64,000 nucleotides of DNA from an uncultured Poribacteria bacterium. GTDB taxonomy: Bacteria; Poribacteria; WGA-4E; WGA-3G. Positions within the stretch are counted from its first letter, which is position 1; each line of letters begins with the position of its first letter. The position numbers were made by a program, and so were the translations under genes. The notes under the pieces are model-generated. The model was not told the origin of the DNA. It saw only the letters and a program-made list of their open reading frames with translations, and made no database searches. Location of the stretch: positions 2,146,217 through 2,210,216 of the forward strand of contig OX639992.1 of assembly GCA_951828515.1 (NCBI GenBank), read 5' to 3'. This document shows positions 1 through 64,000 of the stretch, in pieces.

Positions 1-126
1 GAGACGAAAAAACCCTTTCTGGGATGTGGAAAATCTGTTGGTAGCAACTTGGGTTATAAAATGAAAAAGCCTGTCATCAGCGTGAAACTAATGACAGGCT
101 CTGATTATATTCATCCAGTGGTGAGG

Positions 127-2340
127 TTATTCAAAAGCCTGAAGTTCGCCGTCCTTAGCGATGAGTACAATCGGATCATACATCGCTTCGCCGTTGGGGT
201 CAAACGAGAAATTCCCTAAAACCGTTGGGAAATCCATCGTCTGTGCCAAGGCATCTCGAATCGCGGTGGCATCTGCCGATCCTGCGTTTGCAATCGCATT
301 GGCGAGAATATGGAGGGTCGCATACGACTGCGCCGCCCATGCGTCAGGTACCATACCGTATTTCGCCTGATAATTTTGGACGAAGGCTTGGTTACCGGGT
401 GTGTCAGCCATACTGCTCCACCCAATAAAAGCTATCGCTCCCTCAGCGGCATCGCCCGCCTCTTGAATTTCCTTACTGCTCAAATCAGGAACAATGAAAT
501 GAACGGTGTCGGGGATACCGATCGCGCGTCCTTGAGTGATAATCCCTGTAATCTCCGCCGAAAGTCCAGAGATAACGAGCGCGTCAATCTCCAATTTCAT
601 GATATTGGTTAATTGCGCAGTAAAATCGGTATCGCCGGTTTTGAAGGTTTCTGTGCCGACAATCTCAACACCGTTGGTCTCAAGTGCTGCCTTCACTTCC
701 TGATAGCTGCTTGTGGAGTAGAGATCGTCAGCATCATATATCAACGCCGCTTTTTTATAGCCGAGTTTCTCCTGAGTTGCCATCACCCCCGCGGGTATCA
801 GCATATCTGTGGCGAGACCGGCGCGGAAAAGAAAATCCCCAAGACTGCTCAAACCTGCAGCGGCGGAGAGCGAACTAAAAACGACCGCGTCACTCTCGTG
901 TGCAATTGGATAGGCTTTCTCCAGCTGAGCGGAGCTCGCGAATCCGATGATGGCAGGGAGACCTTGATCCACCAACTTTTGAACGGCACCCATCGCTCCG
1001 TCTATTGTGGTCTGACTGTCCTCGGTAATGAACGTAAGACTTGCATCACTGAGCTGCGTGTTAATTTCCTCTCGTGCCAACTCAAAGCCATATTGCATTG
1101 ACACCCCATACGGTCCAGCGTTGCTGCCTGTTAGCGGAACGACAACACCGATAGGAATCTCTTTAGCCATCATTTCAGGTGCTACCGTTTCAAAGAGCTG
1201 AAGTTTCCCGTCCTTGACCCTAAGGACAATCGGGTCATACACTGCTTCACCGTTGGGGTCAAACGAGAAATTCCCTAAAATTGTGGGGAAATCCATCGTC
1301 TGCGCCAGTGCGTCACGAATCGCGGCGGCATCTGCCGATTGCGCGTTGGCGATGGCGTTGGCGAGAATATAGAGCGTCGCATACGACTGTGCTGCCCACG
1401 GTTCAGGTTCAATTCCGTATTTCGTCCGATACTTCTGGATGAAATCTTGGTTTCCGGGGATGTTAGACAAGCTCGTCCAACCAGAAAAAGCGATCGCACC
1501 CTCGGCGGCATCACCCGCATCTTCGATTTCTGTTGCAGTTAAATCAGGCACAATCAGTTGAATACCGAGAGCTCCGGCTTGAGTGACAACCTGTGTCATC
1601 TCTACTGACAGCGCAGAGATAAAGAGTGCGTCAGGTTCCATACTCATTATATTGGTTAATTGCGCAGCAAAATCGGTGTCGCCCGTTTGGAAGGTCTCCT
1701 CTGTCAGAATTTCGACACCGCTCGCCTCAAGTGCTTTCTTCAACTCACCGTTGCTACTTACGGAGTAGGTATCCGCGGCATCATATATCAGTGCTACTTT
1801 TTCATAACCGAGTTTCTCGTGAGTGATCATCACACCACTGGGATTCACTATGTCTACAGCGAGACCGGTGCGGAAGACAAAATCCCCGATGCTACTCAAA
1901 CCTGCAGCGGTGGAAACCGAACTAAAAGCGACCACTCCACTGTCTTGCGCAATCGGGAAAGCATCTTCAAGGTAATCTGAGATAGCAATTCCAACGATGG
2001 CAGGTACGCCTTGATCCACCAACTGCTGGACAGCGGCGATCGCCCCCTCTTCGGAACTCTGATCGTCCGCGGGGACAAACATGAGGTTCCCATGACCGAG
2101 CGCGTTAATCTCCTCCCGTGCCAACTCAAAGCCACGTTGCATTGGGAGTCCATACGGTTCGGCATCTTTCCCTGTCAAGGATACGACGAGACCGATGGGA
2201 ATCTCTTCATCCATCATTTCAGGCATTGTCGTTGTGTCGTCAGGCACCATCGGTGCGATCTTTTCGCAGCTGGAAAGCCCGACTGTCAAAGCAACAATCG
2301 CGAATACAAACGCGAATGTTATGATTCTTTTTACGTTCAT
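127..2340 (-). CDS. Tandem-duplicated periplasmic substrate-binding lipoprotein. Two Leu/Ile/Val-binding type I PBP domains are fused in one 737-aa polypeptide.
   Basis: N-terminal signal peptide with a lipobox (LSSC). Residues ~45-370 and ~385-737 are near-identical repeats. Both halves carry LivJ-like type I PBP motifs (IPIG..V.LTG...PYG...GFELA). SD AAGGGAG lies upstream of ATG 2340. Confidence 0.72.
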   Translation of the reverse strand: MNVKRIITFAFVFAIVALTVGLSSCEKIAPMVPDDTTTMPEMMDEEIPIGLVVSLTGKDAEPYGLPMQRGFELAREEINALGHGNLMFVPADDQSSEEGAIAAVQQLVDQGVPAIVGIAISDYLEDAFPIAQDSGVVAFSSVSTAAGLSSIGDFVFRTGLAVDIVNPSGVMITHEKLGYEKVALIYDAADTYSVSSNGELKKALEASGVEILTEETFQTGDTDFAAQLTNIMSMEPDALFISALSVEMTQVVTQAGALGIQLIVPDLTATEIEDAGDAAEGAIAFSGWTSLSNIPGNQDFIQKYRTKYGIEPEPWAAQSYATLYILANAIANAQSADAAAIRDALAQTMDFPTILGNFSFDPNGEAVYDPIVLRVKDGKLQLFETVAPEMMAKEIPIGVVVPLTGSNAGPYGVSMQYGFELAREEINTQLSDASLTFITEDSQTTIDGAMGAVQKLVDQGLPAIIGFASSAQLEKAYPIAHESDAVVFSSLSAAAGLSSLGDFLFRAGLATDMLIPAGVMATQEKLGYKKAALIYDADDLYSTSSYQEVKAALETNGVEIVGTETFKTGDTDFTAQLTNIMKLEIDALVISGLSAEITGIITQGRAIGIPDTVHFIVPDLSSKEIQEAGDAAEGAIAFIGWSSMADTPGNQAFVQNYQAKYGMVPDAWAAQSYATLHILANAIANAGSADATAIRDALAQTMDFPTVLGNFSFDPNGEAMYDPIVLIAKDGELQAFE

Positions 2341-2781
2341 GTTGAATCTCCCTTATTATTAACTATTTCCATATAAAACGTTCAGGCGGGTCAATTAAAT
2401 AAAGAGACACCACCCTCAACCAGATACGTTATCGTCAGAAAACCAAGTTCTTGTATTAAGCCTTTTGTAATACGCAAAAAATGTTTCGGTTCAAGCACTT
2501 CAACCGCACATTTTGGCGTAAAACATTCAATCCATGCCTATTGTCGCATAACTGAAAGGTATTGTCAACCCAAAATACGAAGCAATATAGTTTTCGGTTT
2601 CAGTTATCACGAATAGAGCATGCGGGGTTTTAATTGTCAGAATCAGGATTTTCAGGATTAAAGGATGAGCAGGATTGGAAAGAGGTGAGGTTGAGCCCCT
2701 CGCCAGCGGGGAGGCAACGATCAGATGTCGGGATTTGGAGATCCCTCCTACAGTAAGATATTGAACGGAAGCCCGACGAGG

Positions 2782-3792
2782 TTACAAACCGCTCCCACCG
2801 GGGCTGGGAATGCATACGTCCAAAACATTCATAGCTATCGCATCAATAATTGCAGTAGCAAGATTTCCACGACTGTGATTAGAGAAAGTAACTATCCATG
2901 CGAATCCTTGAAAGGTGGGATATGCGTGAACAGCGTGCTGACCTGCTAAAGCGGTTTTGACCCGGGCATCTGACTTTGCGATTTGAAGGATTGTGTGCAC
3001 TTTTTGTTGAGAAGGAACGATCTGTATTCCAAGTGAATCCGATATCCGTCTGCCTTTGTCTATCTCCGGTGGTAATGCGTTGGGATTCTGCTGTGCGAGT
3101 TTTCGGAGGTGTGTAGCGTATTGACGATATACGTCTCGGTGTTTTTCGTAGTTCCTGAGTCCGTAAGCGATTGGAATTTGTTGGTACTGCGCGGCACACA
3201 TCTCTGCGGCGTCTGCTTCGAGACGTAAGACCTTGGCATAACTCTTCTCCTGCTCTGCCAACTCCCGCTGTTTCCTAAAAAACGTGGGATAGATGCCAAA
3301 CTTGTAAAACCGATTTGGGTAGCGTGGTAACCACGTTGCGATAAATTTTTCGATGTTCTGGCGTTCAGCATCCAGCATTGTCCCGTAAGCCTCTATAGGC
3401 TTACGTACGGCATCGGGGAAATCCGCAGAAAATGCCCAAGCAAAAACCCCAACCAAAAACACCTCTTCCACAAATTTCTGCCACGCCTTTTCGGCACTCG
3501 TGCGGTGGTGCAGATACTGTTTCTGAATTTCTTGTGCTTCTTTTTCAGCGCGTGCTGCCCATTTCTCGTAGCCGTGCCGCGCATAGTAAGCGTGTGCAAT
3601 CTCGTTCATCGGAACAGAGATGCGCGTGAGACATTCTGCCGCAGTCTCGTGCCAGAGGGCAAGTCTACCAAAATCGCCGGACTGCGTGTAACGTTTGATA
3701 AAGACGGCAGCGGTCGCTGTGCCTTCTCGGATCGCCATAGAGGGTTGTTCGGTTAGAAGCAAAATCGGAAGAAGCAATAAGGCACGAATCAA
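2782..3792 (-). CDS. Hypothetical secreted protein; TTG start
   Basis: Signal peptide MIRALLLLPILLLTEQPSMA. The start is TTG, preceded by GAAGGAAAC. No family recognised by eye. Confidence 0.4.
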   Translation of the reverse strand: MIRALLLLPILLLTEQPSMAIREGTATAAVFIKRYTQSGDFGRLALWHETAAECLTRISVPMNEIAHAYYARHGYEKWAARAEKEAQEIQKQYLHHRTSAEKAWQKFVEEVFLVGVFAWAFSADFPDAVRKPIEAYGTMLDAERQNIEKFIATWLPRYPNRFYKFGIYPTFFRKQRELAEQEKSYAKVLRLEADAAEMCAAQYQQIPIAYGLRNYEKHRDVYRQYATHLRKLAQQNPNALPPEIDKGRRISDSLGIQIVPSQQKVHTILQIAKSDARVKTALAGQHAVHAYPTFQGFAWIVTFSNHSRGNLATAIIDAIAMNVLDVCIPSPGGSGL

Positions 3793-3821
3793 AGGCGGTT
3801 TCCTTCATCTAAGGTTGTGCG

Positions 3822-4053
3822 CTTTTGGATGAACGGCACACGGCGTGTGTCTACTACTTTATTTCGTGGACGGCAGAACGGAGTCTGCCTACTACTTTAT
3901 TTCGTGGACGGCAGAACGGAGTCTGCCTACTACTTTATTTCGTGGACGGCAGAACGGAGTCTGCCTACTACTTTATTTCGTGGACGGCAGAACGGAGTCT
4001 GCCTACTACTTTATTTCGTGGACGGCAGAACGGAGTCTGCCTACTACTGTAAC
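3822..4053. repeat. Tandem array of 5 perfect 38-bp units (CTACTACTTTATTTCGTGGACGGCAGAACGGAGTCTGC) plus degenerate flanking copies. Each unit contains the hairpin GGCAGA-ACGGAG-TCTGCC.
   Basis: Direct reading. Full units begin at 3851, 3889, 3927, 3965 and 4003. There are no spacers, so this is not a CRISPR array. Confidence 0.9.
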
Positions 4054-5039
4054 ATAAAGCGGACGGTTCCAGAGAAGGTTTCATCAGGCGCGAGCACAAT
4101 CACGCCTGCAGGAATACCCCTTGCTTCTAAATTGATGGCATCCGTCGGGCAGGTGTAAGGCTCAAAACAGATAGAATCCCTATCAGGCGGTGTATAGACA
4201 ACAAGCTCCCTGAACTGTGCGTCCGATTCCATCACCATGCCGTAGCCGGTATCTTTATTTTCAATGAGACAGCGACTGACCCCATCAACCAATTGAACGT
4301 CCGTGAAAACATGGTCGAGCTTCAGTTTCGCGAAGGGTTGTCCATTCCGCAGATCCAGCGTGTCAGCAACATCGTGTTGTGTACCAGTTGGCACGAGGAC
4401 CTCGTCCAATTCCCAATACTTCGCAGCAGGTACGGTAATTATCGCTTCGGCGGCATTCGCCTCGGTGCCGAGATCTACGCTAAAATAGGGGTGGATACCG
4501 AACCCAACAGGCATATTCCGATCGCCCGTATTCTTAATAGCAATCCCCATCGTTAACACAGCATCTTTGAGCGTATAGGTAATTTCAATCCTAAAAGGAA
4601 ACGGATATTGACGACCGACCTCGGGAAAATCTTGAGAATTCAGTGAGCATACGAGTGTTGCCCCGTTTTCATCGGCGACATGGTTCTCGACCTGATACGG
4701 GAGATTCAACAACAAACCGTGGATTGTTGTTGGAGAGTCGGGTGCCTTGTCAAACTGATAGGTTTCCTCCTCAAATTGCCACGTGCCGTTCCGAATCCGA
4801 TTGGGGAAAGGAAACAGAATCGGATTGCCGTAAGCGGTCGGACGTTCCTCCAAAGTGGCGAGGTCCGACGGAGCATCTATCAGGTTCAACCAAGTATCCC
4901 CATCTGCGACTTTGAAGGCGTAGCAGTTATTACCAAGTGCAGGCACAATCTCAGCGACGGCTTTTTCATCTTGCTGGATGTAGTAAACTTGAAAACCTTC
5001 AATCGTCTTTACTGCTACTGAATACGTTGTATGCGCCAT
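4044..5039 (-). CDS. Aldose 1-epimerase (galactose mutarotase-like) family protein
   Basis: GFGIHPYF and surrounding mutarotase-fold motifs. Start reassigned to MAHTTY (ATG 5039, SD GGGGAG), because the longer ORF N-terminus is encoded by a repeated leader element. Confidence 0.65.
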   Translation of the reverse strand: MAHTTYSVAVKTIEGFQVYYIQQDEKAVAEIVPALGNNCYAFKVADGDTWLNLIDAPSDLATLEERPTAYGNPILFPFPNRIRNGTWQFEEETYQFDKAPDSPTTIHGLLLNLPYQVENHVADENGATLVCSLNSQDFPEVGRQYPFPFRIEITYTLKDAVLTMGIAIKNTGDRNMPVGFGIHPYFSVDLGTEANAAEAIITVPAAKYWELDEVLVPTGTQHDVADTLDLRNGQPFAKLKLDHVFTDVQLVDGVSRCLIENKDTGYGMVMESDAQFRELVVYTPPDRDSICFEPYTCPTDAINLEARGIPAGVIVLAPDETFSGTVRFMLQ

Positions 5040-5089
5040 CGTTTTCTCCCCATCTGCGTTTGTGAGTATCGTTAAAAGCAAGAAAAGAA

Positions 5090-5190
5090 TTTTAATTATA
5101 CCTTGCGGAGAAACACCGTGAATTTGAAATTTTGACGTACCTTCCATACATCCGCCCTCCATTTCATTACGGGCTAAGGGTTGGGTTGGA
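5090..5190 (-). promoter_or_regulatory. Copy of the conserved 5' leader repeat family (TTTTAATTnTCCTTGCGG ... ATCCGCCCTCCA..CATTACGGGCTA)
   Basis: Shares core modules with elements at 21994, 27706, 33457, 42891, 44823, 48295 and 63737. Confidence 0.6.
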
Positions 5191-5231
5191 AGGATGGGAC
5201 ATCTTCCATTCTTCCATGCCTCTTTTTTCTA

Positions 5232-5843
5232 TTATGCTTTAGCACACCAGCGAATGCCGCGCGTCAGTACTTCTCGGAAGTTCGGATTAGAAAAGGTGAC
5301 ATCGTCGTGTCCACTCTGGAAACAGAAGATACGAGAATTGCCGTATTCGCGCGCCCATCCCAATACATCCATACTGTTCGGATGATCAACCGTCAACAGG
5401 ATCGAACTATCATCACCAGCGGACTCCATGGTATAGGTTTCGTCGCCCATCTCCCATTCGGTGAGACCTTCTGTAATTGGATGTGTCGTATCAGCGATTT
5501 GTACCTGTAGCGTTTGCCGAGGATAGTAGCCAAAACCGCGTTCATGGATACCGCACATTTCAGAATAGGCATCCCATTCTGGGAACGCTAAGATGGCGTG
5601 ATGTAGAATTACCATGCCCTGCCCACGTTCCGTTAAACCGAGAATCGCCTGTGCTTGCGCATCCGTCGGATACGGACGGTGAAAGTTATAAAAGACGACG
5701 GCATCGTAGTCTTTTTGGCTTGGATTGTCTACAAAATCGTCCAGATCCTCTCGGACGAATTGAATCCCTTCCATACTTTCAAACACCGCGTCAAACTGTT
5801 TTTCTTGGAAGCCGTGTTCTCCGGTTACGACTGCAATTTTCAT
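5232..5843 (-). CDS. ThuA-like (trehalose utilisation) class-I glutamine amidotransferase-like protein
   Basis: ThuA-family pattern (AVVFYNFH..P, GQGMVILHHA). Strong SD AAAGGAGAAA upstream. Confidence 0.55.
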   Translation of the reverse strand: MKIAVVTGEHGFQEKQFDAVFESMEGIQFVREDLDDFVDNPSQKDYDAVVFYNFHRPYPTDAQAQAILGLTERGQGMVILHHAILAFPEWDAYSEMCGIHERGFGYYPRQTLQVQIADTTHPITEGLTEWEMGDETYTMESAGDDSSILLTVDHPNSMDVLGWAREYGNSRIFCFQSGHDDVTFSNPNFREVLTRGIRWCAKA

Positions 5844-5958
5844 AATTTTTCTCCTTTCAAGGTTTTTAGAGTAAAGCCGACAATCAACGATACATGGGCG
5901 AGGTTAGAAACCTCGCCAGCGAAGGGACAATTGCATAGAAATCCATAGACAGAAATCT

Positions 5959-7290
5959 TTAATACCGCGCCCATTGCCATAATTGCCTCAAGGTGGGACG
6001 TTTGCCATACATCAGAATCCCAACCCGATAGATTTTCCCGCTGATAAGTGTAACGATCAACACAGTCGCGCACATCAACAAGATGTTCAGCAAAATTTCC
6101 CACAAAGGCGGCATTAGCACGTTGATGCGCATAAACATAAGTATCGGCGAGAAAAATGGGACGTGAGAAAGCAGCACACTGACTATCGAATCGGGGATTC
6201 TAAATAATTGGAACATCAGGACGAACGGAACAACGATGAGCATGGTGAGTGGTACGCCCGTTTGCTGTGCCTCTTCTTCACTGCTGCAAATCGCACCGAC
6301 AACGGCATAAAGCGTTGAATACATGAAGAAACCGATAATAAAATAGATGAAGAAATAGGCAAGCATTTCGGCACTACTCGCTTTGACGGTCTCAATTACT
6401 TGGATGAGCTGTATCGGTAGGCTATCAATGCCAAAGATGCTGAGCAGCGGTTCTATATTCATGAACAGCAGTACACCAAATACCACCCAGATAGCGAACA
6501 TTGTTAAACAGACAGAGCACACGCCAACGAGTTTACCGAGTAGGAGTTGGTGCGGTTTAATCGATGAAATAATAACCTCAACGATTCGGGTCGTTTTTTC
6601 TTCAAGCACACTCCGCATGATGGAGTTGGCGTAGATGAGGACAAACATGTAAAGCACGAAAACAAGAATATATCCGAGTCCAATCCGCGCACCAGTCTCT
6701 ATAGGGCTTTCAACCTCCGCACTGCCATCCTTCTCCCTACTGCTTTTAATAGCGTAAGCGTTGAATCTGACGGAGCGCATCAGTTGACTGACTTCGCTCC
6801 GAGAATAACCACTTTCAGCAAACCGTCTGTCGCGGACAATGTCTGAAATGATCCGGCGGAGTGCCCTTTGTATCTCAAAATTCGTTGCTGCTCTGGCATA
6901 GAACCGAACCTCCCCGTTGGCAAAAACATCATTCGGGATTTCAAGATAGGCGTAGAGATCTTTTGTGTTGACGCGTTCTCGGAGTGCGGTTCTTTCTTCC
7001 TCTGTTGTAGCAGCCTCCTCATGGAGTTGATAGACGAGTTCCCCTTTACGTTGAAAGGTCGAATGCCCTGAGATAGCTGCTTGCATCTCTGTAAATATCT
7101 CGCCCGTCTCATCAATAACTGCGAGTTTTCTCATCTCTTTGGTTCTGTCCTCCATGATTGCGAGAAAACTGGACAATAACACTAACCCGCACATCAACAC
7201 CGGCATGAGAAACAAGGAAGCAAGAAACCCCTTAGATTTAACCCGCGTCATGTATTCACGCTTAATGACGGTAACAATTTTATTCGGCAT
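5959..7290 (-). CDS. ABC-2 family exporter permease (NatB-like)
   Basis: About 6 TM helices in the C-terminal half with a large N-terminal extracytoplasmic domain. Sits immediately downstream of the ATPase and is trimmed to MPNKIV to avoid a long overlap. Confidence 0.55.
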   Translation of the reverse strand: MPNKIVTVIKREYMTRVKSKGFLASLFLMPVLMCGLVLLSSFLAIMEDRTKEMRKLAVIDETGEIFTEMQAAISGHSTFQRKGELVYQLHEEAATTEEERTALRERVNTKDLYAYLEIPNDVFANGEVRFYARAATNFEIQRALRRIISDIVRDRRFAESGYSRSEVSQLMRSVRFNAYAIKSSREKDGSAEVESPIETGARIGLGYILVFVLYMFVLIYANSIMRSVLEEKTTRIVEVIISSIKPHQLLLGKLVGVCSVCLTMFAIWVVFGVLLFMNIEPLLSIFGIDSLPIQLIQVIETVKASSAEMLAYFFIYFIIGFFMYSTLYAVVGAICSSEEEAQQTGVPLTMLIVVPFVLMFQLFRIPDSIVSVLLSHVPFFSPILMFMRINVLMPPLWEILLNILLMCATVLIVTLISGKIYRVGILMYGKRPTLRQLWQWARY

Positions 7291-8203
7291 CTTGCACGAC
7301 CCCTCCGTGTGCCTCAACGCTCTGGACGAAAATCTCGTGCAACGTCGGTTCAACCAATTCAAACCGTGTCACATCAACACCTTTCTCAACCAGTTCACGG
7401 AGCAATGAACGATAGTCTTCCGGTGTCTTCAACTTGATTTCAGCATATTGCCCAAAATCGTTGACTCCTTGAATCCAAACGGAATTACGAATCGGTTCAA
7501 GACTCCCTACATATTCAATCTCAACGGAATTTTTGCCGAAAGCCCGCTTCACAGCGCGGAGTTCACCCTCAAGCAACACCTTACCGTGATGTATAAGACA
7601 GATACGATCGCATAGTTTTTCCACCTGTTCCATGACATGGGTTGAGAAGATAATTGTACTGCCGCTATCACGCAGTTCAAGCATCATATCTTTGAGGAGT
7701 GTCATGTTAATGGGGTCCAAACCGGAAAAGGGTTCATCCAAGATAATCAGTTCCGGATTGTGAATCACTGTGGTGATGAACTGAATTTTCTGAGCCATCC
7801 CCTTAGAAAGCTCATCAATCCGCTTGTTCGCCCATTCCGACAGTTGCATTTTCTCCAACCATTTCTCAATCTCACTGAGTGCTTGCTGCTTGTATAAGCC
7901 TTTTAATTCGGCAATAAAAAGGATGACATCCCGCACCTTCATTTTGCGGTATAAGCCACGCTCCTCCGGCAGATACCCAATCTGATCCAAAAAATCTTGG
8001 ATATGCCGGTTGCTGCTGAAGGTAATACTGCCCGCATCCGGTGCGATCATATCCATTATCATGCGGAGCGTGGTTGTTTTTCCGGCACCGTTGGGACCCA
8101 GGAGTCCGTATATACTTCCCTTCTCAATGCTGAAGGAGATATCCGACACGGCTGTGAAATCTCCAAATTTTTTATGGACATTTTCGAGTTGGAGGAGGTT
8201 CAT
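7280..8203 (-). CDS. ABC transporter ATP-binding protein (NatA-like)
   Basis: Walker A GPNGAGKTT, signature LSKGMAQK, Walker B ILDEPFSGLD. Confidence 0.85.
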   Translation of the reverse strand: MNLLQLENVHKKFGDFTAVSDISFSIEKGSIYGLLGPNGAGKTTTLRMIMDMIAPDAGSITFSSNRHIQDFLDQIGYLPEERGLYRKMKVRDVILFIAELKGLYKQQALSEIEKWLEKMQLSEWANKRIDELSKGMAQKIQFITTVIHNPELIILDEPFSGLDPINMTLLKDMMLELRDSGSTIIFSTHVMEQVEKLCDRICLIHHGKVLLEGELRAVKRAFGKNSVEIEYVGSLEPIRNSVWIQGVNDFGQYAEIKLKTPEDYRSLLRELVEKGVDVTRFELVEPTLHEIFVQSVEAHGGVVQDAE

Positions 8204-8317
8204 TGTTTTTATTCCAAGATTTCATGAAAGCGTTGGCGTTCATCCATGCCTAACCCAGGATAGGTTTTGCCTACCCGTCCACGGATTGGGAATACACACG
8301 GCTTAGGTTTCAGATCC

Positions 8318-8338
8318 GGTGCGGTTAGAAACCGCACC
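8318..8338. repeat. Hairpin GGTGCGG-TTAGAAA-CCGCACC, a stem variant of the GGCGAGG-TTAGAAA-CCTCGCC family
   Basis: Direct reading. A second variant lies at 12401-12422. Confidence 0.7.
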
Positions 8339-8366
8339 TACCAGAAATGGCACAGCAACCACAAAT

Positions 8367-9551
8367 CTAATCGGTAATTGCCTGATAGGTTAGCACGCGG
8401 AATTGGGCATGGAACGGTGAATCGCCGATCAATTGCGTCATCAGGATGCCGATCAAATCTTCCACAGGATCAATCCAAAATGTCGTACTTGCGAGCCCAC
8501 CCCAACTGTAAGTCCCTTCAGAACCGGGCGCGTGCGTCTCAGCGACATCCGTGACGACAGCAAATCCAAGTCCGAAACCGCATCCCGTTCTCTCAAGCGG
8601 ATGCCAATCGTCAGAGATATGATTCATTCTGATGAGTTCGACGGTTTTCCTTCCAAGCAGTCGAACCCCATCGAGTTCACCATCGTTGAGGAGCATTTGA
8701 CAGAAACGGAGGTAATCCGCGGCGGTTGACTGCAGTCCAGCACCCCCAGAATGGAAAAAACTGCGCGGTCCACTGGAAACAGGCGCGTTCTCGATTACCT
8801 GAATACCACCGTCTTCGGCGGGTTCATATAACGTCGGGTACCGATCCGCCTTTTCGTCCGGCACCGAGAAAGCGGTGTCTGTCATCCCCAACGGATCCAA
8901 AATCTGGGTTTTCAGAAATTCCTCAAACGGTACGCCAGAGACGACTTCAATGAGGTAGCCGAGTACATCGGTAGACATGCCGTAATTCCATGCATCACCA
9001 GGATGGTGGAGAAGTGGAATATTTCCGAGTTCTTGCGCCATGTTTGCGAGGTCGCCGCCGTAGAAATTCGCTTCCTTATACCGTTGATTAATCGGGTGAT
9101 CCCAGTCGCCACCGTAGATAATTCCAGCGGTGTGCGTGAGGAGATGCTTTATTGTCATCTCGCGCTCTGCGTCAACAATATTCTCGCCACCCTCAGTGTA
9201 AACTTGCATGTCCTTGAAAGCCGGCATCAATTCAGAGACGGGGGTGCCGAGTTGGAAATGTCCCTGTTCATAAAGCATCATGACAGCGATGCTGGTAATC
9301 GGCTTCGTCATCGAATAGATGCGGAAGATGGTATCAAATTCCAGCGGTTTCTCAGTAGCGATGTCCTGCATACCGAGCTTTTCAAGATGGACGAGTCTGC
9401 CCTCACGCGCGATCATCGTTAGCGCACCGGGAATTTTCCCAGCGTCAACCCAGCGTTGCATGACTGGAGCGATGCGTTCCAACCGCGATGTTGACATACC
9501 TACCTCTTCAGGCACTGCGCGCGGTAACCCGTCATATCCATATCTTGCCAT
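8367..9551 (-). CDS. Serine hydrolase, class C beta-lactamase / family VIII esterase-like (paralog 1)
   Basis: S-x-x-K (YSMTKPIT), Y-x-N-like (NYGMSTDVLG) and HSG triad motifs. No signal peptide. Confidence 0.8.
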   Translation of the reverse strand: MARYGYDGLPRAVPEEVGMSTSRLERIAPVMQRWVDAGKIPGALTMIAREGRLVHLEKLGMQDIATEKPLEFDTIFRIYSMTKPITSIAVMMLYEQGHFQLGTPVSELMPAFKDMQVYTEGGENIVDAEREMTIKHLLTHTAGIIYGGDWDHPINQRYKEANFYGGDLANMAQELGNIPLLHHPGDAWNYGMSTDVLGYLIEVVSGVPFEEFLKTQILDPLGMTDTAFSVPDEKADRYPTLYEPAEDGGIQVIENAPVSSGPRSFFHSGGAGLQSTAADYLRFCQMLLNDGELDGVRLLGRKTVELIRMNHISDDWHPLERTGCGFGLGFAVVTDVAETHAPGSEGTYSWGGLASTTFWIDPVEDLIGILMTQLIGDSPFHAQFRVLTYQAITD

Positions 9552-9650
9552 AAAAACCTCCCATATTAGCCGTCAGTCATCAGCAGTCAGCAAAGAGACC
9601 TCGTGGCAGACATGTCACGCATGCCATATACTGAAAGCCGATTGTCATTA

Positions 9651-10832
9651 TTAAATTAGTGTCTGATAGGTTAGTACCCGGAATTGGGCGTGGAACGGTG
9701 AATCAGCACCGACCAATTGTGTCATAAAAACGCCGATCAACTCCTCCACAGGATCAATCCAAAACGTGGTGCTTGCCATGCCGCCCCAAGCGCAAGTACC
9801 TACGGAACCGAGCGTGTGCGTTTCAGCGACATCCGTGACAACGGCGAACCCAAGTCCGAAACCGGATCCGGTTCTCTGATTGGGTTGCCAACTGTTAGAA
9901 ATGTGGTCCATCGTTATGAGTTCAACGGTCTTTTTTCCAAGCAATCGCACGCCGTCGAGTTCGCCACCGTTGAGTACCATCTGACAGAATCGGAGATAAT
10001 CCGGGGCAGTTGATTGTAACCCGCCGCCACCAGAGTGGAAAAAACTCAGCGGTCCAGTTGCCGCATGAACCTTCTCAATTGCTTGAAGTTCACCGTTTTC
10101 CCCGAATTCATATACCTTTGAATATCGGTCAGCATTTTTAACTGGCACCGAAAAACCGGTGTCCTTCATGCCTAAAGGCTCCAAAATACGAGTTTTCAAA
10201 AACGTCTCAAGCGGCATACCGGATACGATTCCTACAAGGTAGCCGAGTACGTCGGTAGACATACCGTACTTCCATGCGTCACCTGGATGGTGAAGGAGCG
10301 GAATACTTCCGAGCTTTTGTATCATGTTCGCGAGGTCGCCGCCGTAGAGGTCCGCATCTTCATACTGCTGATCGATTGGGTGATCCTCTCGATCACTCTC
10401 GTAGATAAGTCCGGCAGTATGTGTAAGTAAATGTTTTATTGTCACCTCGCGTTCCGCATCAACAATAGCACTGCCGTCTTCAGTGTAAACCTTCATGTCT
10501 TTGAAAGCCGGAACAAATTCGGAGACAGGTGTACTGAGCTGAAAATGACCTTCCTCATAGAGCATCATCACCGCGACGCTGGTAATCGGCTTCGTCATCG
10601 AATAAATGCGGAAAATGGTGTTACATTCTACCGGTTTAGCGGCAGCGATATCCTGCATACCAAACTTTTCAAAATGGACGAGTTTTCCTTTACGCGCTAT
10701 CATTGTCAAGGCACAAGGGATTTTCCCGTTGTCAACATAGCCTTGCATGATCGGCGCAATACGTTCTAACCGTGAGGTCGATATGCCCACATCTTCAGGA
10801 ATCGCTCGCGGCAATCCTTCATATATTGTCAT
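9651..10832 (-). CDS. Serine hydrolase, beta-lactamase family (paralog 2, highly similar to paralog 1)
   Basis: Same motifs as paralog 1. Collinear alignment along the full length. Confidence 0.8.
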   Translation of the reverse strand: MTIYEGLPRAIPEDVGISTSRLERIAPIMQGYVDNGKIPCALTMIARKGKLVHFEKFGMQDIAAAKPVECNTIFRIYSMTKPITSVAVMMLYEEGHFQLSTPVSEFVPAFKDMKVYTEDGSAIVDAEREVTIKHLLTHTAGLIYESDREDHPIDQQYEDADLYGGDLANMIQKLGSIPLLHHPGDAWKYGMSTDVLGYLVGIVSGMPLETFLKTRILEPLGMKDTGFSVPVKNADRYSKVYEFGENGELQAIEKVHAATGPLSFFHSGGGGLQSTAPDYLRFCQMVLNGGELDGVRLLGKKTVELITMDHISNSWQPNQRTGSGFGLGFAVVTDVAETHTLGSVGTCAWGGMASTTFWIDPVEELIGVFMTQLVGADSPFHAQFRVLTYQTLI

Positions 10833-11031
10833 TAAGTCTCCAGTAAGATGGCTGTCGGCTTTACGGCTTTCAGCGGTCAGAAGATTAGCGGTCAGGTCGG
10901 TTTTTTCTGCGAAAAAACCTTTCAGCAGTCAGGGAAGAGGTGTTTTTGATAGAGTGTTTCCCCACGTTTAAGTTCACTCTCTTTGCTGATTGCCAATTGC
11001 CATCTTGCTGATTACTGATCGTCGATAGCCA

Positions 11032-12309
11032 TTATTCAGTGAGTGCCTGATAGGTTAAAACCTTAAATTGTTGGTGGAAAGGGTAAGGGTTACTGAGAAG
11101 CTGCGTCATGAGCAAGCCGATTAATTTTTCTTCAGGGTCGATCCAGAAGGTGGTAGCGGCGGCACCGCCCCAACTGAAATTCCCTACGGACTCCAGAATG
11201 TTTGGGGGTTCCTTATCCGTAACGACAGCAAAACCGAGTCCAAACCAATCATCATGATGAGGGTAGCGCATCAACTCAACAGTCTTTCTGCCCAATATGC
11301 GGACACCGTCTAACTCACCGCCATTGAGCAACATTTGACAAAATCGCATATAATCTGCAGCGGTTGAAACGAGACCTCCACCGCCTGATGGGAAAAAACT
11401 GACTTCATCGTTCGCGAGAGGTGCATTCTCGACACGTTCCAGTCCATTCTCTTTGTTAGGTCTATAGAGTGCCGCAAATCTGTCGACCTTCTCCGATGGC
11501 ACTGAAAACGCTGTGTCTACCATGCCAAGGGGTCCAAAAAGACGCGTCTGGAGGAATTCTTCAAAAGGCATCCCAGCAACCACTTCCACGAGGTAGCCGA
11601 GTACGTCAACGGAGACACCATAGGTCCACCTTTCACCCGGTTCGTGAACGAGTGGAATGTCGCCGAGTTTTTTCACCATATCCGCCAATGTCGAGCCGGT
11701 TTCAAAGATTTTTAGTTCCTTGTAGCGTTCATCGACGGGTTTATCGCCCCAGCCGTAAGTCAACCCAGCGGTATGCATGAGGAGGTGTTTGATGGTTACC
11801 TCTTTCTCCGCATCCAAGATTTCAGTCTGGTCCTCGTTGTAGACCTTCATATTTTCAAATTCAGGAATAAATTGGGAGACGGGGGTACCGAGTTGAAAAT
11901 GTCCCTCCTCATAAAGCATCATCACTGCAACACTGGTAATCGGTTTCGACATGGAATAGATACGGAATATCGTATTCGGCTCAACGGATTTGTTCTCCTC
12001 AACATCTCGCATACCGATGGTTTCAAAATGAACAATTTTCCCGCGTCTCGCCACGACCGTCAGGAATCCCGGTATACGTCCGTCATCAACATAATTTTGC
12101 ATGACAGGACGGATGCGTTCAAGGCGTTCAGCGGAAACACCAACCTCCTCTGGCACCGTCATTGGTAGTCCTTGTCCGAAAGCAAATGTGGTGGTATAAA
12201 AAAGCAGTAAACACGTGTAGATTAATAATTTCCTCAATCTGTTCTCCTTCTTCTTACCTATAGTAACTCCCAAGAAGTTATAAACATCGCCACGACCGGA
12301 CTTGTACAA
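11032..12309 (-). CDS. Serine hydrolase, beta-lactamase family (paralog 3, divergent, with signal peptide or anchor)
   Basis: YSMSKPITS, YGVSVDVLG, PSGGGG. N-terminal hydrophobic segment. Confidence 0.75.
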   Translation of the reverse strand: MYKSGRGDVYNFLGVTIGKKKENRLRKLLIYTCLLLFYTTTFAFGQGLPMTVPEEVGVSAERLERIRPVMQNYVDDGRIPGFLTVVARRGKIVHFETIGMRDVEENKSVEPNTIFRIYSMSKPITSVAVMMLYEEGHFQLGTPVSQFIPEFENMKVYNEDQTEILDAEKEVTIKHLLMHTAGLTYGWGDKPVDERYKELKIFETGSTLADMVKKLGDIPLVHEPGERWTYGVSVDVLGYLVEVVAGMPFEEFLQTRLFGPLGMVDTAFSVPSEKVDRFAALYRPNKENGLERVENAPLANDEVSFFPSGGGGLVSTAADYMRFCQMLLNGGELDGVRILGRKTVELMRYPHHDDWFGLGFAVVTDKEPPNILESVGNFSWGGAAATTFWIDPEEKLIGLLMTQLLSNPYPFHQQFKVLTYQALTE

Positions 12310-12439
12310 TTTGTTGATAGACGATGTCAGAAAACCTCACCAGCAGTGAAAACAATATACCGAGAGATGGATGCTATTTCCCTAATGATTTTGCTGGTAT
12401 GGTGCGGTGGGAAACCGCACCTACCGGTTTTGAATAGTC

Positions 12440-13246
12440 TTACGGTACACGCTTAAGGTATCCCCAGCGTGTTGCGAGTTTGCCACCGGGTTCAACACTG
12501 AGAATTGCGGCTAATCCGACATCCATCGCTTCCTGAATTTCCGCTTCGGTTCGTGCGACATTGGAGATGCGTACCTCATCAATGACACCTTTCAATCCAT
12601 TTGCGTTATTGAGGTTCGGCACACCGATTGTAATCGGATCTGCGCTCTGAAACGTGGTGCCATTGGGTGCTTCAATTTCCAATTCACCATCGACATACGC
12701 GCGTCCCATTTTGCCATCATAGGTAAAGGCGAGATGATGCCACTTGTCGTCGGTGATCTTAGTCGTGGCATCTATACTAAATCCACATGCCCCATTTGCT
12801 CCGATTTCTGAATGCAGCACATGTTGATCTACATGAACCCAGATACCGTAGTTTCGGTTGCCGCATCCTGCCTGCTGTTTGCAAACGATGCCCTGCCACT
12901 TACCTGTGCCCTCTTCCACTTTGACCCATGCTTCAATACTGAGTGTCTCCAATTCCAGTTTCTTGGTAGATTCAACAACGACGTAACCACCGTCATTCCC
13001 GGGAAATTCTAATCCGCCCCCGAATTCTGCCTTGACCCATTTAGGTTTCCCCGCGAATTCGCCATCGTGTCCGTTACCAGAAACGTCTTTCACTACATCG
13101 CCGGCACCTTCGTCAAAGAGCCAGACGGCGACGGTATTTTCGTCAACCGCTGCATCTGCGAACAGACCCCCGAACAGTGCCAAAACTACTACTGCGATGA
13201 AAAGAAACTTGATGCTATAGATAGATTTTGTCTCTGTAGCGTGCAT
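12440..13246 (-). CDS. Secreted LamG-like (concanavalin A-like lectin/glucanase) domain protein with conserved C-terminal GKLATRWGYLKR tail
   Basis: Signal peptide. LamG-type N-terminus (VAVWLFDEGAGDVVKDVSGNGHDGEF). Paralog of 54939-55727. Confidence 0.6.
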   Translation of the reverse strand: MHATETKSIYSIKFLFIAVVVLALFGGLFADAAVDENTVAVWLFDEGAGDVVKDVSGNGHDGEFAGKPKWVKAEFGGGLEFPGNDGGYVVVESTKKLELETLSIEAWVKVEEGTGKWQGIVCKQQAGCGNRNYGIWVHVDQHVLHSEIGANGACGFSIDATTKITDDKWHHLAFTYDGKMGRAYVDGELEIEAPNGTTFQSADPITIGVPNLNNANGLKGVIDEVRISNVARTEAEIQEAMDVGLAAILSVEPGGKLATRWGYLKRVP

Positions 13247-13541
13247 AATCAGTTCCCCCTTTTTGAGGCATTCTACCAGAAAAGGAATCTTAAGTCAAAC
13301 GTTTGGTGGTGCATTTCAGAAGCATTCAGTTATCAGTGGTCAGCAGTCAGTAGCCCCTTGTGACAGTCGCAAACGTCCTCAATGACCACAACTGCTCTTT
13401 ACCGAAGGCTGATAACCGATACCCAATACAGCGATAAAAATGTTGACACGAGATTACGCATCGCATATAATTCGCATGTTCAGTTGTCGGCGCGTGTTGG
13501 ACACGCGTGAATCACGAGGGGCATATAAGGAGGCTTACTTC

Positions 13542-14711
13542 ATGGCAGAACGAATTAAAATGGGATTAGTCGGATGCGGCGGTATGTCCGGTGCACACAT
13601 GGGTGGGTATCGCGAACTCTGGTCGAAAGGCATCAGGGATTATGAGATCGTGGCGGCGTGCGATATCGCGGTGGAACGCGCTGAAGAACGTGCAAATCAG
13701 GCACACGAGTTACAAGGTGGAACGAAGCCCGCTGTCTATACAGAACTTGATGATATGCTGGCGAAGCACCCCGATCTGGAGTGCGTTGACATTTGTGCCC
13801 TCCACAGTGCACATCATACGCTCGCTGTGCCTGCACTCGATGCTGGAAAACATGTTATTATTGAAAAGCCATTCGGTATCACAATGCGGGCATGCAAACT
13901 GATGATGGAAGCCGCGGATCGCAACGATAGGATCATCTCTGTCGCTGAAAACTATCGTCTGGCACGCATCCAACGCACCCGCAGTTGGGCAATCGCCCAA
14001 GGACGTATCGGTGATCCTCGTATGTTCTTCTGGGTAGAGGCCGGCGAAGGTTTAGGGAAATGGGGTTGGCGCAACTTTAAGATGGATGCAGGCGGCGGTT
14101 GGGCATTAGACGGCGGTGTGCATTTCACGGATCTGATGCGCTATATTCTCGGTATGGAAGCCGAAGAAGTCTATGCGATCAACAAGGCTTATGAACCTTT
14201 TCGCTACGATAATCCCGCAGAAAGAGAAGGTGGATATGCCGTTGACGTTGAGGACGCGATGATCGCCACTATCAAATTTGAGCAGGGCGTTACAGCGCAG
14301 TGGACATGGGTAGGTTCTGCCCCTGGACACGGTTTCCGTCAACACACCGTTTACGGCAGCGAAGGATCGCTTGATTGGAACCAAGGGTTGGTGCCGCGCG
14401 GCGGCGAACCGATCTCCAATGATGACCTCATGCAGGAGTTCACAAATAGCCTCAGTGACTCGGAACGGGAATACTACTTCCCGGGCGGTGTGGAAGATAC
14501 CGTCGCGATTGAACTGAAATACTTCGCCGATGCCATTCGGAGCGGTGGTCAACCGGAAGTGGATGCCGTTGAAGGCATGCGGTCGGAAGCCATCTGCATG
14601 GCAGTCTATGAATCGGGATGGTTCGGTCGTCCAGTGACAATTGAAGAGATCGAAAACTGCGAGTTGGAAGGCTATCAGAAGGAGATTAACGATAAATTAG
14701 GAATTTTCTAA
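13542..14711 (+). CDS. Gfo/Idh/MocA family NAD(P)-dependent oxidoreductase
   Basis: Rossmann N-terminus GLVGCGGMSGAHMGGY and EKP motif. SD AAGGAGG upstream of ATG 13542. Confidence 0.8.
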   Translation: MAERIKMGLVGCGGMSGAHMGGYRELWSKGIRDYEIVAACDIAVERAEERANQAHELQGGTKPAVYTELDDMLAKHPDLECVDICALHSAHHTLAVPALDAGKHVIIEKPFGITMRACKLMMEAADRNDRIISVAENYRLARIQRTRSWAIAQGRIGDPRMFFWVEAGEGLGKWGWRNFKMDAGGGWALDGGVHFTDLMRYILGMEAEEVYAINKAYEPFRYDNPAEREGGYAVDVEDAMIATIKFEQGVTAQWTWVGSAPGHGFRQHTVYGSEGSLDWNQGLVPRGGEPISNDDLMQEFTNSLSDSEREYYFPGGVEDTVAIELKYFADAIRSGGQPEVDAVEGMRSEAICMAVYESGWFGRPVTIEEIENCELEGYQKEINDKLGIF

Positions 14712-14886
14712 TTATTCCTTGCGGTTCGTTTAGGGAGCCTTAGAGCATTCACGTTTCTTTCCGTATATCCGCCTGCGCCGTTGTTGCAGGCTATGGTTTG
14801 GGTTTAATGTTTCATTTTTAACCGAAAACCTGCTCGTAATGAAATTAGGTTCTCCTTAAATGGCATAATTCGTCTTTGCTTTACCT
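14709..14886. repeat. Composite copy of the leader repeat family, carrying modules in both orientations
   Basis: Left arm TAATTATTCCTTGCGG..ATATCCGCC..GGCTATGGTTT. Right arm is the reverse complement of GTAAAGCAAAGACAAATTATGCCATTTAAGGAGAACCTAATTTCATTACGAG. Confidence 0.6.
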
Positions 14887-14920
14887 ATGGAGAGCAGTCT
14901 AGGGGGACATAAATTAAAAA

Positions 14921-15721
14921 ATGAATCGACTGAATGGAAAAGTTGCGATTGTTACAGGTGCCGGCAAAAAAGGGGAAGTCGACGGCACGGGTTATGCGAC
15001 ATCAATGCTCTTCGCCAGAGAGGGTGCGAAAGTACTGTTGGCAGACATCTCCCTTGAAAATGCGAACGCCACACTGGCAGAGATCGAAGCAGAAGGGGGC
15101 GAAGCATCGGTATTCATCGGAGATGTGTCTACAGAGGCAGCCTGTGCTGAAATGGTAGAAGCCACCGTCGAACGTTTCGGCAAAGTGAACGTCCTCTTTA
15201 ACAACGTCGGACTTGGCGGTTCCGGGACGGTCACGCAGGTGGACGAAGAGAAGTGGGACAGAGTCATGGATGTCAACCTCAAAAGCATGATTATGGCGAG
15301 TAAGTATGCGGTACCACGGATGGCTGAGGCAGGCGGCGGCTCAATTATCAACGTCTCGTCCATCGATGCGTTGCGGGCGGGTTCATCTCGAAATCTACCG
15401 TATGCCGCCGCAAAAGGTGGGATGATTTCTGCAACAACAGTGATGGCGGTTCACCACGGACGAGATAATATTCGGGTGAATTGCATCGCGCCCGGACATC
15501 TTTACGCTTCATTCCCTGCGCCGTATTTGAGCGAAGCGGAGCGGGAACGGCGACGGCTTATCGGACCGCTCGGTACGGAGGGGACTGCATGGGATGTCGC
15601 TTGGGCGACCGTTTTTCTCGCCAGTGACGAATCGAAATGGATCTCTGGTGTCACGATTCCGATCGATGCGGGTCTACTCGCCGCAACGCCACTCGCTGTT
15701 GTGCATCAGCTTGATGAATAG
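14921..15721 (+). CDS. SDR family short-chain dehydrogenase/reductase
   Basis: TGAGKKGEVDG Rossmann motif, NNVG, YAAAKGG catalytic Tyr/Lys. Confidence 0.85.
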   Translation: MNRLNGKVAIVTGAGKKGEVDGTGYATSMLFAREGAKVLLADISLENANATLAEIEAEGGEASVFIGDVSTEAACAEMVEATVERFGKVNVLFNNVGLGGSGTVTQVDEEKWDRVMDVNLKSMIMASKYAVPRMAEAGGGSIINVSSIDALRAGSSRNLPYAAAKGGMISATTVMAVHHGRDNIRVNCIAPGHLYASFPAPYLSEAERERRRLIGPLGTEGTAWDVAWATVFLASDESKWISGVTIPIDAGLLAATPLAVVHQLDE

Positions 15722-15945
15722 GCATGAAGGGCGAGGTTAGGATTATTTAGTACTCTGTCATCAGCTACTATAGACATACCACTCCGCTGGAGTGGAAAAA
15801 CACGCCACTATCAGGAAAACTGAATAGCCATAGGCGAGGTTAGGAAACCTCGCCAGCGGTAAGAGTAGGCAACTGTAAGAAAAGGAACACCAGCAGTAGA
15901 AAACGGGCAATGGACTGAAGTCCATTGCCCATTGTTTAACAATCC

Positions 15946-18177
15946 TTATTGCTGGGTATGATCAGGATCGTCCCCTTCCTGACCCGACATCATGTTTTTG
16001 CTTGCCATGAGGTTGTATGTCATGTCAGGCGGTGGAGAATTATCCGACCAATTTGCAGCTTCACGATCCCATATCACCTGAATCGATGCTTGATCTTCCG
16101 TCGTTGAGAGGAAGATCTGAACGCTGTACGTCGTTGAATTATTGGGGTCGCCGGCGGTGCCGATGTGGCAGGGTTTATCAGCATCGTAACAGGCTCCATC
16201 GGTTTGTGTAAATTCTGTTATTGTTGAATCATCGTCTGGGATGAGCATGAATCCATTGCCGATGAAATTTGCCTCGCCATTTTCCCCTGGTGTCTGGCGC
16301 GGACCCTCGTAATTTTCTGGATAGTATATCCATACTAACCATCCTTGTTTAGACTGATCTGCATCATAATAGTGTGATTGTTGCGCCCAATCGCTATCAG
16401 TCGGTCGCACGGTAGCCGTCGCCGTAAATCTCACCGACCCCGTGATTCCAGTAGCAGTTACTGTGACAGTGTACGTGCCAGTCGTTTTACCCAACCGCAG
16501 TATCGTGCTTGCCTGACCGTCTGACCCTGTGGTAGTACTCGCAGGATTCAGGACCCCAACGCTTGGACTCACACTGAAACTCACGGTGGCATCCGGTAAG
16601 GGATTATTGTATTGATCCCACACTTTGACGACAAGAGGGTTCGTCAAGTGTTGATAGGCTTCCTTACTCTGATTGTCGCCACTGACCTTCTGCAACGTCG
16701 CCGCTCGCGGTGGCTCGATAGCCGTGGCTGTAAATGTCACCGATGTTAGTCCAGTTACACTCGCTGTGACGGTGTAGGTGGTAGCCGTGCCACCAAGCTG
16801 CAATGTAGTGCTGGCTTGACCGTCTGAACCTGTAGTCGCACTCGTAGGACTCAGAACACCACTATTTGGACTCACACTGAAATTCACTGTGACACCCGAT
16901 AGTGCAGCACTGTTCTGATCCAGCACCCTCACAACAAGAGGGTTCGTCAAGTATTGACTGGTACGCGCAGTCTGACCATCGCCACTCATCTTTTCCAGCG
17001 TCGTCGCCACCAGTGTTGGTGGCGGTGGTGGTGGGGGTGCGGTAGCCGTCGCTGTAAATGTGACAGACGATACCCCAGACGCACTCGCTACCACGGTATA
17101 TGTGTCTGCCGTGCTGCCAAGTTGCAGCAGGGTGCTTGCCTGACCGTTTGAATCCGTGGTATCACTCGTAGGACTCAGAACACCACTATTTGGATTCACT
17201 GTGAAATTCACTGTGACATCCGATAGCACAGCACTGTTCTGATCCAGAACTCTCACAACAAGAGGATTCGCCAAATGTTGACCGGTTTCAGCACTCTGAC
17301 CATCGCCACTGACTACCTCCAACGTTGACGCTCGCAGTGGCTCGGTAGCCGTTGCCGTAAATTCGACCGATGTTAGCTCAGTTACACTCGCTGTGACGGT
17401 GCAGGTGGTAGCCGTGCTACCAAGCTGAAGTGTGGTACTTGCTTGACCGTTTGATCCTGTGGTCGCACTCGTGGGATTCAGCGTTCCGCTTGGACTCACA
17501 CTGAAATTCACTGTGACACCTGATAGCACAGCACTGTTCTGATCCAGAACTCTCACAATAAGAGGGAGCGTCAAGTGTTGACTGGTTTCAGCACTCTGAT
17601 TATTACCACTGTACATCTCCAGCGTCGTCGCTGTTCGTACCGATTGCTGCGTGCCACCGTCCCCGTTATTGCCACCATTGTTATTACCACCATTGTTAGG
17701 CGGCGGTGGCGGCGGTGGCGAATTTTTAACCACTGGAGGGGGCGGTGGCGGTGGTGGTGAATTTTTAACCACTGGAGGGGGTGGCGGTGGTGGTAGGTTA
17801 TTGACAACCGGTTGATCGTTAGTTTGGGTCTGAGTTTGCAGTGCCGCCACAATCTCTGTAGTGTCTATTACCCTTTCTGCATGTACAATTTGCTTGCCTT
17901 CATAATAGAACATGTAAACAAGTTTTCTCGGATGAACATGGATGATCGGAATATTGTTGGCAGCCCCTCCCGTTCTCTGAGGTCTAAATTTAAGGCAAGA
18001 CGATTCAACACCGTTATAAAGGCAGATGGAACTTTCAGTCGAGACAATATATCGGTCTATATCGTTAGGTGTCAGCATTGAACCCGTGTAAGGCATATCG
18101 GAACAACCGATTATGCTGAAAAGCATAATGAGGATGCCACTGATTAAGCTTAACGATAAAGGTATGTTTTTTTTCAT
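15946..18177 (-). CDS. Surface lipoprotein with 5 Big/invasin-like Ig repeats and polyproline linkers
   Basis: Lipobox IIGCSDM. Five ~95-aa repeats (VRVLDQNSA.LSGVTVNF.V.P.SGVLSPTS.TT.S.GQAST.LQLG.TA.TYTV.AS). PPPPPPPVVKNS x3 linker. Start trimmed to MKKNIPL. Confidence 0.6.
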   Translation of the reverse strand: MKKNIPLSLSLISGILIMLFSIIGCSDMPYTGSMLTPNDIDRYIVSTESSICLYNGVESSCLKFRPQRTGGAANNIPIIHVHPRKLVYMFYYEGKQIVHAERVIDTTEIVAALQTQTQTNDQPVVNNLPPPPPPPVVKNSPPPPPPPPVVKNSPPPPPPPNNGGNNNGGNNGDGGTQQSVRTATTLEMYSGNNQSAETSQHLTLPLIVRVLDQNSAVLSGVTVNFSVSPSGTLNPTSATTGSNGQASTTLQLGSTATTCTVTASVTELTSVEFTATATEPLRASTLEVVSGDGQSAETGQHLANPLVVRVLDQNSAVLSDVTVNFTVNPNSGVLSPTSDTTDSNGQASTLLQLGSTADTYTVVASASGVSSVTFTATATAPPPPPPPTLVATTLEKMSGDGQTARTSQYLTNPLVVRVLDQNSAALSGVTVNFSVSPNSGVLSPTSATTGSDGQASTTLQLGGTATTYTVTASVTGLTSVTFTATAIEPPRAATLQKVSGDNQSKEAYQHLTNPLVVKVWDQYNNPLPDATVSFSVSPSVGVLNPASTTTGSDGQASTILRLGKTTGTYTVTVTATGITGSVRFTATATVRPTDSDWAQQSHYYDADQSKQGWLVWIYYPENYEGPRQTPGENGEANFIGNGFMLIPDDDSTITEFTQTDGACYDADKPCHIGTAGDPNNSTTYSVQIFLSTTEDQASIQVIWDREAANWSDNSPPPDMTYNLMASKNMMSGQEGDDPDHTQQ

Positions 18178-18349
18178 TACTTCAAAGTCCTTTTGCGTTA
18201 CTATTATTGTTTTGACGCAATGCTGACAGAATATATCACGCATTTTTAACTTTATTCTCTCCATAATACTATTCCTCTGCCCGAGAATTGTGCCCACACG
18301 AACGGCACATTTATAGTAAAGTCAACAATTAACTATACACCCACCGGAA

Positions 18350-18375
18350 GGCGAGGTTAGAAACCTCGCCAGCGG
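18350..18375. repeat. GGCGAGG-TTAGAAA-CCTCGCC-AGCGG hairpin element
   Basis: Family members at 2684, 5897, 15833, 21394 (expanded loop) and 60372, and a half copy at 15729. Confidence 0.75.
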
Positions 18376-18790
18376 CGGAACGGTGCTTGTGTTTCTAAAG
18401 TGTGCACTTATTTTTAGGATTTACTATAAATCGCATAGCGAAATCTAATTACATCCGCCATTTCGTGGATTATAATACGCAAATATGACTTTGCAGTTAC
18501 ATACTGCTTCCACCCGCTATGTTGACCCAAAAGCGGAAATGGAGTCGCGTTCTACCGCGATGTGTCTGGATTCGGAGCACACCTACGGGAAAACTATGGT
18601 GATTTGAGTGTGAATGCCGCTAAGGGCATTCACACTGGGAACCCAAACTAAAAGTTTATGCTACAAAGATGTCTATTTATTTCTATAATTCGCTATAAAT
18701 ACCCCTACGTTAAAAAAAAGAGAACGGGCAATGCCATCGCGGGCACCACCCGTTCATTGTTTCAAAGAATGTAATTGGAATATCCGTTGG

Positions 18791-21010
18791 TTAATCTCGT
18801 GAACGTTTCAATTCACCCCACTGCGTAGTCAGCTTACCTTTAGCGGAAACCAACCCTCTCAGGCGGACTGTCGCTAACGTCTGGCGTTCGCCCCCCAAAG
18901 ATACGTCCTCAATTTGATAGTAGTAGACGACATTCGGCTTCGCCGTGGTGTCTGTCCACGTATAGGTATTCCGTTCAGCGGTCGTGCCTGCTCCAGGAAT
19001 CAACTGGACGTTGATGACCTTGAATTCACCCGTCCTCGTTTGACTTCGCAATATATTGAATCCGGCGTTGTCCACCTCGGACTCGGTCGTCCAATTAATG
19101 GCAACCGTGCCAGTCTCCGTGAGGTCTGGACGGAATTGAGACAGTTGGACGGGAAGTGCCCCGCCTGCCCGGATACTGGGGCTTCCGTGGTCGGTTCTAC
19201 TACCGTACCAAGTTTCAATATTTTTCTGTGATAAGTAGAGGAATGAAGTTTCTGCTGCGCGGACCCACGCATCTCTCAGGGTCCCGTCAAGCGCGATGCC
19301 TTTGTTCGTGTATCTTCGGATCCGTGGGTTATACTCGCGATACTGGCGGATGATCGAGGTTCGGGCTCCATCTTCTGTCCATCCGTTCGGCAATTCCCAT
19401 GTGGGTCGATCGGCAGTCCGGACGCTGCCATCAAGGTTTCCAACTTCATCGACGAGGTTATTTCTCCCATCGACGAGTTTGATGTGGAACCCCTGGGTCG
19501 GATGTAAGAACGCATCTCGCGAGGTGCGCATCCCAAATTCAGCGGCGAGTGCCGGGTAAACCTTGAAGACACGGGTAGCTCCGAAAAGTTGTCCTTTCGC
19601 GTGAGTGGTCCCAGAGTTTCTTCCATCGGCTGAGACGATGAGCACCGACTGCTCTGGAGAGATCGTTTTCACGCGTCCACTATTCTTAAAATTAATTGTT
19701 CCGGACAGGGGTTCGTTGTTTGCGCGCGGATTGTCGTAGTTTTCAATGATTAGTTCCCATCCAGTATCAGCATCTAAGGCGACGGTTTCTGTTTTAGAAG
19801 TATTGGAGAGTTCAATCCACTGGATTTCATTCGCGCCCCCATCCGTAGCGAACATAATTTCGCTAATCGTCACTGTTCCTTGTCTTGGCGTAACGCCTGT
19901 TGGGGTACCGGTTGCAGCGACCCGAAAGGTGTGTGCGGGGGAAGGCGTTGCTGTGTTTTGGACCCCACCTGCGTCTGCGACTGCACCAGTGTTGACCTGC
20001 ACCGTCACAGTCGTAACCCCCGGATTGGGCGTGAGGATTGCGGAGTAGACGTTTGAACCGGGGATCGGGGTTGGTGAAGTGATTGTGCCGCCGGTGACGT
20101 TGATTTCGCTCGCCAGTAGCGTGGTGCCCGCTTGCAGCGGTTCGTTAAAGGCGATCGTCATAGGAAAGGGACCGCCGCCGAGAGAAGGCGCGCCAGCAAT
20201 CGTTGCGACGGGTCCGGTCGTATCTACAGTAAACGTGCCTTTTGGGAAGACATACGCGCCGTTACTTGCCGCTTCCACTGTTATCTCTGCTCTGCCTGGA
20301 AGAGGGACAATTGTTAACGTCCACACTCTTTTGGCAGCGTCAGGGACAATACTATCAAGATATCCGTTGGTGACCTTGAGATCTGCGGACCCCAGTGTAA
20401 TCGATTTTGTTGAGGTTAACGTCACCGTAAAGGGTGTGTCGCCACGAACAAGTTTATCAGGGGTCAACGTGAGCGGGGGTGCCGCACTCCGAATTATTTT
20501 GACTTCTAGTGGAGTAGCCGGAACACTTGGGGTCGCGGCAGTACCGTCTATTACATCCTGTGGGCTAAGAATAGTGTTAGCGGCCGCTGCTGGTATTCGT
20601 ATAATGACCCTATTGACACTACCTCCAGCGGTGATTGTTGTCGTGTACACGCCTGGAACGTCGGAATCAACAGGAGCCACAGCTGCCCCGCGTTGAACAA
20701 ACTGGTCATTTGGATCAAAAGCAAACAACTCAATATCAGTTTCATCAAACCCGGTTACTGGGGTATTCACAGGAGTAGCGGCATTGGGGTCATTTTGAAA
20801 CATGATGGTTAGTTCAAAAGAAACGGATTCAGCTCTGATGCCGTACACTTGGATGCCCAGCGTGTCTGATTCAGTGTCAACATTTGCCACCTCATCTGGG
20901 ACCGATAGGACTGGTGTTACAGCTTCGGTTGCAGGGGTCGCAACGAAAGCCAGTCCAACAACGAGTAGCACCGCAAAAACTAAGATAAATTTCAATTTAT
21001 TAAAGAACAT
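18791..21010 (-). CDS. Large secreted protein of unknown function with C-terminal GKLTTQWGELKR tail
   Basis: Signal peptide. T/V/P-rich beta-strand-like composition. SD GGAGG upstream. Confidence 0.45.
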   Translation of the reverse strand: MFFNKLKFILVFAVLLVVGLAFVATPATEAVTPVLSVPDEVANVDTESDTLGIQVYGIRAESVSFELTIMFQNDPNAATPVNTPVTGFDETDIELFAFDPNDQFVQRGAAVAPVDSDVPGVYTTTITAGGSVNRVIIRIPAAAANTILSPQDVIDGTAATPSVPATPLEVKIIRSAAPPLTLTPDKLVRGDTPFTVTLTSTKSITLGSADLKVTNGYLDSIVPDAAKRVWTLTIVPLPGRAEITVEAASNGAYVFPKGTFTVDTTGPVATIAGAPSLGGGPFPMTIAFNEPLQAGTTLLASEINVTGGTITSPTPIPGSNVYSAILTPNPGVTTVTVQVNTGAVADAGGVQNTATPSPAHTFRVAATGTPTGVTPRQGTVTISEIMFATDGGANEIQWIELSNTSKTETVALDADTGWELIIENYDNPRANNEPLSGTINFKNSGRVKTISPEQSVLIVSADGRNSGTTHAKGQLFGATRVFKVYPALAAEFGMRTSRDAFLHPTQGFHIKLVDGRNNLVDEVGNLDGSVRTADRPTWELPNGWTEDGARTSIIRQYREYNPRIRRYTNKGIALDGTLRDAWVRAAETSFLYLSQKNIETWYGSRTDHGSPSIRAGGALPVQLSQFRPDLTETGTVAINWTTESEVDNAGFNILRSQTRTGEFKVINVQLIPGAGTTAERNTYTWTDTTAKPNVVYYYQIEDVSLGGERQTLATVRLRGLVSAKGKLTTQWGELKRSRD

Positions 21011-21025
21011 TCGTCATTTTCCTCC

Positions 21026-21063
21026 TTCAAGCGAATTCAAGCGAATTCAAGCGAATTCAAGCG
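21026..21063. repeat. 3 copies of a 10-bp unit GCGAATTCAA, immediately upstream of the SD of gene 18791-21010
   Basis: Direct reading. Confidence 0.85.
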
Positions 21064-21462
21064 CAGGAACATGTTTTGGAGTTTTTTCGTCGGGTTGGGT
21101 TTTCAACGCGAATTTTCAAAAATTTCTCTCCTGAAGGGATTAACGTCATTTCGGTTAAGGGCGTTACGAAAAAGTGCGGTGAAAGAAGGATAGTGTGTCA
21201 GGCGGGATGTGGTGTGTATATTGTCTGAATCGCGGATTGGCGCGGATTTTACAGATTTCGCGGATTTTAAGAGTTTTTGGGTCTGAGGCATTGTCGCGGG
21301 TGGGAGGGATGTTATTTGTATTGAAGGATTTTTCAAGGTAGGAAGTTGTGTTGGGTTTCACATGCGTTCAACCTAACCTACAATGAAGCCTGGGCGAGGT
21401 TAGGGGGAAACACCCTATCAAAAACACCTCGCCAGCGGTTGGTGTGCGTTGTTAACTCAGTA

Positions 21463-21993
21463 TTAGAATTGTGCGGGGAAGTTTCCGCGTGCGGCATCCA
21501 TGACTTCGGCTGTGATTTCATCGTGTCCGTTGTCTTTGGCAAAACTTTCAATCCCCATCTTCGCCATCGGACGGACAAACGCCGGAATTCGCTCTAAGCG
21601 TTCGAGTGCCTCCACTGTCCAGACGGGACCGCTCGGCTCGGCAGGCTCAGGCTCTTCCTGAAATGCGTCCGAGATGGCAGAGGTAAAGGGACATTTGCCA
21701 CCTTCAGCGGTTTCACCGGTACTCATTCCTGGGGAAAACTCGTTAGGCATCGCTTCGCTTTTTCCTGTCTCTAACTGTGAACGTACCATCTGCATCGGTT
21801 GCGCAGCTTCGTTGTTACCACCGAGTTTGAGATCCAAGGATTTTAACATCTGGGTCTCCGATGGATTGAGGAACATGGCGATCTCTGTAAAACAGTCAGG
21901 ACATTCAAAAAGTGCTGTCACGGAGCCTTGTTCGGGACGGGTTACGTCCTTAAATTTCATCGCTGTGTCACAGTCTGTACATAAAAATTTCAT
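21463..21993 (-). CDS. Zinc-ribbon plus PCP_red-like (BchB/ChlB C-terminal-like) domain protein
   Basis: CxxC..CxxC at the N-terminus. C-terminal WTVEALERLERIPAFVRPMAKMGIESFAKDNGHDEITAEVMD resembles the ChlB C-terminal domain (W.PEA...L.KIPFFVRGK.R..TE.FA...G...IT.E). Confidence 0.5.
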   Translation of the reverse strand: MKFLCTDCDTAMKFKDVTRPEQGSVTALFECPDCFTEIAMFLNPSETQMLKSLDLKLGGNNEAAQPMQMVRSQLETGKSEAMPNEFSPGMSTGETAEGGKCPFTSAISDAFQEEPEPAEPSGPVWTVEALERLERIPAFVRPMAKMGIESFAKDNGHDEITAEVMDAARGNFPAQF

Positions 21994-22160
21994 TTTTTAA
22001 TTATTCCTTTTTTAATTTTCCTTGCGGAGAAACAGCGGACGTTCCAACTTTGACATGCGTTCCTCAAATCCGCTCTCCAAATGTAAAGCAAAGACAAATT
22101 ATGCCATTTAAGGAGAACCTAATTTCATTACGAGCTACGGGTTTTGAGGCTATCGTAACC
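21994..22160 (-). promoter_or_regulatory. Leader repeat family copy abutting the start codon
   Basis: TTTTAATTTTCCTTGCGGAG ... ATCCGCTCTCCAAATGTAAAGCAAAGACAAATTATGCCATTTAAGG ... ATTTCATTACGAGCTACGGG. Confidence 0.6.
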
Positions 22161-22269
22161 TAAATGACCACCTTGTAGCATGGTCTCCTGTTAGGCTGTG
22201 CGTCTTCGGGCACAGGAGGTCAACACTTTCCTACGCTACAAAGAGGTACACTTATTTATCGGCTTGACT

Positions 22270-23154
22270 CTATAGACTTTGAAAAAACGCTTGAACTTTC
22301 TCAGCCACTGCCATGAGTACCTTGCTCGCCGGAGCGTCCGGGTATTCATGAAGATACAAAGTTCCGTCGTCACTGGAACGGGCGAGTTTCGGATCAAAGG
22401 GGACACTGCCCAAAAGATCCTGCTGGAATGCAGTATCCAACGTCTCGTCACTGGAAAAAAGCGGTTCCTTTTCGCCACAGTGTTGACAGACATAGAACGC
22501 CATGTTCTCGACAACACCGATGATTGGGACCTTGAGAACGTCCCTCGCCATTGTTACCGATTTTTTGACGATGAACTGCGAGACCTCAGACGGGATTGTC
22601 ACGACGACGACACCCCCGAGGTCCGGGATCAGTTCTGCCACGTTCGGAAGCCGATCGGTACCGGGAGGCAAATCCAGTAGGAGATAATCCAACGTTCCCC
22701 ATTCCGTATCGCCGATGAATTCTCGGAGCGCGCCAACCTCCATCGCGCTACGCCACGTGAACGCATCCTTCTGGGTGTGCGCATTCCAGATTACCGGGGC
22801 ATCGTCTTCCGCCAAGAGCAAATCCATAGAGATAAGTTTTGTGCCGAGTGCAGTAATCGCAGGCTTGACACCCGCGGGTGTGTATTCCAGCGTAGCATTA
22901 CGCACCCCCATCATCTTGGCAAGTGTCGGTCCGTTGATGTCAGCATCGACGACTCCGACAGTGTTACCCTGCAATGTGAGGGCAGTGGCGAGGTTCGCGG
23001 TGAGCGAACTTTTGCCGACCCCGCCTTTCCCGCTCATAATCGCGACGGTGTGCTTGACTGAAGCGAGTCGTTTCTGGACTCGGTTCGCCTGTGCCTCGAC
23101 TTGCCCGATAATGTTGGAACCGGCATCGCTTGGTAGTTCTTTGTAAGTTTTCAT
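22270..23154 (-). CDS. apbC: Mrp/NBP35 (ApbC) family Fe-S cluster carrier ATPase
   Basis: Deviant Walker A SGKGGVGKSS and a ParA/MinD-like fold. The CxxC motif of the family is not visible in the translation. Confidence 0.8.
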   Translation of the reverse strand: MKTYKELPSDAGSNIIGQVEAQANRVQKRLASVKHTVAIMSGKGGVGKSSLTANLATALTLQGNTVGVVDADINGPTLAKMMGVRNATLEYTPAGVKPAITALGTKLISMDLLLAEDDAPVIWNAHTQKDAFTWRSAMEVGALREFIGDTEWGTLDYLLLDLPPGTDRLPNVAELIPDLGGVVVVTIPSEVSQFIVKKSVTMARDVLKVPIIGVVENMAFYVCQHCGEKEPLFSSDETLDTAFQQDLLGSVPFDPKLARSSDDGTLYLHEYPDAPASKVLMAVAEKVQAFFQSL

Positions 23155-23282
23155 TTATGATAGATTTTAGAATTACTTATACATTGTGACCGGTGAGCGG
23201 GCAACCACGAGGGTTGCCCCTACAGAGAACACGCGTTACGCAAACTATTCAAATAGAGATGATATTACTCGCTTGCACCAGA

Positions 23283-24551
23283 TTAAAAACCACCGATGGC
23301 ATAGAGTGCCTGATAACTGCGCAGATAGAGCGTCCCATTTACGAGAACAGGAGATGCGGCGATGACCTCGCCCATCGAGTTGCTGGCAACGATTTCAAAT
23401 TCACGTCCCGCCTTTACAACGGTGATAACACCATCGCGAGATGTGAGATAAACAAATCCGTCCGCATAGATCGGTGAGGCGCGATGTCGGTGGCGATGTG
23501 TCCGTTCACGATAGAGTTGTTCGCCAGTCTCGGCATCAAGACATATCAGATCCCCGTTTTCTCGACAGAGATAAACTAAACCGTCATGAATAAGCGGGGA
23601 AGGTACATCTGGCGTGCCTTGTCGAAGCTTCCAACGTTGCCACTCGCTGTTTGTAATATCACCCTGTGCCGCCGGATCAATGCCAACAACAGGCCCATTT
23701 TTCGCTGAGGGGACAACGATGAGCCCCTCCATGGCAACCGGAGAAGCGACGAACCGCAGACTGTAGTTATAACGTTCTTTCGGGTTCAGGTCACCACACC
23801 GCCAGATTTCACTGCCATCTTCAAGACTGTGAGCCGTAACATAGTCTGCGCCGTGTACGACGAGATATTCACGTTCTGAATCACGGTAGAGAATGGGAGA
23901 GGTATAAGCGTGTTCACACTCCTCAGTTGCGTCGCTGTCGCGCTTATGCTTCCAGATCTCTTCCCCCGTCATTTTGTCGAGTGCCAGCACAAGCCATGCG
24001 TTGCTGTGGATGAGTTGGATGTAAAGCCGATCCTTATCCAGCAGCGGGGTTGTTGACATGACGAAATAGAGATTAAACCTACCGTAACGGTCGGCGAGAT
24101 TGGTGTGCCACACCTGATTCCCATCGAAATCGTAGCAGGCGAGATCCCCAGTGCCGAGGAACGCCCAGACGTGTTCGCCATCGGTTACGGGAGAGGGAGC
24201 GGCAGAATTGCCTTCGCCGCCGCGGACGACGCGGTTGCCACGTCCTAAAGTCCGCTTCCAGAGTTCTTTGCCTTCGGTACTGATACACATCAAAACAAGT
24301 GTATTGCCTTCAGCAGAGGTAAGGAAAATTTTATCTTCCCAGACAATAGGGGTAGAGGCGGCATCACCTGGGAGCGGCAAACGCCATCGGATATTCTCGG
24401 TTTGGCTCCATTGGATAGGCGCGTCGGTCTCTTGGCTGACACCGTCGTTGTTCGGTCCGCGCCACTGGTGCCAGTTGCCAGCAAAACCATTCGCGACCAG
24501 GATAAACACCCCGAGTAGGAGTGTTAGTGTATTTCGTAAAACATTTCGCAT
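23283..24551 (-). CDS. PQQ-like beta-propeller repeat protein, secreted
   Basis: Signal peptide. Repeated W..xxG propeller blades (WHQWRGPNNDG). Confidence 0.65.
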   Translation of the reverse strand: MRNVLRNTLTLLLGVFILVANGFAGNWHQWRGPNNDGVSQETDAPIQWSQTENIRWRLPLPGDAASTPIVWEDKIFLTSAEGNTLVLMCISTEGKELWKRTLGRGNRVVRGGEGNSAAPSPVTDGEHVWAFLGTGDLACYDFDGNQVWHTNLADRYGRFNLYFVMSTTPLLDKDRLYIQLIHSNAWLVLALDKMTGEEIWKHKRDSDATEECEHAYTSPILYRDSEREYLVVHGADYVTAHSLEDGSEIWRCGDLNPKERYNYSLRFVASPVAMEGLIVVPSAKNGPVVGIDPAAQGDITNSEWQRWKLRQGTPDVPSPLIHDGLVYLCRENGDLICLDAETGEQLYRERTHRHRHRASPIYADGFVYLTSRDGVITVVKAGREFEIVASNSMGEVIAASPVLVNGTLYLRSYQALYAIGGF

Positions 24552-24743
24552 GATGAGCCTCCGCCTTTCAGCACACTTTATTGAGAGTCTATCCCCTCAC
24601 ACGGCATATATAACAACAGAACTTACGCAAAGTGGATAAAAAAGCGATAGATTTCACCGGAAAAGGCGTTATCTCAGTAACCTAACCCTCTAAATCCCCC
24701 TTATCAGGGGGACTTTAAGAAGAACTGCGTAAGTCCTAAACAA

Positions 24744-25172
24744 TTAACGCTTTTCGTCTGTCCACACGCCTCTATCAGGACCATTCCACTGATAAGGCAC
24801 TATTTTTGATAAACTCCCCACGTTGTATTCCAGGAACTCATGTCCAGCCTCTATAACATAACCTTCGTTTGTAAAAATGGGGAATTCCAGATCGGAGAGG
24901 GAAGTAAAAGGTTCAATTTCCAGCGATATGTCGAGCTGACCTTCCACCGTTTTATAGATAAGATCCGCGGAATGGCTTTCGTGCTTGAGGATCATGATTA
25001 CACCGGACTGTTGAACCTTTCCATTAGACGAACAGACCTTCAAGCCGATAACAAGATCCGCTGGTGGCGGAGGAGTCGATTGCACCTTAAACCATAAACT
25101 CTGGACGGTGCCTTCCGCTGACCCTTCATTCGGACCAAGAATTTGGAACGTGACCGTTGGAATATCAGACAT
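24744..25172 (-). CDS. Hypothetical protein
   Basis: ORF with SD AGGAG before ATG 25172. No motifs recognised. Confidence 0.35.
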   Translation of the reverse strand: MSDIPTVTFQILGPNEGSAEGTVQSLWFKVQSTPPPPADLVIGLKVCSSNGKVQQSGVIMILKHESHSADLIYKTVEGQLDISLEIEPFTSLSDLEFPIFTNEGYVIEAGHEFLEYNVGSLSKIVPYQWNGPDRGVWTDEKR

Positions 25173-25333
25173 ACACCTACTCCTACGTTTTAACCAGTTG
25201 ATCAACAATTGCGGTTTATCTAAACATCAATTCTAAAGGCATCTGTGTTGCTCGTTCTTTTTCGGTTGGCTTGTGAATAGGTTTCCCTAACGGACGAAGT
25301 GGCAATTCTCCTTGTGCAAATTTCTGTATTCTT

Positions 25334-25558
25334 TCACGAGTGCTTCTCGTATTTTTTCCCTATGTTGTATGGGGGAGATGTGATGACTAAATCCACTGAA
25401 TTTGATGGAATGCTTTTGAGTAGGTTGTTACAATCTCCTTCAAAGAGCGTAACATCCACATCCGTGTTATAGGTATCTGAAATCTCAATCTGACGTGGCG
25501 TGTTGAAAATACCCGTCTCAACTTCAACTGTCTCAACGCGAGAATCTTGGGATGCCAT
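25334..25558 (-). pseudogene. N-terminal 74-aa remnant of a beta-class N4/N6 DNA methyltransferase (motif IV, SPPY)
   Basis: DLVITSPPYNIGKKYEK. The reading frame stops shortly after the catalytic motif and no continuation is found in the other frames. Confidence 0.5.
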
Positions 25559-25800
25559 GTCAATCTCCTAAGAATGTATCAATTGACAAAAGTCACCTAC
25601 AATAGCGTAGGATTACTTATATTCTATAAATTTCTGTAACTTTTGTCCACCACTATAAGATACGGAGCCATTCAGTTGTCGGTTTTGTGCCAGTGTCGCG
25701 ATTCGGAGATCGCTCCTACCGCGAAAAGTCGGGAATCGGAGTTCCCTCCTACAGGAGAACTGAATGTAAGGAATCTTGATACTTTAGCATGGAGAGGATA

Positions 25801-27705
25801 TCAATCCTGATCTGGCTGTTGATAATACTGCCCAAGCACCTCATTGGCGAGACTTCTGCCGTCCTCAATGACGCGTGCGGCAAAATCAAGCGTAACTTGG
25901 GGAACGTCGTTCTCTTGCGCTCGCTGTTCAATCCGAGTTTGCGTGATATTCCGCATAAACCCAGCAGGCACCAAGTTCAAGCGTTCGAGTGCCTCCTCAG
26001 TCCACTGCACCGGACTCTCAAAGCCCTGTACGACTTCAGCACTCTGAGCGTCGCTCTGTGTCTGCACAGCTCTGAGTTCGGGAGCATCTTCACGGACAGC
26101 CGCCGCTTCACCCATACTGTCGTCAATAATCTCGGTTGCGAAAGTGTTTGTGATAGTGGCAATCTTTTGAGAACGTGCGGACTTCTCAATACGCGCTTTG
26201 ACGTTCCGGCGCATATAACCGCGTGGCACACGCCGCAGTGCCTTTTTCGACTGTTCCGACCACTGGAGTCGCACGCCGTCAAACGTCTCTTCTTCGGCAG
26301 TGCCGCCTTCGTCTACAGCCACATGCTGCAGTGCCCCCTTGTCAACCCTCTGAAAACGCTCCGGTGGTGAACTACAGACGGGACATTTCACGGGTTGTTG
26401 GTTGTGCGCAGCGTAACCACATTCTCCACAGATGTAGGTTTGGACGGCATCCGATTCCAACACTTTCTGTTCGGCGATTTCCTTGGCGACACGCGTCAAT
26501 TGCTCAGAGGCACGTTGTGGCATAATCGCTTCCATCGCCATGTCAATGACGCTTTCGGTAATTACGGAATGCCCACGTTCTATAGCAAACCGATGGACGG
26601 CTGTCTTGGCGATGCCACGGACGAGTGGTGGTGCTTTCTCCATCCTATCCAACGCTTCCTGCGTCCAGACGAGCGTCTCCTCCGCTTTCACATCGATTTG
26701 TGGGAAATAACGCTGACTCGATAAGAGAACGTTGCAAGGTGCCAAACGCAACAGATTTTCGGCAGTGCTACCGATGTCCATATCCTGTTCACTGTGGACT
26801 CCGATTCTGCCTAAAACGAGGAGCCAAGGATTTGTTTTTCGTGCGTATTGTAGGATTTTTTCGTAGGATTTTCCATCAAGTAGGGTAATTTTTAGAGCGT
26901 AGTCGTGTTCCTCTTTTGCGATAGAGCGCGCAACCTCCAAGTGCGACTGATAGATTTTTGCCAACCCTGTATCAATCACCTCTTCGTGGAGTTGCTCCTG
27001 CTCTTTAAACCTGAAAGTCCGTGCGGCGCGTTCCGTGAGTACATTCACAACGGAATTGAAGACGATGTAGTGTAGATACGGATCATAGACGCCAACGGCT
27101 TCGACCTGTTTATTGAACTTATGTCCGAGTTGTATCGCGGTTTTCAAGCCTGAGAAAGATTCCGGACTTCCATCAATTCCGACGAGGATATTTCCTTCGC
27201 TCTCTTCAATCGATTCAAGGTCCCGGACAACAAGCGTATCGGTATTAATACGGCGAACGACGCGTTCACAGACCCCACCGATGAGGCTATCCTTGACGGC
27301 ACCCATACCGAGTGCTCCCATAATCACGAGATCGTAATCGCCTTCCTGAATGTCCTCAACAAGTTTTATGAAATGTTTGCCTTCCGGCATTCTCGGTTCA
27401 AACGGAATCCCAAATTCAGTGCATTTCTGCTGCATCACCTCAAGATAGGAATCCGAGATGAGTTGGAGCCCCATCGTAATGAGCGTATCGTGGATACGAC
27501 GCTGCTTTTCAAGTTCGACCTCGTCTTGGTACTCCTCCGGGAGGGTGTACTCCATCTGCTTAAAGCGAACATCGTGCATTTTTGCGGCGTAAACGTGTGA
27601 ACCTACCAACTGGGACCCGAACTTCCTCGCGAACGCAACTGATAGAGCGATACTCGCGTCCGAGTAGTCGGAATTGTCAACGGGTACGTATATTTTTTTC
27701 ATCAT
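25801..27705 (-). CDS. Multidomain protein with 2 UspA domains, a rubredoxin-like zinc ribbon and 3 PCP_red-like domains
   Basis: UspA-like blocks at residues 1-150 and 160-320. CGECG...CPVC. Three W(T/S)xEA..RL..VP.F.R...T..RIE...A modules. Confidence 0.55.
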   Translation of the reverse strand: MMKKIYVPVDNSDYSDASIALSVAFARKFGSQLVGSHVYAAKMHDVRFKQMEYTLPEEYQDEVELEKQRRIHDTLITMGLQLISDSYLEVMQQKCTEFGIPFEPRMPEGKHFIKLVEDIQEGDYDLVIMGALGMGAVKDSLIGGVCERVVRRINTDTLVVRDLESIEESEGNILVGIDGSPESFSGLKTAIQLGHKFNKQVEAVGVYDPYLHYIVFNSVVNVLTERAARTFRFKEQEQLHEEVIDTGLAKIYQSHLEVARSIAKEEHDYALKITLLDGKSYEKILQYARKTNPWLLVLGRIGVHSEQDMDIGSTAENLLRLAPCNVLLSSQRYFPQIDVKAEETLVWTQEALDRMEKAPPLVRGIAKTAVHRFAIERGHSVITESVIDMAMEAIMPQRASEQLTRVAKEIAEQKVLESDAVQTYICGECGYAAHNQQPVKCPVCSSPPERFQRVDKGALQHVAVDEGGTAEEETFDGVRLQWSEQSKKALRRVPRGYMRRNVKARIEKSARSQKIATITNTFATEIIDDSMGEAAAVREDAPELRAVQTQSDAQSAEVVQGFESPVQWTEEALERLNLVPAGFMRNITQTRIEQRAQENDVPQVTLDFAARVIEDGRSLANEVLGQYYQQPDQD

Positions 27706-27870
27706 TTTTTTAATTTTCCTTGCGGATTTTTAATTTTACCTTGCGGAGAAACAACGTACGTTTCGACTTTTAGGTGCGCTTCTTATATCCGCCCTCCAAA
27801 TGTAGAGCAAAGACAAATTATGCCATTTAAGGCATAATTTCATTACGGGCTATGGTTTCGGTCTTTCGGG
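27706..27870 (-). promoter_or_regulatory. Leader repeat family copy with a duplicated TTTTAATTTTCCTTGCGG head
   Basis: Direct reading. Contains the palindrome TTATGCCATTTAAGGCATAA. Confidence 0.6.
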
Positions 27871-27892
27871 TTAGGGAACTCAACTGCCATCT

Positions 27893-28168
27893 CTACAGTT
27901 TATCCTGTTCACTTGGTTTGTAACGAGCCCCCAAAAAGCCACCAAGGATATGGGCAATCAACGTTGCGGGCCATAGGTAAATCATCGCAGTTTGCCATGC
28001 CCAGTGGAGAACAAAACGCCGTACAACGATGTTAATAACGATCGGTATGTAGAGGCATCTGCTCCACGGACGACTGAATCTCTTAAACCTGCTACGGTAA
28101 AATCCGAACGTGAAATGAACCACAAAAGCCGCCACCGAAATTAACAAACTTGGTACATCGTTTATCAT
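27893..28168 (-). CDS. Small membrane protein, hypothetical
   Basis: Two to three hydrophobic helices. Last gene of the cox-direction operon. Confidence 0.3.
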   Translation of the reverse strand: MINDVPSLLISVAAFVVHFTFGFYRSRFKRFSRPWSRCLYIPIVINIVVRRFVLHWAWQTAMIYLWPATLIAHILGGFLGARYKPSEQDKL

Positions 28169-28290
28169 TGCCTCTAAACAAACCGACTTGACCAGAGCGT
28201 GTAGTCCGATGTGTAAGATCGGACGGGGTTACGTAGAGAAAATCCAATTCAAACTAAACCTAACCGAACGCACGGCGAATAATTAAAAAA

Positions 28291-28956
28291 TCATTTTTCG
28301 AGAAGCACCTTGATATCCCGCCGTAGACGCAAGAGTGCCGGTTTGCTTCGACTATCGTAATAGCCATAGATGTTTCCATCCGGCTCAACGAGAACAAACC
28401 GCGTGCTATGAAGGAGCTCCGTGCCGTTGTGCCCCGCAGCTAAACTGAATCCGTCCTCGGCTAACTGGTAGATAGCTGTCTTGTCCCCAGTAAGAAAGTG
28501 CCAACGTCTATCATCAGCCCCATAAGCCTTTGCGTAGCGCGAGAGGACGCTTGACGTATCCCGCTCCGGATCCACGGAGTAAGAGACAAAATAGACCGGA
28601 TCCGCAACAAATTCGGATTGAAGGCGTGCCATCTCCTGCGTCATTGCCGGACAAATCGTTGGACAATTGGTGAAGATGAAGTCAGCAACCCAAATTTTGC
28701 CCTTCATGTCGGACAGTGTTAACGGCTCTCCGTGCTGTGTTGTCAGGCTAAAGTCCGGGACGCTGACAGCGGCACTTTTAGACACCGGTACTTCCGATTT
28801 AGTGCCAAATACCGACCACAAATTGATACCGGCAATGCCGATGATGATAACACCCAGCACTACCCAGATTAGGGTACTTTTGTCAAGTTTTCGTTCTCGA
28901 AGTCGGGAATCGGAGTTCCCTCCTACACTCTCGGTTTGTGTGTCCATATTGAGCAC
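28291..28956 (-). CDS. SCO1/SenC copper chaperone for cytochrome oxidase assembly
   Basis: Thioredoxin-like CxxxC (FTNCPTICP), N-terminal TM anchor, family-typical length. Confidence 0.8.
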   Translation of the reverse strand: MLNMDTQTESVGGNSDSRLRERKLDKSTLIWVVLGVIIIGIAGINLWSVFGTKSEVPVSKSAAVSVPDFSLTTQHGEPLTLSDMKGKIWVADFIFTNCPTICPAMTQEMARLQSEFVADPVYFVSYSVDPERDTSSVLSRYAKAYGADDRRWHFLTGDKTAIYQLAEDGFSLAAGHNGTELLHSTRFVLVEPDGNIYGYYDSRSKPALLRLRRDIKVLLEK

Positions 28957-28967
28957 CCAACCAGCAG

Positions 28968-29312
28968 TTAGTGAGCGGACGTATCTACAACTTCTGTTGT
29001 CGGTTGCGTTGCGCCTTCGATTCGTGAGTCTAACGTTAGGTCAGGCATCAACGCAAAAACGAGCAGAACGCAGATAATGAAGGGGGTCATTACGATAATC
29101 GCCAACGTCCGCCTTTCAAATTTCAGATGCATGAAATAATTTGCAACTAAGATGGCCTTAGCACATGCCAGTCCGATGAGCAGGATGGCTTTGACTACCG
29201 TCGGGAAATCCGGTATGACGACCAAAAGCTCAAGGACGGTCAGCCCGGTAAGCCACCAGAAAATATTCATGTATTTCGGATGCTCTTTGTGCCCATTCTG
29301 TGCCATTTTCAT
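28968..29312 (-). CDS. Cytochrome c oxidase subunit IV (prokaryotic COX4-like small subunit)
   Basis: 114 aa with 3 TM helices, directly downstream of coxIII. Confidence 0.45.
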   Translation of the reverse strand: MKMAQNGHKEHPKYMNIFWWLTGLTVLELLVVIPDFPTVVKAILLIGLACAKAILVANYFMHLKFERRTLAIIVMTPFIICVLLVFALMPDLTLDSRIEGATQPTTEVVDTSAH

Positions 29313-29318
29313 GTCCTC

Positions 29319-29969
29319 CTATAGTAGATAAATGAAGGTGAAAACCATAATCCAGATAAGATCAACGAAGTGCCAATAGAGCCCGACGATTTCTACCTCA
29401 TGGTTAAATTCAGCCGTATATCTACCGCGTAAGCCGTGGATTAAAATAACAATGAGGTAAATAACACCACCGGTCACGTGCATCCCGTGGAAACCCGTGA
29501 TGGCGTAGAAAGTGGGACCAAAAAGCGTTGAGCCACTAACTGCAGCACCCGACAACCCGTGGTCGGGAATACCCGTAAGTGTCAACCCGTGGTGAATCAG
29601 ATGATACCATTCATAAGCCTGTAGCCCAAGAAAGATTATGCCTCCCCCGATCGTCAATCCAAGGAACATGCACATGCGTGAGACATTGCCGTTCTGAATC
29701 GACTCCAGTGCTTTCACCATCGTGACACTGCTGCATATCAACAGGAATGTCATAAACGCGGTTAGCTCAATGCCAAGAATCTCAGTTGGCGGAACCCAAC
29801 CGATTGCGCCTGCACCTGCTCGGATAGCGGCATAAGCTGCCAACAAGGCACCAAACGACATGGTGTCCCCGACAAGGAAAACCCACATACCGAGCTTACC
29901 AAGACTGTCCGGTGTCAGCGAAGGCTCATATACGTCTTCAGTATGATCTAAAGTGGTAGCGTGTTCCAC
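29319..29969 (-). CDS. coxC: Cytochrome c oxidase subunit III
   Basis: Five to seven TM helices and heme-copper subunit III-like motifs (HGLT, HVTGG, HFVD). Confidence 0.75.
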   Translation of the reverse strand: MEHATTLDHTEDVYEPSLTPDSLGKLGMWVFLVGDTMSFGALLAAYAAIRAGAGAIGWVPPTEILGIELTAFMTFLLICSSVTMVKALESIQNGNVSRMCMFLGLTIGGGIIFLGLQAYEWYHLIHHGLTLTGIPDHGLSGAAVSGSTLFGPTFYAITGFHGMHVTGGVIYLIVILIHGLRGRYTAEFNHEVEIVGLYWHFVDLIWIMVFTFIYLL

Positions 29970-30025
29970 TATATCTAACTCCTTTCCGTTTTAAGAGTTG
30001 TCAGCTGTCAGTACGGGTGCTATGC

Positions 30026-30115
30026 ACCCTTTCAGTTATCAGTTAAGAGGTTTTCGTTTAACAAAAGCCTCTTTTAACCGACTACCGATGACCGATAACC
30101 GATAACCATTCCAAT
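30026..30115. repeat. Hairpin repeat element (CAGTTATCAG ... AAGAGGTTTTCGTTTAACAAAAGCCTCTT ... CCGATAACCGATAACC). It lies in the same orientation as the copy at 31598-31690.
   Basis: Direct reading. Encodes the C-terminus of ORF 30039-30320. Confidence 0.7.
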
Positions 30116-30317
30116 TTAAGAAAATCGTGCCGCCGATGAGACCGAAAACCGTAAACGGCATCGCCATCAGAAAAAGGACACTCCAATTAAAACCTTTAGC
30201 GATCGGCTCATCAAGTTCTTTACAGCCTGGACATGCCTCAACGGACATCGGAACTATAAATATGACGAGTACCAAGATGGCAGCCCATACAGCATTTGTA
30301 TAAAACGATTTGCTCAT
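30039..30317 (-). CDS. Small membrane protein (2 TM, CPGC motif); C-terminal 20 aa encoded by a repeat element
   Basis: Hydrophobic helices. ATG at 30317. Confidence 0.35.
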   Translation of the reverse strand: MSKSFYTNAVWAAILVLVIFIVPMSVEACPGCKELDEPIAKGFNWSVLFLMAMPFTVFGLIGGTIFLNWNGYRLSVIGSRLKEAFVKRKPLN

Positions 30318-30346
30318 CAAAGTATTCGGGCAGGATACCCCTTGCT

Positions 30347-31372
30347 TTAGCTCGGGGAGGAATGCCCGCTCCTATAATTAAAGTTTAGTTTTGTTAGAAC
30401 TTTGAAGTCCATTCGTTTGGCACTTGTTGTGAGTCGTTTTCCATCTAAACTGTAGAGAGCAAACAATCCTTTGGCGTTGATCCCTGCTAATCTTGTGAAT
30501 CCGTATTTGATATGCTTAACAAGTGTGTTCTTTATCAACCCCTCACAGAGCACAGTGCCGCCATATTTTGAACGAACACCCCCCTTTTTGTATTGTTCTC
30601 TATGCAGACTACGTCTCGCTATAGGTATCGGTGATATACAGAATAGGTCTGTATTCTCCAAAATAGGCCCGCCAATTGTATAATAAGCAAGACACCAAGA
30701 ATCTACACAATGCGCCTCAAAAGCGTCAGAGAGTTTCTTTGACGACTTCCTGAGACCGAGGCGATCCCGTATCTCTTTCGTCTCCCACCCTTGAAGCGTT
30801 AGGAGTTCCCACCGCTTTTTGACTTCATCATAGAACCATTGCTTACCGACTTCCAAAGGACTAAATGACGTATTCCATTTCTTGGCACTCTTGAGAGTTC
30901 TTGCTTTGATGTCCTCAACGCATACATGCGTCACAGGGAACAGTTTTGACAGCCACTCAAGGATGCGAAGTTTCCAGTCCCAACGTGCGCGTGTGCCAGC
31001 AGGAATACGCGCTTTATTCAAAAGTCGGTTTGTTCGGTTCTTGCGATTCGGACACTTCCGTGAACGTCTACCTCTACGCAACTCACACCGCTTTTCAACT
31101 TTCTTTCCAACTTTACTATGGGCATCGGCTTGCACATTTAAGTAGGTATGTGCTTTGGATTTGACAGTAAAGCCTTCCTTTTTGCTGCCCGGATCAACAC
31201 CGACAGCGATTTCTTGTGTTTCCCGTGCTACAGGCTCTTTGTTGAGGCGGATACAATAGATACCATTATCAAAATAGGGAGTTGCCTGACCGCGCTTTAC
31301 AAGTTTCCTTGCCCGCGCAGCGTGCATAGGCATCAGTTGTTGTCCGTCTTTGGTCTTAACAGGCACAAACAT
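30347..31372 (-). CDS. isrB: IscB-family RNA-guided nuclease lacking an HNH domain (IsrB-like, OMEGA system)
   Basis: N-terminal PLMP/RRXRR domain (KDGQQLMPMHAARARKLVKRGQA...IYCIRL). RuvC-I IAVGVDPGSKKEGFTV. Arg-rich bridge helix RRGRRSRKCPNRKNRTNR. RuvC-II VCVEDIKA. RuvC-III EAHCVDSWCLAYY. No CxxC..H..N..H HNH motif. The 341-aa length matches IsrB. Confidence 0.6.
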   Translation of the reverse strand: MFVPVKTKDGQQLMPMHAARARKLVKRGQATPYFDNGIYCIRLNKEPVARETQEIAVGVDPGSKKEGFTVKSKAHTYLNVQADAHSKVGKKVEKRCELRRGRRSRKCPNRKNRTNRLLNKARIPAGTRARWDWKLRILEWLSKLFPVTHVCVEDIKARTLKSAKKWNTSFSPLEVGKQWFYDEVKKRWELLTLQGWETKEIRDRLGLRKSSKKLSDAFEAHCVDSWCLAYYTIGGPILENTDLFCISPIPIARRSLHREQYKKGGVRSKYGGTVLCEGLIKNTLVKHIKYGFTRLAGINAKGLFALYSLDGKRLTTSAKRMDFKVLTKLNFNYRSGHSSPS

Positions 31373-31690
31373 AAGTTTGTATTCTCCTTTTCAGGGTATA
31401 TGTTTCCCCATCCAGATCATAGTATCCAAGAAGAATCAGACTTGGGGAGCATCCGAAACGTTGTTCTAACTGCCACGTCAAGATACTACGATATATTACT
31501 GTAGTCAACCGTTTAACTTGTGGAGTGGACGTTTGGCGGACGCTTCGCACAGGTCCCCCGAATTTATTCGGGGGTTATTGACTTAACACTTCCTTTTTAT
31601 AGGTGTCAGTGGTCAGTTTTCAGTTAAAGAGGACTCTGGTTCAACGGATCTGCCTTTTAACCGACTCCTGATAACCGATAACCAACAACC
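31373..31690 (-). ncRNA. Candidate omegaRNA region of the IsrB element
   Basis: A 318-bp non-coding stretch immediately 5' of isrB on the same strand. Contains a strong hairpin CCCCCGAATTTATTCGGGGG (31554-31573) and a repeat-element hairpin at the distal end. Placement is by analogy to known IsrB loci. Confidence 0.35.
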
Positions 31691-31691
31691 A

Positions 31692-32270
31692 TTAAAAGAG
31701 ATACACCAACACATAGAGAATTGGCCAGAGGGCGACAACAAAAATCCAGTAGATAGTACAAGTATCAATGCCGACGTAACCTTCGGCTGAGAAACGACCC
31801 GCCATCGCCATCCCAAAAACTATAAATAGCCAGATAACAGCACTCAGCACGTGAACGGCATGGCATCCGATGAGTACATAAAAGATACCACCATAGACAC
31901 CAGATTGGAGGGTAAGCCCATTGCGAATCAACTGTATCCATTCGCTTCCCTGTACGCCGAGGAAGAGTAAGCCAAGTCCTCCTGTAAGCAACAACCAATT
32001 GCGGAGTTGCTTCAGTTGGTCCTTCTGAATTGCGCGGCGTGCTTGAAACATCGTGTAGCCGCTCAATAGGAGAAGCACAGTGTTGATGCCGGTTACCGCG
32101 CGTGGCAGTTCAATCCCGATATGCGATGGTGGGGGCCAGGTGACATTTCCCACTCGAAAGACGAGAAATGTACCGATGAGCCCTGAAAACAGCATCGTCT
32201 CTGCACCCAGCAGGACTAATATTCCCAATCGTGCGTTGCTCAAGGGTGAACGTTGGTGCATTTCTGCCAT
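31692..32270 (-). CDS. Second cytochrome c oxidase subunit III-like protein
   Basis: Five TM helices and subunit III-like His pattern (HAVHVLS). Confidence 0.65.
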   Translation of the reverse strand: MAEMHQRSPLSNARLGILVLLGAETMLFSGLIGTFLVFRVGNVTWPPPSHIGIELPRAVTGINTVLLLLSGYTMFQARRAIQKDQLKQLRNWLLLTGGLGLLFLGVQGSEWIQLIRNGLTLQSGVYGGIFYVLIGCHAVHVLSAVIWLFIVFGMAMAGRFSAEGYVGIDTCTIYWIFVVALWPILYVLVYLF

Positions 32271-32512
32271 CAGTCACGCACCCTATTTCTTACAATCCGA
32301 AGAACAATCTCAACGACCGCGGCGATAACCAGTAGTAGTCCGATAACACCCAAAACAGGGACGACCAGACTCTTGATGACACTTTCAACAGACTGAGGTG
32401 CTTTGCTGCCTGTAATAATTGCAATCGTTACGACGACAAACAATCCTGCAAACAGTAGACACAAAATGAGTCCGAGGCGGCGGTTTTGCTTGCGGTGTTC
32501 TGGCGTGTTCAT
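32270..32512 (-). CDS. Small membrane protein (possible oxidase subunit IV-like)
   Basis: 80 aa with 2 TM helices. The start overlaps the coxIII-like gene by 4 bp. Confidence 0.3.
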   Translation of the reverse strand: MNTPEHRKQNRRLGLILCLLFAGLFVVVTIAIITGSKAPQSVESVIKSLVVPVLGVIGLLLVIAAVVEIVLRIVRNRVRD

Positions 32513-32529
32513 AATCTGCGGACTCCCGA

Positions 32530-33456
32530 CTAAATTTTATCCAACGCCATTGTGACAAATACCAACGGCAGATAGAGCAGCGAAGCATATAGCAGATAGC
32601 GTGCGGCTTTCACTGAACGTGTGCGTGCTAAATAGATACCGACTGCCAGAAACGCCACGCCTGATAGTAGTGCTGTGAAGAAATAGACTGTCCCGGCAAT
32701 GTTATACAACGTCGGTAACAAGCCTATTCCGAGGAGCGCGACGCAATTAACCACAATCTGGCGGCACGTGCTTGTCCCATCCGGATGAATGACCGGCAAC
32801 AAACGGAATCCTGCTTTTGCGTAGTCTTCGCGATAGATGTAGGCAATTGCGAGAGAATGCGGGATCTGCCACAAAAAGAGTATCGTAAACAGCACCCATG
32901 CCTCGCCTGTTAGCGAACCTCGTGCGGCAACCCATCCAACGACAGGTGGGAGCGCGCCGGGTACAGCACCAATAAGCGTACACAGTGAGGTTTTCCGCTT
33001 GAGTGGTGTATAGAGAAAGAGATAACTCACGACTATCAGCGAAATGACAAAACCGCTCAGCATATTGACGACGAATGTCAGGTAAAGCATCCCACTGCCT
33101 GTAAGGACAGCACCGACAAGAAGTGCGGTCAGAGGGCTCATTCTCCCGCCAGGGAGCGGTCTCTCCTGCGTCCGTTTCATCTGAGCGTCTACATCGCGCT
33201 CAAGGTATTGGTTGAGCCCTAAGACACCAGCAGCGGTCAATCCAGCACCAAAGAGAGTATGTAGACCTCGGAGCCAATCTACAGTCTGTTGTGCGCCGAG
33301 ATAGAAGCCGGCAGCAGTCGTAATGAGTATCATCACCACCAATCTCGGCTTGACGAGTTCGATAAAGTCTGCGACACTTGGCGCGAAAACGTCTTGCTTC
33401 GATGGTTGCTTCGCCGTATCTGTATTATCTGGCAATGTTACCGTTGTTGAACGCAT
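32530..33456 (-). CDS. ctaB: Protoheme IX farnesyltransferase (heme O synthase)
   Basis: UbiA prenyltransferase fold with 8-9 TM helices and D/N-rich motifs. Confidence 0.85.
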   Translation of the reverse strand: MRSTTVTLPDNTDTAKQPSKQDVFAPSVADFIELVKPRLVVMILITTAAGFYLGAQQTVDWLRGLHTLFGAGLTAAGVLGLNQYLERDVDAQMKRTQERPLPGGRMSPLTALLVGAVLTGSGMLYLTFVVNMLSGFVISLIVVSYLFLYTPLKRKTSLCTLIGAVPGALPPVVGWVAARGSLTGEAWVLFTILFLWQIPHSLAIAYIYREDYAKAGFRLLPVIHPDGTSTCRQIVVNCVALLGIGLLPTLYNIAGTVYFFTALLSGVAFLAVGIYLARTRSVKAARYLLYASLLYLPLVFVTMALDKI

Positions 33457-33556
33457 TTTTTAATTATACCTTGCGGAGGAATGACGTAGATTGAAATTTT
33501 GACCCACCATTCTCACGAGTCGCCCTCCACTTCGTTACGGGCTACGGTTACGAAAA
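33457..33556 (-). promoter_or_regulatory. Leader repeat family copy abutting the ctaB start
   Basis: TTTTTTAATTATACCTTGCGGAGG ... GTCGCCCTCCACTTCGTTACGGGCTACGG. Confidence 0.6.
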
Positions 33557-33650
33557 TTAGCTTAAGACAACAGCTTGCAACAGCGGCACAGGGAGATATG
33601 AGAGAAATATCAACAAACCAATCGCCTCATTAACGCCTTGCAAATCATTG

Positions 33651-34775
33651 TTATTCTGTGGCGAGCGCATCCGTCGCGGGTGCTCTGACAACTACCGATG
33701 CATCAGTGAACCGGTAGATTTTCAGGGTAAGCACAAAACTGCTCACCAACATAAGCGCACCGACTGCGACATGCGCAGTCGTGATTGTGACCGTGAGTGC
33801 GGTTGCAAATGTTTCTCCGAAGGCGGTAAGTTTCGCGAAAAACGCCCCAGTGCCGAGCATCAACTGAATAGCAAGCAAACCCAGCAATAACATAGGTATC
33901 GATTGCCCAATTCTCTGGGCGTCACTATTCATACTAAGAACACGTCTCGCCAATAAAAAGATATGCAACGCGACCAGAAAAGCAAAGAGCAGATGTGCGT
34001 CAAGTCTGCTTCCGGTATGCCGCAAAATCGCGCCAAAGATGAGTTGCACATAAATAAGGCACGTCGTAATCAGGCTTAACCGGCGTAACTTCTGTGCTTT
34101 AAGATGGCTTTCGGCTCTCGGCTCTCGGCTTTCAGCAAGAGGGTTTTTGTTAAACGAAAACCTCTTTACCGACTGCTGATTGCTGATTGCTGATTGCCTG
34201 TCTGGTTCGCTTTTTGGCGCAGCTTGCAAGCCAAAACTTGCTGTACGAAAGTCCTGCCACCAATCGCGAGAGGTGAACCAAGCAATTCCACAAAGCAGGG
34301 CAAAAAACGCTTGTGCGAGACATGCATGTACGATCGCGAAGTTGAGATTAATCTGTGTAACCCGAAGTCCACCGAGAACGCCTTGCACAATGACAGCGAC
34401 CAAGGCAACAAATCCAAGCCATTTTAACCATTTGCGTGAATCTCTCACCAAAAGGAAAACCAAGAGACCGACTGTCAAAAGTCCAACAAGGGAGCCCATG
34501 AGCCGATGACTATGTTCGTATAGGATGCCTCCTACCATTTCCGAGAGTGGATAGAGAAACATATTATACCCAAAGGTCGTCGGCCAATCAGGCACTGCTA
34601 ATCCCGATTCTGTACTTGTGACAATCCCACCGATGACAATCAACAAGAAAGTCGCGACTGCGGTAGCGCGTGCTATTCTATGTAGCCATAGGCTATAATT
34701 GGGTGGAAGATTGGAAGATTGGAAGATTGGGTATCCACCCTTCCTCTCTTCCCTCCTTCCAGTCTTCTCTTCCAT
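33651..34775 (-). CDS. ctaA: Heme A synthase (CtaA/COX15, type 2 lacking the loop cysteines) with a repeat-encoded ~60-aa insertion in the central loop
   Basis: Eight TM helices, HRLMG and HIFLLARR His motifs, VPDWP loop. The central loop (ISNQQSVKRFSFNKNPLAESREPRAES) is encoded by the hairpin repeat element at 34090-34200. Confidence 0.65.
   Translation of the reverse strand: MEEKTGRREERKGGYPIFQSSNLPPNYSLWLHRIARATAVATFLLIVIGGIVTSTESGLAVPDWPTTFGYNMFLYPLSEMVGGILYEHSHRLMGSLVGLLTVGLLVFLLVRDSRKWLKWLGFVALVAVIVQGVLGGLRVTQINLNFAIVHACLAQAFFALLCGIAWFTSRDWWQDFRTASFGLQAAPKSEPDRQSAISNQQSVKRFSFNKNPLAESREPRAESHLKAQKLRRLSLITTCLIYVQLIFGAILRHTGSRLDAHLLFAFLVALHIFLLARRVLSMNSDAQRIGQSIPMLLLGLLAIQLMLGTGAFFAKLTAFGETFATALTVTITTAHVAVGALMLVSSFVLTLKIYRFTDASVVVRAPATDALATE
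34090..34200. repeat. Hairpin repeat element (GCTTTCGGCTCTCGGCTCTCGGC ... GGTTTTTGTTAAACGAAAACCTCTTT ... CTGATTGCTGATTGCTGATTGC) embedded in-frame in ctaA
   Basis: Same family as 30026-30115, 31598-31690 and 38150-38245. Confidence 0.65.
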
Positions 34776-34795
34776 CCTTCCATCTACCTCCGTTA
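34716..34795. repeat. GAAGATTGG x3 microsatellite followed by a ~55-nt polypyrimidine tract at the coxA/ctaA junction
   Basis: Direct reading. Confidence 0.8.
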
Positions 34796-36616
34796 GTCCC
34801 CACTGGTCGCGGGTGCATGCTCAGGTTGCGCCTGCGGGATCCAATCATTTTCTTCACCGGGAACACTATATTCATAGGGACCGCGGTAGACAGTCGGAAT
34901 TTGACCGAAATTGCCGTGTGGCACAGGCGTAGGTGCCTCCCATTCCAAGGTGGTTACCTGCCATGGATTCTGTTCGGCAACTTTTCCACGGTATATGCTC
35001 CAGAAGAAGTTAAAGACCAGTATCAACTGTGCAAATCCGAGGGTAAACGCACTCATCGTGATAAAGATGTTCATGCCCTCAAACCCTTGCAGGAATTCAT
35101 ACTGCATCGGGTTGGAGATACGCCGCATGTGTCCACCTACACCGAGAATATGCATCGGGAAGAAGGTACAGTTGAACGCGACGAACGTCAGCCAAAAATG
35201 AATTTTGGAGAGTACATCGTTCATATAACGTCCGTACATCTTCGGGAACCAGAAGACTATGCCGCCGAAAATAGCGAATAGACTTCCACCAAACACAACG
35301 TAGTGAATGTGAGCGACAATATAATACGTATCGTGGATGAAGATGTCGACCGGTGTGTTTGCCATATAGATACCGCTCAACCCACCGATTACAAACATCG
35401 AGACGAAAGCGATACCGTGCAACATGGGTGTCGTGAATTTGATTGACCCTCGGAACATTGTCCCCAGCCAGTTAAATGTTTTGATGGCTGACGGCACCGC
35501 AATGAGCATAGTTGTCGTCATGAATACAGAGCCGAGTCCGGGCCGCATTCCACTTTGGAACATGTGGTGTCCCCAGACGATCCATCCCAAAAACGCGATG
35601 GCAATCATGGCGTAAACCATGGACCGGTATCCGAAGATAGGTTTCCGTGAAAAGACAGCAATTAATTCAGAAGCGATACCCATACCGGGCAAGATGAGGA
35701 TATAGACCTCAGGGTGTCCGAAGAACCAGAAGAGGTGCTGCCACAAGAGCGGGTCGCCGCCGCCTTCAGCTGTTGCAGAGAAGAACGTCGTTCCCGCAAG
35801 CCTATCAAAGATAAGAAGTGCGAGCGCAGACGACAGCACGGGGAAGGCGAGTAGCAACAGGATCGCGACGATGAAAAGCGACCAGATAACTAAGGGGAGT
35901 CGGAAGAACGTCATCCCAGGTGCGCGCATATTGATGATCGTCGTGATGTAGTTAATAGATCCGACCAGCGAGGAAAACCCTTGAATGAGCAAACTAATTG
36001 CCCAGAGGTTTTGTCCCCACTCGACCCCCGTCCACTGCGGATCGGCAGAGAGCGGTGCGTAGCCTGTCCATCCAGCAGCGGCGTGACCGCCGGGTACAAA
36101 GAACCCGATTGCCATAATAATTGCAGCGAGAACCGCGAGCCAAAATGAGAGCATGTTGAGGATAGGAAACGCCATATCGCGTGTCCCAATCATCAACGGA
36201 ATCAGGAAATTTCCGAAAGTCCCCACCAAGATCGGAACCACGACGAAGAACACCATAATAGTGGCATGCATCGTAAACAGCATGTTGTAAAATGCCGGTT
36301 CGACGACCCCATTGGGCATGTTTACCTCAAGCCACTCCTCTTTCTCGGACTCATAAATGTTCTCCCACATCCTGTCAGCCCCGGTGACAACTTCACCTTC
36401 ATCCATGTATTGCTGCGATGCGCCGATAATCGGCAAAGGTCTTTCAGGATAGGCGAGTTGCCATCTAAAAAGGAGTGCGAGCCCACCACCGACGAAAAAC
36501 ATAATCAGTCCGTAGATAAGGAACTGCTTGCCGATCATCTTGTGGTCGAGCGAAAAGATGTATTTTCTAATAAAACTTTCTTCGTGATGATGTGACGCAT
36601 GTTCGTTATCGTGCAT
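34793..36616 (-). CDS. coxA: Cytochrome c oxidase subunit I (heme-copper oxidase)
   Basis: Twelve-TM protein with the canonical heme a/a3-CuB His motifs (WFFGHPEVY, HHMF, GGLSGI). Confidence 0.9.
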   Translation of the reverse strand: MHDNEHASHHHEESFIRKYIFSLDHKMIGKQFLIYGLIMFFVGGGLALLFRWQLAYPERPLPIIGASQQYMDEGEVVTGADRMWENIYESEKEEWLEVNMPNGVVEPAFYNMLFTMHATIMVFFVVVPILVGTFGNFLIPLMIGTRDMAFPILNMLSFWLAVLAAIIMAIGFFVPGGHAAAGWTGYAPLSADPQWTGVEWGQNLWAISLLIQGFSSLVGSINYITTIINMRAPGMTFFRLPLVIWSLFIVAILLLLAFPVLSSALALLIFDRLAGTTFFSATAEGGGDPLLWQHLFWFFGHPEVYILILPGMGIASELIAVFSRKPIFGYRSMVYAMIAIAFLGWIVWGHHMFQSGMRPGLGSVFMTTTMLIAVPSAIKTFNWLGTMFRGSIKFTTPMLHGIAFVSMFVIGGLSGIYMANTPVDIFIHDTYYIVAHIHYVVFGGSLFAIFGGIVFWFPKMYGRYMNDVLSKIHFWLTFVAFNCTFFPMHILGVGGHMRRISNPMQYEFLQGFEGMNIFITMSAFTLGFAQLILVFNFFWSIYRGKVAEQNPWQVTTLEWEAPTPVPHGNFGQIPTVYRGPYEYSVPGEENDWIPQAQPEHAPATSGD

Positions 36617-36636
36617 CGTTATCGTCCTCCTTCAGC

Positions 36637-37302
36637 CTACTGAGGCCATCTTTCTTGCACCCAGGCATTGTAGTTTTCTTGCGTATGCACATTGAGATAC
36701 CCAAGCATCCCGGAGTGTCCAAATCCACACAATTCAGCGCACGGAATTTCATAACGACCTGCCTTTGTTGCCTCAAACCAGACGTTGATAAATCGGTTGG
36801 GCAAGCTATCCTGTTTCAGTCGCAACTGTGGCACAAAAAAACTGTGGATGACATCCACGGAGGTTAAGCGGATATGCACGACCGCGTTGATCGGCACATG
36901 CAATTCGTTTTCTAACTCCAAGTCATCATCTGTTCCGAACTCGTTATCGGGACCGGGATAGGTCATATCCCAGTTAAACTGTTTTCCACTGACCTGGACA
37001 ACAACATCTGGATTCTCAGGAAATTGCGTAGGCGACTTAATATTGTTCCACTGTGGGTAACTGAGCATAGCGAGTCCAAAGACAATTACCGTTGTAGCAG
37101 CTGTCCAGACGATTTCAACCGTTGTGCTACCTTCAATGTAGTGTGCCCTCTTCCCTTCCTGATGGCGATACTTAATCAGGAAAACGATAAGGGTTCCCAT
37201 CACAAGGATGAACACAACGAGGGTAAGATAATAGATAGCGTAAAAGAGGCTATCAACGCTTTGCCCGAACGTTGATACGTTCTCTGGGAGCCATTGCAGC
37301 AT
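36637..37302 (-). CDS. coxB: Cytochrome c oxidase subunit II (CuA; no fused cytochrome c domain)
   Basis: Two N-terminal TM helices. CuA site H...CAELCGFGHSGM. Confidence 0.85.
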   Translation of the reverse strand: MLQWLPENVSTFGQSVDSLFYAIYYLTLVVFILVMGTLIVFLIKYRHQEGKRAHYIEGSTTVEIVWTAATTVIVFGLAMLSYPQWNNIKSPTQFPENPDVVVQVSGKQFNWDMTYPGPDNEFGTDDDLELENELHVPINAVVHIRLTSVDVIHSFFVPQLRLKQDSLPNRFINVWFEATKAGRYEIPCAELCGFGHSGMLGYLNVHTQENYNAWVQERWPQ

Positions 37303-37372
37303 AGGTCCTCCTTAACAGTGCGTCTCACTCATTGAAAAGTGAAAACGCGTCAAATTTTTGTTTCTAACAAGT

Positions 37373-38146
37373 CTAATTCGTTTGTGCAGACGCGGTGAGC
37401 GTTGCCCCCACGAACGTCACGGCACAAAACAAACCAGTAATCAGCATAGAAAGTGCCCAAGTCGGCCCCTCTCCAATTGCTTTCATGGTGGTGTCAAGAT
37501 AGAGGCTCTGCCGAAAAGCGGCGAGCCCATACGTTAACGGATTGAGTTTCATTGTCCATTCTAACCAACCGGGCACACCCGTACTCGGAAAAAACGCACC
37601 AGAGAGCAGCCATATCGGGATCAGCAGGAGATTCATAATTGCATGAAACCCTTGCGTTGAGTCCATCCGCCACGCGATGAGGAGTCCGAGATTTGTCAAG
37701 CCTAACGCCAGAAGTGTCATCACACCGAGCGTGGCAAAGAGCGACGCTGTACCGAATCGGATGCCAGTCATGGGTGCAAGTATTAGCAGTAACACCCCTT
37801 GTAAAAGTGCTAATGTCGTCCCGCCTAACGCCTGGGCAAGCACAATGTGCCACCTTGGCACAGGAGCGACGAGTACGCCCTGCAAGAAGCCCTCGCGCCG
37901 ATCATTCACGACAGAGATTGTAGCGAAAATGGACGTAAAAAGCAAGACTAAAACAACGATACCGGGATAAAAGTATTCAATATAACTGACCCCATCTGCT
38001 GTATCAGAGGGCTGAAAGGAAGCACTCAAACCGCTTCCGATGAGGAGCCAAAATACCAAAGGTTGTGCGATAGCACTGAAGAGTCGGCTCCGCTGGCGAT
38101 AAAATCTGATGACTTCGCGCCACCATATCGTTGCAATCGGTTTCAT
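37373..38146 (-). CDS. ABC-2 type transporter permease
   Basis: Six TM helices and ABC-2 family topology. Sits immediately downstream of the ATPase. Confidence 0.6.
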   Translation of the reverse strand: MKPIATIWWREVIRFYRQRSRLFSAIAQPLVFWLLIGSGLSASFQPSDTADGVSYIEYFYPGIVVLVLLFTSIFATISVVNDRREGFLQGVLVAPVPRWHIVLAQALGGTTLALLQGVLLLILAPMTGIRFGTASLFATLGVMTLLALGLTNLGLLIAWRMDSTQGFHAIMNLLLIPIWLLSGAFFPSTGVPGWLEWTMKLNPLTYGLAAFRQSLYLDTTMKAIGEGPTWALSMLITGLFCAVTFVGATLTASAQTN

Positions 38147-38149
38147 TAG

Positions 38150-38245
38150 CAGTCAGCAGTCAGCAGTCAGCAATCAGTAAAGAGGTGTTCGGAGTTGAAG
38201 ATACCTCTTTCAAGTGATGGCTGATAGCCGATAGTCATTCCTCTA
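38150..38245. repeat. Hairpin repeat element (CAGTCAGCAGTCAGCAGTCAGCAATCAG ... GGCTGATAGCCGATAG)
   Basis: Direct reading; intergenic. Confidence 0.65.
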
Positions 38246-39181
38246 TACGAATGGATTACCCGTCAATTTTATAAACACATCCTCCAGTGTCGGTTTCCCA
38301 AATCGAACCGATTGAATCTCATCTGGAAAGGTGGCAACTAAATCCCGGACGAACTCATGTCCCCGTTCACATTCAACACGGATCAGATTGTCAGCCAGCA
38401 CCGGTGAAACGCCAAACCTCTTCGTAATTTCGGTGCAGAAGACTTCGTTGTCTATGCACTCTATGAGGATGACATCGCCACTGACTTCCGCCTTGAGTTC
38501 ATTAGGCTCTCCAAGGGCGACCAATTTGCCTGCGTCCAGAATACCGACTCTATTGCACGCCTCGGCATCATCCAGTAGGTGCGTCGTGAGGAAGACGAGG
38601 ATATTTTCTGTATCCGCGAGTGCGCCAAGATAGTCATTGAGTTGTCGGCGTGCCGCCACATCCAACCCACTTGTCGGTTCGTCAAGGAGTAGAAGACGGG
38701 GAGAATGCAGCATGGCTTTCGCGATTTCAACCCGTCTTTGTAAACCACCGGATAAGAGTTCCACACGTTCCTTCGCCCTATCCAAGACGCCAAAACGTTC
38801 GAGGAGTTCCGAAATTCGATCGCGTAGGGTTTTGCCAGCAAGTCCATAGAGGTGTCCATGGTGCCGCAAATTCTCAAAAACGGTAAGTTTGCCATCCAGC
38901 CCTGGGTGTTGGAAAACAACTCCCAAGAGCTTCCGAACTGCCTTCACCTCGGTGGTTAAGTCGTGTCCGAGGACACGAACGGTACCGGACGTGACCGGCA
39001 TCAGCGTGGACAGGATTCTAAAAAGAGTCGTTTTTCCACTCCCGTTCGGTCCGAGGAGCCCAAAAACCTCACCGCATGAGACGCTAAAACTGACATTGTC
39101 AAGTGCGCGCCGTGTTTGATATACATGCGAAAGATTTTTTACCTCAATTTGGTCGTCGGTGTATTGGAAACCATCAGCCAT
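38243..39181 (-). CDS. ABC transporter ATP-binding protein with C-terminal extension
   Basis: GPNGSGKTT, LSGGLQRR and LLLDEPTSGLD motifs. Start trimmed to MADGFQ because the upstream sequence is a repeat element. Confidence 0.75.
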   Translation of the reverse strand: MADGFQYTDDQIEVKNLSHVYQTRRALDNVSFSVSCGEVFGLLGPNGSGKTTLFRILSTLMPVTSGTVRVLGHDLTTEVKAVRKLLGVVFQHPGLDGKLTVFENLRHHGHLYGLAGKTLRDRISELLERFGVLDRAKERVELLSGGLQRRVEIAKAMLHSPRLLLLDEPTSGLDVAARRQLNDYLGALADTENILVFLTTHLLDDAEACNRVGILDAGKLVALGEPNELKAEVSGDVILIECIDNEVFCTEITKRFGVSPVLADNLIRVECERGHEFVRDLVATFPDEIQSVRFGKPTLEDVFIKLTGNPFV

Positions 39182-39227
39182 CGGCTTTCGGCTATCAGCA
39201 AAGAAATCCTGTTGCATTCAAAGATCG

Positions 39228-39290
39228 CGAGTACAACTCGCTCCTAATAAACATCGCGAGTACAACTCGCTCCTACAGCGGAGGTTTACG
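39228..39290. repeat. Direct duplication of ATCGCGAGTACAACTCGCTCCTA (hairpin GCGAGT-ACA-ACTCGC); a related copy lies at 54345-54380
   Basis: Direct reading. Confidence 0.75.
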
Positions 39291-39379
39291 GAACTTATGC
39301 CACCTAAACCGGCATTTCAAGGTTGACAGAACACTACCACAAAATCCCCGACTGATAGCCGACTGCTAACTGCCGACTG

Positions 39380-40162
39380 CTATTTAAGTTTCAGCGTGAA
39401 ATTCTGTGTGGCAGTACCGCCAGCTTCCACGGTAACAGAGGCAGGAGCACCGCTGTTCGAGCCACACGCCTCATGCCAATAACCGAGTTTATAGGTGCCT
39501 GCGGGAACATCTTCAAGTGTGAATTCACCGTTTTCGTTCGTCACAGCAAAATACGGATGCGGCACGTAAGCCATCCAAGCGGACATCCATCCGTGAATGT
39601 CACATTTTACAGCCACGGGTCCTTCCGCCTTTTTTACACCCGCAAGCGGCATTTTCCTACGGTTTTTCGTCTGCTGTTTGTTAACTGGCTTGTTGATACT
39701 ACTGAAGATATGGACGTTGTGATTAACTTTATCGGTGTTGAGCATCGTCAACCGAGCACCGACTGGAACAATTTGGACATGCGGAGTGAACTTGCAGCCC
39801 TTCTGATCAATTTCCAGTTTGGTGGCTTTGTCGAAATCTTTGCCTTTTGAAACGTCGATGAGGTAGACAATGGTATTTTTTAAAGCGTTGCCTTCACCAA
39901 CGACAAGCGATTCATCATATTTTTCAGTAGCATCACAGATTGCCTGATCTTTTGTGATTTCAAGTTTTTTCATCTCAGGCGCGCTGCCTTCAAACGTTAC
40001 TATGCCGCTAATTGTGCCACCACCGCTAACGCTCCCAGCAGTATAGGAATCAGGAAATACCAACATTTCCACTTCGCCGGCATCACTATCAGCCGCAAAA
40101 GTGCCACTGACATAACAGCAAGTGAGAAGCAAGGCAAGTCCTGCTAACAAATAGGTTTTCAT
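39380..40162 (-). CDS. Blue (type 1) copper protein, amicyanin/pseudoazurin-like, lipoprotein
   Basis: Lipobox LLTCCY. Upstream His (VNHNVHIF). C-x2-H-x2-M copper site (CDIHGWM). Paralog of 47089-47838. Confidence 0.5.
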   Translation of the reverse strand: MKTYLLAGLALLLTCCYVSGTFAADSDAGEVEMLVFPDSYTAGSVSGGGTISGIVTFEGSAPEMKKLEITKDQAICDATEKYDESLVVGEGNALKNTIVYLIDVSKGKDFDKATKLEIDQKGCKFTPHVQIVPVGARLTMLNTDKVNHNVHIFSSINKPVNKQQTKNRRKMPLAGVKKAEGPVAVKCDIHGWMSAWMAYVPHPYFAVTNENGEFTLEDVPAGTYKLGYWHEACGSNSGAPASVTVEAGGTATQNFTLKLK

Positions 40163-40169
40163 TTTTTCT

Positions 40170-40395
40170 CCTTTTTAATAGTTATCAGTTATCGGTTTTA
40201 ACCATCAACTCGTGCTTTAACATTTATAACAGAGGCGAGTTGATGGTTAAAGTTTTCAGTTAAAGCACTTTTTGATTCATCTACTGAACGTTGATAGCTG
40301 AAGGTTCATTATTAATTATCAGTTATTGGTTATCAGTTTTCAGTTAAAATCCCTTTTGATGCGTCTCAGGTATCTCTTGAACTGAAGACCAACAA
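40170..40395. repeat. Large hairpin-rich repeat element between gene 40401-42110 (stop) and the cupredoxin gene (start)
   Basis: GTTATCAGTTATCGGTTTTAACCATCAACTCG..CGAGTTGATGGTTAAAG and CAGTTATTGGTTATCAGTTTTCAGTTAAAATCCCTTTTGA. Confidence 0.6.
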
Positions 40396-40400
40396 TTTTC

Positions 40401-42110
40401 TTATGCATTTCTCCGCTGTACGACTGCCCGTAAACCGAAGAGCAGACCGAGAGAGAGAATTGCGATCAAAGGTGGATAAACGAACCGTCTTGAAGACGGA
40501 ACGGGTTCAAGTACAAAAGTATACCAACTGGACATGACCCGTTTTGTGTCAACATCGCCGTTCGCGCCATCCCATGCAGAGAAAGCGATAGGCACAAAGA
40601 CACCGGGTTCGAGTTGTAAGTCCTTCTTGTCCTCGGTCTTCAAGGCACGTTTCACCCACAATTTGTATTGTCCATCTGTGTAAACACTCTGTGTCTGCAA
40701 TTCGCCTTGCGCTTCCTGAACTTCGGCATTGCTGACCCCTTTAGCGGTGACCTCAGTTACCTGCTCAGGCGCGGAGGCTTTCCAATGCCACAGATAGACG
40801 GGGAGTCTACCCCCCCATAAGAAGTAAGGCTTCGGTGCGGTGGGACCTTGCGGCACCTTCACCGGAAATTGAATCGCCAATGCATCCTCAAGCGGTTGCC
40901 CCGTTGTCTCATCGGTTTCGTCACCAGTCGTGTGCGTCCGATCATCCCACGTGAAGAGGAACGCTACCTCCGTGTCGTTATAAAACGATTTGACGTTCAC
41001 GGAATCAATTGTCGGGTTAAACTGTCGAGGTTCGATGACTATCTGTCCAACAAGCGGGAAATGCTTAGATTGTAGCGTTTCCCACGCCGCATCATCCATT
41101 GATGGTAACCCACCTTGAAGGTATTGCGAACGGAGGACGTTGTTCCCAATTGCGGATTCGGGACGTTTTTCAGGCGCGAGGGATTTAACATAGTTCGCCA
41201 GATGCCAACTCTTTTCATAGACGACTTTCATCGCGTCATCATACGTTTGTTGTTCAGTTGCGGTCAACTCTATACCTTCCACCCGATTGAGCGCGAGGTC
41301 AACAGCGGCATCCATTTTCTCGTAAAACTTCTCGGATTCCGCTTCCTCTGCCTCCGTCATCTCGTCTTTGTTCTCCAATTCGCTGAGGCGTTTGGATTCC
41401 GCTACTGTTAATCCGAAATGCAAGAAACTATCGCCTTCAAATGCGGGCATAGGTGATCCCGCAATACCGCCGATAAACCGTTTGAAGATGGCTTCAGTGT
41501 CACCACCACCGCGGAAAGTCCAACTTTGGGTGAGATTCGCGGGCCATGTCTGGAAGCCCCATTCATCCGTTAGCGTAGGCGCAGACGTCCCGTCACCTCG
41601 TCCAACGTTACCGTGGCATTCGACACAACCGAGTTCAACATAAAGCCCCTTTCCGGTTTCCACGCTCTGCTCAGAGTAAGAGATTTTACCTTCCAAGTTA
41701 ATTTGCCGTGGCGGTGTTTCACTCTCTTTAAACCCATCGTAGAAGGTCTTAATATATGCCACCACTTCCCAGCGATCATCGGTACTCAGGGAAGTTTCCC
41801 ACCCCGGCATTGACGATCCGGGCATCCCGATGGTAATAATGTCAAAGAGATCCTGGTCCATTGGGAGTTGACCACTCTCTGTAGAACGAATCTTATACAA
41901 GCCGCGTGTGAAATCCCGCGGTTTCGGAAGGAGATTCTCAGCGGCGGAACCGTCGCCTCTCCCTTCAGTCCCATGGCAGTGTGCGCAACTCTGCTCATAC
42001 ACCTCTTTCCCTTTCTCAGAAGCCTCTGGAGCGTTCTGTGCGTGCGCTAACATCACAGTATATAGCAGTCCCAAAACCAACATCAGGAGAGTTACATTTC
42101 TGGTTCTCAT
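40401..42110 (-). CDS. Di-heme c-type cytochrome with C-terminal TM anchor
   Basis: Signal peptide. CAHCH and CVECH heme sites. C-terminal hydrophobic helix. Confidence 0.7.
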   Translation of the reverse strand: MRTRNVTLLMLVLGLLYTVMLAHAQNAPEASEKGKEVYEQSCAHCHGTEGRGDGSAAENLLPKPRDFTRGLYKIRSTESGQLPMDQDLFDIITIGMPGSSMPGWETSLSTDDRWEVVAYIKTFYDGFKESETPPRQINLEGKISYSEQSVETGKGLYVELGCVECHGNVGRGDGTSAPTLTDEWGFQTWPANLTQSWTFRGGGDTEAIFKRFIGGIAGSPMPAFEGDSFLHFGLTVAESKRLSELENKDEMTEAEEAESEKFYEKMDAAVDLALNRVEGIELTATEQQTYDDAMKVVYEKSWHLANYVKSLAPEKRPESAIGNNVLRSQYLQGGLPSMDDAAWETLQSKHFPLVGQIVIEPRQFNPTIDSVNVKSFYNDTEVAFLFTWDDRTHTTGDETDETTGQPLEDALAIQFPVKVPQGPTAPKPYFLWGGRLPVYLWHWKASAPEQVTEVTAKGVSNAEVQEAQGELQTQSVYTDGQYKLWVKRALKTEDKKDLQLEPGVFVPIAFSAWDGANGDVDTKRVMSSWYTFVLEPVPSSRRFVYPPLIAILSLGLLFGLRAVVQRRNA

Positions 42111-42112
42111 TT

Positions 42113-42889
42113 TTAGTGTGCCTCCCCAAAGGTTCGGAACTGATAACCGGTGTAGTCAGATAGGAAGAGGATTACGTCCCAAATTTCGTCTTCTGTCAAG
42201 TGGTTTTCCCAGATAGGCATCGCTGAATCCCAAGGTGTGCCAGCTGCAGGTAACCCCGGTCCGCCTTTGGCTATTCGCCAAAAAAAGAAACCTTCTTGGA
42301 AGTTCGGGATAATCCCTGGATCTTGGAAATTAGCGGGTAGCGGTTGGAGGTGAGACGCAAAGTGTCCCTGCCCATCAAGGTGATCCCCATGGCAGTAAAA
42401 GCAGTTGTTATAATAAACACGCCTGCCGTTCTCAACATGCGCTTTGAACGCATCTGGATCGTCCTTTTCATAATGCCGGAAAGGGTTCACGACATCTTGC
42501 ATCGTGCCAATAACCTCATCTTTGTAGGTTAATTCAAGCGGAGGCGATGGATGAGCATCACGTGGACTCCCCGGTGGATTCGCGCGCTGGGCGATAATCG
42601 AATAGGTATAACCGAGCAGGAACAACGGGATTAACACCGCGACAACACGGCGGCGGACACGGCGATTGTTATCGGTGAGGGTTTCATGAATAGGGCGCAG
42701 AAATTCGCGAAATAGTGAATCCTCAACGGAGATATGCACCAAGATAGCAATTATAATCAACCCCATATACATCGCAATCACGCTGCCTGGTATCGGTACT
42801 GAGACGATACCGCCAACGGCAAACCGTAGTACAGCCCAAGAACCAATCAGAATTATGAGACATATTGTGAAGAGTGACAGTCTTTTCAT
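42113..42889 (-). CDS. Membrane-anchored mono-heme cytochrome c
   Basis: Three N-terminal TM helices. CFYCHGDHL. Confidence 0.65.
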   Translation of the reverse strand: MKRLSLFTICLIILIGSWAVLRFAVGGIVSVPIPGSVIAMYMGLIIIAILVHISVEDSLFREFLRPIHETLTDNNRRVRRRVVAVLIPLFLLGYTYSIIAQRANPPGSPRDAHPSPPLELTYKDEVIGTMQDVVNPFRHYEKDDPDAFKAHVENGRRVYYNNCFYCHGDHLDGQGHFASHLQPLPANFQDPGIIPNFQEGFFFWRIAKGGPGLPAAGTPWDSAMPIWENHLTEDEIWDVILFLSDYTGYQFRTFGEAH

Positions 42890-42890
42890 C

Positions 42891-43334
42891 TTTTAATATT
42901 ACCTTGCGGTTCGGTTAGGCAGGTTTCATGAATAAAGTGCCTTTACGTATATCCGTCCTCCATTACATTACGGACTATGGCTTAGAGGGTTATCGGTTGT
43001 CAGGCACCGGTTTTTTATTCCGCCGGAATTGCCTCCGCTTTTAATATTACCTTGCGGTTCGGTTAGGCAGGTTTCATGAATAAAGTGCCTTTACGTATAT
43101 CCGTCCTCCATTACATTACGGACTATGGTTTAGAGGGTTATCGGTTGTCAGGCACCGGTTTTTTATTCCGCCGGAATTGCCTCCGCTTTTAATATTACCT
43201 TGCGGTTCGGTTAGGCAGGTTTCATGAATAAAGTGCCTTTACGTATATCCGTCCTCCATTACATTACGGACTATGGTTTAGAGGGTTATCGGTTGTCAGG
43301 CACCGGTTTTTTATTCCGCCGGAATTGCCTCCGC
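42891..43334. repeat. Three tandem copies of a 148-bp unit, each containing the leader-family head TTTTAATATTACCTTGCGG and core ATATCCGTCCTCCATTACATTACGGACTATGG
   Basis: Unit starts at 42891, 43039 and 43187. The last copy overlaps the 3' end of the upstream cytochrome gene. Confidence 0.85.
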
Positions 43335-44822
43335 TGCCCCTTCAGAAACTGCTTCCGCTGTTGCCCCCGTAAGCGTGCTTAAGAAAGAGAGCAAATTGCT
43401 CATATCCGACACTGATAACAGTAGCGGGAAGTTTTCGGGCATCGGCGATGTAACGAATAATTTTTTGCCAGAGGCACGGGTAAAGGTGGCTTCCTCAAGA
43501 TCAAAAAAGGGATCAAATACCTCTTCACTCCCATCAACCATTAAGACAATCTCGTCGTCCATCGTGCCTGAAACGTAGTCGCCAACAATTTCATCGCCAT
43601 CAAAAGTGAGAACAGTCATCTGGCTTTTTACATCTGTCTTAGAAAATGTCCGATCTTCGCCGCCGACTTTTAGCGTTACAGTGTCTTCGGTTTCGGAAAC
43701 AATTTCACCGCTCACCGGAGCATCCGCATCCGCAGGCGTTAGCGTCAATGTGAAATAACCCCTCACTTGTAGATTCGTGAGATCCTCAATCGGCTCGTCA
43801 TCAAGTTCGCTCAATAAGAGGGTATGCTCCTCTTCCACGCCATCTGCCGTTTTGGTTCGGACGACAATCTGTTCTGTATCCTGCGAGACAAGCGTTCCCT
43901 GCAAGGTCGTTCCATTGGCACGGACGGTAACGGCACCATAACCGCTTACAATCTGCGCACTCGGTTTCAGGACCGATTCCTCAAGATACCGCATATCGTT
44001 AAAAGCAGCAATTTCAGAGAGGTCTGGTGCAGTGACGACTTCAAAATCTGTACTCGCCTCACCCGTAGCTGGACTTTCTATACCTATCACAGCGTGGCAC
44101 GAGATACACGCCGCAGTCACAAACACCTTTTTGCCGAGTTCTGGATCACCCGTAAGCACGGGTGGGAGTGCCGCTGCCATTGTCCCTGCATCTGCCCGAT
44201 CTATCGGTTCATTAAAGGGTGTCGGATCGATTTCCCCCCCTTGGCTCTGCAGATAGGCAATAACGGCTTCAATTTCCAGTTTTGAGAGAGCAATGGGAGC
44301 CTTCCAAATTTCTGGCATAATCTTGCCGTATCCGGGCACAAGATACTTAGCCGGCTCGTAGAGCGATTCGATGAGATAGGTTTTCGCGTCCGTGCCGGGT
44401 ACGCGACTTGCGGCGTTAATGCCAATGTCCGTGAGATCAGGACATCTCCCTTTCGGTGCAGAGGTATCGACGGTATGGCACGCGCTACACTGCCCTTTTC
44501 CGTTAAACACCAAGGCTCCCTGCTCAGCGACAGCGTCTGGATCGCTCCAATCCAGCTCAGTCAGATTCACCGCTGTGGAACTTTCTGGGACAAGCCCCGC
44601 GACAAAGGCGTAAAACCATATCACGGCAAGCGAAAACGTCAACAACTTCATGACGTTCGACCACAAAACGATATTTACGATTACCGAGATGAGAAACCAG
44701 ACCGACCACGGTAGCAAGTTCTCCGAAGCAATCGGAAACGCGGACGCCCCTGCAATATAGGCGATGAAACTTACCACCATTAAGATGAGACTCGCAATTT
44801 TAATGAGCGTATTTCTTGACAT
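43311..44822 (-). CDS. Membrane-anchored di-heme cytochrome c
   Basis: Three N-terminal TM helices. CSACH and CISCH. Confidence 0.65.
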   Translation of the reverse strand: MSRNTLIKIASLILMVVSFIAYIAGASAFPIASENLLPWSVWFLISVIVNIVLWSNVMKLLTFSLAVIWFYAFVAGLVPESSTAVNLTELDWSDPDAVAEQGALVFNGKGQCSACHTVDTSAPKGRCPDLTDIGINAASRVPGTDAKTYLIESLYEPAKYLVPGYGKIMPEIWKAPIALSKLEIEAVIAYLQSQGGEIDPTPFNEPIDRADAGTMAAALPPVLTGDPELGKKVFVTAACISCHAVIGIESPATGEASTDFEVVTAPDLSEIAAFNDMRYLEESVLKPSAQIVSGYGAVTVRANGTTLQGTLVSQDTEQIVVRTKTADGVEEEHTLLLSELDDEPIEDLTNLQVRGYFTLTLTPADADAPVSGEIVSETEDTVTLKVGGEDRTFSKTDVKSQMTVLTFDGDEIVGDYVSGTMDDEIVLMVDGSEEVFDPFFDLEEATFTRASGKKLFVTSPMPENFPLLLSVSDMSNLLSFLSTLTGATAEAVSEGAAEAIPAE

Positions 44823-45171
44823 ATTTTTAACTATTAAGTTTTCGCTCCGCTCTCCATTTCATTCCGAGCGGGTTTTGATTAAATAAATTGGGGTTAAGTG
44901 CCAATTTTGGTTCAGACGCGGCTGTATCCTTAACCGGGGTTACCAACCTTTTCCGTCAGCAATTCTTCCCGCAAAAGTTCCTAACGCCGTCGCCCACGGT
45001 GTTACCAGGCTTCCTGCAGTGACTGCCCCAGCAATACACCCAAGGCATGCGCCACTTAACGCGACCCGATTCCTTGTCCGTTTATAGCGAACCACATAAA
45101 AGTCAATATATTCAGGCGATTTGCCCAAAAACCGTGTCGGTCGTGGCGAAAGTTCCGTTCTTAGCCTTCTA

Positions 45172-47067
45172 TTAGTCATCACCCTCAACAGTAGCCGCTG
45201 CTTCGGCGGTAGTTGTTGCTTCTTGCTTCTTCTTTTCGCCCCACAAACCGAGCCAGAAAATAAACCCAACGAGTGCGAAGAAGATCACCATGATAATTGC
45301 TACCATGTTCACTGCCTCGCTGAGAAGCGGTGTAAAGGCATCAGCAGATGTATCCTGCATGACTCCGAAGATATGCCACGCCTCTCGAAGCCCTGAGCGT
45401 GCGTATCCCATCAGTCCCATTAGGGACGTAAACGTAATCGCCACGAGAATTAACACATACTGTGAGCGATCCGTCATTTCGCCCCATTTAATGGTGCCAG
45501 ACGTTGTCGCCTTGCGGTACATGAAAATATCAACGATTGTTACGACTGCCATCACCGCGAGTGCAATCAGGACCTGATAAGGCGTAAGGATATTGACACG
45601 TAAATCTGTCGGGACAGTAAATCCGACGATACCGATAACGACAATCGAGACCGTGGCAAGGAAGAAGGCTGCAGAAATGCCAATGTTGCCAATCTTTTTC
45701 CAATTCGCCGTAGGCACTTTACCCGAACGCCGATAAAATAGGAAACTCAAGAAGGTCGTGAGAATAATGATATTAACAGCCGTATTTTTGGCAGTCATCA
45801 AGCCGAACAAACCGAGGTGTGGGTGGTTTGCGCCGCCCATCGCGCTCAGTTCGCTGGCACTCGAAATCTTAGAGAGCGTCCGCGGGGTCATCCAGATTGC
45901 AACACAGATGATAATAACTGTAATCATATATGGACGGTAGCGCGCATAAATCTCCGCACCTTCAATCCGTCCCATGCCTGACCAGAGGTAGTAGTTTGCC
46001 CCAATAAAGAGCACACCAATCATCACTGCCTGAATGATAAATAGCCAAGAGAACAGGCTCCCCATCATGTTAATGCCCATCGTGTTATTGAACATGTAGA
46101 TTTCTCTACCGAGCCAATAGCCGAGGAAAGGCAGGGGTATCAATCCGCAGAGAGCGATGAAGTTGCCGGTATAGCCCATCCAATCGTAGTGCGCTTTGTC
46201 CTCTTTCGTCTTCGCGACGAGGAATCGGAACGCCGCATAAGCAGCTACAATGGAACCACCAAAGGCAATATTACCGACGAGTCGATGGATATTGACAGGC
46301 ATCCAAGTAAAGTTGTTGACGGCATCCCAAACGGTTCCCATGAACTCGCCTGTTGTCTCGTTGTGGAGCGGCACCGTCGTATGGCTTGTGACACCCTCCA
46401 TAGCGGTTTCAGGTGTAAGTGCTGGATCTGCAGCCAATTTCTCCTCTATCCAAGACTTACGTCTTCCCTCAGAGAGTACGCCGTATTGGGTTGCGGGACT
46501 GGTTTGGTAACTCAACCACGCGTTAGAAACGAACATAATCGCAGTGCCGAACACATTCAGAAGCACGCCGAGGAAGAGATGCCATCCTTTATGGCGTCCC
46601 TGCATCTTGTCCCATCCGTAGGAGTAAAGGTAAAGCGTAAAGGTCTCACCGAAGAATAGGATGACGTAAAAAATCATCGTCGGTCCAAATATCCCGCTGA
46701 GCTTTGTCATAACTTTGGGATAGCACCAGATGAGGACGAAGACGAGAACACCACCGAGTAAGGCTGTCGTCGAAAACGCGCCCATACAGAGTTTAATGAA
46801 CTCTTGCGCCATCCGATCGTATCGCATGTCCTTCGTTTTCCAGCCGATAAATTCGATGATAACAGCGAACATCGGGACACCGAGAATAAAAGATCCGAAC
46901 AACAGGTGGAGTTGGGCAGCGATCCACGCTGCATTTCGACTGCCGATCTTCGGGAAAGCGCGATATTCTGCCTCGGTCACGTCCTGTGCAAACACCGGTG
47001 CAACAGCTAATACCACATAAGCGAAGAGTACACAACCAAGTATAAGATAGAGTCTCTTTTTCGACAT
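45172..47067 (-). CDS. Large polytopic membrane protein of the respiratory cluster, at least 14 TM. The N-terminus resembles the heme b558 region of cytochrome bd subunit I.
   Basis: AAQLHLLFGSFILGVPMFAVIIEF resembles CydA helix 1. There is a long hydrophilic loop after TM5. No heme-copper His pattern. Confidence 0.35.
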   Translation of the reverse strand: MSKKRLYLILGCVLFAYVVLAVAPVFAQDVTEAEYRAFPKIGSRNAAWIAAQLHLLFGSFILGVPMFAVIIEFIGWKTKDMRYDRMAQEFIKLCMGAFSTTALLGGVLVFVLIWCYPKVMTKLSGIFGPTMIFYVILFFGETFTLYLYSYGWDKMQGRHKGWHLFLGVLLNVFGTAIMFVSNAWLSYQTSPATQYGVLSEGRRKSWIEEKLAADPALTPETAMEGVTSHTTVPLHNETTGEFMGTVWDAVNNFTWMPVNIHRLVGNIAFGGSIVAAYAAFRFLVAKTKEDKAHYDWMGYTGNFIALCGLIPLPFLGYWLGREIYMFNNTMGINMMGSLFSWLFIIQAVMIGVLFIGANYYLWSGMGRIEGAEIYARYRPYMITVIIICVAIWMTPRTLSKISSASELSAMGGANHPHLGLFGLMTAKNTAVNIIILTTFLSFLFYRRSGKVPTANWKKIGNIGISAAFFLATVSIVVIGIVGFTVPTDLRVNILTPYQVLIALAVMAVVTIVDIFMYRKATTSGTIKWGEMTDRSQYVLILVAITFTSLMGLMGYARSGLREAWHIFGVMQDTSADAFTPLLSEAVNMVAIIMVIFFALVGFIFWLGLWGEKKKQEATTTAEAAATVEGDD

Positions 47068-47088
47068 TTTTTATGGCTTTCGCGTTAT

Positions 47089-47838
47089 TTATTTTGTGCG
47101 TTTCTTGAAGTCAGCACTTGTGAAGTTTACGGCGATATCGCCACTCGCTGTCACTTCAACGGTTTTGTTTGCTGAACCGAGTTCTTCATGCCATGCGACG
47201 ACACGGACTTTACCGGCTGGCACATCAGCGATCGAATAAGCACCGGCATCAGCGGATTTCTCATAGTCATCCGAACTGATCCATGCACCATCAGCATTTT
47301 TGTAACCCGTAACCGTGAAAAAGTTGTTAGGAACAGCGACAATGTAACCGGTCATCCATGCGTGGATATCGCATGTGAACTTAATTTCCTCAGCTTTGGC
47401 AATTTTGTGCGGGATGATTTTGCCAGGCTGTGGAATCTGATAGTTTATCGCGTCGTTCTTTTTCGCGTGAGAGTGGACGTTGTGTGCGACTGGATCACTG
47501 GAGGTAATATCAATAGTAGAGCCAGCAACAACTGCGAGAACGTGCGGGTAGTAAGCGCATGCCTTCTGGTCCATCACTGGGTTCTTATCCGGAACGACAG
47601 GTTTTGCGCCACGGACGCGAGCGTAAACAACGACGTTTTTAATACCCTTGCCCTTTGAGACAACAAGCGCATCGGACTTTGTGCCTGCTACAGCGTCAAC
47701 GCAATGTTGATCTTTAGTAGCCGTTAAGGCAGGGCGCGCGGGGGCATCGCCTTCATACATTACGGTGCCGGTGATGGTCCCTGCGAACGCAGCACTTGCA
47801 AGCATCGTGCCAACAAGCAGGGAGACGAAAATTTTCAT
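47089..47838 (-). CDS. Blue copper (cupredoxin) protein, paralog of 39380-40162
   Basis: Signal peptide. HNVH upstream His. CDIHAWM copper site. Confidence 0.5.
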   Translation of the reverse strand: MKIFVSLLVGTMLASAAFAGTITGTVMYEGDAPARPALTATKDQHCVDAVAGTKSDALVVSKGKGIKNVVVYARVRGAKPVVPDKNPVMDQKACAYYPHVLAVVAGSTIDITSSDPVAHNVHSHAKKNDAINYQIPQPGKIIPHKIAKAEEIKFTCDIHAWMTGYIVAVPNNFFTVTGYKNADGAWISSDDYEKSADAGAYSIADVPAGKVRVVAWHEELGSANKTVEVTASGDIAVNFTSADFKKRTK

Positions 47839-47937
47839 AATTTGGTTTCTCCTTATCTGTTTTAAATTTACCTACAATATATTAACACCCCAAAGTTTTA
47901 GGATGCAAATAAATAGACCTAAAAATTCACTTTCAAA

Positions 47938-48294
47938 TTACGGACGAAACATCTCCTTAATATAGGCGAGTATCTCCCGTTGTTCCTCATCACTGAGGTA
48001 ATAGTAGAACGCCGGCATATCGTCCTTTCCAGCATTGATGCTATCCAGCAATTGTTCATCACTGTGCATATCCCAGAGACCGCTGTCTGTCAGGTCTGCG
48101 GGATCCAACCTTTTGAAACGTCCGATGCGTCCGTTGCCCTCTCCGTTGTTGCCATGGCATCCAGCGCAATACCGAGCGTACTTGTATTCAACCTCCGACT
48201 GATACTTCGTACTCGGGTCAACCTGCTTAGCCAACCAGATTAAGCCGTTGAGCCATACCATAATCATGACGATAATGACCACAAGGTGTCTCAT
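47938..48294 (-). CDS. Small mono-heme cytochrome c (c6/c553-like), membrane-anchored
   Basis: N-terminal TM helix. CAGCHG. Met-rich distal region. Confidence 0.7.
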   Translation of the reverse strand: MRHLVVIIVMIMVWLNGLIWLAKQVDPSTKYQSEVEYKYARYCAGCHGNNGEGNGRIGRFKRLDPADLTDSGLWDMHSDEQLLDSINAGKDDMPAFYYYLSDEEQREILAYIKEMFRP

Positions 48295-48470
48295 TTTTTA
48301 ATTATTCCTTGCGGAGTAATAAAGGGCGTTTGAAGTGTCGGATGCGTTCCATCTATCTGAAGAAAGGGAAACGCCCTATCAAAAACCCCAAGCAAAAACA
48401 CGCAGGCGGATATGAGAAATACACGCAAAAATCTTAACACACGCAATTTCTCCGCAAGGTAAAATTAAAA
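48295..48470. mobile_element. MITE-like unit with a ~20-bp terminal inverted repeat (TTAATTATTCCTTGCGGAG ... CTCCGCAAGGTAAAATTAA) derived from the leader repeat family
   Basis: Direct reading. Lies between the start of gene 47938-48294 and the stop of gene 48471-51581. Confidence 0.55.
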
Positions 48471-51400
48471 TTAGCGTCCCAAGGAGATGAGGTAATCTCG
48501 GACGAGTCGAATCTGTTTTTCAGCATCATTGTCAACATAACCATCGAGTGGCATGTGTTGTCCACCAACGAGGGGCCATGCTTGCGGCATCGCTGTTCCG
48601 GGTTGGAACGACTGCGGATCTTTCATCCAATCAATGAGCCAATCCGCCTTGAGTCGCTCTTTCGCCAACGCAAGATCGGGGCGTCCTGCCTTGTCACTTC
48701 CTTCAGGAATAGTCTCACCTTTTGCGGGATGGCAGGAAATACACTGAAGTACGTCAAAAATCTGCTTCCCGACTCGTAACTCAGCACTCGTCGGTGTTGG
48801 CGTTTCAAGCGTTTCATAAGGGAATGGTTCATTATCAAGCGCGGAGAAGTATTTAACCAGCGTTGTCGCCTCGTCATCAGATAATCCGAATGTCGGCATC
48901 CGTACTTTGAGTCCGTATCGGATGTCTGAGGGTTCTTTGAGGAATGTAAATAACCAATCTGGATACACTCTTGCGCCTTCCGCTTTCAAGGGTGGCGGTG
49001 CCACTTGCTTGGCAACCATCTCGCTCAACCCTTCATGTGCGATGATAACATCCTGATAATCACCGCCCGCGCCTTCAATCTCGTGGCATCCGGTGCAGTT
49101 ATATTTCTTGACCAATCGCCTACCCGCATCAATGTCGTTCAATTTCTCGGATCGGTTATGGATATAACTCAGCGGATACTGCTCCGGTTGAAAACTCTTC
49201 AAAAGCACGGCGATCGCTCTCGCGTCTTCATCGCTAATCTGGAAGACTGGCATCCGAGAAACAATCCGGCGGGTTTGATAACGTCGTGGATTGGTAACTT
49301 TACCGAGCGTCCACCCCGTCCAACTGTGTTCAATGCCCACCGTGTCGCCGAAGTCAAGTTCATCAGCGAATTTCGCGCCGAATTCGCCGAGATCCGCACC
49401 GACTTTTGACTCATTCTCAAAACCGGGAATCGTGTGACAACCGAAACATCCATAAGTCCTGACGAGTGCTTCACCTTCCGCTACATCTACTTCGCCGATG
49501 GATTCGGTAACTGCGTTGGTCGTTGCTTGCTGTAAACTCATCAGATAGGCGACGACGTTGTCAAGTTCGCCGGCACTTAACCGCAAACTCGGCATACTCG
49601 TATCCGGGTCATACGCTTTTGGATCGCTAATCCACTGGTGGAGGTAACTCGCCGTAACCTTTGTGCCAACACTGTCAAGTGCCGGGGCAAAATCACTCCC
49701 TAACCCATCGACGGCATGACATGTGAGGCAACCAACAGTTTTGACGGTTTCCTCGCCTGCTTTAATAGCACTTTCGGATGTGGAATACTTGGAATTGGAT
49801 GCATCCAATTCCGCATCATTCATCGCAGCAAGGTAAGCCGAGATAGATTTCACCTCATCAACAATGCGGAGGACATAGCTATCAGGGTAAGGATACTCTG
49901 TGCCATCGTCTGTTTTAATGACAATACCATTGGCTGTTTTGGTAACAACCCCGGTGCGCATCCCACCGTTTTTAAGGTAGACGATCTGCGTCATACCGTC
50001 GGCTGGGAAGAAATTCGGCATTTTCGCATTTGATAGATAAGCTTCAGGGTTCTTAATCCAACTTTCAAGCCATGCTGTATCTTTCACCTTACTGCCGACT
50101 TTTGCCAAGGATGGACCAACTTTGGCGATGTTATCGAGGGCACTATACCCTTCAACAGCGTGACATCCGTGGCATCCAAGGTCTTCAAAGAGTGCCAATC
50201 CCTTCGTCAAATTCGGTGCATAGTCTTGTGGTTCATCCGTTTCAGGATTCACACCGTAATCTAACATCATCACGCCATCGTGACAGCGGCGGCAGTTAGA
50301 CTCCATATACCCTTCTGTTTCTTCAGATGTTCTGCCGGTATGTTCATCTAATCCGAGGACAGGGGTGAGCCAGTATTCAGCGTGCGTCAAGGCGTGGGCG
50401 GATTTCGCTGTGAGTGCTTGACCTTGCCCACCATGGCACGGGGTACACCCGAACCTATCAACCGGATGCTTGTCGAGAAGCACATCGCGGTGGGGATGCG
50501 TCTGAAGGACAGGACGATAGCCGGTCTCATAAGAGATTTCAATTTCACCGAAGACATCCACGTCACTGAAGGTAAGCGTGCCATTTTCCTCTAATGTATA
50601 TTCATCCGCTTCTGCGTCAAATCCATCTATTATAACACTCTCACTACCGACCTTAACGCTTGCGTGCTTGAGACGATGTATAACAGGATTTTCGCCATCA
50701 CCTTCCACCTCAAACATCTCTTGTCCGGACTGTTCGTAACCCTCTTTATCAGCGGAGAAGTGACAGGTAGCACACCGATCTGCGGTATGATTAAAGTCTT
50801 CAAGATAGTATTGAACGATGGTTCGTGTTTCACGGAAAGGATTTTCTAACAGACTCCCCAAGAAGGTTCGCTTAATACCGCCGACCGAATGCAGTTTTTC
50901 TTCAAGGCGCGTAACTTCTTCGTGTTGTGCTTTGTCGGCTTGCAATGATTGAAAGGATGCTTGTGCGGCGGCGATACCCGCAGTAATTTCCGTATCCGTA
51001 GGATTATATTTCTGGGCGATGAGATAGGTGCTGAGGGCACTCTGTGCGTCCCCATTGGTTTGATAAAATTGCGCCAAAGCCTTGTTCGCATTTGCAAAGG
51101 TTGCTTCTGCGTTCAAAACGGCTTCGGTGAGTTCGCCTTCAATTTGGGACTCATAATCCGCTAATTTTTCCTGCCATCTATCAACGGTAGCATTGTGTTT
51201 ACCCTTCGCTTCATGGAGACTATGCTGATATTTATAGTTAATGGCATCGGATTCGCTCTGTCGGAATTTGCGTTCTTGCAGTGCTTCTTCTACGGCGACC
51301 TGAGCGTCCCTGACTTCCTTCGTTAACCGACCAAGTTCCTTTGCGTCAGGTTCTTGAGGTGTGGGGAGTTCAGGCAAAGCCAATTGTGCATTCTCTAATT

Positions 51401-51581
51401 CCGCGCTTGTTTTCTCATACTCATATTGATAAAATTGCTGCTGGACCTGCTTCCACGGACGACGAGTAATCATCTCATCCCAGAATCCCCATATCGTCAC
51501 CAGTCCTAACAATCCGGACAAAATAAAGAACAAAGCAGAATACGACTTACTCTCAGCAGGAATTTCCTTTTTGCTCCTCAC
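48471..51581 (-). CDS. Octaheme c-type cytochrome with N-terminal TM helix and a ~250-aa coiled-coil region
   Basis: Eight CxxCH sites (CATCH, CTPCH, CRRCH, CHGCH, CLTCH, CFGCH, CTGCH, CISCH). Heptad-like E/K/Q-rich N-terminal segment. Confidence 0.7.
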   Translation of the reverse strand: MRSKKEIPAESKSYSALFFILSGLLGLVTIWGFWDEMITRRPWKQVQQQFYQYEYEKTSAELENAQLALPELPTPQEPDAKELGRLTKEVRDAQVAVEEALQERKFRQSESDAINYKYQHSLHEAKGKHNATVDRWQEKLADYESQIEGELTEAVLNAEATFANANKALAQFYQTNGDAQSALSTYLIAQKYNPTDTEITAGIAAAQASFQSLQADKAQHEEVTRLEEKLHSVGGIKRTFLGSLLENPFRETRTIVQYYLEDFNHTADRCATCHFSADKEGYEQSGQEMFEVEGDGENPVIHRLKHASVKVGSESVIIDGFDAEADEYTLEENGTLTFSDVDVFGEIEISYETGYRPVLQTHPHRDVLLDKHPVDRFGCTPCHGGQGQALTAKSAHALTHAEYWLTPVLGLDEHTGRTSEETEGYMESNCRRCHDGVMMLDYGVNPETDEPQDYAPNLTKGLALFEDLGCHGCHAVEGYSALDNIAKVGPSLAKVGSKVKDTAWLESWIKNPEAYLSNAKMPNFFPADGMTQIVYLKNGGMRTGVVTKTANGIVIKTDDGTEYPYPDSYVLRIVDEVKSISAYLAAMNDAELDASNSKYSTSESAIKAGEETVKTVGCLTCHAVDGLGSDFAPALDSVGTKVTASYLHQWISDPKAYDPDTSMPSLRLSAGELDNVVAYLMSLQQATTNAVTESIGEVDVAEGEALVRTYGCFGCHTIPGFENESKVGADLGEFGAKFADELDFGDTVGIEHSWTGWTLGKVTNPRRYQTRRIVSRMPVFQISDEDARAIAVLLKSFQPEQYPLSYIHNRSEKLNDIDAGRRLVKKYNCTGCHEIEGAGGDYQDVIIAHEGLSEMVAKQVAPPPLKAEGARVYPDWLFTFLKEPSDIRYGLKVRMPTFGLSDDEATTLVKYFSALDNEPFPYETLETPTPTSAELRVGKQIFDVLQCISCHPAKGETIPEGSDKAGRPDLALAKERLKADWLIDWMKDPQSFQPGTAMPQAWPLVGGQHMPLDGYVDNDAEKQIRLVRDYLISLGR

Positions 51582-51609
51582 GAAATTTTCTCCCTTTTTC
51601 TAATTTCCC

Positions 51610-52476
51610 TTAAACATTGAACCACGGGGATACCCAGATGTATTTTACATTCAAAACCACACGCAGAATCATTTTTATCGGCAGCGCGAGCATGGTTAAG
51701 AACAGAAATGAAACGACGATATATCGGACAAGACCCAGTTCCTGTAAGAACTGGCTACTTTTAGACTTCCATAAGTAGAAAAGGGGACCGATTGCAAAAT
51801 AGCCTGCAACCATCACGAACCCGAAAAAGTTCGCGGTATCCGCATCACGGATGCCGAAAAGATACGACAAATTCACATTTGTCAACGGGACAACGAGATG
51901 TGGATCCCACGCTTCCCATGGCGCAAAGAAGTTCCATCCGGGACCTCTCAGGAATGTCCCAACGACCATCAGAACGATCCATAAAATGATAAATCCGAAA
52001 CAGAATACTCCAAGCGCGAAGGGACGCTCTTTTATTGTGTAATATCCCTTGCCCTTCGGATTGATGTCAATGTACGGAATAGCAACCAGGCCTGCGATGA
52101 TCAGTCCAGGGAGCACCACTCCAGCAATCCACGGATCGAAATAAACGAGCATTTCCTGAAGTGCCAGGAAATACCACGGTGCTTTAGAAGGGTTCGGTGT
52201 CTTCGTCGGATCACTGGGTTCCTCAAGCGGTGCATCAATCATAATCGACCACACACCGAGCACGAGCATCACGATAATAGCGCAGATAAACTCATTCCGG
52301 CACAGATAGGGCCACACGTAAACCTTATCGTTAAGAGCGGCATCCGAGGGGACACCTGTTTTGTCCGTCTGGCGTGCCTGCCGGTATGAAAGCCAGATGA
52401 AATAAGGTATCAAAAAGAGAATAGCAACAATGGGGACATTATCCGGCTTTGTCACCAATGCTATAAGATGCTCCAT
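51610..52476 (-). CDS. Cytochrome b C-terminal domain protein (b6f subunit IV / PetD-like)
   Basis: PEWY-type motif (APWYFLALQEML). Three to four TM helices. Confidence 0.7.
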   Translation of the reverse strand: MEHLIALVTKPDNVPIVAILFLIPYFIWLSYRQARQTDKTGVPSDAALNDKVYVWPYLCRNEFICAIIVMLVLGVWSIMIDAPLEEPSDPTKTPNPSKAPWYFLALQEMLVYFDPWIAGVVLPGLIIAGLVAIPYIDINPKGKGYYTIKERPFALGVFCFGFIILWIVLMVVGTFLRGPGWNFFAPWEAWDPHLVVPLTNVNLSYLFGIRDADTANFFGFVMVAGYFAIGPLFYLWKSKSSQFLQELGLVRYIVVSFLFLTMLALPIKMILRVVLNVKYIWVSPWFNV

Positions 52477-52524
52477 ATTCGTCTGCTCCTTTTCATAGCC
52501 ATCAGTATGGATTTTTTCAAAAAT

Positions 52525-52665
52525 CCTTTCAGTTATCAGCCGTCAGTCTCAAGAGATGCGGATGCATCATAACTCTCTTAACTCAGATTCTCCCACGCTC
52601 TTCAAAAGCTTTGTATCAGTAGGCGTGGGTGAGTCTGGGCTGACTACTGACGGCTGATAGCTATT
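52525..52665. mobile_element. MITE-like element with a perfect 13-bp TIR (ATCAGCCGTCAGT / ACTGACGGCTGAT) between the two cytochrome b genes
   Basis: Direct reading. Confidence 0.6.
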
Positions 52666-53436
52666 TTATAGAGGTCCAGAGATACCACCGTCTTTACGGA
52701 CTCGCCAGAAATGTAAAGCCATTAGGACGCTTGCCAACAGAGGCACCGCAACGCAGTGTAAAATATAGAACCTCAATAACGTTGAGGGTCCTACGATCGT
52801 ACCCGCCAGCAGCGCGAATCGAACATCGTTGGATTGTGTGATGTCCTGTGGGGCGAATGGACCTTCATGCCCCAAAACCGGTGTCGCACGTGCCATGTTC
52901 GTGCCGACAGTCACAGCCCAAAATGCCAGTTGATCCCACGGTAACAGATAGCCCGTGAAACTCAGGAAAAATGTCACAAGCAACAAAATAACCCCGACTG
53001 CCCAGTTGAATTCTCGAGGCTTCTTATAGGAACCGGTCAAGAAAACCCGGAACATGTGCAGCATCACCGAGATAACCATTCCGTGTGCCGCCCAGCGGTG
53101 CATGTTCCGCAGGAGCATGCCAAACGGAATGTCAAATTCGAGGTACTGGACATCGTGGAAGGCGTATTCAGCTGTTGGTCGATAATAGAACATCAGAAGT
53201 ACGCCAGTGACGGCTGTCACGAGGAACATGAGGAAAGTGATACCGCCCATGCACCATGTAAATCGGAAGTTCAACGCGTGGCGAGAAATCCGGGGAGGAT
53301 GGAGATGTAACCAGACGTTTTGGAGGACCTGTAAGGTATAACGGCGCCCAGTGTCTTCATATCCGTGGCGGAACATAGAGCGCCAAATGTCGGAATTCGT
53401 AATCTTTTCTTTGAGCCCTTTACGTTCTTCGTTCAT
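52666..53436 (-). CDS. Cytochrome b N-terminal domain protein (b6-like, split cytochrome b)
   Basis: Heme-ligand His pairs in helices B and D (RNMHRWAAHGMV...HMFRV ; GYLLPWDQLAFWA). Confidence 0.8.
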   Translation of the reverse strand: MNEERKGLKEKITNSDIWRSMFRHGYEDTGRRYTLQVLQNVWLHLHPPRISRHALNFRFTWCMGGITFLMFLVTAVTGVLLMFYYRPTAEYAFHDVQYLEFDIPFGMLLRNMHRWAAHGMVISVMLHMFRVFLTGSYKKPREFNWAVGVILLLVTFFLSFTGYLLPWDQLAFWAVTVGTNMARATPVLGHEGPFAPQDITQSNDVRFALLAGTIVGPSTLLRFYILHCVAVPLLASVLMALHFWRVRKDGGISGPL

Positions 53437-53551
53437 ATTTTTTTAGCAAATTTCGACGTGGACGTTGCGATACTGGCTTTGAAACTGCGCCCTACAACGC
53501 CGAAACGCCTTTTCTACCTGACGGGAGCCAGGCACAAATGCTCTCCTTTCT

Positions 53552-54040
53552 TCAGACCTTCAAAAAGGAGCCTGGGTCGGTCCACTGCCCCTTCTCACCT
53601 AAAAACTTCACAGACTTGTCGATTTCGAGCTGTCCATCTTCTGCCAAAATAATTTTAACACGTTCAAGGGGTCGTGGCGCAGGACCTTCGTAGTTAACGC
53701 CCTCTCGATCGAAACCGCTGCCGTGACATGGGCACTTGAATTTGTTCTCAGAACCGAGCCAGCGCGGCGTGCACCCGAGGTGTGTGCAAATCGTTAAGAG
53801 CGCGTAGAACTCGCCGTCTTGCTTCCGGACAATCCAAACACCAAACGGCTCTTTTTTGAATTTTTCGCTAACGCTACCCGGTGGATATTCTGCTGGAAAT
53901 CCTGCTTTAAAAACAGAGGAGGGTTCAAACAGCACACGTGGATACAAATACCGAACCAATCCCGGTCCGAAGGTCAACCCCAATGCAGCAACGAAATTCC
54001 CCCAGCCGAGAAATTTAAAAAATTTACGTCGAGATACCAC
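53552..54040 (-). CDS. Rieske [2Fe-2S] iron-sulfur protein
   Basis: CTHLGC ... CPCHGS boxes. N-terminal TM anchor. Confidence 0.85.
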   Translation of the reverse strand: MVSRRKFFKFLGWGNFVAALGLTFGPGLVRYLYPRVLFEPSSVFKAGFPAEYPPGSVSEKFKKEPFGVWIVRKQDGEFYALLTICTHLGCTPRWLGSENKFKCPCHGSGFDREGVNYEGPAPRPLERVKIILAEDGQLEIDKSVKFLGEKGQWTDPGSFLKV

Positions 54041-54107
54041 TTATACCCCCGATCTTGTAGGATAACGCTTACGCGCTACACCCACGAATTAAAGGTAAAT
54101 CGCAAAC

Positions 54108-54137
54108 ATTATAACCCAAATTTGAAATAAATGTCAC
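54108..54137 (-). promoter_or_regulatory. Candidate sigma70 promoter of the respiratory operon (-35 GTGACA, 18-bp spacer, -10 TATAAT)
   Basis: Read on the minus strand ~65 nt upstream of the Rieske ATG. Confidence 0.4.
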
Positions 54138-54499
54138 CAAAATCTTTCCGCATTTGGAAGCCTGTTCTGCACAAACTGGACCCACGCATCAATTCCAGAG
54201 GGGTTCAATCGAAAGCACACTAAAACCCCATCACCGCAATATTCGCGCATGAGCGTTAATTATTATAACATGTCTTGAAAAGTTTGTCAACCAATTTTTA
54301 AATTTTCTTAGGGCATTCAGTTTTCAGCAATCAGGGGTCAGTAAGAATCGCGAGCACAACTCGCTCCTATAGCGAGGTATCCGAAATTGGAGGCACTTCC
54401 TACAAGAGAACTCAATGACCTTAAGAAATCGTAAAATTATCCATTTCTTCAGTGTCAAAACTCCATCCTTTAGAGTGGAGATGTAGACGCTGTTTCTCC

Positions 54500-54528
54500 T
54501 TGAAATAATGTGTTGCGTGTGCTATAAT
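54500..54528 (+). promoter_or_regulatory. Near-consensus sigma70 promoter (TTGAAA, 17-bp spacer, TATAAT) ~410 nt upstream of the LamG gene
   Basis: Direct reading. Would generate a long leader or an independent sRNA. Confidence 0.45.
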
Positions 54529-54938
54529 ACTTTTAGAGTGTAAGGTTGCTATAGAGGGTTGTTACACACCTCTAAGGTTAGATGCCTATAGTGTAAAGCT
54601 CTAATATCTAAGACCCTGAAAGTTGTAGCTTACAGTCGTTAGTAGGGAAAGACAGGTGATGCTGAATCCCTTTTGAAATATACGACTCAAAACTTTTCGT
54701 AAGGTGCTTTTTAGCACGCAGTCAGGATAGTGTCTGTTGCAGGAGGCTGTGTAAGACTTTTGTAAAAAAGCGACGGTCGTTGATCGCACGAATGCTTCTG
54801 CAAAGATGGTTTTGTAGAAGCCACATGCTTTAGCATGTGGTCTATCACGTTCAATTCTCCAACGATTTGTGTTAAAATCTAACCCAGAAATTTCCCAGTT
54901 TTCAGAAATCAATAACCCACAAACAAAGGAGAACCGAG

Positions 54939-55727
54939 ATGATTCGTTTTACAATCAGTTTAATAATGGTAGGTTTCATGTGTGCGCAAGTCAGCAACGC
55001 TGAAATCGACCCGAACACTATCGTCGGCGCGTGGTTATTCGATGAAACAGGTGGAAAAGTCGCCAAAGATTCATCCGACAATGGCAACGACGGCGACCTC
55101 GTCGGTGGTGCGAAATGGGCAAAGGGTAAATTTGGTAACGCCATTGAACTCAACGGTAAGGACGCTTGGGTCACTGTGCCAGAGATTGAACCGCTTGAGG
55201 ACTTTACGCTCATGAAATGGTTCAATTCGACAGGTAGGGTTGGATTGTGGAGATGCTTCTTCAATCGTGACGGTTGGGCTGCCGGATACGTCCATTATCA
55301 ATTCCGTCCGGACAACAAGATGGAAATGGCTATTCACTCTAATGCCCCAGTCCGACATCCGGGGTGGCCTGATTCGGATTTCACGGCGGACAAAGACATC
55401 TTGGATGAATGGTTTCATCTCGCAGTTGCCTACAGCAGCAACGATGAAGAGGTTCGCGTCTACTTCGATGGCGAACTTGACGCAGAGGGTAAATGGGGAC
55501 CTTTGCCAGGAGAATTTGGACCCGGACGGATCGGCTCCTGGGATGGTGGCGGCAGAGAATGGGAGGGTCTGTTCGACGAAATGCTACTCTTCGATGTCGC
55601 ACTGGAGGCAGACGACATTCAGATGCTCATGGATAACGGGTTAGAAGCCACGCTTGCTGTCGAACCGGCGGGTAAACTTACCACAAGTTGGGGGGAACTT
55701 AAGTTAGGACGGACACACAGTAGGTAG
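54939..55727 (+). CDS. Secreted LamG-like domain protein with C-terminal GKLTTSWGELK tail
   Basis: Signal peptide. LamG N-terminus (IVGAWLFDETGGKVAKDSSDNGNDGDL). SD AAAGGAGAA. Confidence 0.65.
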   Translation: MIRFTISLIMVGFMCAQVSNAEIDPNTIVGAWLFDETGGKVAKDSSDNGNDGDLVGGAKWAKGKFGNAIELNGKDAWVTVPEIEPLEDFTLMKWFNSTGRVGLWRCFFNRDGWAAGYVHYQFRPDNKMEMAIHSNAPVRHPGWPDSDFTADKDILDEWFHLAVAYSSNDEEVRVYFDGELDAEGKWGPLPGEFGPGRIGSWDGGGREWEGLFDEMLLFDVALEADDIQMLMDNGLEATLAVEPAGKLTTSWGELKLGRTHSR

Positions 55728-55826
55728 GCAGGAACGCAGCACAGACAATCTCCGATAGGCGCGCTTCCACGCGCGCCCGGAGATTCTGCTCCGCTGCTTG
55801 ACTGTCATTTGCGTGTCCATAGTTCG

Positions 55827-56882
55827 TTAGTTATCTACCTGCTTTGAGTCGGTCTTCTTTAGTTCAGCCCAGATGACGATTGTCTTTACTTTGAGATTAG
55901 ACGGGGCAGCTGGTGCGTCATTAAGGTTAATCGTGAGCTCATTGAAAAACTGATTACCTTCAACGTCCATCGTATGCAACTGAACCTTATCAGATTTCAG
56001 GAACATTTTTCGGTGAACATTGAATTCAATAGTGAATGTTCCAGCGGACAATGTTCCCCAGCCTACAGCTTCGTTCCTGCTGACACATTTAAGAAAAGAC
56101 TGATGTATCCTATTTTTATTTTTAACATCAAAAACGATGCGGATATAACCAGTCCTCAACTCAAATTTTTCAGCTTTCGTGACGATAGGAAAGGCTTTGA
56201 TGTGCCTTCTGTTATTGAAATATCGGTTCTTATCAAGCCATCTCACTTCTTCTGGAGAAAGAAACGTGATGTCGAGATCGTAACTGGGGTTATCGTCCAC
56301 CGACGCGACCATTACAAAATCCTTTCCGTCTTGGTTGTGTTCCAACCCAAAAGCATGTCCCATTTCGTGCGCAGTCAAAAACGATGATAATGTATTTCGG
56401 TTTGCAGGAATTATAGGATAGTTTGCACAGAATTCGTCTACGACATTATTAGCGTTGTCCCGCCAAGTCTTACACCAGTTTGCATTGAATGCCCCTCCAG
56501 CAATCTTTTCTGCACCGGCGACATATACAACTCGTAGCCCGTTCTCATCGTTAAATCCCTCACCGAGCGCGTTATTGACTTCATCAACGATAAGATTAAT
56601 ATCGCCATACTGCCTTAAGGTTTTCTTACCCTTGATATTGTGACAGATCACCTTGCCATCGCCGTCGGTTTCAAGGTTGAATGTCTTGTATCCGTAACCG
56701 TGTCGATTCATCTCTTTGGCGTAGAACCGCTGAGTGTTCAGCAGGATATTTGCTTTCGCTTTCATTTCTGCCTCTAAAGGCACCCCCATATCAGACGGTG
56801 TTAGGTAAATAGCACGAACCAGAGGTTGATTTGCGTAGACATAGGTAGTAGACAACAGTATTACTATCAGGGTAAAACGCTT
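55827..56882 (-). CDS. Secreted zinc metalloprotease (metzincin, HExxHxxGxxH)
   Basis: HEMGHAFGLEH. GTG start with SD AAGGGAA and signal peptide MKRFTLIVILLSTTYVYA. Confidence 0.6.
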   Translation of the reverse strand, partial: KRFTLIVILLSTTYVYANQPLVRAIYLTPSDMGVPLEAEMKAKANILLNTQRFYAKEMNRHGYGYKTFNLETDGDGKVICHNIKGKKTLRQYGDINLIVDEVNNALGEGFNDENGLRVVYVAGAEKIAGGAFNANWCKTWRDNANNVVDEFCANYPIIPANRNTLSSFLTAHEMGHAFGLEHNQDGKDFVMVASVDDNPSYDLDITFLSPEEVRWLDKNRYFNNRRHIKAFPIVTKAEKFELRTGYIRIVFDVKNKNRIHQSFLKCVSRNEAVGWGTLSAGTFTIEFNVHRKMFLKSDKVQLHTMDVEGNQFFNELTINLNDAPAAPSNLKVKTIVIWAELKKTDSKQVDN

Positions 56883-57051
56883 CACTTCGGATTCCCTTTT
56901 CGGATTGCTCGAAATTAGAATTTTGAGGATTTTGATTAGATAATGATGTGAAAAAGTCGCGAATGCCTCTGTATGGTGCTTATCACTTTTCAACCGTCGT
57001 AATGGTAGCAACCTTGACAAAAGCAAACTGAATGCCTTGATGTGCCTTATA

Positions 57052-58140
57052 CTACTGCTTAACAACGAATATTATATCTGCATCGGTTGAGTAAGGTTCA
57101 CCCTCCCAGTAGAAATTCAGTTCAAAGCCAGGACCTTGATTGACCCCAGTCAGATAATTGTTCACGTTTTCTGAAATTAAATGCCTAGCCCTTTTCAACT
57201 TCCATGAACTGAAAAAATCGCTTTTATCTACCAGCACTAAAAACAAACGATTTGAAGCATCAAAACGCCGTGTACCTTGGTTTTCATATAGCCATCGAAC
57301 AAGTGGTTCTGGATTCACGATACAATCATCTAACAACGCCTCTCGATATTCTTGCAGCTCGCTTATTAGTTCTTGGGCACTATGCTGTGGATTGTCGTCA
57401 AGCTTACGCCATAAATCTGGAATCAATATTGAATCTGGTACTGACGTGTCAAAACCAACATCGAGTGCCCGAGCTAAGCCTTTCATCAAGGTTAATTCCG
57501 GACGAAGATCACGAGACCTGCGGTGATCTTTAATATACCCCTCAGGCAAATAGGTAACCTTCAAGTCAAAAGGTTTGTTGTTAACGAAAAAGTCGATTTT
57601 CTTTATTTGTCCGATTGCTGGAATTACACTAACATGTTCTTTAAAAATGTCTTCAATGATGATAGAACTCCAATGGTTGTACCACGAAGCTACTACATAA
57701 GCCCGCAAACTGTTATGAAGATTGCCTTCTATCTCGTTTTGCAAGGATTCGTAAGAGGTAATCTGTTTCACATATCTGTTAACAATTGTTGTCTCTAAAC
57801 TATTCTGATGTAAACCACCCCAATCAAAAGACTCGATTTTATACAACTCGTTGATTAACTGTTGTTCGTTATCACGTCGGATTTTCCGCTCTTTTTCAAA
57901 CAATTCTTGTATGACATCGTCTATATCTTCTAATCGGATAGCCGATTCATAAATATACTGCAGTTTCTCTACTACCTTAAGCCTTCCTACTTTTAGTTCA
58001 AATTTGTGGATTAGGTAATCAAGGTATTCCTTCCGCGAGAGCGAACATAGTTTCAAAAACCGCATTCCATCATCTGTCTTCGCTAGTTCGCGAATTTTAT
58101 CATTTTTGTAGAGATTCATTGTCCCGTTAAAGTTTAACAT
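57052..58140 (-). CDS. Hypothetical protein. Candidate type II restriction endonuclease partner of the adjacent methyltransferase.
   Basis: Start lies ~2 nt after the MTase stop codon, suggesting an operon. AT-rich. Possible PD-(D/E)xK signature (KIDFFVNNKPFDLKV). No similarity search was possible. Confidence 0.3.
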   Translation of the reverse strand: MLNFNGTMNLYKNDKIRELAKTDDGMRFLKLCSLSRKEYLDYLIHKFELKVGRLKVVEKLQYIYESAIRLEDIDDVIQELFEKERKIRRDNEQQLINELYKIESFDWGGLHQNSLETTIVNRYVKQITSYESLQNEIEGNLHNSLRAYVVASWYNHWSSIIIEDIFKEHVSVIPAIGQIKKIDFFVNNKPFDLKVTYLPEGYIKDHRRSRDLRPELTLMKGLARALDVGFDTSVPDSILIPDLWRKLDDNPQHSAQELISELQEYREALLDDCIVNPEPLVRWLYENQGTRRFDASNRLFLVLVDKSDFFSSWKLKRARHLISENVNNYLTGVNQGPGFELNFYWEGEPYSTDADIIFVVKQ

Positions 58141-58142
58141 CT

Positions 58143-59690
58143 TCAACAAATCCCCTTTGGGTGTCGGGTTGTCCATCCATTTGTAAATTTAAAAGTATCT
58201 ATAATACGGACTTGATCTTCTTTTTTCATGGATTTGCCATATAGCAACACGAAATCTGTTTTTAATCCTCCTTTTCTGTTGTCTTGAAGAATTGATCCAG
58301 CAGAATATACTACAGGATAACATCCAAGGTAGACCAGATCTGAAGTCGCTTCCAATTCTCGCAGGCTATCCCAATAATGTGTTGAACGTGTATTAAACAT
58401 GAATGCTAAAACTCCATTTTTCTCCAGGACCCGAGAGCACTCATGAAAAATTGATGCTAACTTTTTCTTATAGGCAAGTATGTCTTTACCGCGCTCTTTC
58501 GCGTTTGAAACAACGAGCTCATCTTCATAGTTTGATTCAAGACCGATTATACCATTCCACATTTCGCTGAGCTCTAAATAAGGAATCCTGTCTCCGTGAG
58601 GAGGATCTGTTAAAACAACTTTGATTGTGCCTGTTGGGATATTCTTCAGAAGGACTTCGGAGTCGCCCTGCTGGATACAAGCTGATTGATTTCCATTTAT
58701 GAAGGAACTTAGAGAGGACGACATTACAACAGGGTTTGTTACGCCTGCTTCTCCAACAGCCTTTAATAATTTCTGAGCTTTGGTCGCGTAACAATTCCAT
58801 GCGTTTATTTCAAAATGTCGCGCTGGCTGCCAATATCCAACAGCCCAACTTCCTACCTCAATAGATCCCTTATCACGCAGAGAATCAACCTGCTTATCAA
58901 TTTTTGCTTTCACATTCTTGGTTTTATTTCTCTTTGAAATGGCGAAAACCATCTTGGACATTTGACCTGCTGATGCTGAAAGTATCAGGTGGAGAGCTCT
59001 CTTTAAATCACCAGAATACTGTTCTATTTCAGCCTTAATTAAGTCAATTGCTCGTAACGCACGAGGGGTGAAAATTTCTATAAAGCCACGGGTTTTCTGT
59101 GAGTTAATTCGCGAATTGTCAAACAAGCAGAGCTCCCTTAGCAGTCGTGGTTCGTACATTTCCACGTTTTGGAGCCTCTCTATTTCGTCTCTAGTTAGGT
59201 TAAGCTCAATGCGTTTTCGACCTTGTTTCGTCCATACTCGCGTTATTCGATCATTCTCCCATAGAATATGCGTAGCGTGATTTCCATCCGATAAGAGGTA
59301 CATAGAATTAATGAGTGCCTTAAGGCGATTTTCAACGCCATAAATAGCATTTCTTAAATCCATATAGTCCGGTGCTTGTAGATAAAGTTTTGTCAATTCA
59401 ATACTGATCGGATTAACATCAAAACCAATAAATCGACGATTTCGAGTGATGCACTCTTTCGCTATAAGCCCAGAACCGAGAAACGGGTCTAACACAATAC
59501 TATTGGGGGCTGTTAACTTTTCTATCAGAAATTGCCATGCCTCAATAGGCTTTTTCCCCCAATATTTGTGGAAACCAGCAAATCCTTTGTATCCCGCCGG
59601 TAGATGCGTATCACAAGTATGAATAGAGGATAACCGGTCACCGACTGTCCTATTTCCGTCAAAGTCAATAGTGGTTTGCAAATCACTCAA
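58143..59690 (-). CDS. DNA methyltransferase (alpha-class N6-adenine/N4-cytosine type)
   Basis: AdoMet motif I LDPFLGSGL near the N-terminus. Catalytic motif IV VLTDPPHG in the C-terminal third. AT-rich gene. Confidence 0.7.
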   Translation of the reverse strand: MSDLQTTIDFDGNRTVGDRLSSIHTCDTHLPAGYKGFAGFHKYWGKKPIEAWQFLIEKLTAPNSIVLDPFLGSGLIAKECITRNRRFIGFDVNPISIELTKLYLQAPDYMDLRNAIYGVENRLKALINSMYLLSDGNHATHILWENDRITRVWTKQGRKRIELNLTRDEIERLQNVEMYEPRLLRELCLFDNSRINSQKTRGFIEIFTPRALRAIDLIKAEIEQYSGDLKRALHLILSASAGQMSKMVFAISKRNKTKNVKAKIDKQVDSLRDKGSIEVGSWAVGYWQPARHFEINAWNCYATKAQKLLKAVGEAGVTNPVVMSSSLSSFINGNQSACIQQGDSEVLLKNIPTGTIKVVLTDPPHGDRIPYLELSEMWNGIIGLESNYEDELVVSNAKERGKDILAYKKKLASIFHECSRVLEKNGVLAFMFNTRSTHYWDSLRELEATSDLVYLGCYPVVYSAGSILQDNRKGGLKTDFVLLYGKSMKKEDQVRIIDTFKFTNGWTTRHPKGIC

Positions 59691-59712
59691 GGTTTTTTAA
59701 CCCCCAAAGTAC

Positions 59713-60345
59713 TCAAAAAAGCGTCAGTTTTGGAATTTCGACCGCTTCTTGTAACTTTCGCACAGTTTCGGCGATATCGTCGACAAGGACTTGTCGGAGT
59801 GCTGTAAAATTCTCACCCACCTGCCGTAGCACATAAGCAGGGTTAAACGTCGCCATAGCGAAGGGAGCATACGTGGTATCTGTAAACCAGACACCACGTT
59901 CCTCCGTAATGCGAAAACTGCGATGGATAAGCACTTTCGCGGCAGGCGCACCCATACATAAAATCACGGAAGGTTGCATCAAAGTCAACTCACCATCGAG
60001 CCATTTGGAACACGCCTTAATCTCTGATGCCTTCGGTGGACGGTTCTTCAACACATCCCCTTTACGACTCGCGGCGCGACACTTAATGATGTTTGTGAGC
60101 CAGATGTCGCTACGCGTTAACCCATTTGCGGTCAAAACATCATCAAGCATATCCCCAGCGGGACCTGAAAACGGCAGTGCTGTCCGATTATCAGCGGCAG
60201 ACGGACCCTCCGCAACAATCGCTAACTTTTCGGTAGCATCGCCGCTACCGAAAACAACATTCGCACGGGTTTTCGCTAAATCACAAGCCGTACAAACACT
60301 TGCCCGAGTTTTGAGGGCTTGCATCTGTGTCTGAACGTTACTCAT
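59713..60345 (-). CDS. Uracil-DNA glycosylase, family 4
   Basis: Four-Cys Fe-S pattern (CTAC...C...C), GPSAAD and FSGPAGDML motifs. Confidence 0.8.
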   Translation of the reverse strand: MSNVQTQMQALKTRASVCTACDLAKTRANVVFGSGDATEKLAIVAEGPSAADNRTALPFSGPAGDMLDDVLTANGLTRSDIWLTNIIKCRAASRKGDVLKNRPPKASEIKACSKWLDGELTLMQPSVILCMGAPAAKVLIHRSFRITEERGVWFTDTTYAPFAMATFNPAYVLRQVGENFTALRQVLVDDIAETVRKLQEAVEIPKLTLF

Positions 60346-60423
60346 CGTTTCACACCAATTTCTCTAAAAGAGGCGAGGCTACAAACCTCGCCAGCGAAAT
60401 CAGGTTTGGGTGCCTTGACGAAA

Positions 60424-62973
60424 CTACAGATTGCCTCCGGAAGTTTTCGCGAAGTGAACGCTGGCGTGTACTAACTGATCCGGTCGTACTCCCGTAAATG
60501 TCAGTTTATAAATCGGTTTGTCCCAATTATATTGATAATCGCTTCCATAGGTCGCCGCATTCATCGGTAGGTAATCATCCGGTACATGAATAAAGCAGGT
60601 TCCCTCAGCCTGCCTAAGTGGATTACAAACGAGCATGTAACTTTGGCTGTGTGTATCCCAACCAGCAGATAAAATCTCAACGCCGCCCTGCGTATAGTGC
60701 ATATCCGTGGCGAGCAATTGCGGTACGTTCTGTTCTTCACGGAAGCAAAGCAGTTTGGCAGAACGGGGTGGAATGTTCAACAAAGTTACACTGTTTGAAA
60801 CCTTTCCAAGATATTGGCGCATCCAGAAGTCGTGAACGAGAAATTCTTTAGATTTCGGTAACCCAAGTGTCTCCAGTTCAAAATAGGCATCATTCTCGTA
60901 GTCGTCCCAGTTGAAAACTGCGGCGAGATACCAAGCTTCACGAGGTGTTGATACCGGTAGACACCATATTTTTGGAAAAGGTTCATCGTAAAGGTCTATA
61001 GGTGTAGCCGCCTTACCTATGAGTGGAAAAATTTTTGCCAAGTAACCCGCACGCGACGAAGTCAGTGTCGTAAATTGGTCTGCGCACAAAACTGTCCCAC
61101 CACTCAATGCCGCCGCTGTCATTTCCACAATTGCCTCGTTGACAGGACGTGGTTCATTCACAGCAATCTCACCAAAGACGTGTCCCCAGAGAACGTTATG
61201 CTCCCTGAGATGTGCGGCATACCTGCTGAGACGATGCTTTGTGCCACGCTGATGATGCCACGAGTCATTTGCCCGATTGGAAGCCGCGCCCACAGCAGAA
61301 AGAGAAGGACTGAGGAGTGGCGTATTAATATCAATACTACCAAGGCATGGACCGGGTACAGCATTGTATCCGGCGAGTAGAATATCATCCTTCAGAGGCA
61401 CGTTTTCCGCCCGCGCCTCATCGACCGCCTCCCTGAGCAATTTTCCAGCGAGACGATAAAGTTCGACTGAGGTCAGACTGCTATCACGCCAACGCAAGTT
61501 GTGTGAAGCATTCGTGAGTCCCATCGTATAAGCTGTAAAGTCGGCGTTGATGAATGAATATCCACATTCACCAACGACCTGTTTAATCTGTTCACGAATA
61601 CGGGACTGCACCTCTGGATGCGAAACATCTAAGAGGGCGACCTCTTTACCACTCTCTGGCAAATGAACTGTGGCAGGTTTGGAACCGTTACGCGCAGAAT
61701 GCTTACGGGAGTATCTTCTTCCACCACGGGACGCAGTTTTCTCTTGTATACAATAGTTTGGATGGCTTTGGACAAGTGCCGAATCCAGGGCGGCACAGAA
61801 CGGATTGAACCGGATACCCGCTTTGAAACCTTTCGCTCGGATGTGACTGGTAATCGCTTGCATTTCCTCACGATTTTGCGATACCGAAGCCTCTGAACCC
61901 TGCGTAAAAACCCCCAATTCTGATTCCAAGATTGCATTCAATTGAATATAATCAATACCGCCTGGACAGTTCGGCTGAAACATCGGATTCTCGGCGAGCG
62001 CGTCTGTTTCGGTCAAGATAGCATTTGCATCAAGTGATCCCTCTGTATCGGCAAGCGTCCACACAGTAGTGGGCATGCTGTGTTCAAGGGTGGGCTGAGC
62101 CTCAGTAAGATCGCTTTCGTGTGCGATATTCCGCGCTGCTATAACCGAAGTATAATGTTCATAAGCTGCAGACACCCTATCTGTAAAATTGATGTAAGCA
62201 GTTTCGGAGGTGATTTCTTTACCGGAGTCGCACTGCTGCGTACACTCATGATAAAGGGACCACGGATTCACACCTGACGCGGACGACTTTTTACCATGCG
62301 ATTGCGAGCCGCGCCCACCATTTTTATGACAGCCGACTTGAATTCGGGGCCACCATTTCTCAGTCGTCAGGAAACCGAAGACAAGTGCTTTCCCGCCTTT
62401 TGTATCGCAAATTACACCATCATTGCCCGGATGCATAGCGTCGGTCTCACTCAGTAGAAACCCTTCATAGAGTTTTTTACTGACGCCAGGGGAAACAGGC
62501 GGCATGTTAATAAAGAGATGATAATCCGATGGAAGTCCGCCAAGTGACACAGCACCACGGTTGCCTGAAACCCCAAGCACCGTTACACTATCGAGTCGTA
62601 GTGGCTCCGATTTCAGGTTTTCAATACCAACCTTGAGGTGTATCGCGGGGTGTGCCGCATAGCACTTGAGATAGGTATTTATCCGCACCCCCTTCCCTGT
62701 CGCCTCATGAGAGAAGCGAATTTGGTGATAACTGCCGAAAGCATCGGTCTTCGGAAGTTCAGTGTTAAATTCGCGAGTGCCAGCGTCTTCAGTTTTGATG
62801 GTACTTCCATTGTTAAGGGTTATTTGTGTGGACCCCTCTCGGATAATTGTGTGACCACTCTCATCGACATAATCCCATGTTCCTTTTGAAAGGTTAAACT
62901 TAATCTCAAAATTAGCGTGGTTTATCACAGCGAGGTTGCCCTGCCGTGAAACTGTTATCACATTTGATCTCAT
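60424..62973 (-). CDS. Large glycoside hydrolase-like protein (GH36-like alpha-galactosidase fold, tentative)
   Basis: KGFKAGIRFNPF...HPNY and GYSFINADF resemble the GH36 catalytic region. Start reassigned to MRSNVITV, which abuts a leader-family head (TTTTCTAATTTTCCTTGCAG). Confidence 0.4.
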   Translation of the reverse strand: MRSNVITVSRQGNLAVINHANFEIKFNLSKGTWDYVDESGHTIIREGSTQITLNNGSTIKTEDAGTREFNTELPKTDAFGSYHQIRFSHEATGKGVRINTYLKCYAAHPAIHLKVGIENLKSEPLRLDSVTVLGVSGNRGAVSLGGLPSDYHLFINMPPVSPGVSKKLYEGFLLSETDAMHPGNDGVICDTKGGKALVFGFLTTEKWWPRIQVGCHKNGGRGSQSHGKKSSASGVNPWSLYHECTQQCDSGKEITSETAYINFTDRVSAAYEHYTSVIAARNIAHESDLTEAQPTLEHSMPTTVWTLADTEGSLDANAILTETDALAENPMFQPNCPGGIDYIQLNAILESELGVFTQGSEASVSQNREEMQAITSHIRAKGFKAGIRFNPFCAALDSALVQSHPNYCIQEKTASRGGRRYSRKHSARNGSKPATVHLPESGKEVALLDVSHPEVQSRIREQIKQVVGECGYSFINADFTAYTMGLTNASHNLRWRDSSLTSVELYRLAGKLLREAVDEARAENVPLKDDILLAGYNAVPGPCLGSIDINTPLLSPSLSAVGAASNRANDSWHHQRGTKHRLSRYAAHLREHNVLWGHVFGEIAVNEPRPVNEAIVEMTAAALSGGTVLCADQFTTLTSSRAGYLAKIFPLIGKAATPIDLYDEPFPKIWCLPVSTPREAWYLAAVFNWDDYENDAYFELETLGLPKSKEFLVHDFWMRQYLGKVSNSVTLLNIPPRSAKLLCFREEQNVPQLLATDMHYTQGGVEILSAGWDTHSQSYMLVCNPLRQAEGTCFIHVPDDYLPMNAATYGSDYQYNWDKPIYKLTFTGVRPDQLVHASVHFAKTSGGNL

Positions 62974-63004
62974 GTTTTCTAATTTTCCTTGCAGTTCGGT
63001 GAGG

Positions 63005-63736
63005 TTAATTGGCGGCAACTGCCCAACAAGATATGATCTCCGCGGGTTCATCCCCCGTTTGGGAAAGCGAAAAGGTGTCTCTGGGGTCGAGGAAAAGGAC
63101 ATCATGTCGTTTCAAAGCACACGTTTCTCCGGCATCAGTCGTCACTTCAGCACATCCATCCCTTAGCACATAAATTGACTCGCTGTCTATCGGTTCATGT
63201 GCAAAGTTTTCCCCTTTGTTGAGATAGATGTAATCTAAGGAGAGGTGTACAGAGCCTTTTTGTGGAGAGACCACACTTCGCCATTCGGTGGATTTTCCAA
63301 ACACAGGACCACTGCGCGCCATATTGATGACTTGGACGTTACTGCGATGTCCGTCTTGAGGTGTAGGCGCTGTATTCGGGGTATCCCGTTCGCCTCGGTA
63401 GAGTGCCATATCCGGCGGAGCCTGGAAGCTAATTAAACGCGCCATGTTCGGGGTCGTATTCACCGTTCCATGTACCTCGCCTGCCGGCACAAAGATAACA
63501 TCGCCCGCAGCAATCGGTGTATAGACCGCCCCTTGGCGGATAGCTCCACCACCTTCTAAAACGACAATCGCGTCTTCCGATGCATCGTGATAATGCTGTG
63601 TAAACTCTTGACCGGGGGCGTGAACCCCATGATTTAAGGTCAGCTGTTTGGAACCCATATCAGGATGCACGACACGCCAATTTTTACCTTTGCCCATTTG
63701 AAAGGGCGTTCCGGATTGGAGATTCAAAATTTCCAT
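63005..63736 (-). CDS. Bicupin (two cupin domains) protein
   Basis: Two G(X)5HXH-like cupin motifs (HYHDASEDAIVVLEGGG; HEPIDSESIYVLRDG). Confidence 0.6.
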   Translation of the reverse strand: MEILNLQSGTPFQMGKGKNWRVVHPDMGSKQLTLNHGVHAPGQEFTQHYHDASEDAIVVLEGGGAIRQGAVYTPIAAGDVIFVPAGEVHGTVNTTPNMARLISFQAPPDMALYRGERDTPNTAPTPQDGHRSNVQVINMARSGPVFGKSTEWRSVVSPQKGSVHLSLDYIYLNKGENFAHEPIDSESIYVLRDGCAEVTTDAGETCALKRHDVLFLDPRDTFSLSQTGDEPAEIISCWAVAAN

Positions 63737-63850
63737 GTTTTTAATTTTCCTTGCGGAGGAACAACGTGCGTTAGAATTATCGGATGCGTCCCTTAAATCC
63801 GCTCTCCATTACATTACGAGCTACGGGCTTTGAGGCTATTGTAGCATAAC
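63737..63850 (-). promoter_or_regulatory. Leader repeat family copy abutting the bicupin start
   Basis: TTTTTAATTTTCCTTGCGGAGG ... ATCCGCTCTCCATTACATTACGAGCTACGGGC. Confidence 0.6.
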
Positions 63851-64000
63851 CTGTTAGGTTGTGCATCTTCGCGCAGGAACCCAACAGTTTCCAACCAAGG
63901 CAGCCGCGTAAGTCCTGTTAATATTTACAACTTTTCTCATAAAACGATACAACTGTATCCCCGTAACGCGCGTGCCGACTCCGCCTCAAATTCCCGACAC

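Follow-up and report, generated by a model that had tools for sequence, protein, structure and literature searches.

The intergenic regions of an uncultured bacterium of the sponge-symbiont phylum Poribacteria contain copies of a repeat which, as far as sequence comparison tells, is a Poribacteria-specific family of mosaic elements comparable to REP/BIME elements, and its best reading, at a little short of an even chance, is that of a REP/BIME-like repeat carrying a portable translation-initiation region. Each element is a mosaic of ~90–170 bases with two main parts, a head consisting of a GTAG-tagged, REP-like hairpin with strong covariation, and a conserved 3′ end, the 19-base tail (CCGCAAGG-WAWAATTAAAA). 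In context the tail consensus reads ..CGTYRTTYCT-CCGCAAGG-WAWAATTAAAA-(0–2 nt)-ATG.

The stretch of DNA analysed (the window) is 64,000 nt long. Within it the sequence CCGCAAGGWAAWWTTAAAA was matched 13 times when up to three mismatches were allowed, against 0.13 matches expected by chance, and none of 100 shuffles equalled that number. A covariance model detected 12 strong copies in the window, including the three units of a tandem array, as well as three weak or partial copies. Outside the array, the following features were recognised:

5089–5180, minus strand: full element upstream of the likely epimerase start, one of few copies with a sigma-70-like pair (TTCACG-16-TATAAT).
14705–14797, minus strand: antisense copy, the tail of which includes the TAA of the plus-strand GFO/IDH/MocA gene (13440–14711).
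14826–14920, plus strand: copy combining a long-form head with a degenerate tail (..AGGGGGACATAAATTAAAAA) directly before the SDR ATG (gene 14921–15721).
21994–22150, minus strand: long-form element with a partial tail duplication (AAGGAATAATTAAAAA), abutting the PCP_red ATG (gene 21463–21993).
27707–27865, minus strand: long-form element abutting the ATG of the USP/PCP_red gene, with a palindrome hairpin in the head loop and a doubled tail.
28198–28289, plus strand: degenerate antisense copy with a GTAG-TCCGAT..ATCGGA head and the tail CGCACGGCGAATAATTAAAAAA (covariance model E 2.7e-5).
33457–33548, minus strand: full element between ctaA (COX15) and ctaB, tail abutting the ctaB ATG (covariance model 86.3 bits; Pfam UbiA; gene context).
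44823–44880, minus strand: truncated variant without CCGCAAGG, hairpin GCTC-GGAATGAAATGGA-GAGC, then ..TTAATAGTTAAAAAT-ATG of the 503-aa cytochrome gene.
48295–48382, minus strand: sense copy with its tail directly at the start codon (ATG) of the 118-aa cytochrome c gene, head replaced by a GTTTTTGMT..GTTTCC module.
48386–48471, plus strand: antisense copy, the tail of which comes to within 1 nt of the TAA of a 1036-aa multihaem cytochrome gene read convergently to it.
62975–63037, minus strand: weak copy, tail CTGCAAGGAAAATTAGAAA, then AC and the ATG of the GH36-like gene (60424–62973).
63737–63827, minus strand: full element abutting the bicupin ATG (gene 63005–63736; covariance model 95.9 bits).

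The first-pass annotation of this DNA had listed nine genes with the shared sequence at their start codon, and this held for seven of them, with the tail 0–2 nt from the ATG: the genes for the PCP_red protein, the USP protein, ctaB, the mono-haem cytochrome, the c6-like cytochrome, the GH36-like protein (with a degenerate tail, CTGCAAGG...TTAGAAA) and the bicupin. It did not hold for the 503-aa (di-haem) cytochrome, nor for the epimerase, the likely start of which, at ~5039, lies about 50 nt downstream of the tail and has a GGGGAG of its own; the longest-ORF listing had wrongly let this ORF run across the element. A degenerate copy is also present at the SDR gene (14921), which was absent from that gene list. 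The upstream module described earlier, ATCCGCCCTCCA..CATTACGGGCTAYGG, is present and is the reverse complement of the hairpin head, and the AAGCAAAGAC... module ascribed to longer copies was found in the long copies at 22009, 27728 and 14832(+). The palindrome TTATGCC-N6-GGCATAA, also ascribed to the longer copies, is intact at 27818–27837 and only there in the window, in one of three long copies; it is an optional insertion within the hairpin loop, which does not support the suggestion that it binds a transcription factor. The tail of the same element is duplicated in tandem over 21 nt (27728–27746 and 27707–27725). Two pairs of copies had been noticed for their orientation. The facing pair with a ~20-bp terminal inverted repeat at 48295–48470 was recovered, with inverted tails at 48296–48314(-) and 48452–48470(+); its two copies form a head-to-head, tails-out dimer that occupies the entire spacer and in which the two tails pair in the predicted RNA fold, and antisense tails orthologous to its plus-strand copy are present at loci L051 and L093. 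The modules in both orientations reported at 14709–14886 were seen at 14705–14920, where the two copies again pair up as a tails-out dimer. The degenerate copy at 28198–28289 ends at the TGA stop codon of a SCO1/SenC gene (28291–28956; Pfam), and the copy at 5089–5180 is ~93% identical in a syntenic species (L024; counted by eye, ~6 differences in 91 nt), against 82–84% for the flanking coding DNA.

When 185,579 species were scanned, the element was located at a minimum of 110 loci (>=110) in at least 28 species, all of them Poribacteria or unnamed MAGs, so the family extends far beyond the window to which, on a refuting view, it might have been confined. Extrapolated from 192 model matches in 755 kb of loci, which were fetched around motif matches, and from 12–14 matches in the 64-kb window, copy numbers would run into the hundreds per genome. 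Nearly all model matches lie between ORFs, so that high copy number and extragenic location are combined in this family. A literature search on the motif strings returned unrelated papers only, mostly with oligonucleotide sequences.

The position of the tail relative to genes is strongly constrained. Among 224 tails, 109 have a long ORF starting 0–4 nt away; the distances peak sharply, with 42/58 at one offset, and Pfam domains start at residues 1–10 of many of these tail-adjacent ORFs, which therefore have real N-termini. In spacers between co-directional genes, 152 tails were sense and 29 antisense (p = 2.5e-21), with 84% pointing at the downstream gene, in agreement with the earlier view that the leader is oriented with downstream genes; the orientation follows the gene, since the minority-strand genes of the loci also show 12 sense versus 5 antisense tails. 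Antisense copies, ~16% of the total, are found right at the stop codon of the upstream gene (33/38), and the tail end touches an ORF boundary in either orientation. Among the genes behind tails are those for subunits of ATP synthase and complex I, for DXS, RadA and ArgC, and for transporters and sugar enzymes. Tails were located inside operons before atpA (with two tails between atpH and atpA), nuoL, nuoM (in the spacer after nuoL), the gene for a 2-oxoacid dehydrogenase E2 and, after ctaA, ctaB. The downstream genes are housekeeping as well as accessory genes with no common theme, which does not bear out the idea that the sequence co-regulates unrelated genes; the element looks like a general expression signal and not a regulon. 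Some conserved tails are located 10–100 nt upstream of genes that have their own Shine-Dalgarno (SD) sequence, such as the epimerase copy at 5090 and the L004/L040 loci, where AGGAGA comes after the tail. Tail-adjacent genes start with ATG in 83/86 cases (96.5%), versus 127/159 (80%) of SD-led genes (p = 2e-4).

The genome otherwise uses AAGGAG or GGAGG located 5–9 nt from start codons. The tail would offer a short SD match (AAGG or AAGGA) 11–12 nt before the ATG, corresponding to the first 4–5 bases of AAGGAG, the SD sequence usual in this genome, with an unstructured A/U-rich stretch predicted to come after the match. When aligned to AAGGAG, the spacing of the tail is 9–10 nt, which is within the observed 4–11 range but at its long end. 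Comparison of orthologues is in line with the proposal that the shared sequence supplies the SD, as the tail appears to stand in for the normal ribosome-binding site of the genes. At the site where L033 carries a 135-nt element ending in ..CCGCAAGGAAAATTTAAAAAATG, L078 has TAA-ggaaaaataGGAGaaAAAATG, and both L110 and L111 have AAAGGA-N6/7-ATG at the site of the L054 tail. The same swap is seen for one spacer in which the element is antisense in L079, with GGAGGAAGG kept before the ATG, and sense in L072, with no other SD. More distant orthologues of the bicupin gene without a tail have AAGGA or AGAGG 6–9 nt from the start, and the ~28 nt closest to the bicupin gene hardly vary among 4–5 species, with the head being short, long or swapped for another REP. 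With complementarity to the anti-SD and no other SD present, the tail has the properties expected for SD-led initiation, and its presence inside operons was counted for a ribosome-binding site, since such sites need a ribosome-binding site and not a promoter. Several features argue against this reading. The SD match is short (4–5 nt) and AAGGT is commoner than AAGGA, SD function leaves the invariance of CCGC and of the A and T in WAWAAT unexplained, and a pure ribosome-binding site would be redundant in the tails 10–100 nt upstream of genes with their own SD. In addition, the WAWAAT hexamer is exactly where the -10 box of a leaderless mRNA would be, and the near-exclusive use of ATG fits leaderless initiation at least as well.

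The first-pass annotation had also considered the shared sequence as a promoter, which is not borne out for conventional promoters. A sigma-70-like -35/-10 pair (9-of-12 match with the tail hexamer as -10) is present in 16/220 copies, with no recurrent promoter-like site elsewhere in the element and a -35-like hexamer in only 7% of copies. Neither -35/-10 boxes 16–18 bp apart nor a TGn extended -10 are a feature of the 220 copies, as there is no TG before the hexamer, and a sigma-70 scan of the window gave sites no more frequent than in shuffles. The consensus spacings of sigma-54 (GG-N10-GC) and ECF-type promoters (GGAAC-N16/17-CGT) misfit by eye, the distance from GGAAC to CGT being 21 nt. 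No tRNA gene was found behind any of the 224 tails in ~0.9 Mb. The antisense copies tolerated at upstream stop codons are hard to reconcile with the tail being a strong promoter.

Promoters of leaderless genes in Actinobacteria and Deinococcus have a TANNNT motif ~6–7 nt before the start codon. It is possible, although we consider it unlikely at about one chance in five, that the tail is such a promoter, with WAWAAT as the -10 hexamer at -12 to -7, transcription from the A of the abutting ATG, and CCGCAAGG bound by a sigma region or accessory factor replacing the -35 box; copies further upstream of genes would then drive ordinary leadered mRNAs. The geometry agrees, as the hexamer ends exactly 6 nt before the ATG in the modal arrangement, and so does the high proportion of ATG starts behind tails. 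In the copies read, A2 and T6 of the hexamer and the G at -14 are unvarying, a pattern that is partly imposed by the search pattern, and T is favoured over A after GG, giving TAAAAT or TATAAT. Tails distant from start codons are also conserved, the copy at 5090 being the one with TTCACG-16-TATAAT. However, the extra invariant CCGCAAGG is unlike known leaderless promoters, 93% of copies lack a -35-like hexamer and all lack the TG of an extended -10, conservation at orthologous sites begins only at about -29, tails are located within the atp and nuo operons and none precedes a tRNA gene, and the antisense copies at stop codons would fire into the upstream gene. Genes with neither tail nor SD show no TANNNT peak at -12 to -7 in what is a noisy set of start calls, and therefore leaderless starts are no general habit here. 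In the Logan assemblies the window species was present in DNA assemblies only, with no RNA-derived contigs, and a contig with a 94% orthologue begins inside the head, which is uninformative on the transcription start.

The earlier description of a mobile or recombining cassette is supported by the dispersed and modular nature of the family. Orthologous sites show gain of copies, loss of copies and one orientation flip, and nested insertions occur; the ~224 tails include 23 tandem, 4 tails-out and 0 tails-in arrangements, with inverted tails counted when within 400 nt of each other. Such turnover, together with the hundreds of copies extrapolated per genome, would also be expected of a purely selfish mobile repeat of the REP/REPIN, MITE or PATE type without gain for the host, which we regard as improbable, somewhat more so than the leaderless promoter. 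The conserved tail and hairpin would then be transposase recognition sequences, and the adjacency to start and stop codons would reflect that copies insert where spacers are very short or at A/T-rich targets, for example TTAAAA. The GTAG tag and hairpin of the head, which are as in REPs (PMC3733652), the tail end at ORF boundaries in both orientations, and empty sites that already have (TT)AAAA-ATG are in its favour, and an IS200/IS605-family passenger gene (IsrB) is located in the window. Against it, the strong sense bias tracks gene orientation, the tail is invariant at a vertically inherited site despite loss of the head, and a canonical SD is absent exactly where a sense tail abuts the ATG while orthologues with an antisense copy, or with none, have one. 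At the compared flanks, neither a target-site duplication nor a consistent 5′ boundary could be made out, and the upstream side dissolves into other modules (heptamer microsatellites, then GTTAAGAGG-TTTTCGTCTAACA...). A tblastn search with E. coli RayT gave nothing below E = 0.7 for a RAYT or Y1 transposase in 0.92 Mb of Poribacteria DNA, a search of low power since this covers <1% of the genomes concerned.

Covariation gives good support to the hairpin head as a structured element, for which Rfam has no family. In the alignment of heads, 92% of cells are paired and 140 are double-change cells, against 40 in shuffles (0/500 reach the observed value), whereas slid controls gave <=50% pairing. 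At least 12 stem types were found, with 4/4 pairs in 62/78 heads, and a conserved U-G pair points to the sense strand. The type-1 stem has 4 bp and a structured 13-nt loop, and the conserved head loop is GUAAYGNARUGGA; type 2 (GCCTGC/GCAGGC) has a 9-nt loop. The bases before and into the stem of type-1 heads (n=85) are most often CGTA+G (32), TGTA+G (12) or CATA+G (10), and the tag is not fully unpaired because its final G pairs with a 3′ C (G-C in 117/127 informative cells). RNAalifold gave no helix beyond the head hairpin and a 2-bp CC/GG clamp around GCAA, and the folding z-scores of single copies were near zero (-1.5 to +0.9). Pairing of head and tail via GCGGA/TCCGC was rejected, as it is lost in the GGCGACTC sub-family without a compensating change. 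Rfam 15 gave no matches at gathering thresholds, and relaxing the cut-off to E = 5 added none on the element; an identity with a 'Poribacteria-1' RNA motif was considered and dropped, as no Rfam model matched.

CsrA binds GGA-centred sites, to which the CAAGGA of the tail is similar. We thus also considered, as the least probable alternative at roughly one in ten, a cis-regulatory RNA of a single regulon, in which the hairpin, or the CC-GCAA-GG mini-hairpin with CAAGGA, binds one protein or small RNA, and a single factor (for instance CsrA-like) would co-regulate all genes carrying the element. The structure-preserving covariation and the conserved loop of the head are compatible with this, as is the resemblance of CAAGGA to a CsrA site. 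Folding predictions for tails-out dimers place the tail in a helix with its inverted copy directly behind the stop codon of the upstream gene, an arrangement that would allow translational coupling by RNA unfolding, a model described in PMC12548453. The regulon reading is countered by the lack of a functional theme among the downstream genes, by the head being dispensable at orthologous sites, and by the Rfam and folding results given above, with no match, no helix beyond the small hairpins and z-scores near zero.

REPs are defined by an unpaired GTAG tag, or a close variant of it, at one end of a palindrome, and are considered to be transcribed, with a role as hairpins at the RNA level (PMC3733652). 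Membership of the REP superfamily was judged by a palindrome of 20–40 bp with a stem of 5–13 bp, usually a 2–4-nt loop, and complementary stem changes in sub-families. Like REP/BIME elements, the Poribacteria element has a terminal (G/A)TAG followed by a hairpin, with a stem that varies by complementary changes and includes G-T pairs, a high extragenic copy number, several sub-families per genome, and singletons, inverted dimers and tandem reiterations carrying flanking DNA segments. It differs in having a short stem (4 bp plus non-canonical pairs, or 6 bp), a large, conserved loop (9–13 nt), a tag of which the final G is itself paired, and a further ~60-nt conserved region, joined to the hairpin, that ends at start codons; type 2 fits the palindrome definition better than type 1. 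REPs are mostly downstream of genes and common between convergent genes, whereas the element points at downstream starts. Canonical GTAG REPs are present in the same window at 39220–39275.

Correia elements of Neisseria and other MITEs are intergenic sequences of ~100–160 bp that are co-transcribed and can alter the expression of neighbouring genes, and their inverted ends can pair in RNA. The tails-out dimers at 48295–48471 and 14705–14920 resemble these in their ~20-bp terminal inverted repeats, but most copies are single and asymmetric, with a head and a tail and no inverted repeats bounding them, only 4 tails-out dimers being present among ~224 tails, and neither a target-site duplication nor a duplicated flank was found. 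Putative mobile promoters are near-identical upstream regions before non-homologous genes, within a genome and across relatives (PMC3575422). The element shares this arrangement, but it has no conserved canonical promoter, copies are found inside operons, and its conserved part is formed by the last ~30 nt before the ATG, that is, the translation-initiation region. MIRUs are short, apparently mobile repeats of operon spacers that seem to insert at start codons with little harm to expression (PMC12548453). Insertion at start codons, often inside operons, is shared with the element. In MIRUs, however, the stop of a small ORF overlaps the next start codon (-4), giving coupling by reinitiation, which the element lacks, its tail instead providing the SD-like motif and A/U-rich leader. 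The consensus ORF, from the ATG in the loop to the TAA in the tail, is without its ATG in 34/85 type-1 heads, where C in place of T is matched by a compensating G, as well as in the type-2 heads, and its TAA sits 4–10 nt before the downstream ATG without overlap. A MIRU-style small ORF is thus not conserved, and ORF coupling is not a general mechanism, because the loop ATG is absent in ~40% of type-1 and all type-2 heads.

The tandem array between two cytochrome genes has a period of 148 bp, with 99% matches and a score of 885 in Tandem Repeats Finder:

42890–43335, minus strand: tandem array of 3.0 units of 148 bp (Tandem Repeats Finder, gene-sense reading and strain variants).
42891–42909, minus strand: tail CCGCAAGGTAATATTAAAA, then G and the ATG of the 258-aa mono-haem cytochrome gene (42113–42889).
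42955–42975, minus strand: head hairpin of the gene-proximal unit, GTCC-GTAATGTAATGGA-GGAC, with CCATA before and GGAT after (sequence; compensatory stem changes across copies).
43311–43334, minus strand: true last 8 codons and TAA of the 503-aa cytochrome c gene (GCGGAGGCAATTCCGGCGGAATAA; ORF 43311–44822).

Each unit contains, besides a 24-nt pseudo-3′ end derived from the upstream gene, a spacer and the head hairpin, with a middle region leading to the tail. The triplication reported earlier is correct, but the unit is not the leader as such, being the element plus a 36-nt spacer and the final 24 nt of the upstream cytochrome gene, 8 codons and the stop, which are re-copied inside the array at 43163–43186 and 43015–43038. 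The 148-bp repeat is thus a segmental duplication that includes flanking gene sequence. Only the last unit adjoins an ATG; the same tails at 43039–43057 and 43187–43205 lead into GCGGAGG... without ATG. The junctions of the units have only AG in common, and the array is read as a local tandem amplification of one copy, via unequal recombination or slippage. MIRU tandem arrays vary in copy number between strains (MIRU-VNTR typing), and the 148-bp array does so as well, with 2 versus 3 units in related strains.

We propose that the tail functions as a ribosome-binding site in RNA and would be part of mRNAs with more distant upstream starts, lying in their 5′ UTRs and intercistronic regions. At the orthologous sites compared, a sense copy abutting a gene has displaced the SD of that gene, and copies spread and turn over by gain, loss, orientation flips, nested insertions, and tandem and inverted dimers, with sense copies presumably being kept because the host uses the tail. 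The head may act as a hairpin for RNA stability or processing, as proposed for REPs, or may be the recognition hairpin of the enzyme that spreads the element. More tentatively, at around one chance in three, we suggest a mobile repeat across the phylum that brings along, at its 3′ end, a ready-made signal for starting translation or else a leaderless promoter, in effect a 'mobile ribosome-binding site' domesticated genome-wide. This would mean that the native SD region has been overwritten in ~10–15% of the genes in the 64-kb window, and that the element has come to precede core ATP-synthase and complex-I genes in other species. Head-to-head dimers would pair the downstream start region with the sequence just after the upstream stop codon, which would create built-in translational coupling.

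If the tail is indeed a portable start signal, translation-initiation regions can spread as repeats and become fixed even in core operons; to our knowledge, spreading through a genome as repeats has so far been shown for promoters only. The annotation of gene starts and operons in Poribacteria would then need changing, the 19–21-nt tail would be a very specific marker of Poribacteria DNA in metagenomes, and it would provide a compact leader for testing in synthetic biology. The 148-bp array is a natural variable-number tandem repeat, which could serve to type strains of this uncultivated sponge symbiont.

The element, a mosaic intergenic repeat made up of a hairpin head, a middle region and a conserved 19-base tail, is a real, phylum-wide repeat family, in which the tail is functionally constrained and abuts start codons, and the head hairpin covaries. 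The window contains 13 matches to CCGCAAGGWAAWWTTAAAA with ≤3 mismatches (0.13 expected), and a covariance model (A3, R1) built from 23 element copies identified 12 strong copies, including the three units of a 148-bp array, as well as a degenerate copy (28198-28289, + strand) and weak or partial copies at 62975-63037 and 44846-44869. The first-pass annotation had named nine genes with the same sequence abutting the start codon; comparison with ORFs and Pfam matches retained seven, with the tail 0-2 nt from the ATG. The remaining two were the epimerase gene, which likely starts around 5039 behind its own GGGGAG, ~50 nt downstream of its tail, and the gene for a 503-aa cytochrome, which has only a truncated element variant. 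A degenerate copy at the SDR gene at 14921 was missing from that list.

The 5′ part of the element consensus is ..AAAACC-(G/A)TA-[G NNN]-GTAAYGNARTGGA-[N'N'N' C]-GGAT(T/A)TRAGGAAcGCACgTCAAAGTTCAAACGCACGTTGTTY, and the 3′ part after GTTGTTY is -CTCCGCAAGG-WAWAATTAAAA-(0-2)-ATG, with CCGCAAGG-WAWAATTAAAA being the invariant part of the element. All four stem pairs of the head were present in 62/78 distinct heads, which displayed at least 12 stem types (including GCCC/GGGC, GTCC/GGAC, GCTC/GAGC, GCCT/AGGC, GCAC/GTGC and GTTC/GAAC), and the inner pair switched between T-A (50 copies) and C-G (34 copies) with a single exception. In 150 model-aligned copies, 92% of stem cells were paired, compared with ≤50% in slid controls, and there were 140 double-change cells versus 40 in shuffles, none of the 500 shuffles being as high. 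Beyond the head, RNAalifold detected nothing but a CC/GG clamp around GCAA. A second head type, GCCTGC-AACAACGGC-GCAGGC, shares the length and flanks of the first, and long forms have an extra hairpin (AAATTATGCC/GGCATAATTT) within the head loop, which is intact only once in the window. The head can also be replaced or interrupted by other modules, such as GTTTTTGMTTGGGTGTTTC, in either orientation, the region directly before the core belongs to sub-families ..AAACGCACGTTGTTYCT- or ..CACCTGACCGAA-, and further upstream there are heptamer repeats followed by GTTAAGAGG-TTTTCGTCTAACA.

Heptamer microsatellites (TAACCGA, TGCTGAT, AGCAGTC and TTATCAG) fill many intergenic spacers of the window (for example 30075-30107, 34174-34197, 38148-38177 and 40316-40346) and were also present in the fetched Poribacteria loci L034, L091 and L100, often with the same conserved module behind them, ahead of full-length element copies. 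A second dispersed module, GGTGTTTTTGMTWGRGTGTTTCC, is located at 10937-10963, 21404-21430 (inverted), 3443-3469 and 48360-48400, and occurs in either orientation, free-standing or replacing or interrupting the hairpin head. The consensus type-1 element contains a 22-codon ORF from the hairpin-loop ATG to a TAA in the tail. In the 5090 copy (5100-5170, - strand), another ATG, located in GGATGTATGG and preceded by GGAGG, opens a 19-codon ORF. Neither of the two starts is a conserved feature of the family.

The first-pass annotation had proposed a genome-wide motif search, and the copies proved not to be restricted to the window: an exact-pattern scan with CTCCGCAAGGWAWWWTWAAAA of one genome per species (185,579 species) gave at least 110 loci in at least 28 species, with only ~9 random matches expected in the whole collection by our own calculation. 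All matches listed were titled Candidatus Poribacteria, except for a few 'uncultured bacterium' MAGs, one of which (locus L028) is syntenic with the window. The covariance model identified 192 copies in 755 kb of fetched loci, or about one per 8 kb once the copy that prompted each fetch is discounted, and the window has about one copy per 5 kb; by extrapolation, there are several hundred copies per genome. No Rfam family matched the element, and no description of the family was found in Rfam or the literature searched.

Of 224 tails with ≤2 mismatches, 109 were followed within 0-4 nt by the start codon of a long ORF, and 42/58 exact-pattern tails were at one offset from the start. Co-directional spacers contained 152 sense copies (tail pointing toward the downstream gene start) versus 29 antisense copies (p = 2.5e-21). 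Element orientation follows the gene rather than the global strand, since the sense excess persisted beside genes on the minority strand of their locus (12 versus 5). In 33/38 antisense copies the tail overlapped or touched the stop codon of the upstream gene, as at 14705, 28198 and 48386 in the window. Neighbouring copies formed 23 tandem pairs 79-148 nt apart, 13 tail-only duplications of 20-22 nt and four tails-out dimers, with no tails-in dimers; the family is thus prone to tandem reiteration, which sometimes takes in flanking DNA, as has also been described for clusters of REPs (PMC3733652).

The array itself (42890-43335) repeats in tandem with a period of 148, with 3.0 copies and 99% identity. 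It is read here in the - sense, since almost every window gene is on the - strand, and each unit consists of the following parts.

Array unit of 42890-43335, - sense
Part 1: GCGGAGGCAATTCCGGCGGAATAA, from the upstream 503-aa cytochrome c gene (43311-44822), comprising its last 8 codons and stop
Part 2: 36-nt spacer
Part 3: CCATA, then the hairpin GTCC-GTAATGTAATGGA-GGAC, then GGAT
Part 4: middle region, ~45 nt
Part 5: tail AACCGCAAGGTAATATTAAAAG

An ATG follows the last unit alone, as the start of a 258-aa mono-haem cytochrome gene (42113-42889; Pfam), and AG are the sole bases shared at the unit junctions. The array therefore represents a segmental duplication in tandem, covering the entire intergenic region plus 24 nt of coding sequence, and is no triplication of a self-contained element. 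The mono-haem protein is encoded on 6.35-Mb and 219-kb contigs of one metagenome and on a contig of a second sample. There are two units on the 6.35-Mb contig, which is 99.8% identical to the window, three on the 219-kb contig, and two on a contig from another sample (93-96% identical), where they have diverged from each other (92%). Hence the first duplication is old and copy number is still changing. As a tandem amplification of one copy with its flanks, the triplication is ordinary and polymorphic.

At orthologous sites, the E2 gene has a 20-nt spacer, TAA-ggaaaaataGGAGaaAAAATG, in L078, and a 135-nt element ending in the tail, with no GGAG, in L033; a second site in this pair of loci has AGGAAGG-N3-ATG versus a tail, and L110 and L111 have AAAGGA-N6/7-ATG where L054 carries a tail. 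In one spacer flanked by genes for 93% identical proteins, the element has opposite orientations in L072 (1200-1410) and L079: the antisense tail of L079 provides the TAA of the upstream gene and the downstream gene retains a canonical GGAGGAAGG, whereas the sense tail of L072 abuts the ATG with no other Shine-Dalgarno (SD) sequence. In the window, L028, L080, L104 and L116, the bicupin ATG is preceded by ~28 nt that are near-invariant, with a short head, a long head or a different REP upstream, and more distant orthologues (79-53% identity) lack the tail and have AAGGA or AGAGG 6-9 nt from the start. These comparisons indicate that copies are gained, lost and re-oriented, with the sense tail, once in place, being the part retained.

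Tails precede mutually unrelated genes, among them housekeeping genes (ATP synthase alpha, complex I subunits L and M, DXS, RadA, ArgC and 2-oxoacid dehydrogenase E2) next to CstA, ABC ATPases, SDRs, enolase-superfamily enzymes, cytochromes, ctaB and USP. Together these genes do not look like a regulon, and the suggested co-regulation found no support. In L014, nuoL and nuoM have one tail each, and L053 has two tails between atpH and atpA (spacer 3952-4142, 189 nt). In this spacer an ATG with an 8-codon mini-ORF (MGLCILEA) comes after the first tail, and both tail copies contain ATGG.

The tail would fit best as a translation-initiation region acting in RNA, because it is located at sites requiring a ribosome binding site, operon interiors included, because it replaces canonical SDs, and because its AAGG(A) corresponds to the beginning of the local AAGGAG consensus, lies at a fitting aligned spacing (9-10 nt, inside the 4-11 nt range of ordinary genes) and is followed by an A/U-rich, unstructured stretch. 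A general promoter is argued against by the tolerance of antisense copies at gene ends, by the lack of any -35-like hexamer in 93% of tails, and by the absence of tRNA genes behind any tail: no tRNA or tmRNA genes were found in ~0.9 Mb around tails (fetched loci L004-L113 and the window), with ~7 expected from a rough density of ~45 tRNA genes per 5.5-Mb genome. The main rival to an initiation region is a -10-only promoter producing leaderless mRNAs, as the distance from the end of WAWAAT to the ATG is exactly 6 nt, GG is preferentially followed by T, and 83/86 tail-adjacent starts are ATG, compared with 127/159 SD-led genes (p = 2e-4). Some conserved tails are also well upstream of genes with their own SD, and the 5090 copy has TTCACG-16-TATAAT. 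Individual copies may have come to serve as promoters.

The head hairpin may serve RNA stability or processing, a role proposed for REPs, or may be a transposase recognition structure; the sense strand is favoured by a conserved U-G pair in the hairpin. In the fold predicted for the tails-out dimer at 48286-48480, the two tails pair in a helix that begins 1 nt past the upstream stop and ends 3 nt short of the AUG, which in this one fold would be the geometry described for RNA-unfolding translational coupling (PMC12548453).

Several other features were observed in the window. An IsrB-type OMEGA nuclease gene with upstream omega-RNA (30347-31582, - strand) lies within the cox gene cluster, right after COX3, bracketed by 40-nt direct repeats (30071-30110 and 31654-31693, 88% identical). 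The 341-aa protein matched Pfam RRXRR (E 1.8e-29) and the solved IsrB structure 8DMB (E 2.7e-32), with no HNH domain found, and the HEARO-like omega-RNA directly upstream (31379-31582) scored 23 bits (E 0.0071 in a search of that 421-nt stretch alone). A 38-bp tandem repeat (3833-4048, 5.7 copies, 97% identity, consensus ACGGCAGAACGGAGTCTGCCTACTACTTTATTTCGTGG) with an internal GGCAGA..TCTGCC hairpin separates the epimerase gene from the gene at 2782-3792. The regions 8367-12309, 127-2340 and 15946-18297 hold three tandem beta-lactamase-fold paralogues (67-79% identical at the DNA level), a gene for a 737-aa protein of two periplasmic-binding-protein halves, and a Big_1 adhesin-like gene with internal repeats of ~300 nt. 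A canonical GTAG REP, TGTAGGAGCGAGTTGTACTCGCGATG, is present as two tandem copies with a 29-nt period (39220-39275) just upstream of an ABC ATPase gene (38243-39217), with similar REPs in L028 and L037, for example GTAGGGGCTGGGTTTCCCAGCCCGCC.

The head is similar to GTAG-tagged REPs, and the element as a whole to BIME-type mosaics (PMC3733652), but the stem is short, the final G of the tag is paired, the family points at downstream starts, and a low-power search gave no link to a RAYT. In function, the nearest parallel is MIRU, a repeat that inserts at start codons within operons (PMC12548453), although the coupled internal ORF used by MIRU is not conserved in the element. The family also fits a loose definition of reused or mobile promoters (PMC3575422), except that the start-proximal leader is what is reused. 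We regard the family as one more form of the intergenic repeats known from bacteria, with an unusual, testable role at gene starts.

Follow-up and report, generated by a model that had tools for sequence, protein, structure and literature searches.

Four genes scattered over the window (the whole 64-kb stretch of DNA that was analysed), at about 12.4, 18.8, 54.9 and 55.8 kb and amid ordinary genes, encode proteins that end in a shared C-terminal sequence, referred to here as the tag. The ORF at 54939..55727 on the forward strand encodes a 262-aa LamG-domain protein with an SPase-I-type signal peptide (predicted cleavage after MIRFTISLIMVGFMCAQVSNA, before E), a Pfam Laminin_G_3 domain at residues 72-228 and the C-terminal end ...AVEPAGKLTTSWGELKLGRTHSR. 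The tag core of this protein, AVEPAGKLTTSWGELK, is encoded at 55656..55703 and is kept in homologues; it is followed by a variable basic end, LGRTHSR (55704-55724), and the stop codon (55725-55727). One database protein is 100% identical to the LamG protein, and all homologues with a source name come from Candidatus Poribacteria, to which the window itself belongs. Encoded on the reverse strand at 12440..13246 is the second LamG-domain protein, which has 268 aa, a signal peptide and a Pfam LamG domain at residues 86-238. It ends in ...SVEPGGKLATRWGYLKRVP, its tag core, SVEPGGKLATRWGYLK (12452-12499, reverse strand), being followed by RVP; an orthologue in L097 has an identical tail. Both LamG proteins gave weak matches (22 and 37 bits, against a cut-off of 410) to the C-terminal half of NCBIfam NF052521, the TafC fimbrial protein model, which probably reflect merely a shared LamG-like fold.

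The third ORF, at 18791..21010 on the reverse strand, encodes an exported protein of 739 aa that combines Ig-like (Big_12) and lamin-tail (LTD) domains and ends in ...LVSAKGKLTTQWGELKRSRD, with the tag core LVSAKGKLTTQWGELK at 18806-18853 (reverse strand) followed by RSRD. Canonical tails were also found on members of this protein family in L010, L027, L060, L087, L096, L105 and L117. The penultimate domain of the 739-aa protein (...NWTTESEVDNAGFNILRS...YYYQIEDVS...; about 100 residues; 18794-19150, reverse strand) has no Pfam match, and was seen in the same seven loci, where it recurs immediately ahead of the tag in large LTD/Ig proteins that other Poribacteria encode. The fourth gene, at 55827..56885 on the reverse strand, encodes a metzincin-like peptidase with Pfam metzincin signatures (352 aa from a GTG start, predicted cleavage after MKRFTLIVILLSTTYVYA, before NQP; 100% identical to the 352-aa database protein P0302). 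It ends in ...KVKTIVIWAELKKTDSKQVDN, in which a divergent tag, PSNLKVKTIVIWAELK (55857-55904, reverse strand), is followed by KTDSKQVDN. The forward-strand LamG gene and the metzincin gene are convergent, with stop codons 100 nt apart (55727-55827).

The first three ORFs and their C-terminal sequences were exactly as given in the preliminary description of this DNA. That description had placed the shared motif at 55683-55727, which covers GKL to the stop codon of the first LamG gene, but the conserved tag starts nine codons earlier, at 55656. It had also called its three carriers unrelated; this holds for the 739-aa protein relative to the LamG proteins, but the LamG pair are paralogues with 33% identity. 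The count of three carriers fell short, missing the fourth, divergent tail on the adjacent metzincin, which like the 739-aa Big_12/LTD protein is unrelated to the LamG pair.

The position of these tails is far from random. A six-frame scan of the 64-kb window for W[GA]x[LIVM]K found five occurrences, and four of them are followed, 3-9 residues on, by the stop codon of a long ORF. When each of the 46 window ORFs of at least 180 aa was shuffled, 0.018 ORFs with a near-terminal motif were expected by chance, against the four observed, and the maximum reached in 5000 shuffles was one. The amino acids that the four tails have in common are encoded with differing third codon positions, so that the tails do not stem from a recent duplication of the DNA.

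From 129 distinct tails the tag was defined as [AP]-V-[EDS]-[PA]-x-[GDN]-K-L-[AT]-T-T-W-G-x-[LI]-K, about 16 residues long (short form AVEPxGKLATTWGxLK; as one peptide, AVEPAGKLATTWGKLKSAR). The core is followed by 1-12 mostly basic or polar residues, this end being rich in R, Q, S and K (28% R/K versus 7% D/E among post-motif residues). Valine at position -5 is present in 126 of the 129 tails, and A/P at -6, E/D/S at -4, P/A at -3 and T at +4 are also conserved; since these positions were absent from the search pattern, they confirm the motif independently. The fixed residues use all synonymous codons available to them (six for Leu, four for Thr, four for Gly and both for Lys), and selection, which is strong, therefore acts on the peptide rather than on DNA or RNA. 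The tag contains neither a membrane-spanning hydrophobic stretch nor a cysteine. Every full-length homologue of the 54939-55727 LamG protein, down to 30% identity, carries V-[ED]-P-x-G-K-L-x-T-x-W-G-x-[IL]-K followed by 1-12 residues, so that the tail is better conserved than the domain preceding it. A profile of the tail alone scored 26-55 bits on true tails, an information content that we infer to fit recognition by a protein better than generic lipid binding.

The distribution of the tag was examined by scanning one genome per species (185,579 species) with the back-translated pattern K-L-[AT]-T-x-W-G-x-[ILVM]-K, which gave at least 138 motif matches at at least 119 loci. In 133 of the 138 matches listed, the motif lay 1-12 residues (mode 3) before a stop codon. 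Sequences titled Poribacteria accounted for 107 of the 119 loci listed, and these included metagenome-assembled genomes (MAGs) from sponges, MAGs of deep-sea and other free-living origin, and the single-cell genome WGA-3G. Six further loci belong to three MAGs titled 'uncultured bacterium', with several tails in each; in one of these, L024, a neighbouring gene is 87% identical to a gene in L088, and judged from that gene L024 is poribacterial. One locus, L054 (JAPPIL010000222.1), is sponge-derived and titled Pseudomonadota bacterium RHO2_bin_21, and encodes two proteins with perfect tags, which represent either a mis-binned poribacterial contig or horizontal transfer. The remaining five loci (Prevotella, Synechococcus, Hyphomicrobiales, Elusimicrobia and Acidoferrum) were rejected, their matches being internal, non-C-terminal and of a chance type. 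Among the matches listed, the tag is thus restricted almost exclusively to the phylum Poribacteria. Tagged genes are often tandem paralogues, and 27 additional tails matching a relaxed motif were present in the fetched loci.

The preliminary description had proposed that a profile of the tail be searched against other genomes. A tail-only profile built from the ends of unrelated cargo was run exhaustively against 1.84 billion cluster representatives and retrieved 2,062 of them at E ≤ 1e-3. The tail stood at the C-terminus in 132 of the 142 new proteins listed from this search; in four others (P0224, P0228, P0247 and P0256) it was followed by 15-59 residues, an apparent read-through. Six giant LamG-repeat proteins (P0160, P0161, P0163, P0176, P0178 and P0291) were set aside, as they lack the tail and match only the LamG-end columns of the profile. 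In ten sampled clusters the named members were again Poribacteria. A word-indexed search of 5.8 billion proteins with 45-aa cargo ends returned only proteins of 35-82 aa, apparently through length matching; it supplied diverse tails but is not a census.

The tag is carried by proteins of widely differing fold. After removal of the last 30 residues, 99 complete tagged proteins fell into 23 clusters without detectable similarity to one another (blastp, E ≤ 1e-5). Cluster representatives matched Pfam families for LamG, CBM9_1, F5/8-type-C (discoidin), 3-keto-disaccharide hydrolase/DUF1080, Kelch propeller, ankyrin and LTD domains, as well as DUF3508-like fold families, listed in Pfam as DUF3108_like; about nine representatives had no Pfam match, and the window adds the metzincin. 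These folds include beta-sandwich lectins, a beta-propeller, an alpha-solenoid and a metalloprotease, the largest cluster being LamG (52 of the 99 proteins). Within the metzincin family, close orthologues end in ...PKVKTVIIWAELK and more distant homologues in ...KAKVVTTWSELKTN and ...TVVGTWGAIKANR, while the most distant have NPCBM-type C-terminal domains and no tail. Since these distant homologues end in other domains without the tail, the tag is an add-on, and judged from this series of sequences the window metzincin tail is a divergent but true member of the tag family.

Tagged proteins are also closely tied to export. When non-overlapping ORFs were taken from the window and the fetched loci, a signal-like N-terminus was found in 131 of 133 tagged ORFs versus 213 of 583 untagged ones (37%; Fisher p = 8e-46). 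The scoring was a crude heuristic for runs of hydrophobic residues, to which membrane proteins also respond. The lone exception in the window was the metzincin, for which an over-extended TTG start had been used; the database gene call starts at its signal peptide (MKRFTLIVILLSTTYVYA, then NQP). The window tagged proteins have clear AxA-type cleavage sites. A lipobox-like string was present in only nine of the 99 tagged proteins, indicating that most are SPase-I substrates and not lipoproteins.

An AlphaFold2 model of the forward-strand LamG protein, made with a 60-sequence alignment, has a sandwich with pLDDT above 90 and a last helix at residues 224-240. Its tail (residues 241-262) has pLDDT 47-54 and forms a weak helix that is not packed on the domain, residues 245-260 being drawn as helical at low confidence. 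The metzincin model, from a shallower alignment (mean pLDDT 66), comprises a catalytic domain and a beta-sandwich (residues 234-320), both with pLDDT 70-90, and a tail (residues 330-352) modelled as coil with pLDDT 30-34. The low-confidence, unpacked tails place the tag outside either fold, and in these models it resembles a peptide that would take up an ordered form only once bound to something. No Pfam or NCBIfam model covers the tails in the window. The sole match in a PDB-wide profile search with the tail, to yeast Ku70 (E = 1.4), was internal and is ascribed to chance.

The tag is apparently undescribed: no paper or curated model describing it was found in a literature search conducted mostly outside subscription journals, or in Pfam and NCBIfam. 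In form it is close to the signals of PEP-CTERM/exosortase, LPXTG/sortase, GlyGly-CTERM/rhombosortase and PGF-CTERM/archaeosortase systems, which likewise place a short C-terminal motif, followed by basic residues, on varied proteins with signal peptides, and its V-E-P faintly recalls the P-E-P of PEP-CTERM. In these four systems a hydrophobic TM helix lies between the motif and the basic cluster, and in LPXTG, PEP-CTERM and GlyGly-CTERM proteins this helix holds the substrate at the enzyme. K-L-A-T-T-W-G-x-L-K is only 10 residues long, with a lysine at either end, and cannot span a membrane. When tagged proteins were compared with PEP-CTERM, V-[EDS]-[PA] was followed by x-G-K-L-A-T-T-W-G-x-L-K with no hydrophobic run, and neither TIGR02595 nor any other NCBIfam model matched. 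The corresponding comparison with LPXTG found no LPXTG, no TM segment and no NCBIfam match, and that with GlyGly-CTERM and PGF-CTERM found no TM segment and no model match.

The T9SS C-terminal domain (CTD) shares with the tag its place at the extreme C-terminus, its occurrence on many unrelated Sec-exported folds and its restriction to one lineage (Bacteroidota/FCB group), and it marks surface or secreted cargo. According to PMC4804311, the T9SS signal is itself a folded domain, a beta-sandwich of about 70-100 residues that a large machine recognises. The tag, in contrast, consists of about 16 unstructured residues (tail pLDDT 47-54 and 30-34), and the LamG proteins extend only about 22 residues beyond the final domain helix. 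Kamke et al. (2014) reported weak TIGR04183-like matches in Poribacteria, found T9SS genes to be absent from poribacterial single-cell genomes, and left open the export route of poribacterial surface proteins (PMC3909097). In the present analysis, TIGR04183 and TIGR04131 matched none of the four window tagged proteins at E ≤ 1 and none of ten canonical-tail proteins at E ≤ 10, and no T9SS machinery (SprA/Sov, PorK/L/M/N or PorU/V) was found within the window or 114 related loci.

Two further systems attach unrelated cargo to a common partner through a C-terminal element. Dockerins are small C-terminal modules on many unrelated proteins, read non-covalently by a common receptor (cohesin), but they are Ca-binding domains of about 70 residues, against about 16 for the tag. 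The cargo-loading peptides of encapsulins are a formal analogue of the tag but occur on cytoplasmic cargo without signal peptides; as tested for encapsulin and microcompartment targeting, tagged proteins did not behave as cytoplasmic cargo, 131 of the 133 ORFs having a signal-like N-terminus. Lys-Trp crosslinking by a radical-SAM enzyme (streptide-like) and Lpp-like attachment to peptidoglycan through the invariant Lys were also considered but dropped as unsupported, and the substrates here are large folded proteins.

These results bear on the central proposal of the preliminary description, that the motif marks cargo for a dedicated sorting or attachment pathway. As had been stated there, the tag has no TM segment, and no curated PEP-CTERM, LPXTG, GlyGly-CTERM, PGF-CTERM or T9SS CTD model was matched. 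The suggested enrichment for signal peptides was borne out, within the terms of the hydrophobic-run heuristic given above. Of the possibilities raised against the proposal, that the motif is confined to three proteins paralogous over their last domain is contradicted by the at least 23 unrelated cargo clusters and the reach of the tail-only profile, and that it is part of a known globular domain by its position outside all Pfam domains and outside the AlphaFold fold in two different cargos. With at least 23 clusters, the tie to signal peptides, a tail outside the domains and no match to a sorting model, the proposal is partly supported: its predictions held wherever they could be checked, and the existence of a dedicated pathway is what we infer from them. 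The tag itself is real, phylum-wide and strongly non-random.

The genes around the tagged ones were searched for a candidate partner. Neighbours in the window include three serine hydrolases, Gfo/Idh/MocA and SDR oxidoreductases, an Ig-repeat protein, a ParA-like ATPase, cytochromes b and c, a DNA methylase, a UDG and a melibiase-like protein. No sortase-, exosortase-, rhombosortase- or T9SS-like gene, or other plausible processing gene, lay beside the tagged genes in the window or the 114 related loci, and no peptidase, transpeptidase, exosortase-like membrane protein or outer-membrane translocon was consistently adjacent across those loci. Several families did recur as neighbours (Gfo/Idh/MocA, PhyH, ECF sigma/zf-HC2 anti-sigma, DUF3500, TPR, CRTAC1-like FG-GAP/ASPIC and PQQ propellers) and were rejected as machinery, being merely abundant in Poribacteria; several of the recurrences probably reflect orthologous synteny rather than independent events. 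One arrangement, of CBM9-like+tag, DUF3500, ECF sigma and zf-HC2 anti-sigma genes, was observed in L056, L099 and L111, and another, of a TPR protein, a CRTAC1-like FG-GAP+ASPIC protein and LamG+tag, in L063, L089 and L103; both may be regulatory or functional modules, or orthologous synteny only.

Other gene groups of the window were observed alongside, all on the reverse strand. A tandem run of three genes for serine hydrolases of the beta-lactamase family (394, 393 and 425 aa; 8367-12309) lies just upstream, in window coordinates, of the second LamG+tag gene. A respiratory cluster at 45172-53436 encodes a 1036-aa multihaem cytochrome c, a split cytochrome b (288 + 256 aa), a CarboxypepD_reg-like protein and a cytochrome-bd-subunit-I-like protein. 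At 57052-59690, directly upstream of the metzincin, a DNA methylase gene (N6_N4_Mtase, 515 aa) overlaps a 374-aa ORF without Pfam match, and the two may form a restriction-modification pair.

The reading that we favour, though with confidence no better than evenly balanced, is that the tag acts after Sec as a localisation signal, which a dedicated protein would recognise for passage through the outer membrane or attachment at the surface. It is based on the formal identity of the tag with cargo-tag systems, on its high information content with non-hydrophobic invariant positions, and on the nature of the cargo. Tagged proteins would cross the inner membrane by Sec and then fold in the periplasm, with the V-E-P linker holding the flexible tail off the last domain. 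A dedicated poribacterial protein would bind the tail in a sequence-specific manner, and would either pass the cargo across the outer membrane or fix it, covalently or not, at the surface. Surface display is the most probable outcome for the cargo, which consists mostly of small glycan- or ligand-binding, 'eukaryote-like' modules (LamG, CBM9, discoidin, DUF1080, Kelch, ankyrin and Ig/LTD); such binding modules would otherwise diffuse away as free soluble proteins. Counting against this reading, no candidate receptor, peptidase or translocon turned up beside tagged genes in the window or the 114 loci, and the tag lacks the TM helix on which known covalent sorting tags (LPXTG, PEP-CTERM and GlyGly-CTERM) depend.

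As the main alternative, the tail could anchor its cargo to membrane or LPS directly and without a partner, as a short cationic amphipathic helix on an anionic membrane, in the manner of E. coli PBP5 and PBP6; this is considered unlikely, though it deserves some weight. PBP5/6 too are exported, carry a cleavable signal peptide and end in a short amphipathic segment that lacks a TM helix. In such a helix, L, W and L/I of the tag would fall on one face with a spacing of 4 and then 3 (an i, i+4, i+7 hydrophobic pattern), alongside an invariant Trp and two invariant Lys. The low-confidence LamG helix (residues 245-260), the excess of R/K over D/E after the motif (28% versus 7%) and the lack of a partner gene beside tagged genes in the window and 114 loci are all consistent with such an anchor. 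However, the hydrophobic face is small, three side chains in about 10 residues being weak for membrane binding, and positions that are not hydrophobic (T at +3, the G that follows W, and V-E-P upstream) are nearly invariant, which is unexpected if anchoring were purely physico-chemical. The LamG helix has a pLDDT of only about 50 and the metzincin tail is predicted as coil. PBP5/6 anchors are, moreover, longer, poorly conserved and confined to one enzyme family, whereas the tag is nearly invariant across at least 23 families.

A role in periplasmic proteolysis or quality control, whether as degron or as the site at which a Prc/Tsp- or DegP-type protease matures its substrate, would suit a short, exposed, unstructured C-terminal sequence on exported proteins, and tail-specific proteases (Prc/Tsp) do read such tails. 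These proteases and PDZ domains recognise the last few residues. In the tag, however, the last 1-12 residues vary in length and sequence while the conserved block is internal, and a permanent degron on hundreds of stable structural or binding proteins throughout a phylum would be hard to rationalise; we regard this explanation as improbable. Still poorer is the prospect that the tail has no function of its own and is the inherited end of an ancestral domain, or a strand or helix of the last globular domain. The LamG cluster does make up about half of the tagged proteins and tandem paralogues are common, but the 23 clusters are dissimilar once the last 30 residues are removed and have different folds, and the tail lies outside Pfam envelopes and predicted folds and is kept at 30% overall identity. 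A nucleic-acid element, such as a repeat, a terminator or a regulatory RNA over gene 3' ends, whose translation would by coincidence be the same peptide each time, would account for the constant position at gene 3' ends but can practically be dismissed, as the fixed residues use all their synonymous codons, the window copies diverge at third positions, and no terminator-like hairpin was found at 55500-56000, including between the convergent LamG and metzincin genes.

If the tag is indeed a localisation signal, it may represent a new class of bacterial sorting signal that is linear and short, with neither TM helix nor globular domain. Poribacteria are uncultivated and among the most abundant and widespread sponge symbionts. 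A more tentative proposal, to which we give appreciably less credence than to localisation as such, is that the tag is the address label of an unrecognised, Poribacteria-specific system for outer-membrane translocation or surface attachment, by which the symbiont would present its eukaryote-like proteins for adhesion and glycan binding to the sponge host. Such a system would rely on a linear signal pared down to about 16 residues, with no TM helix, unlike the tripartite signals of sortases and exosortases and the folded T9SS CTD. The tag offers a concrete handle for finding this machinery, and its motif provides a one-line listing of the presumed surface and secreted proteome of any poribacterial genome or metagenome.

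In practical terms the motif also marks contigs taxonomically as poribacterial, helps to reveal mis-binned ones, could serve to detect contamination, and flags many fragmentary gene calls. Fragmentation or decay of tagged genes, or artefacts of assembly and gene calling, seem to be frequent. Many database entries of 35-82 aa (P0094-P0159) consist of just a cargo end and the tag, and in L068 a 25-aa mini-ORF encoding only the tail (3554-3583) lies 88 nt downstream of a tagged gene.
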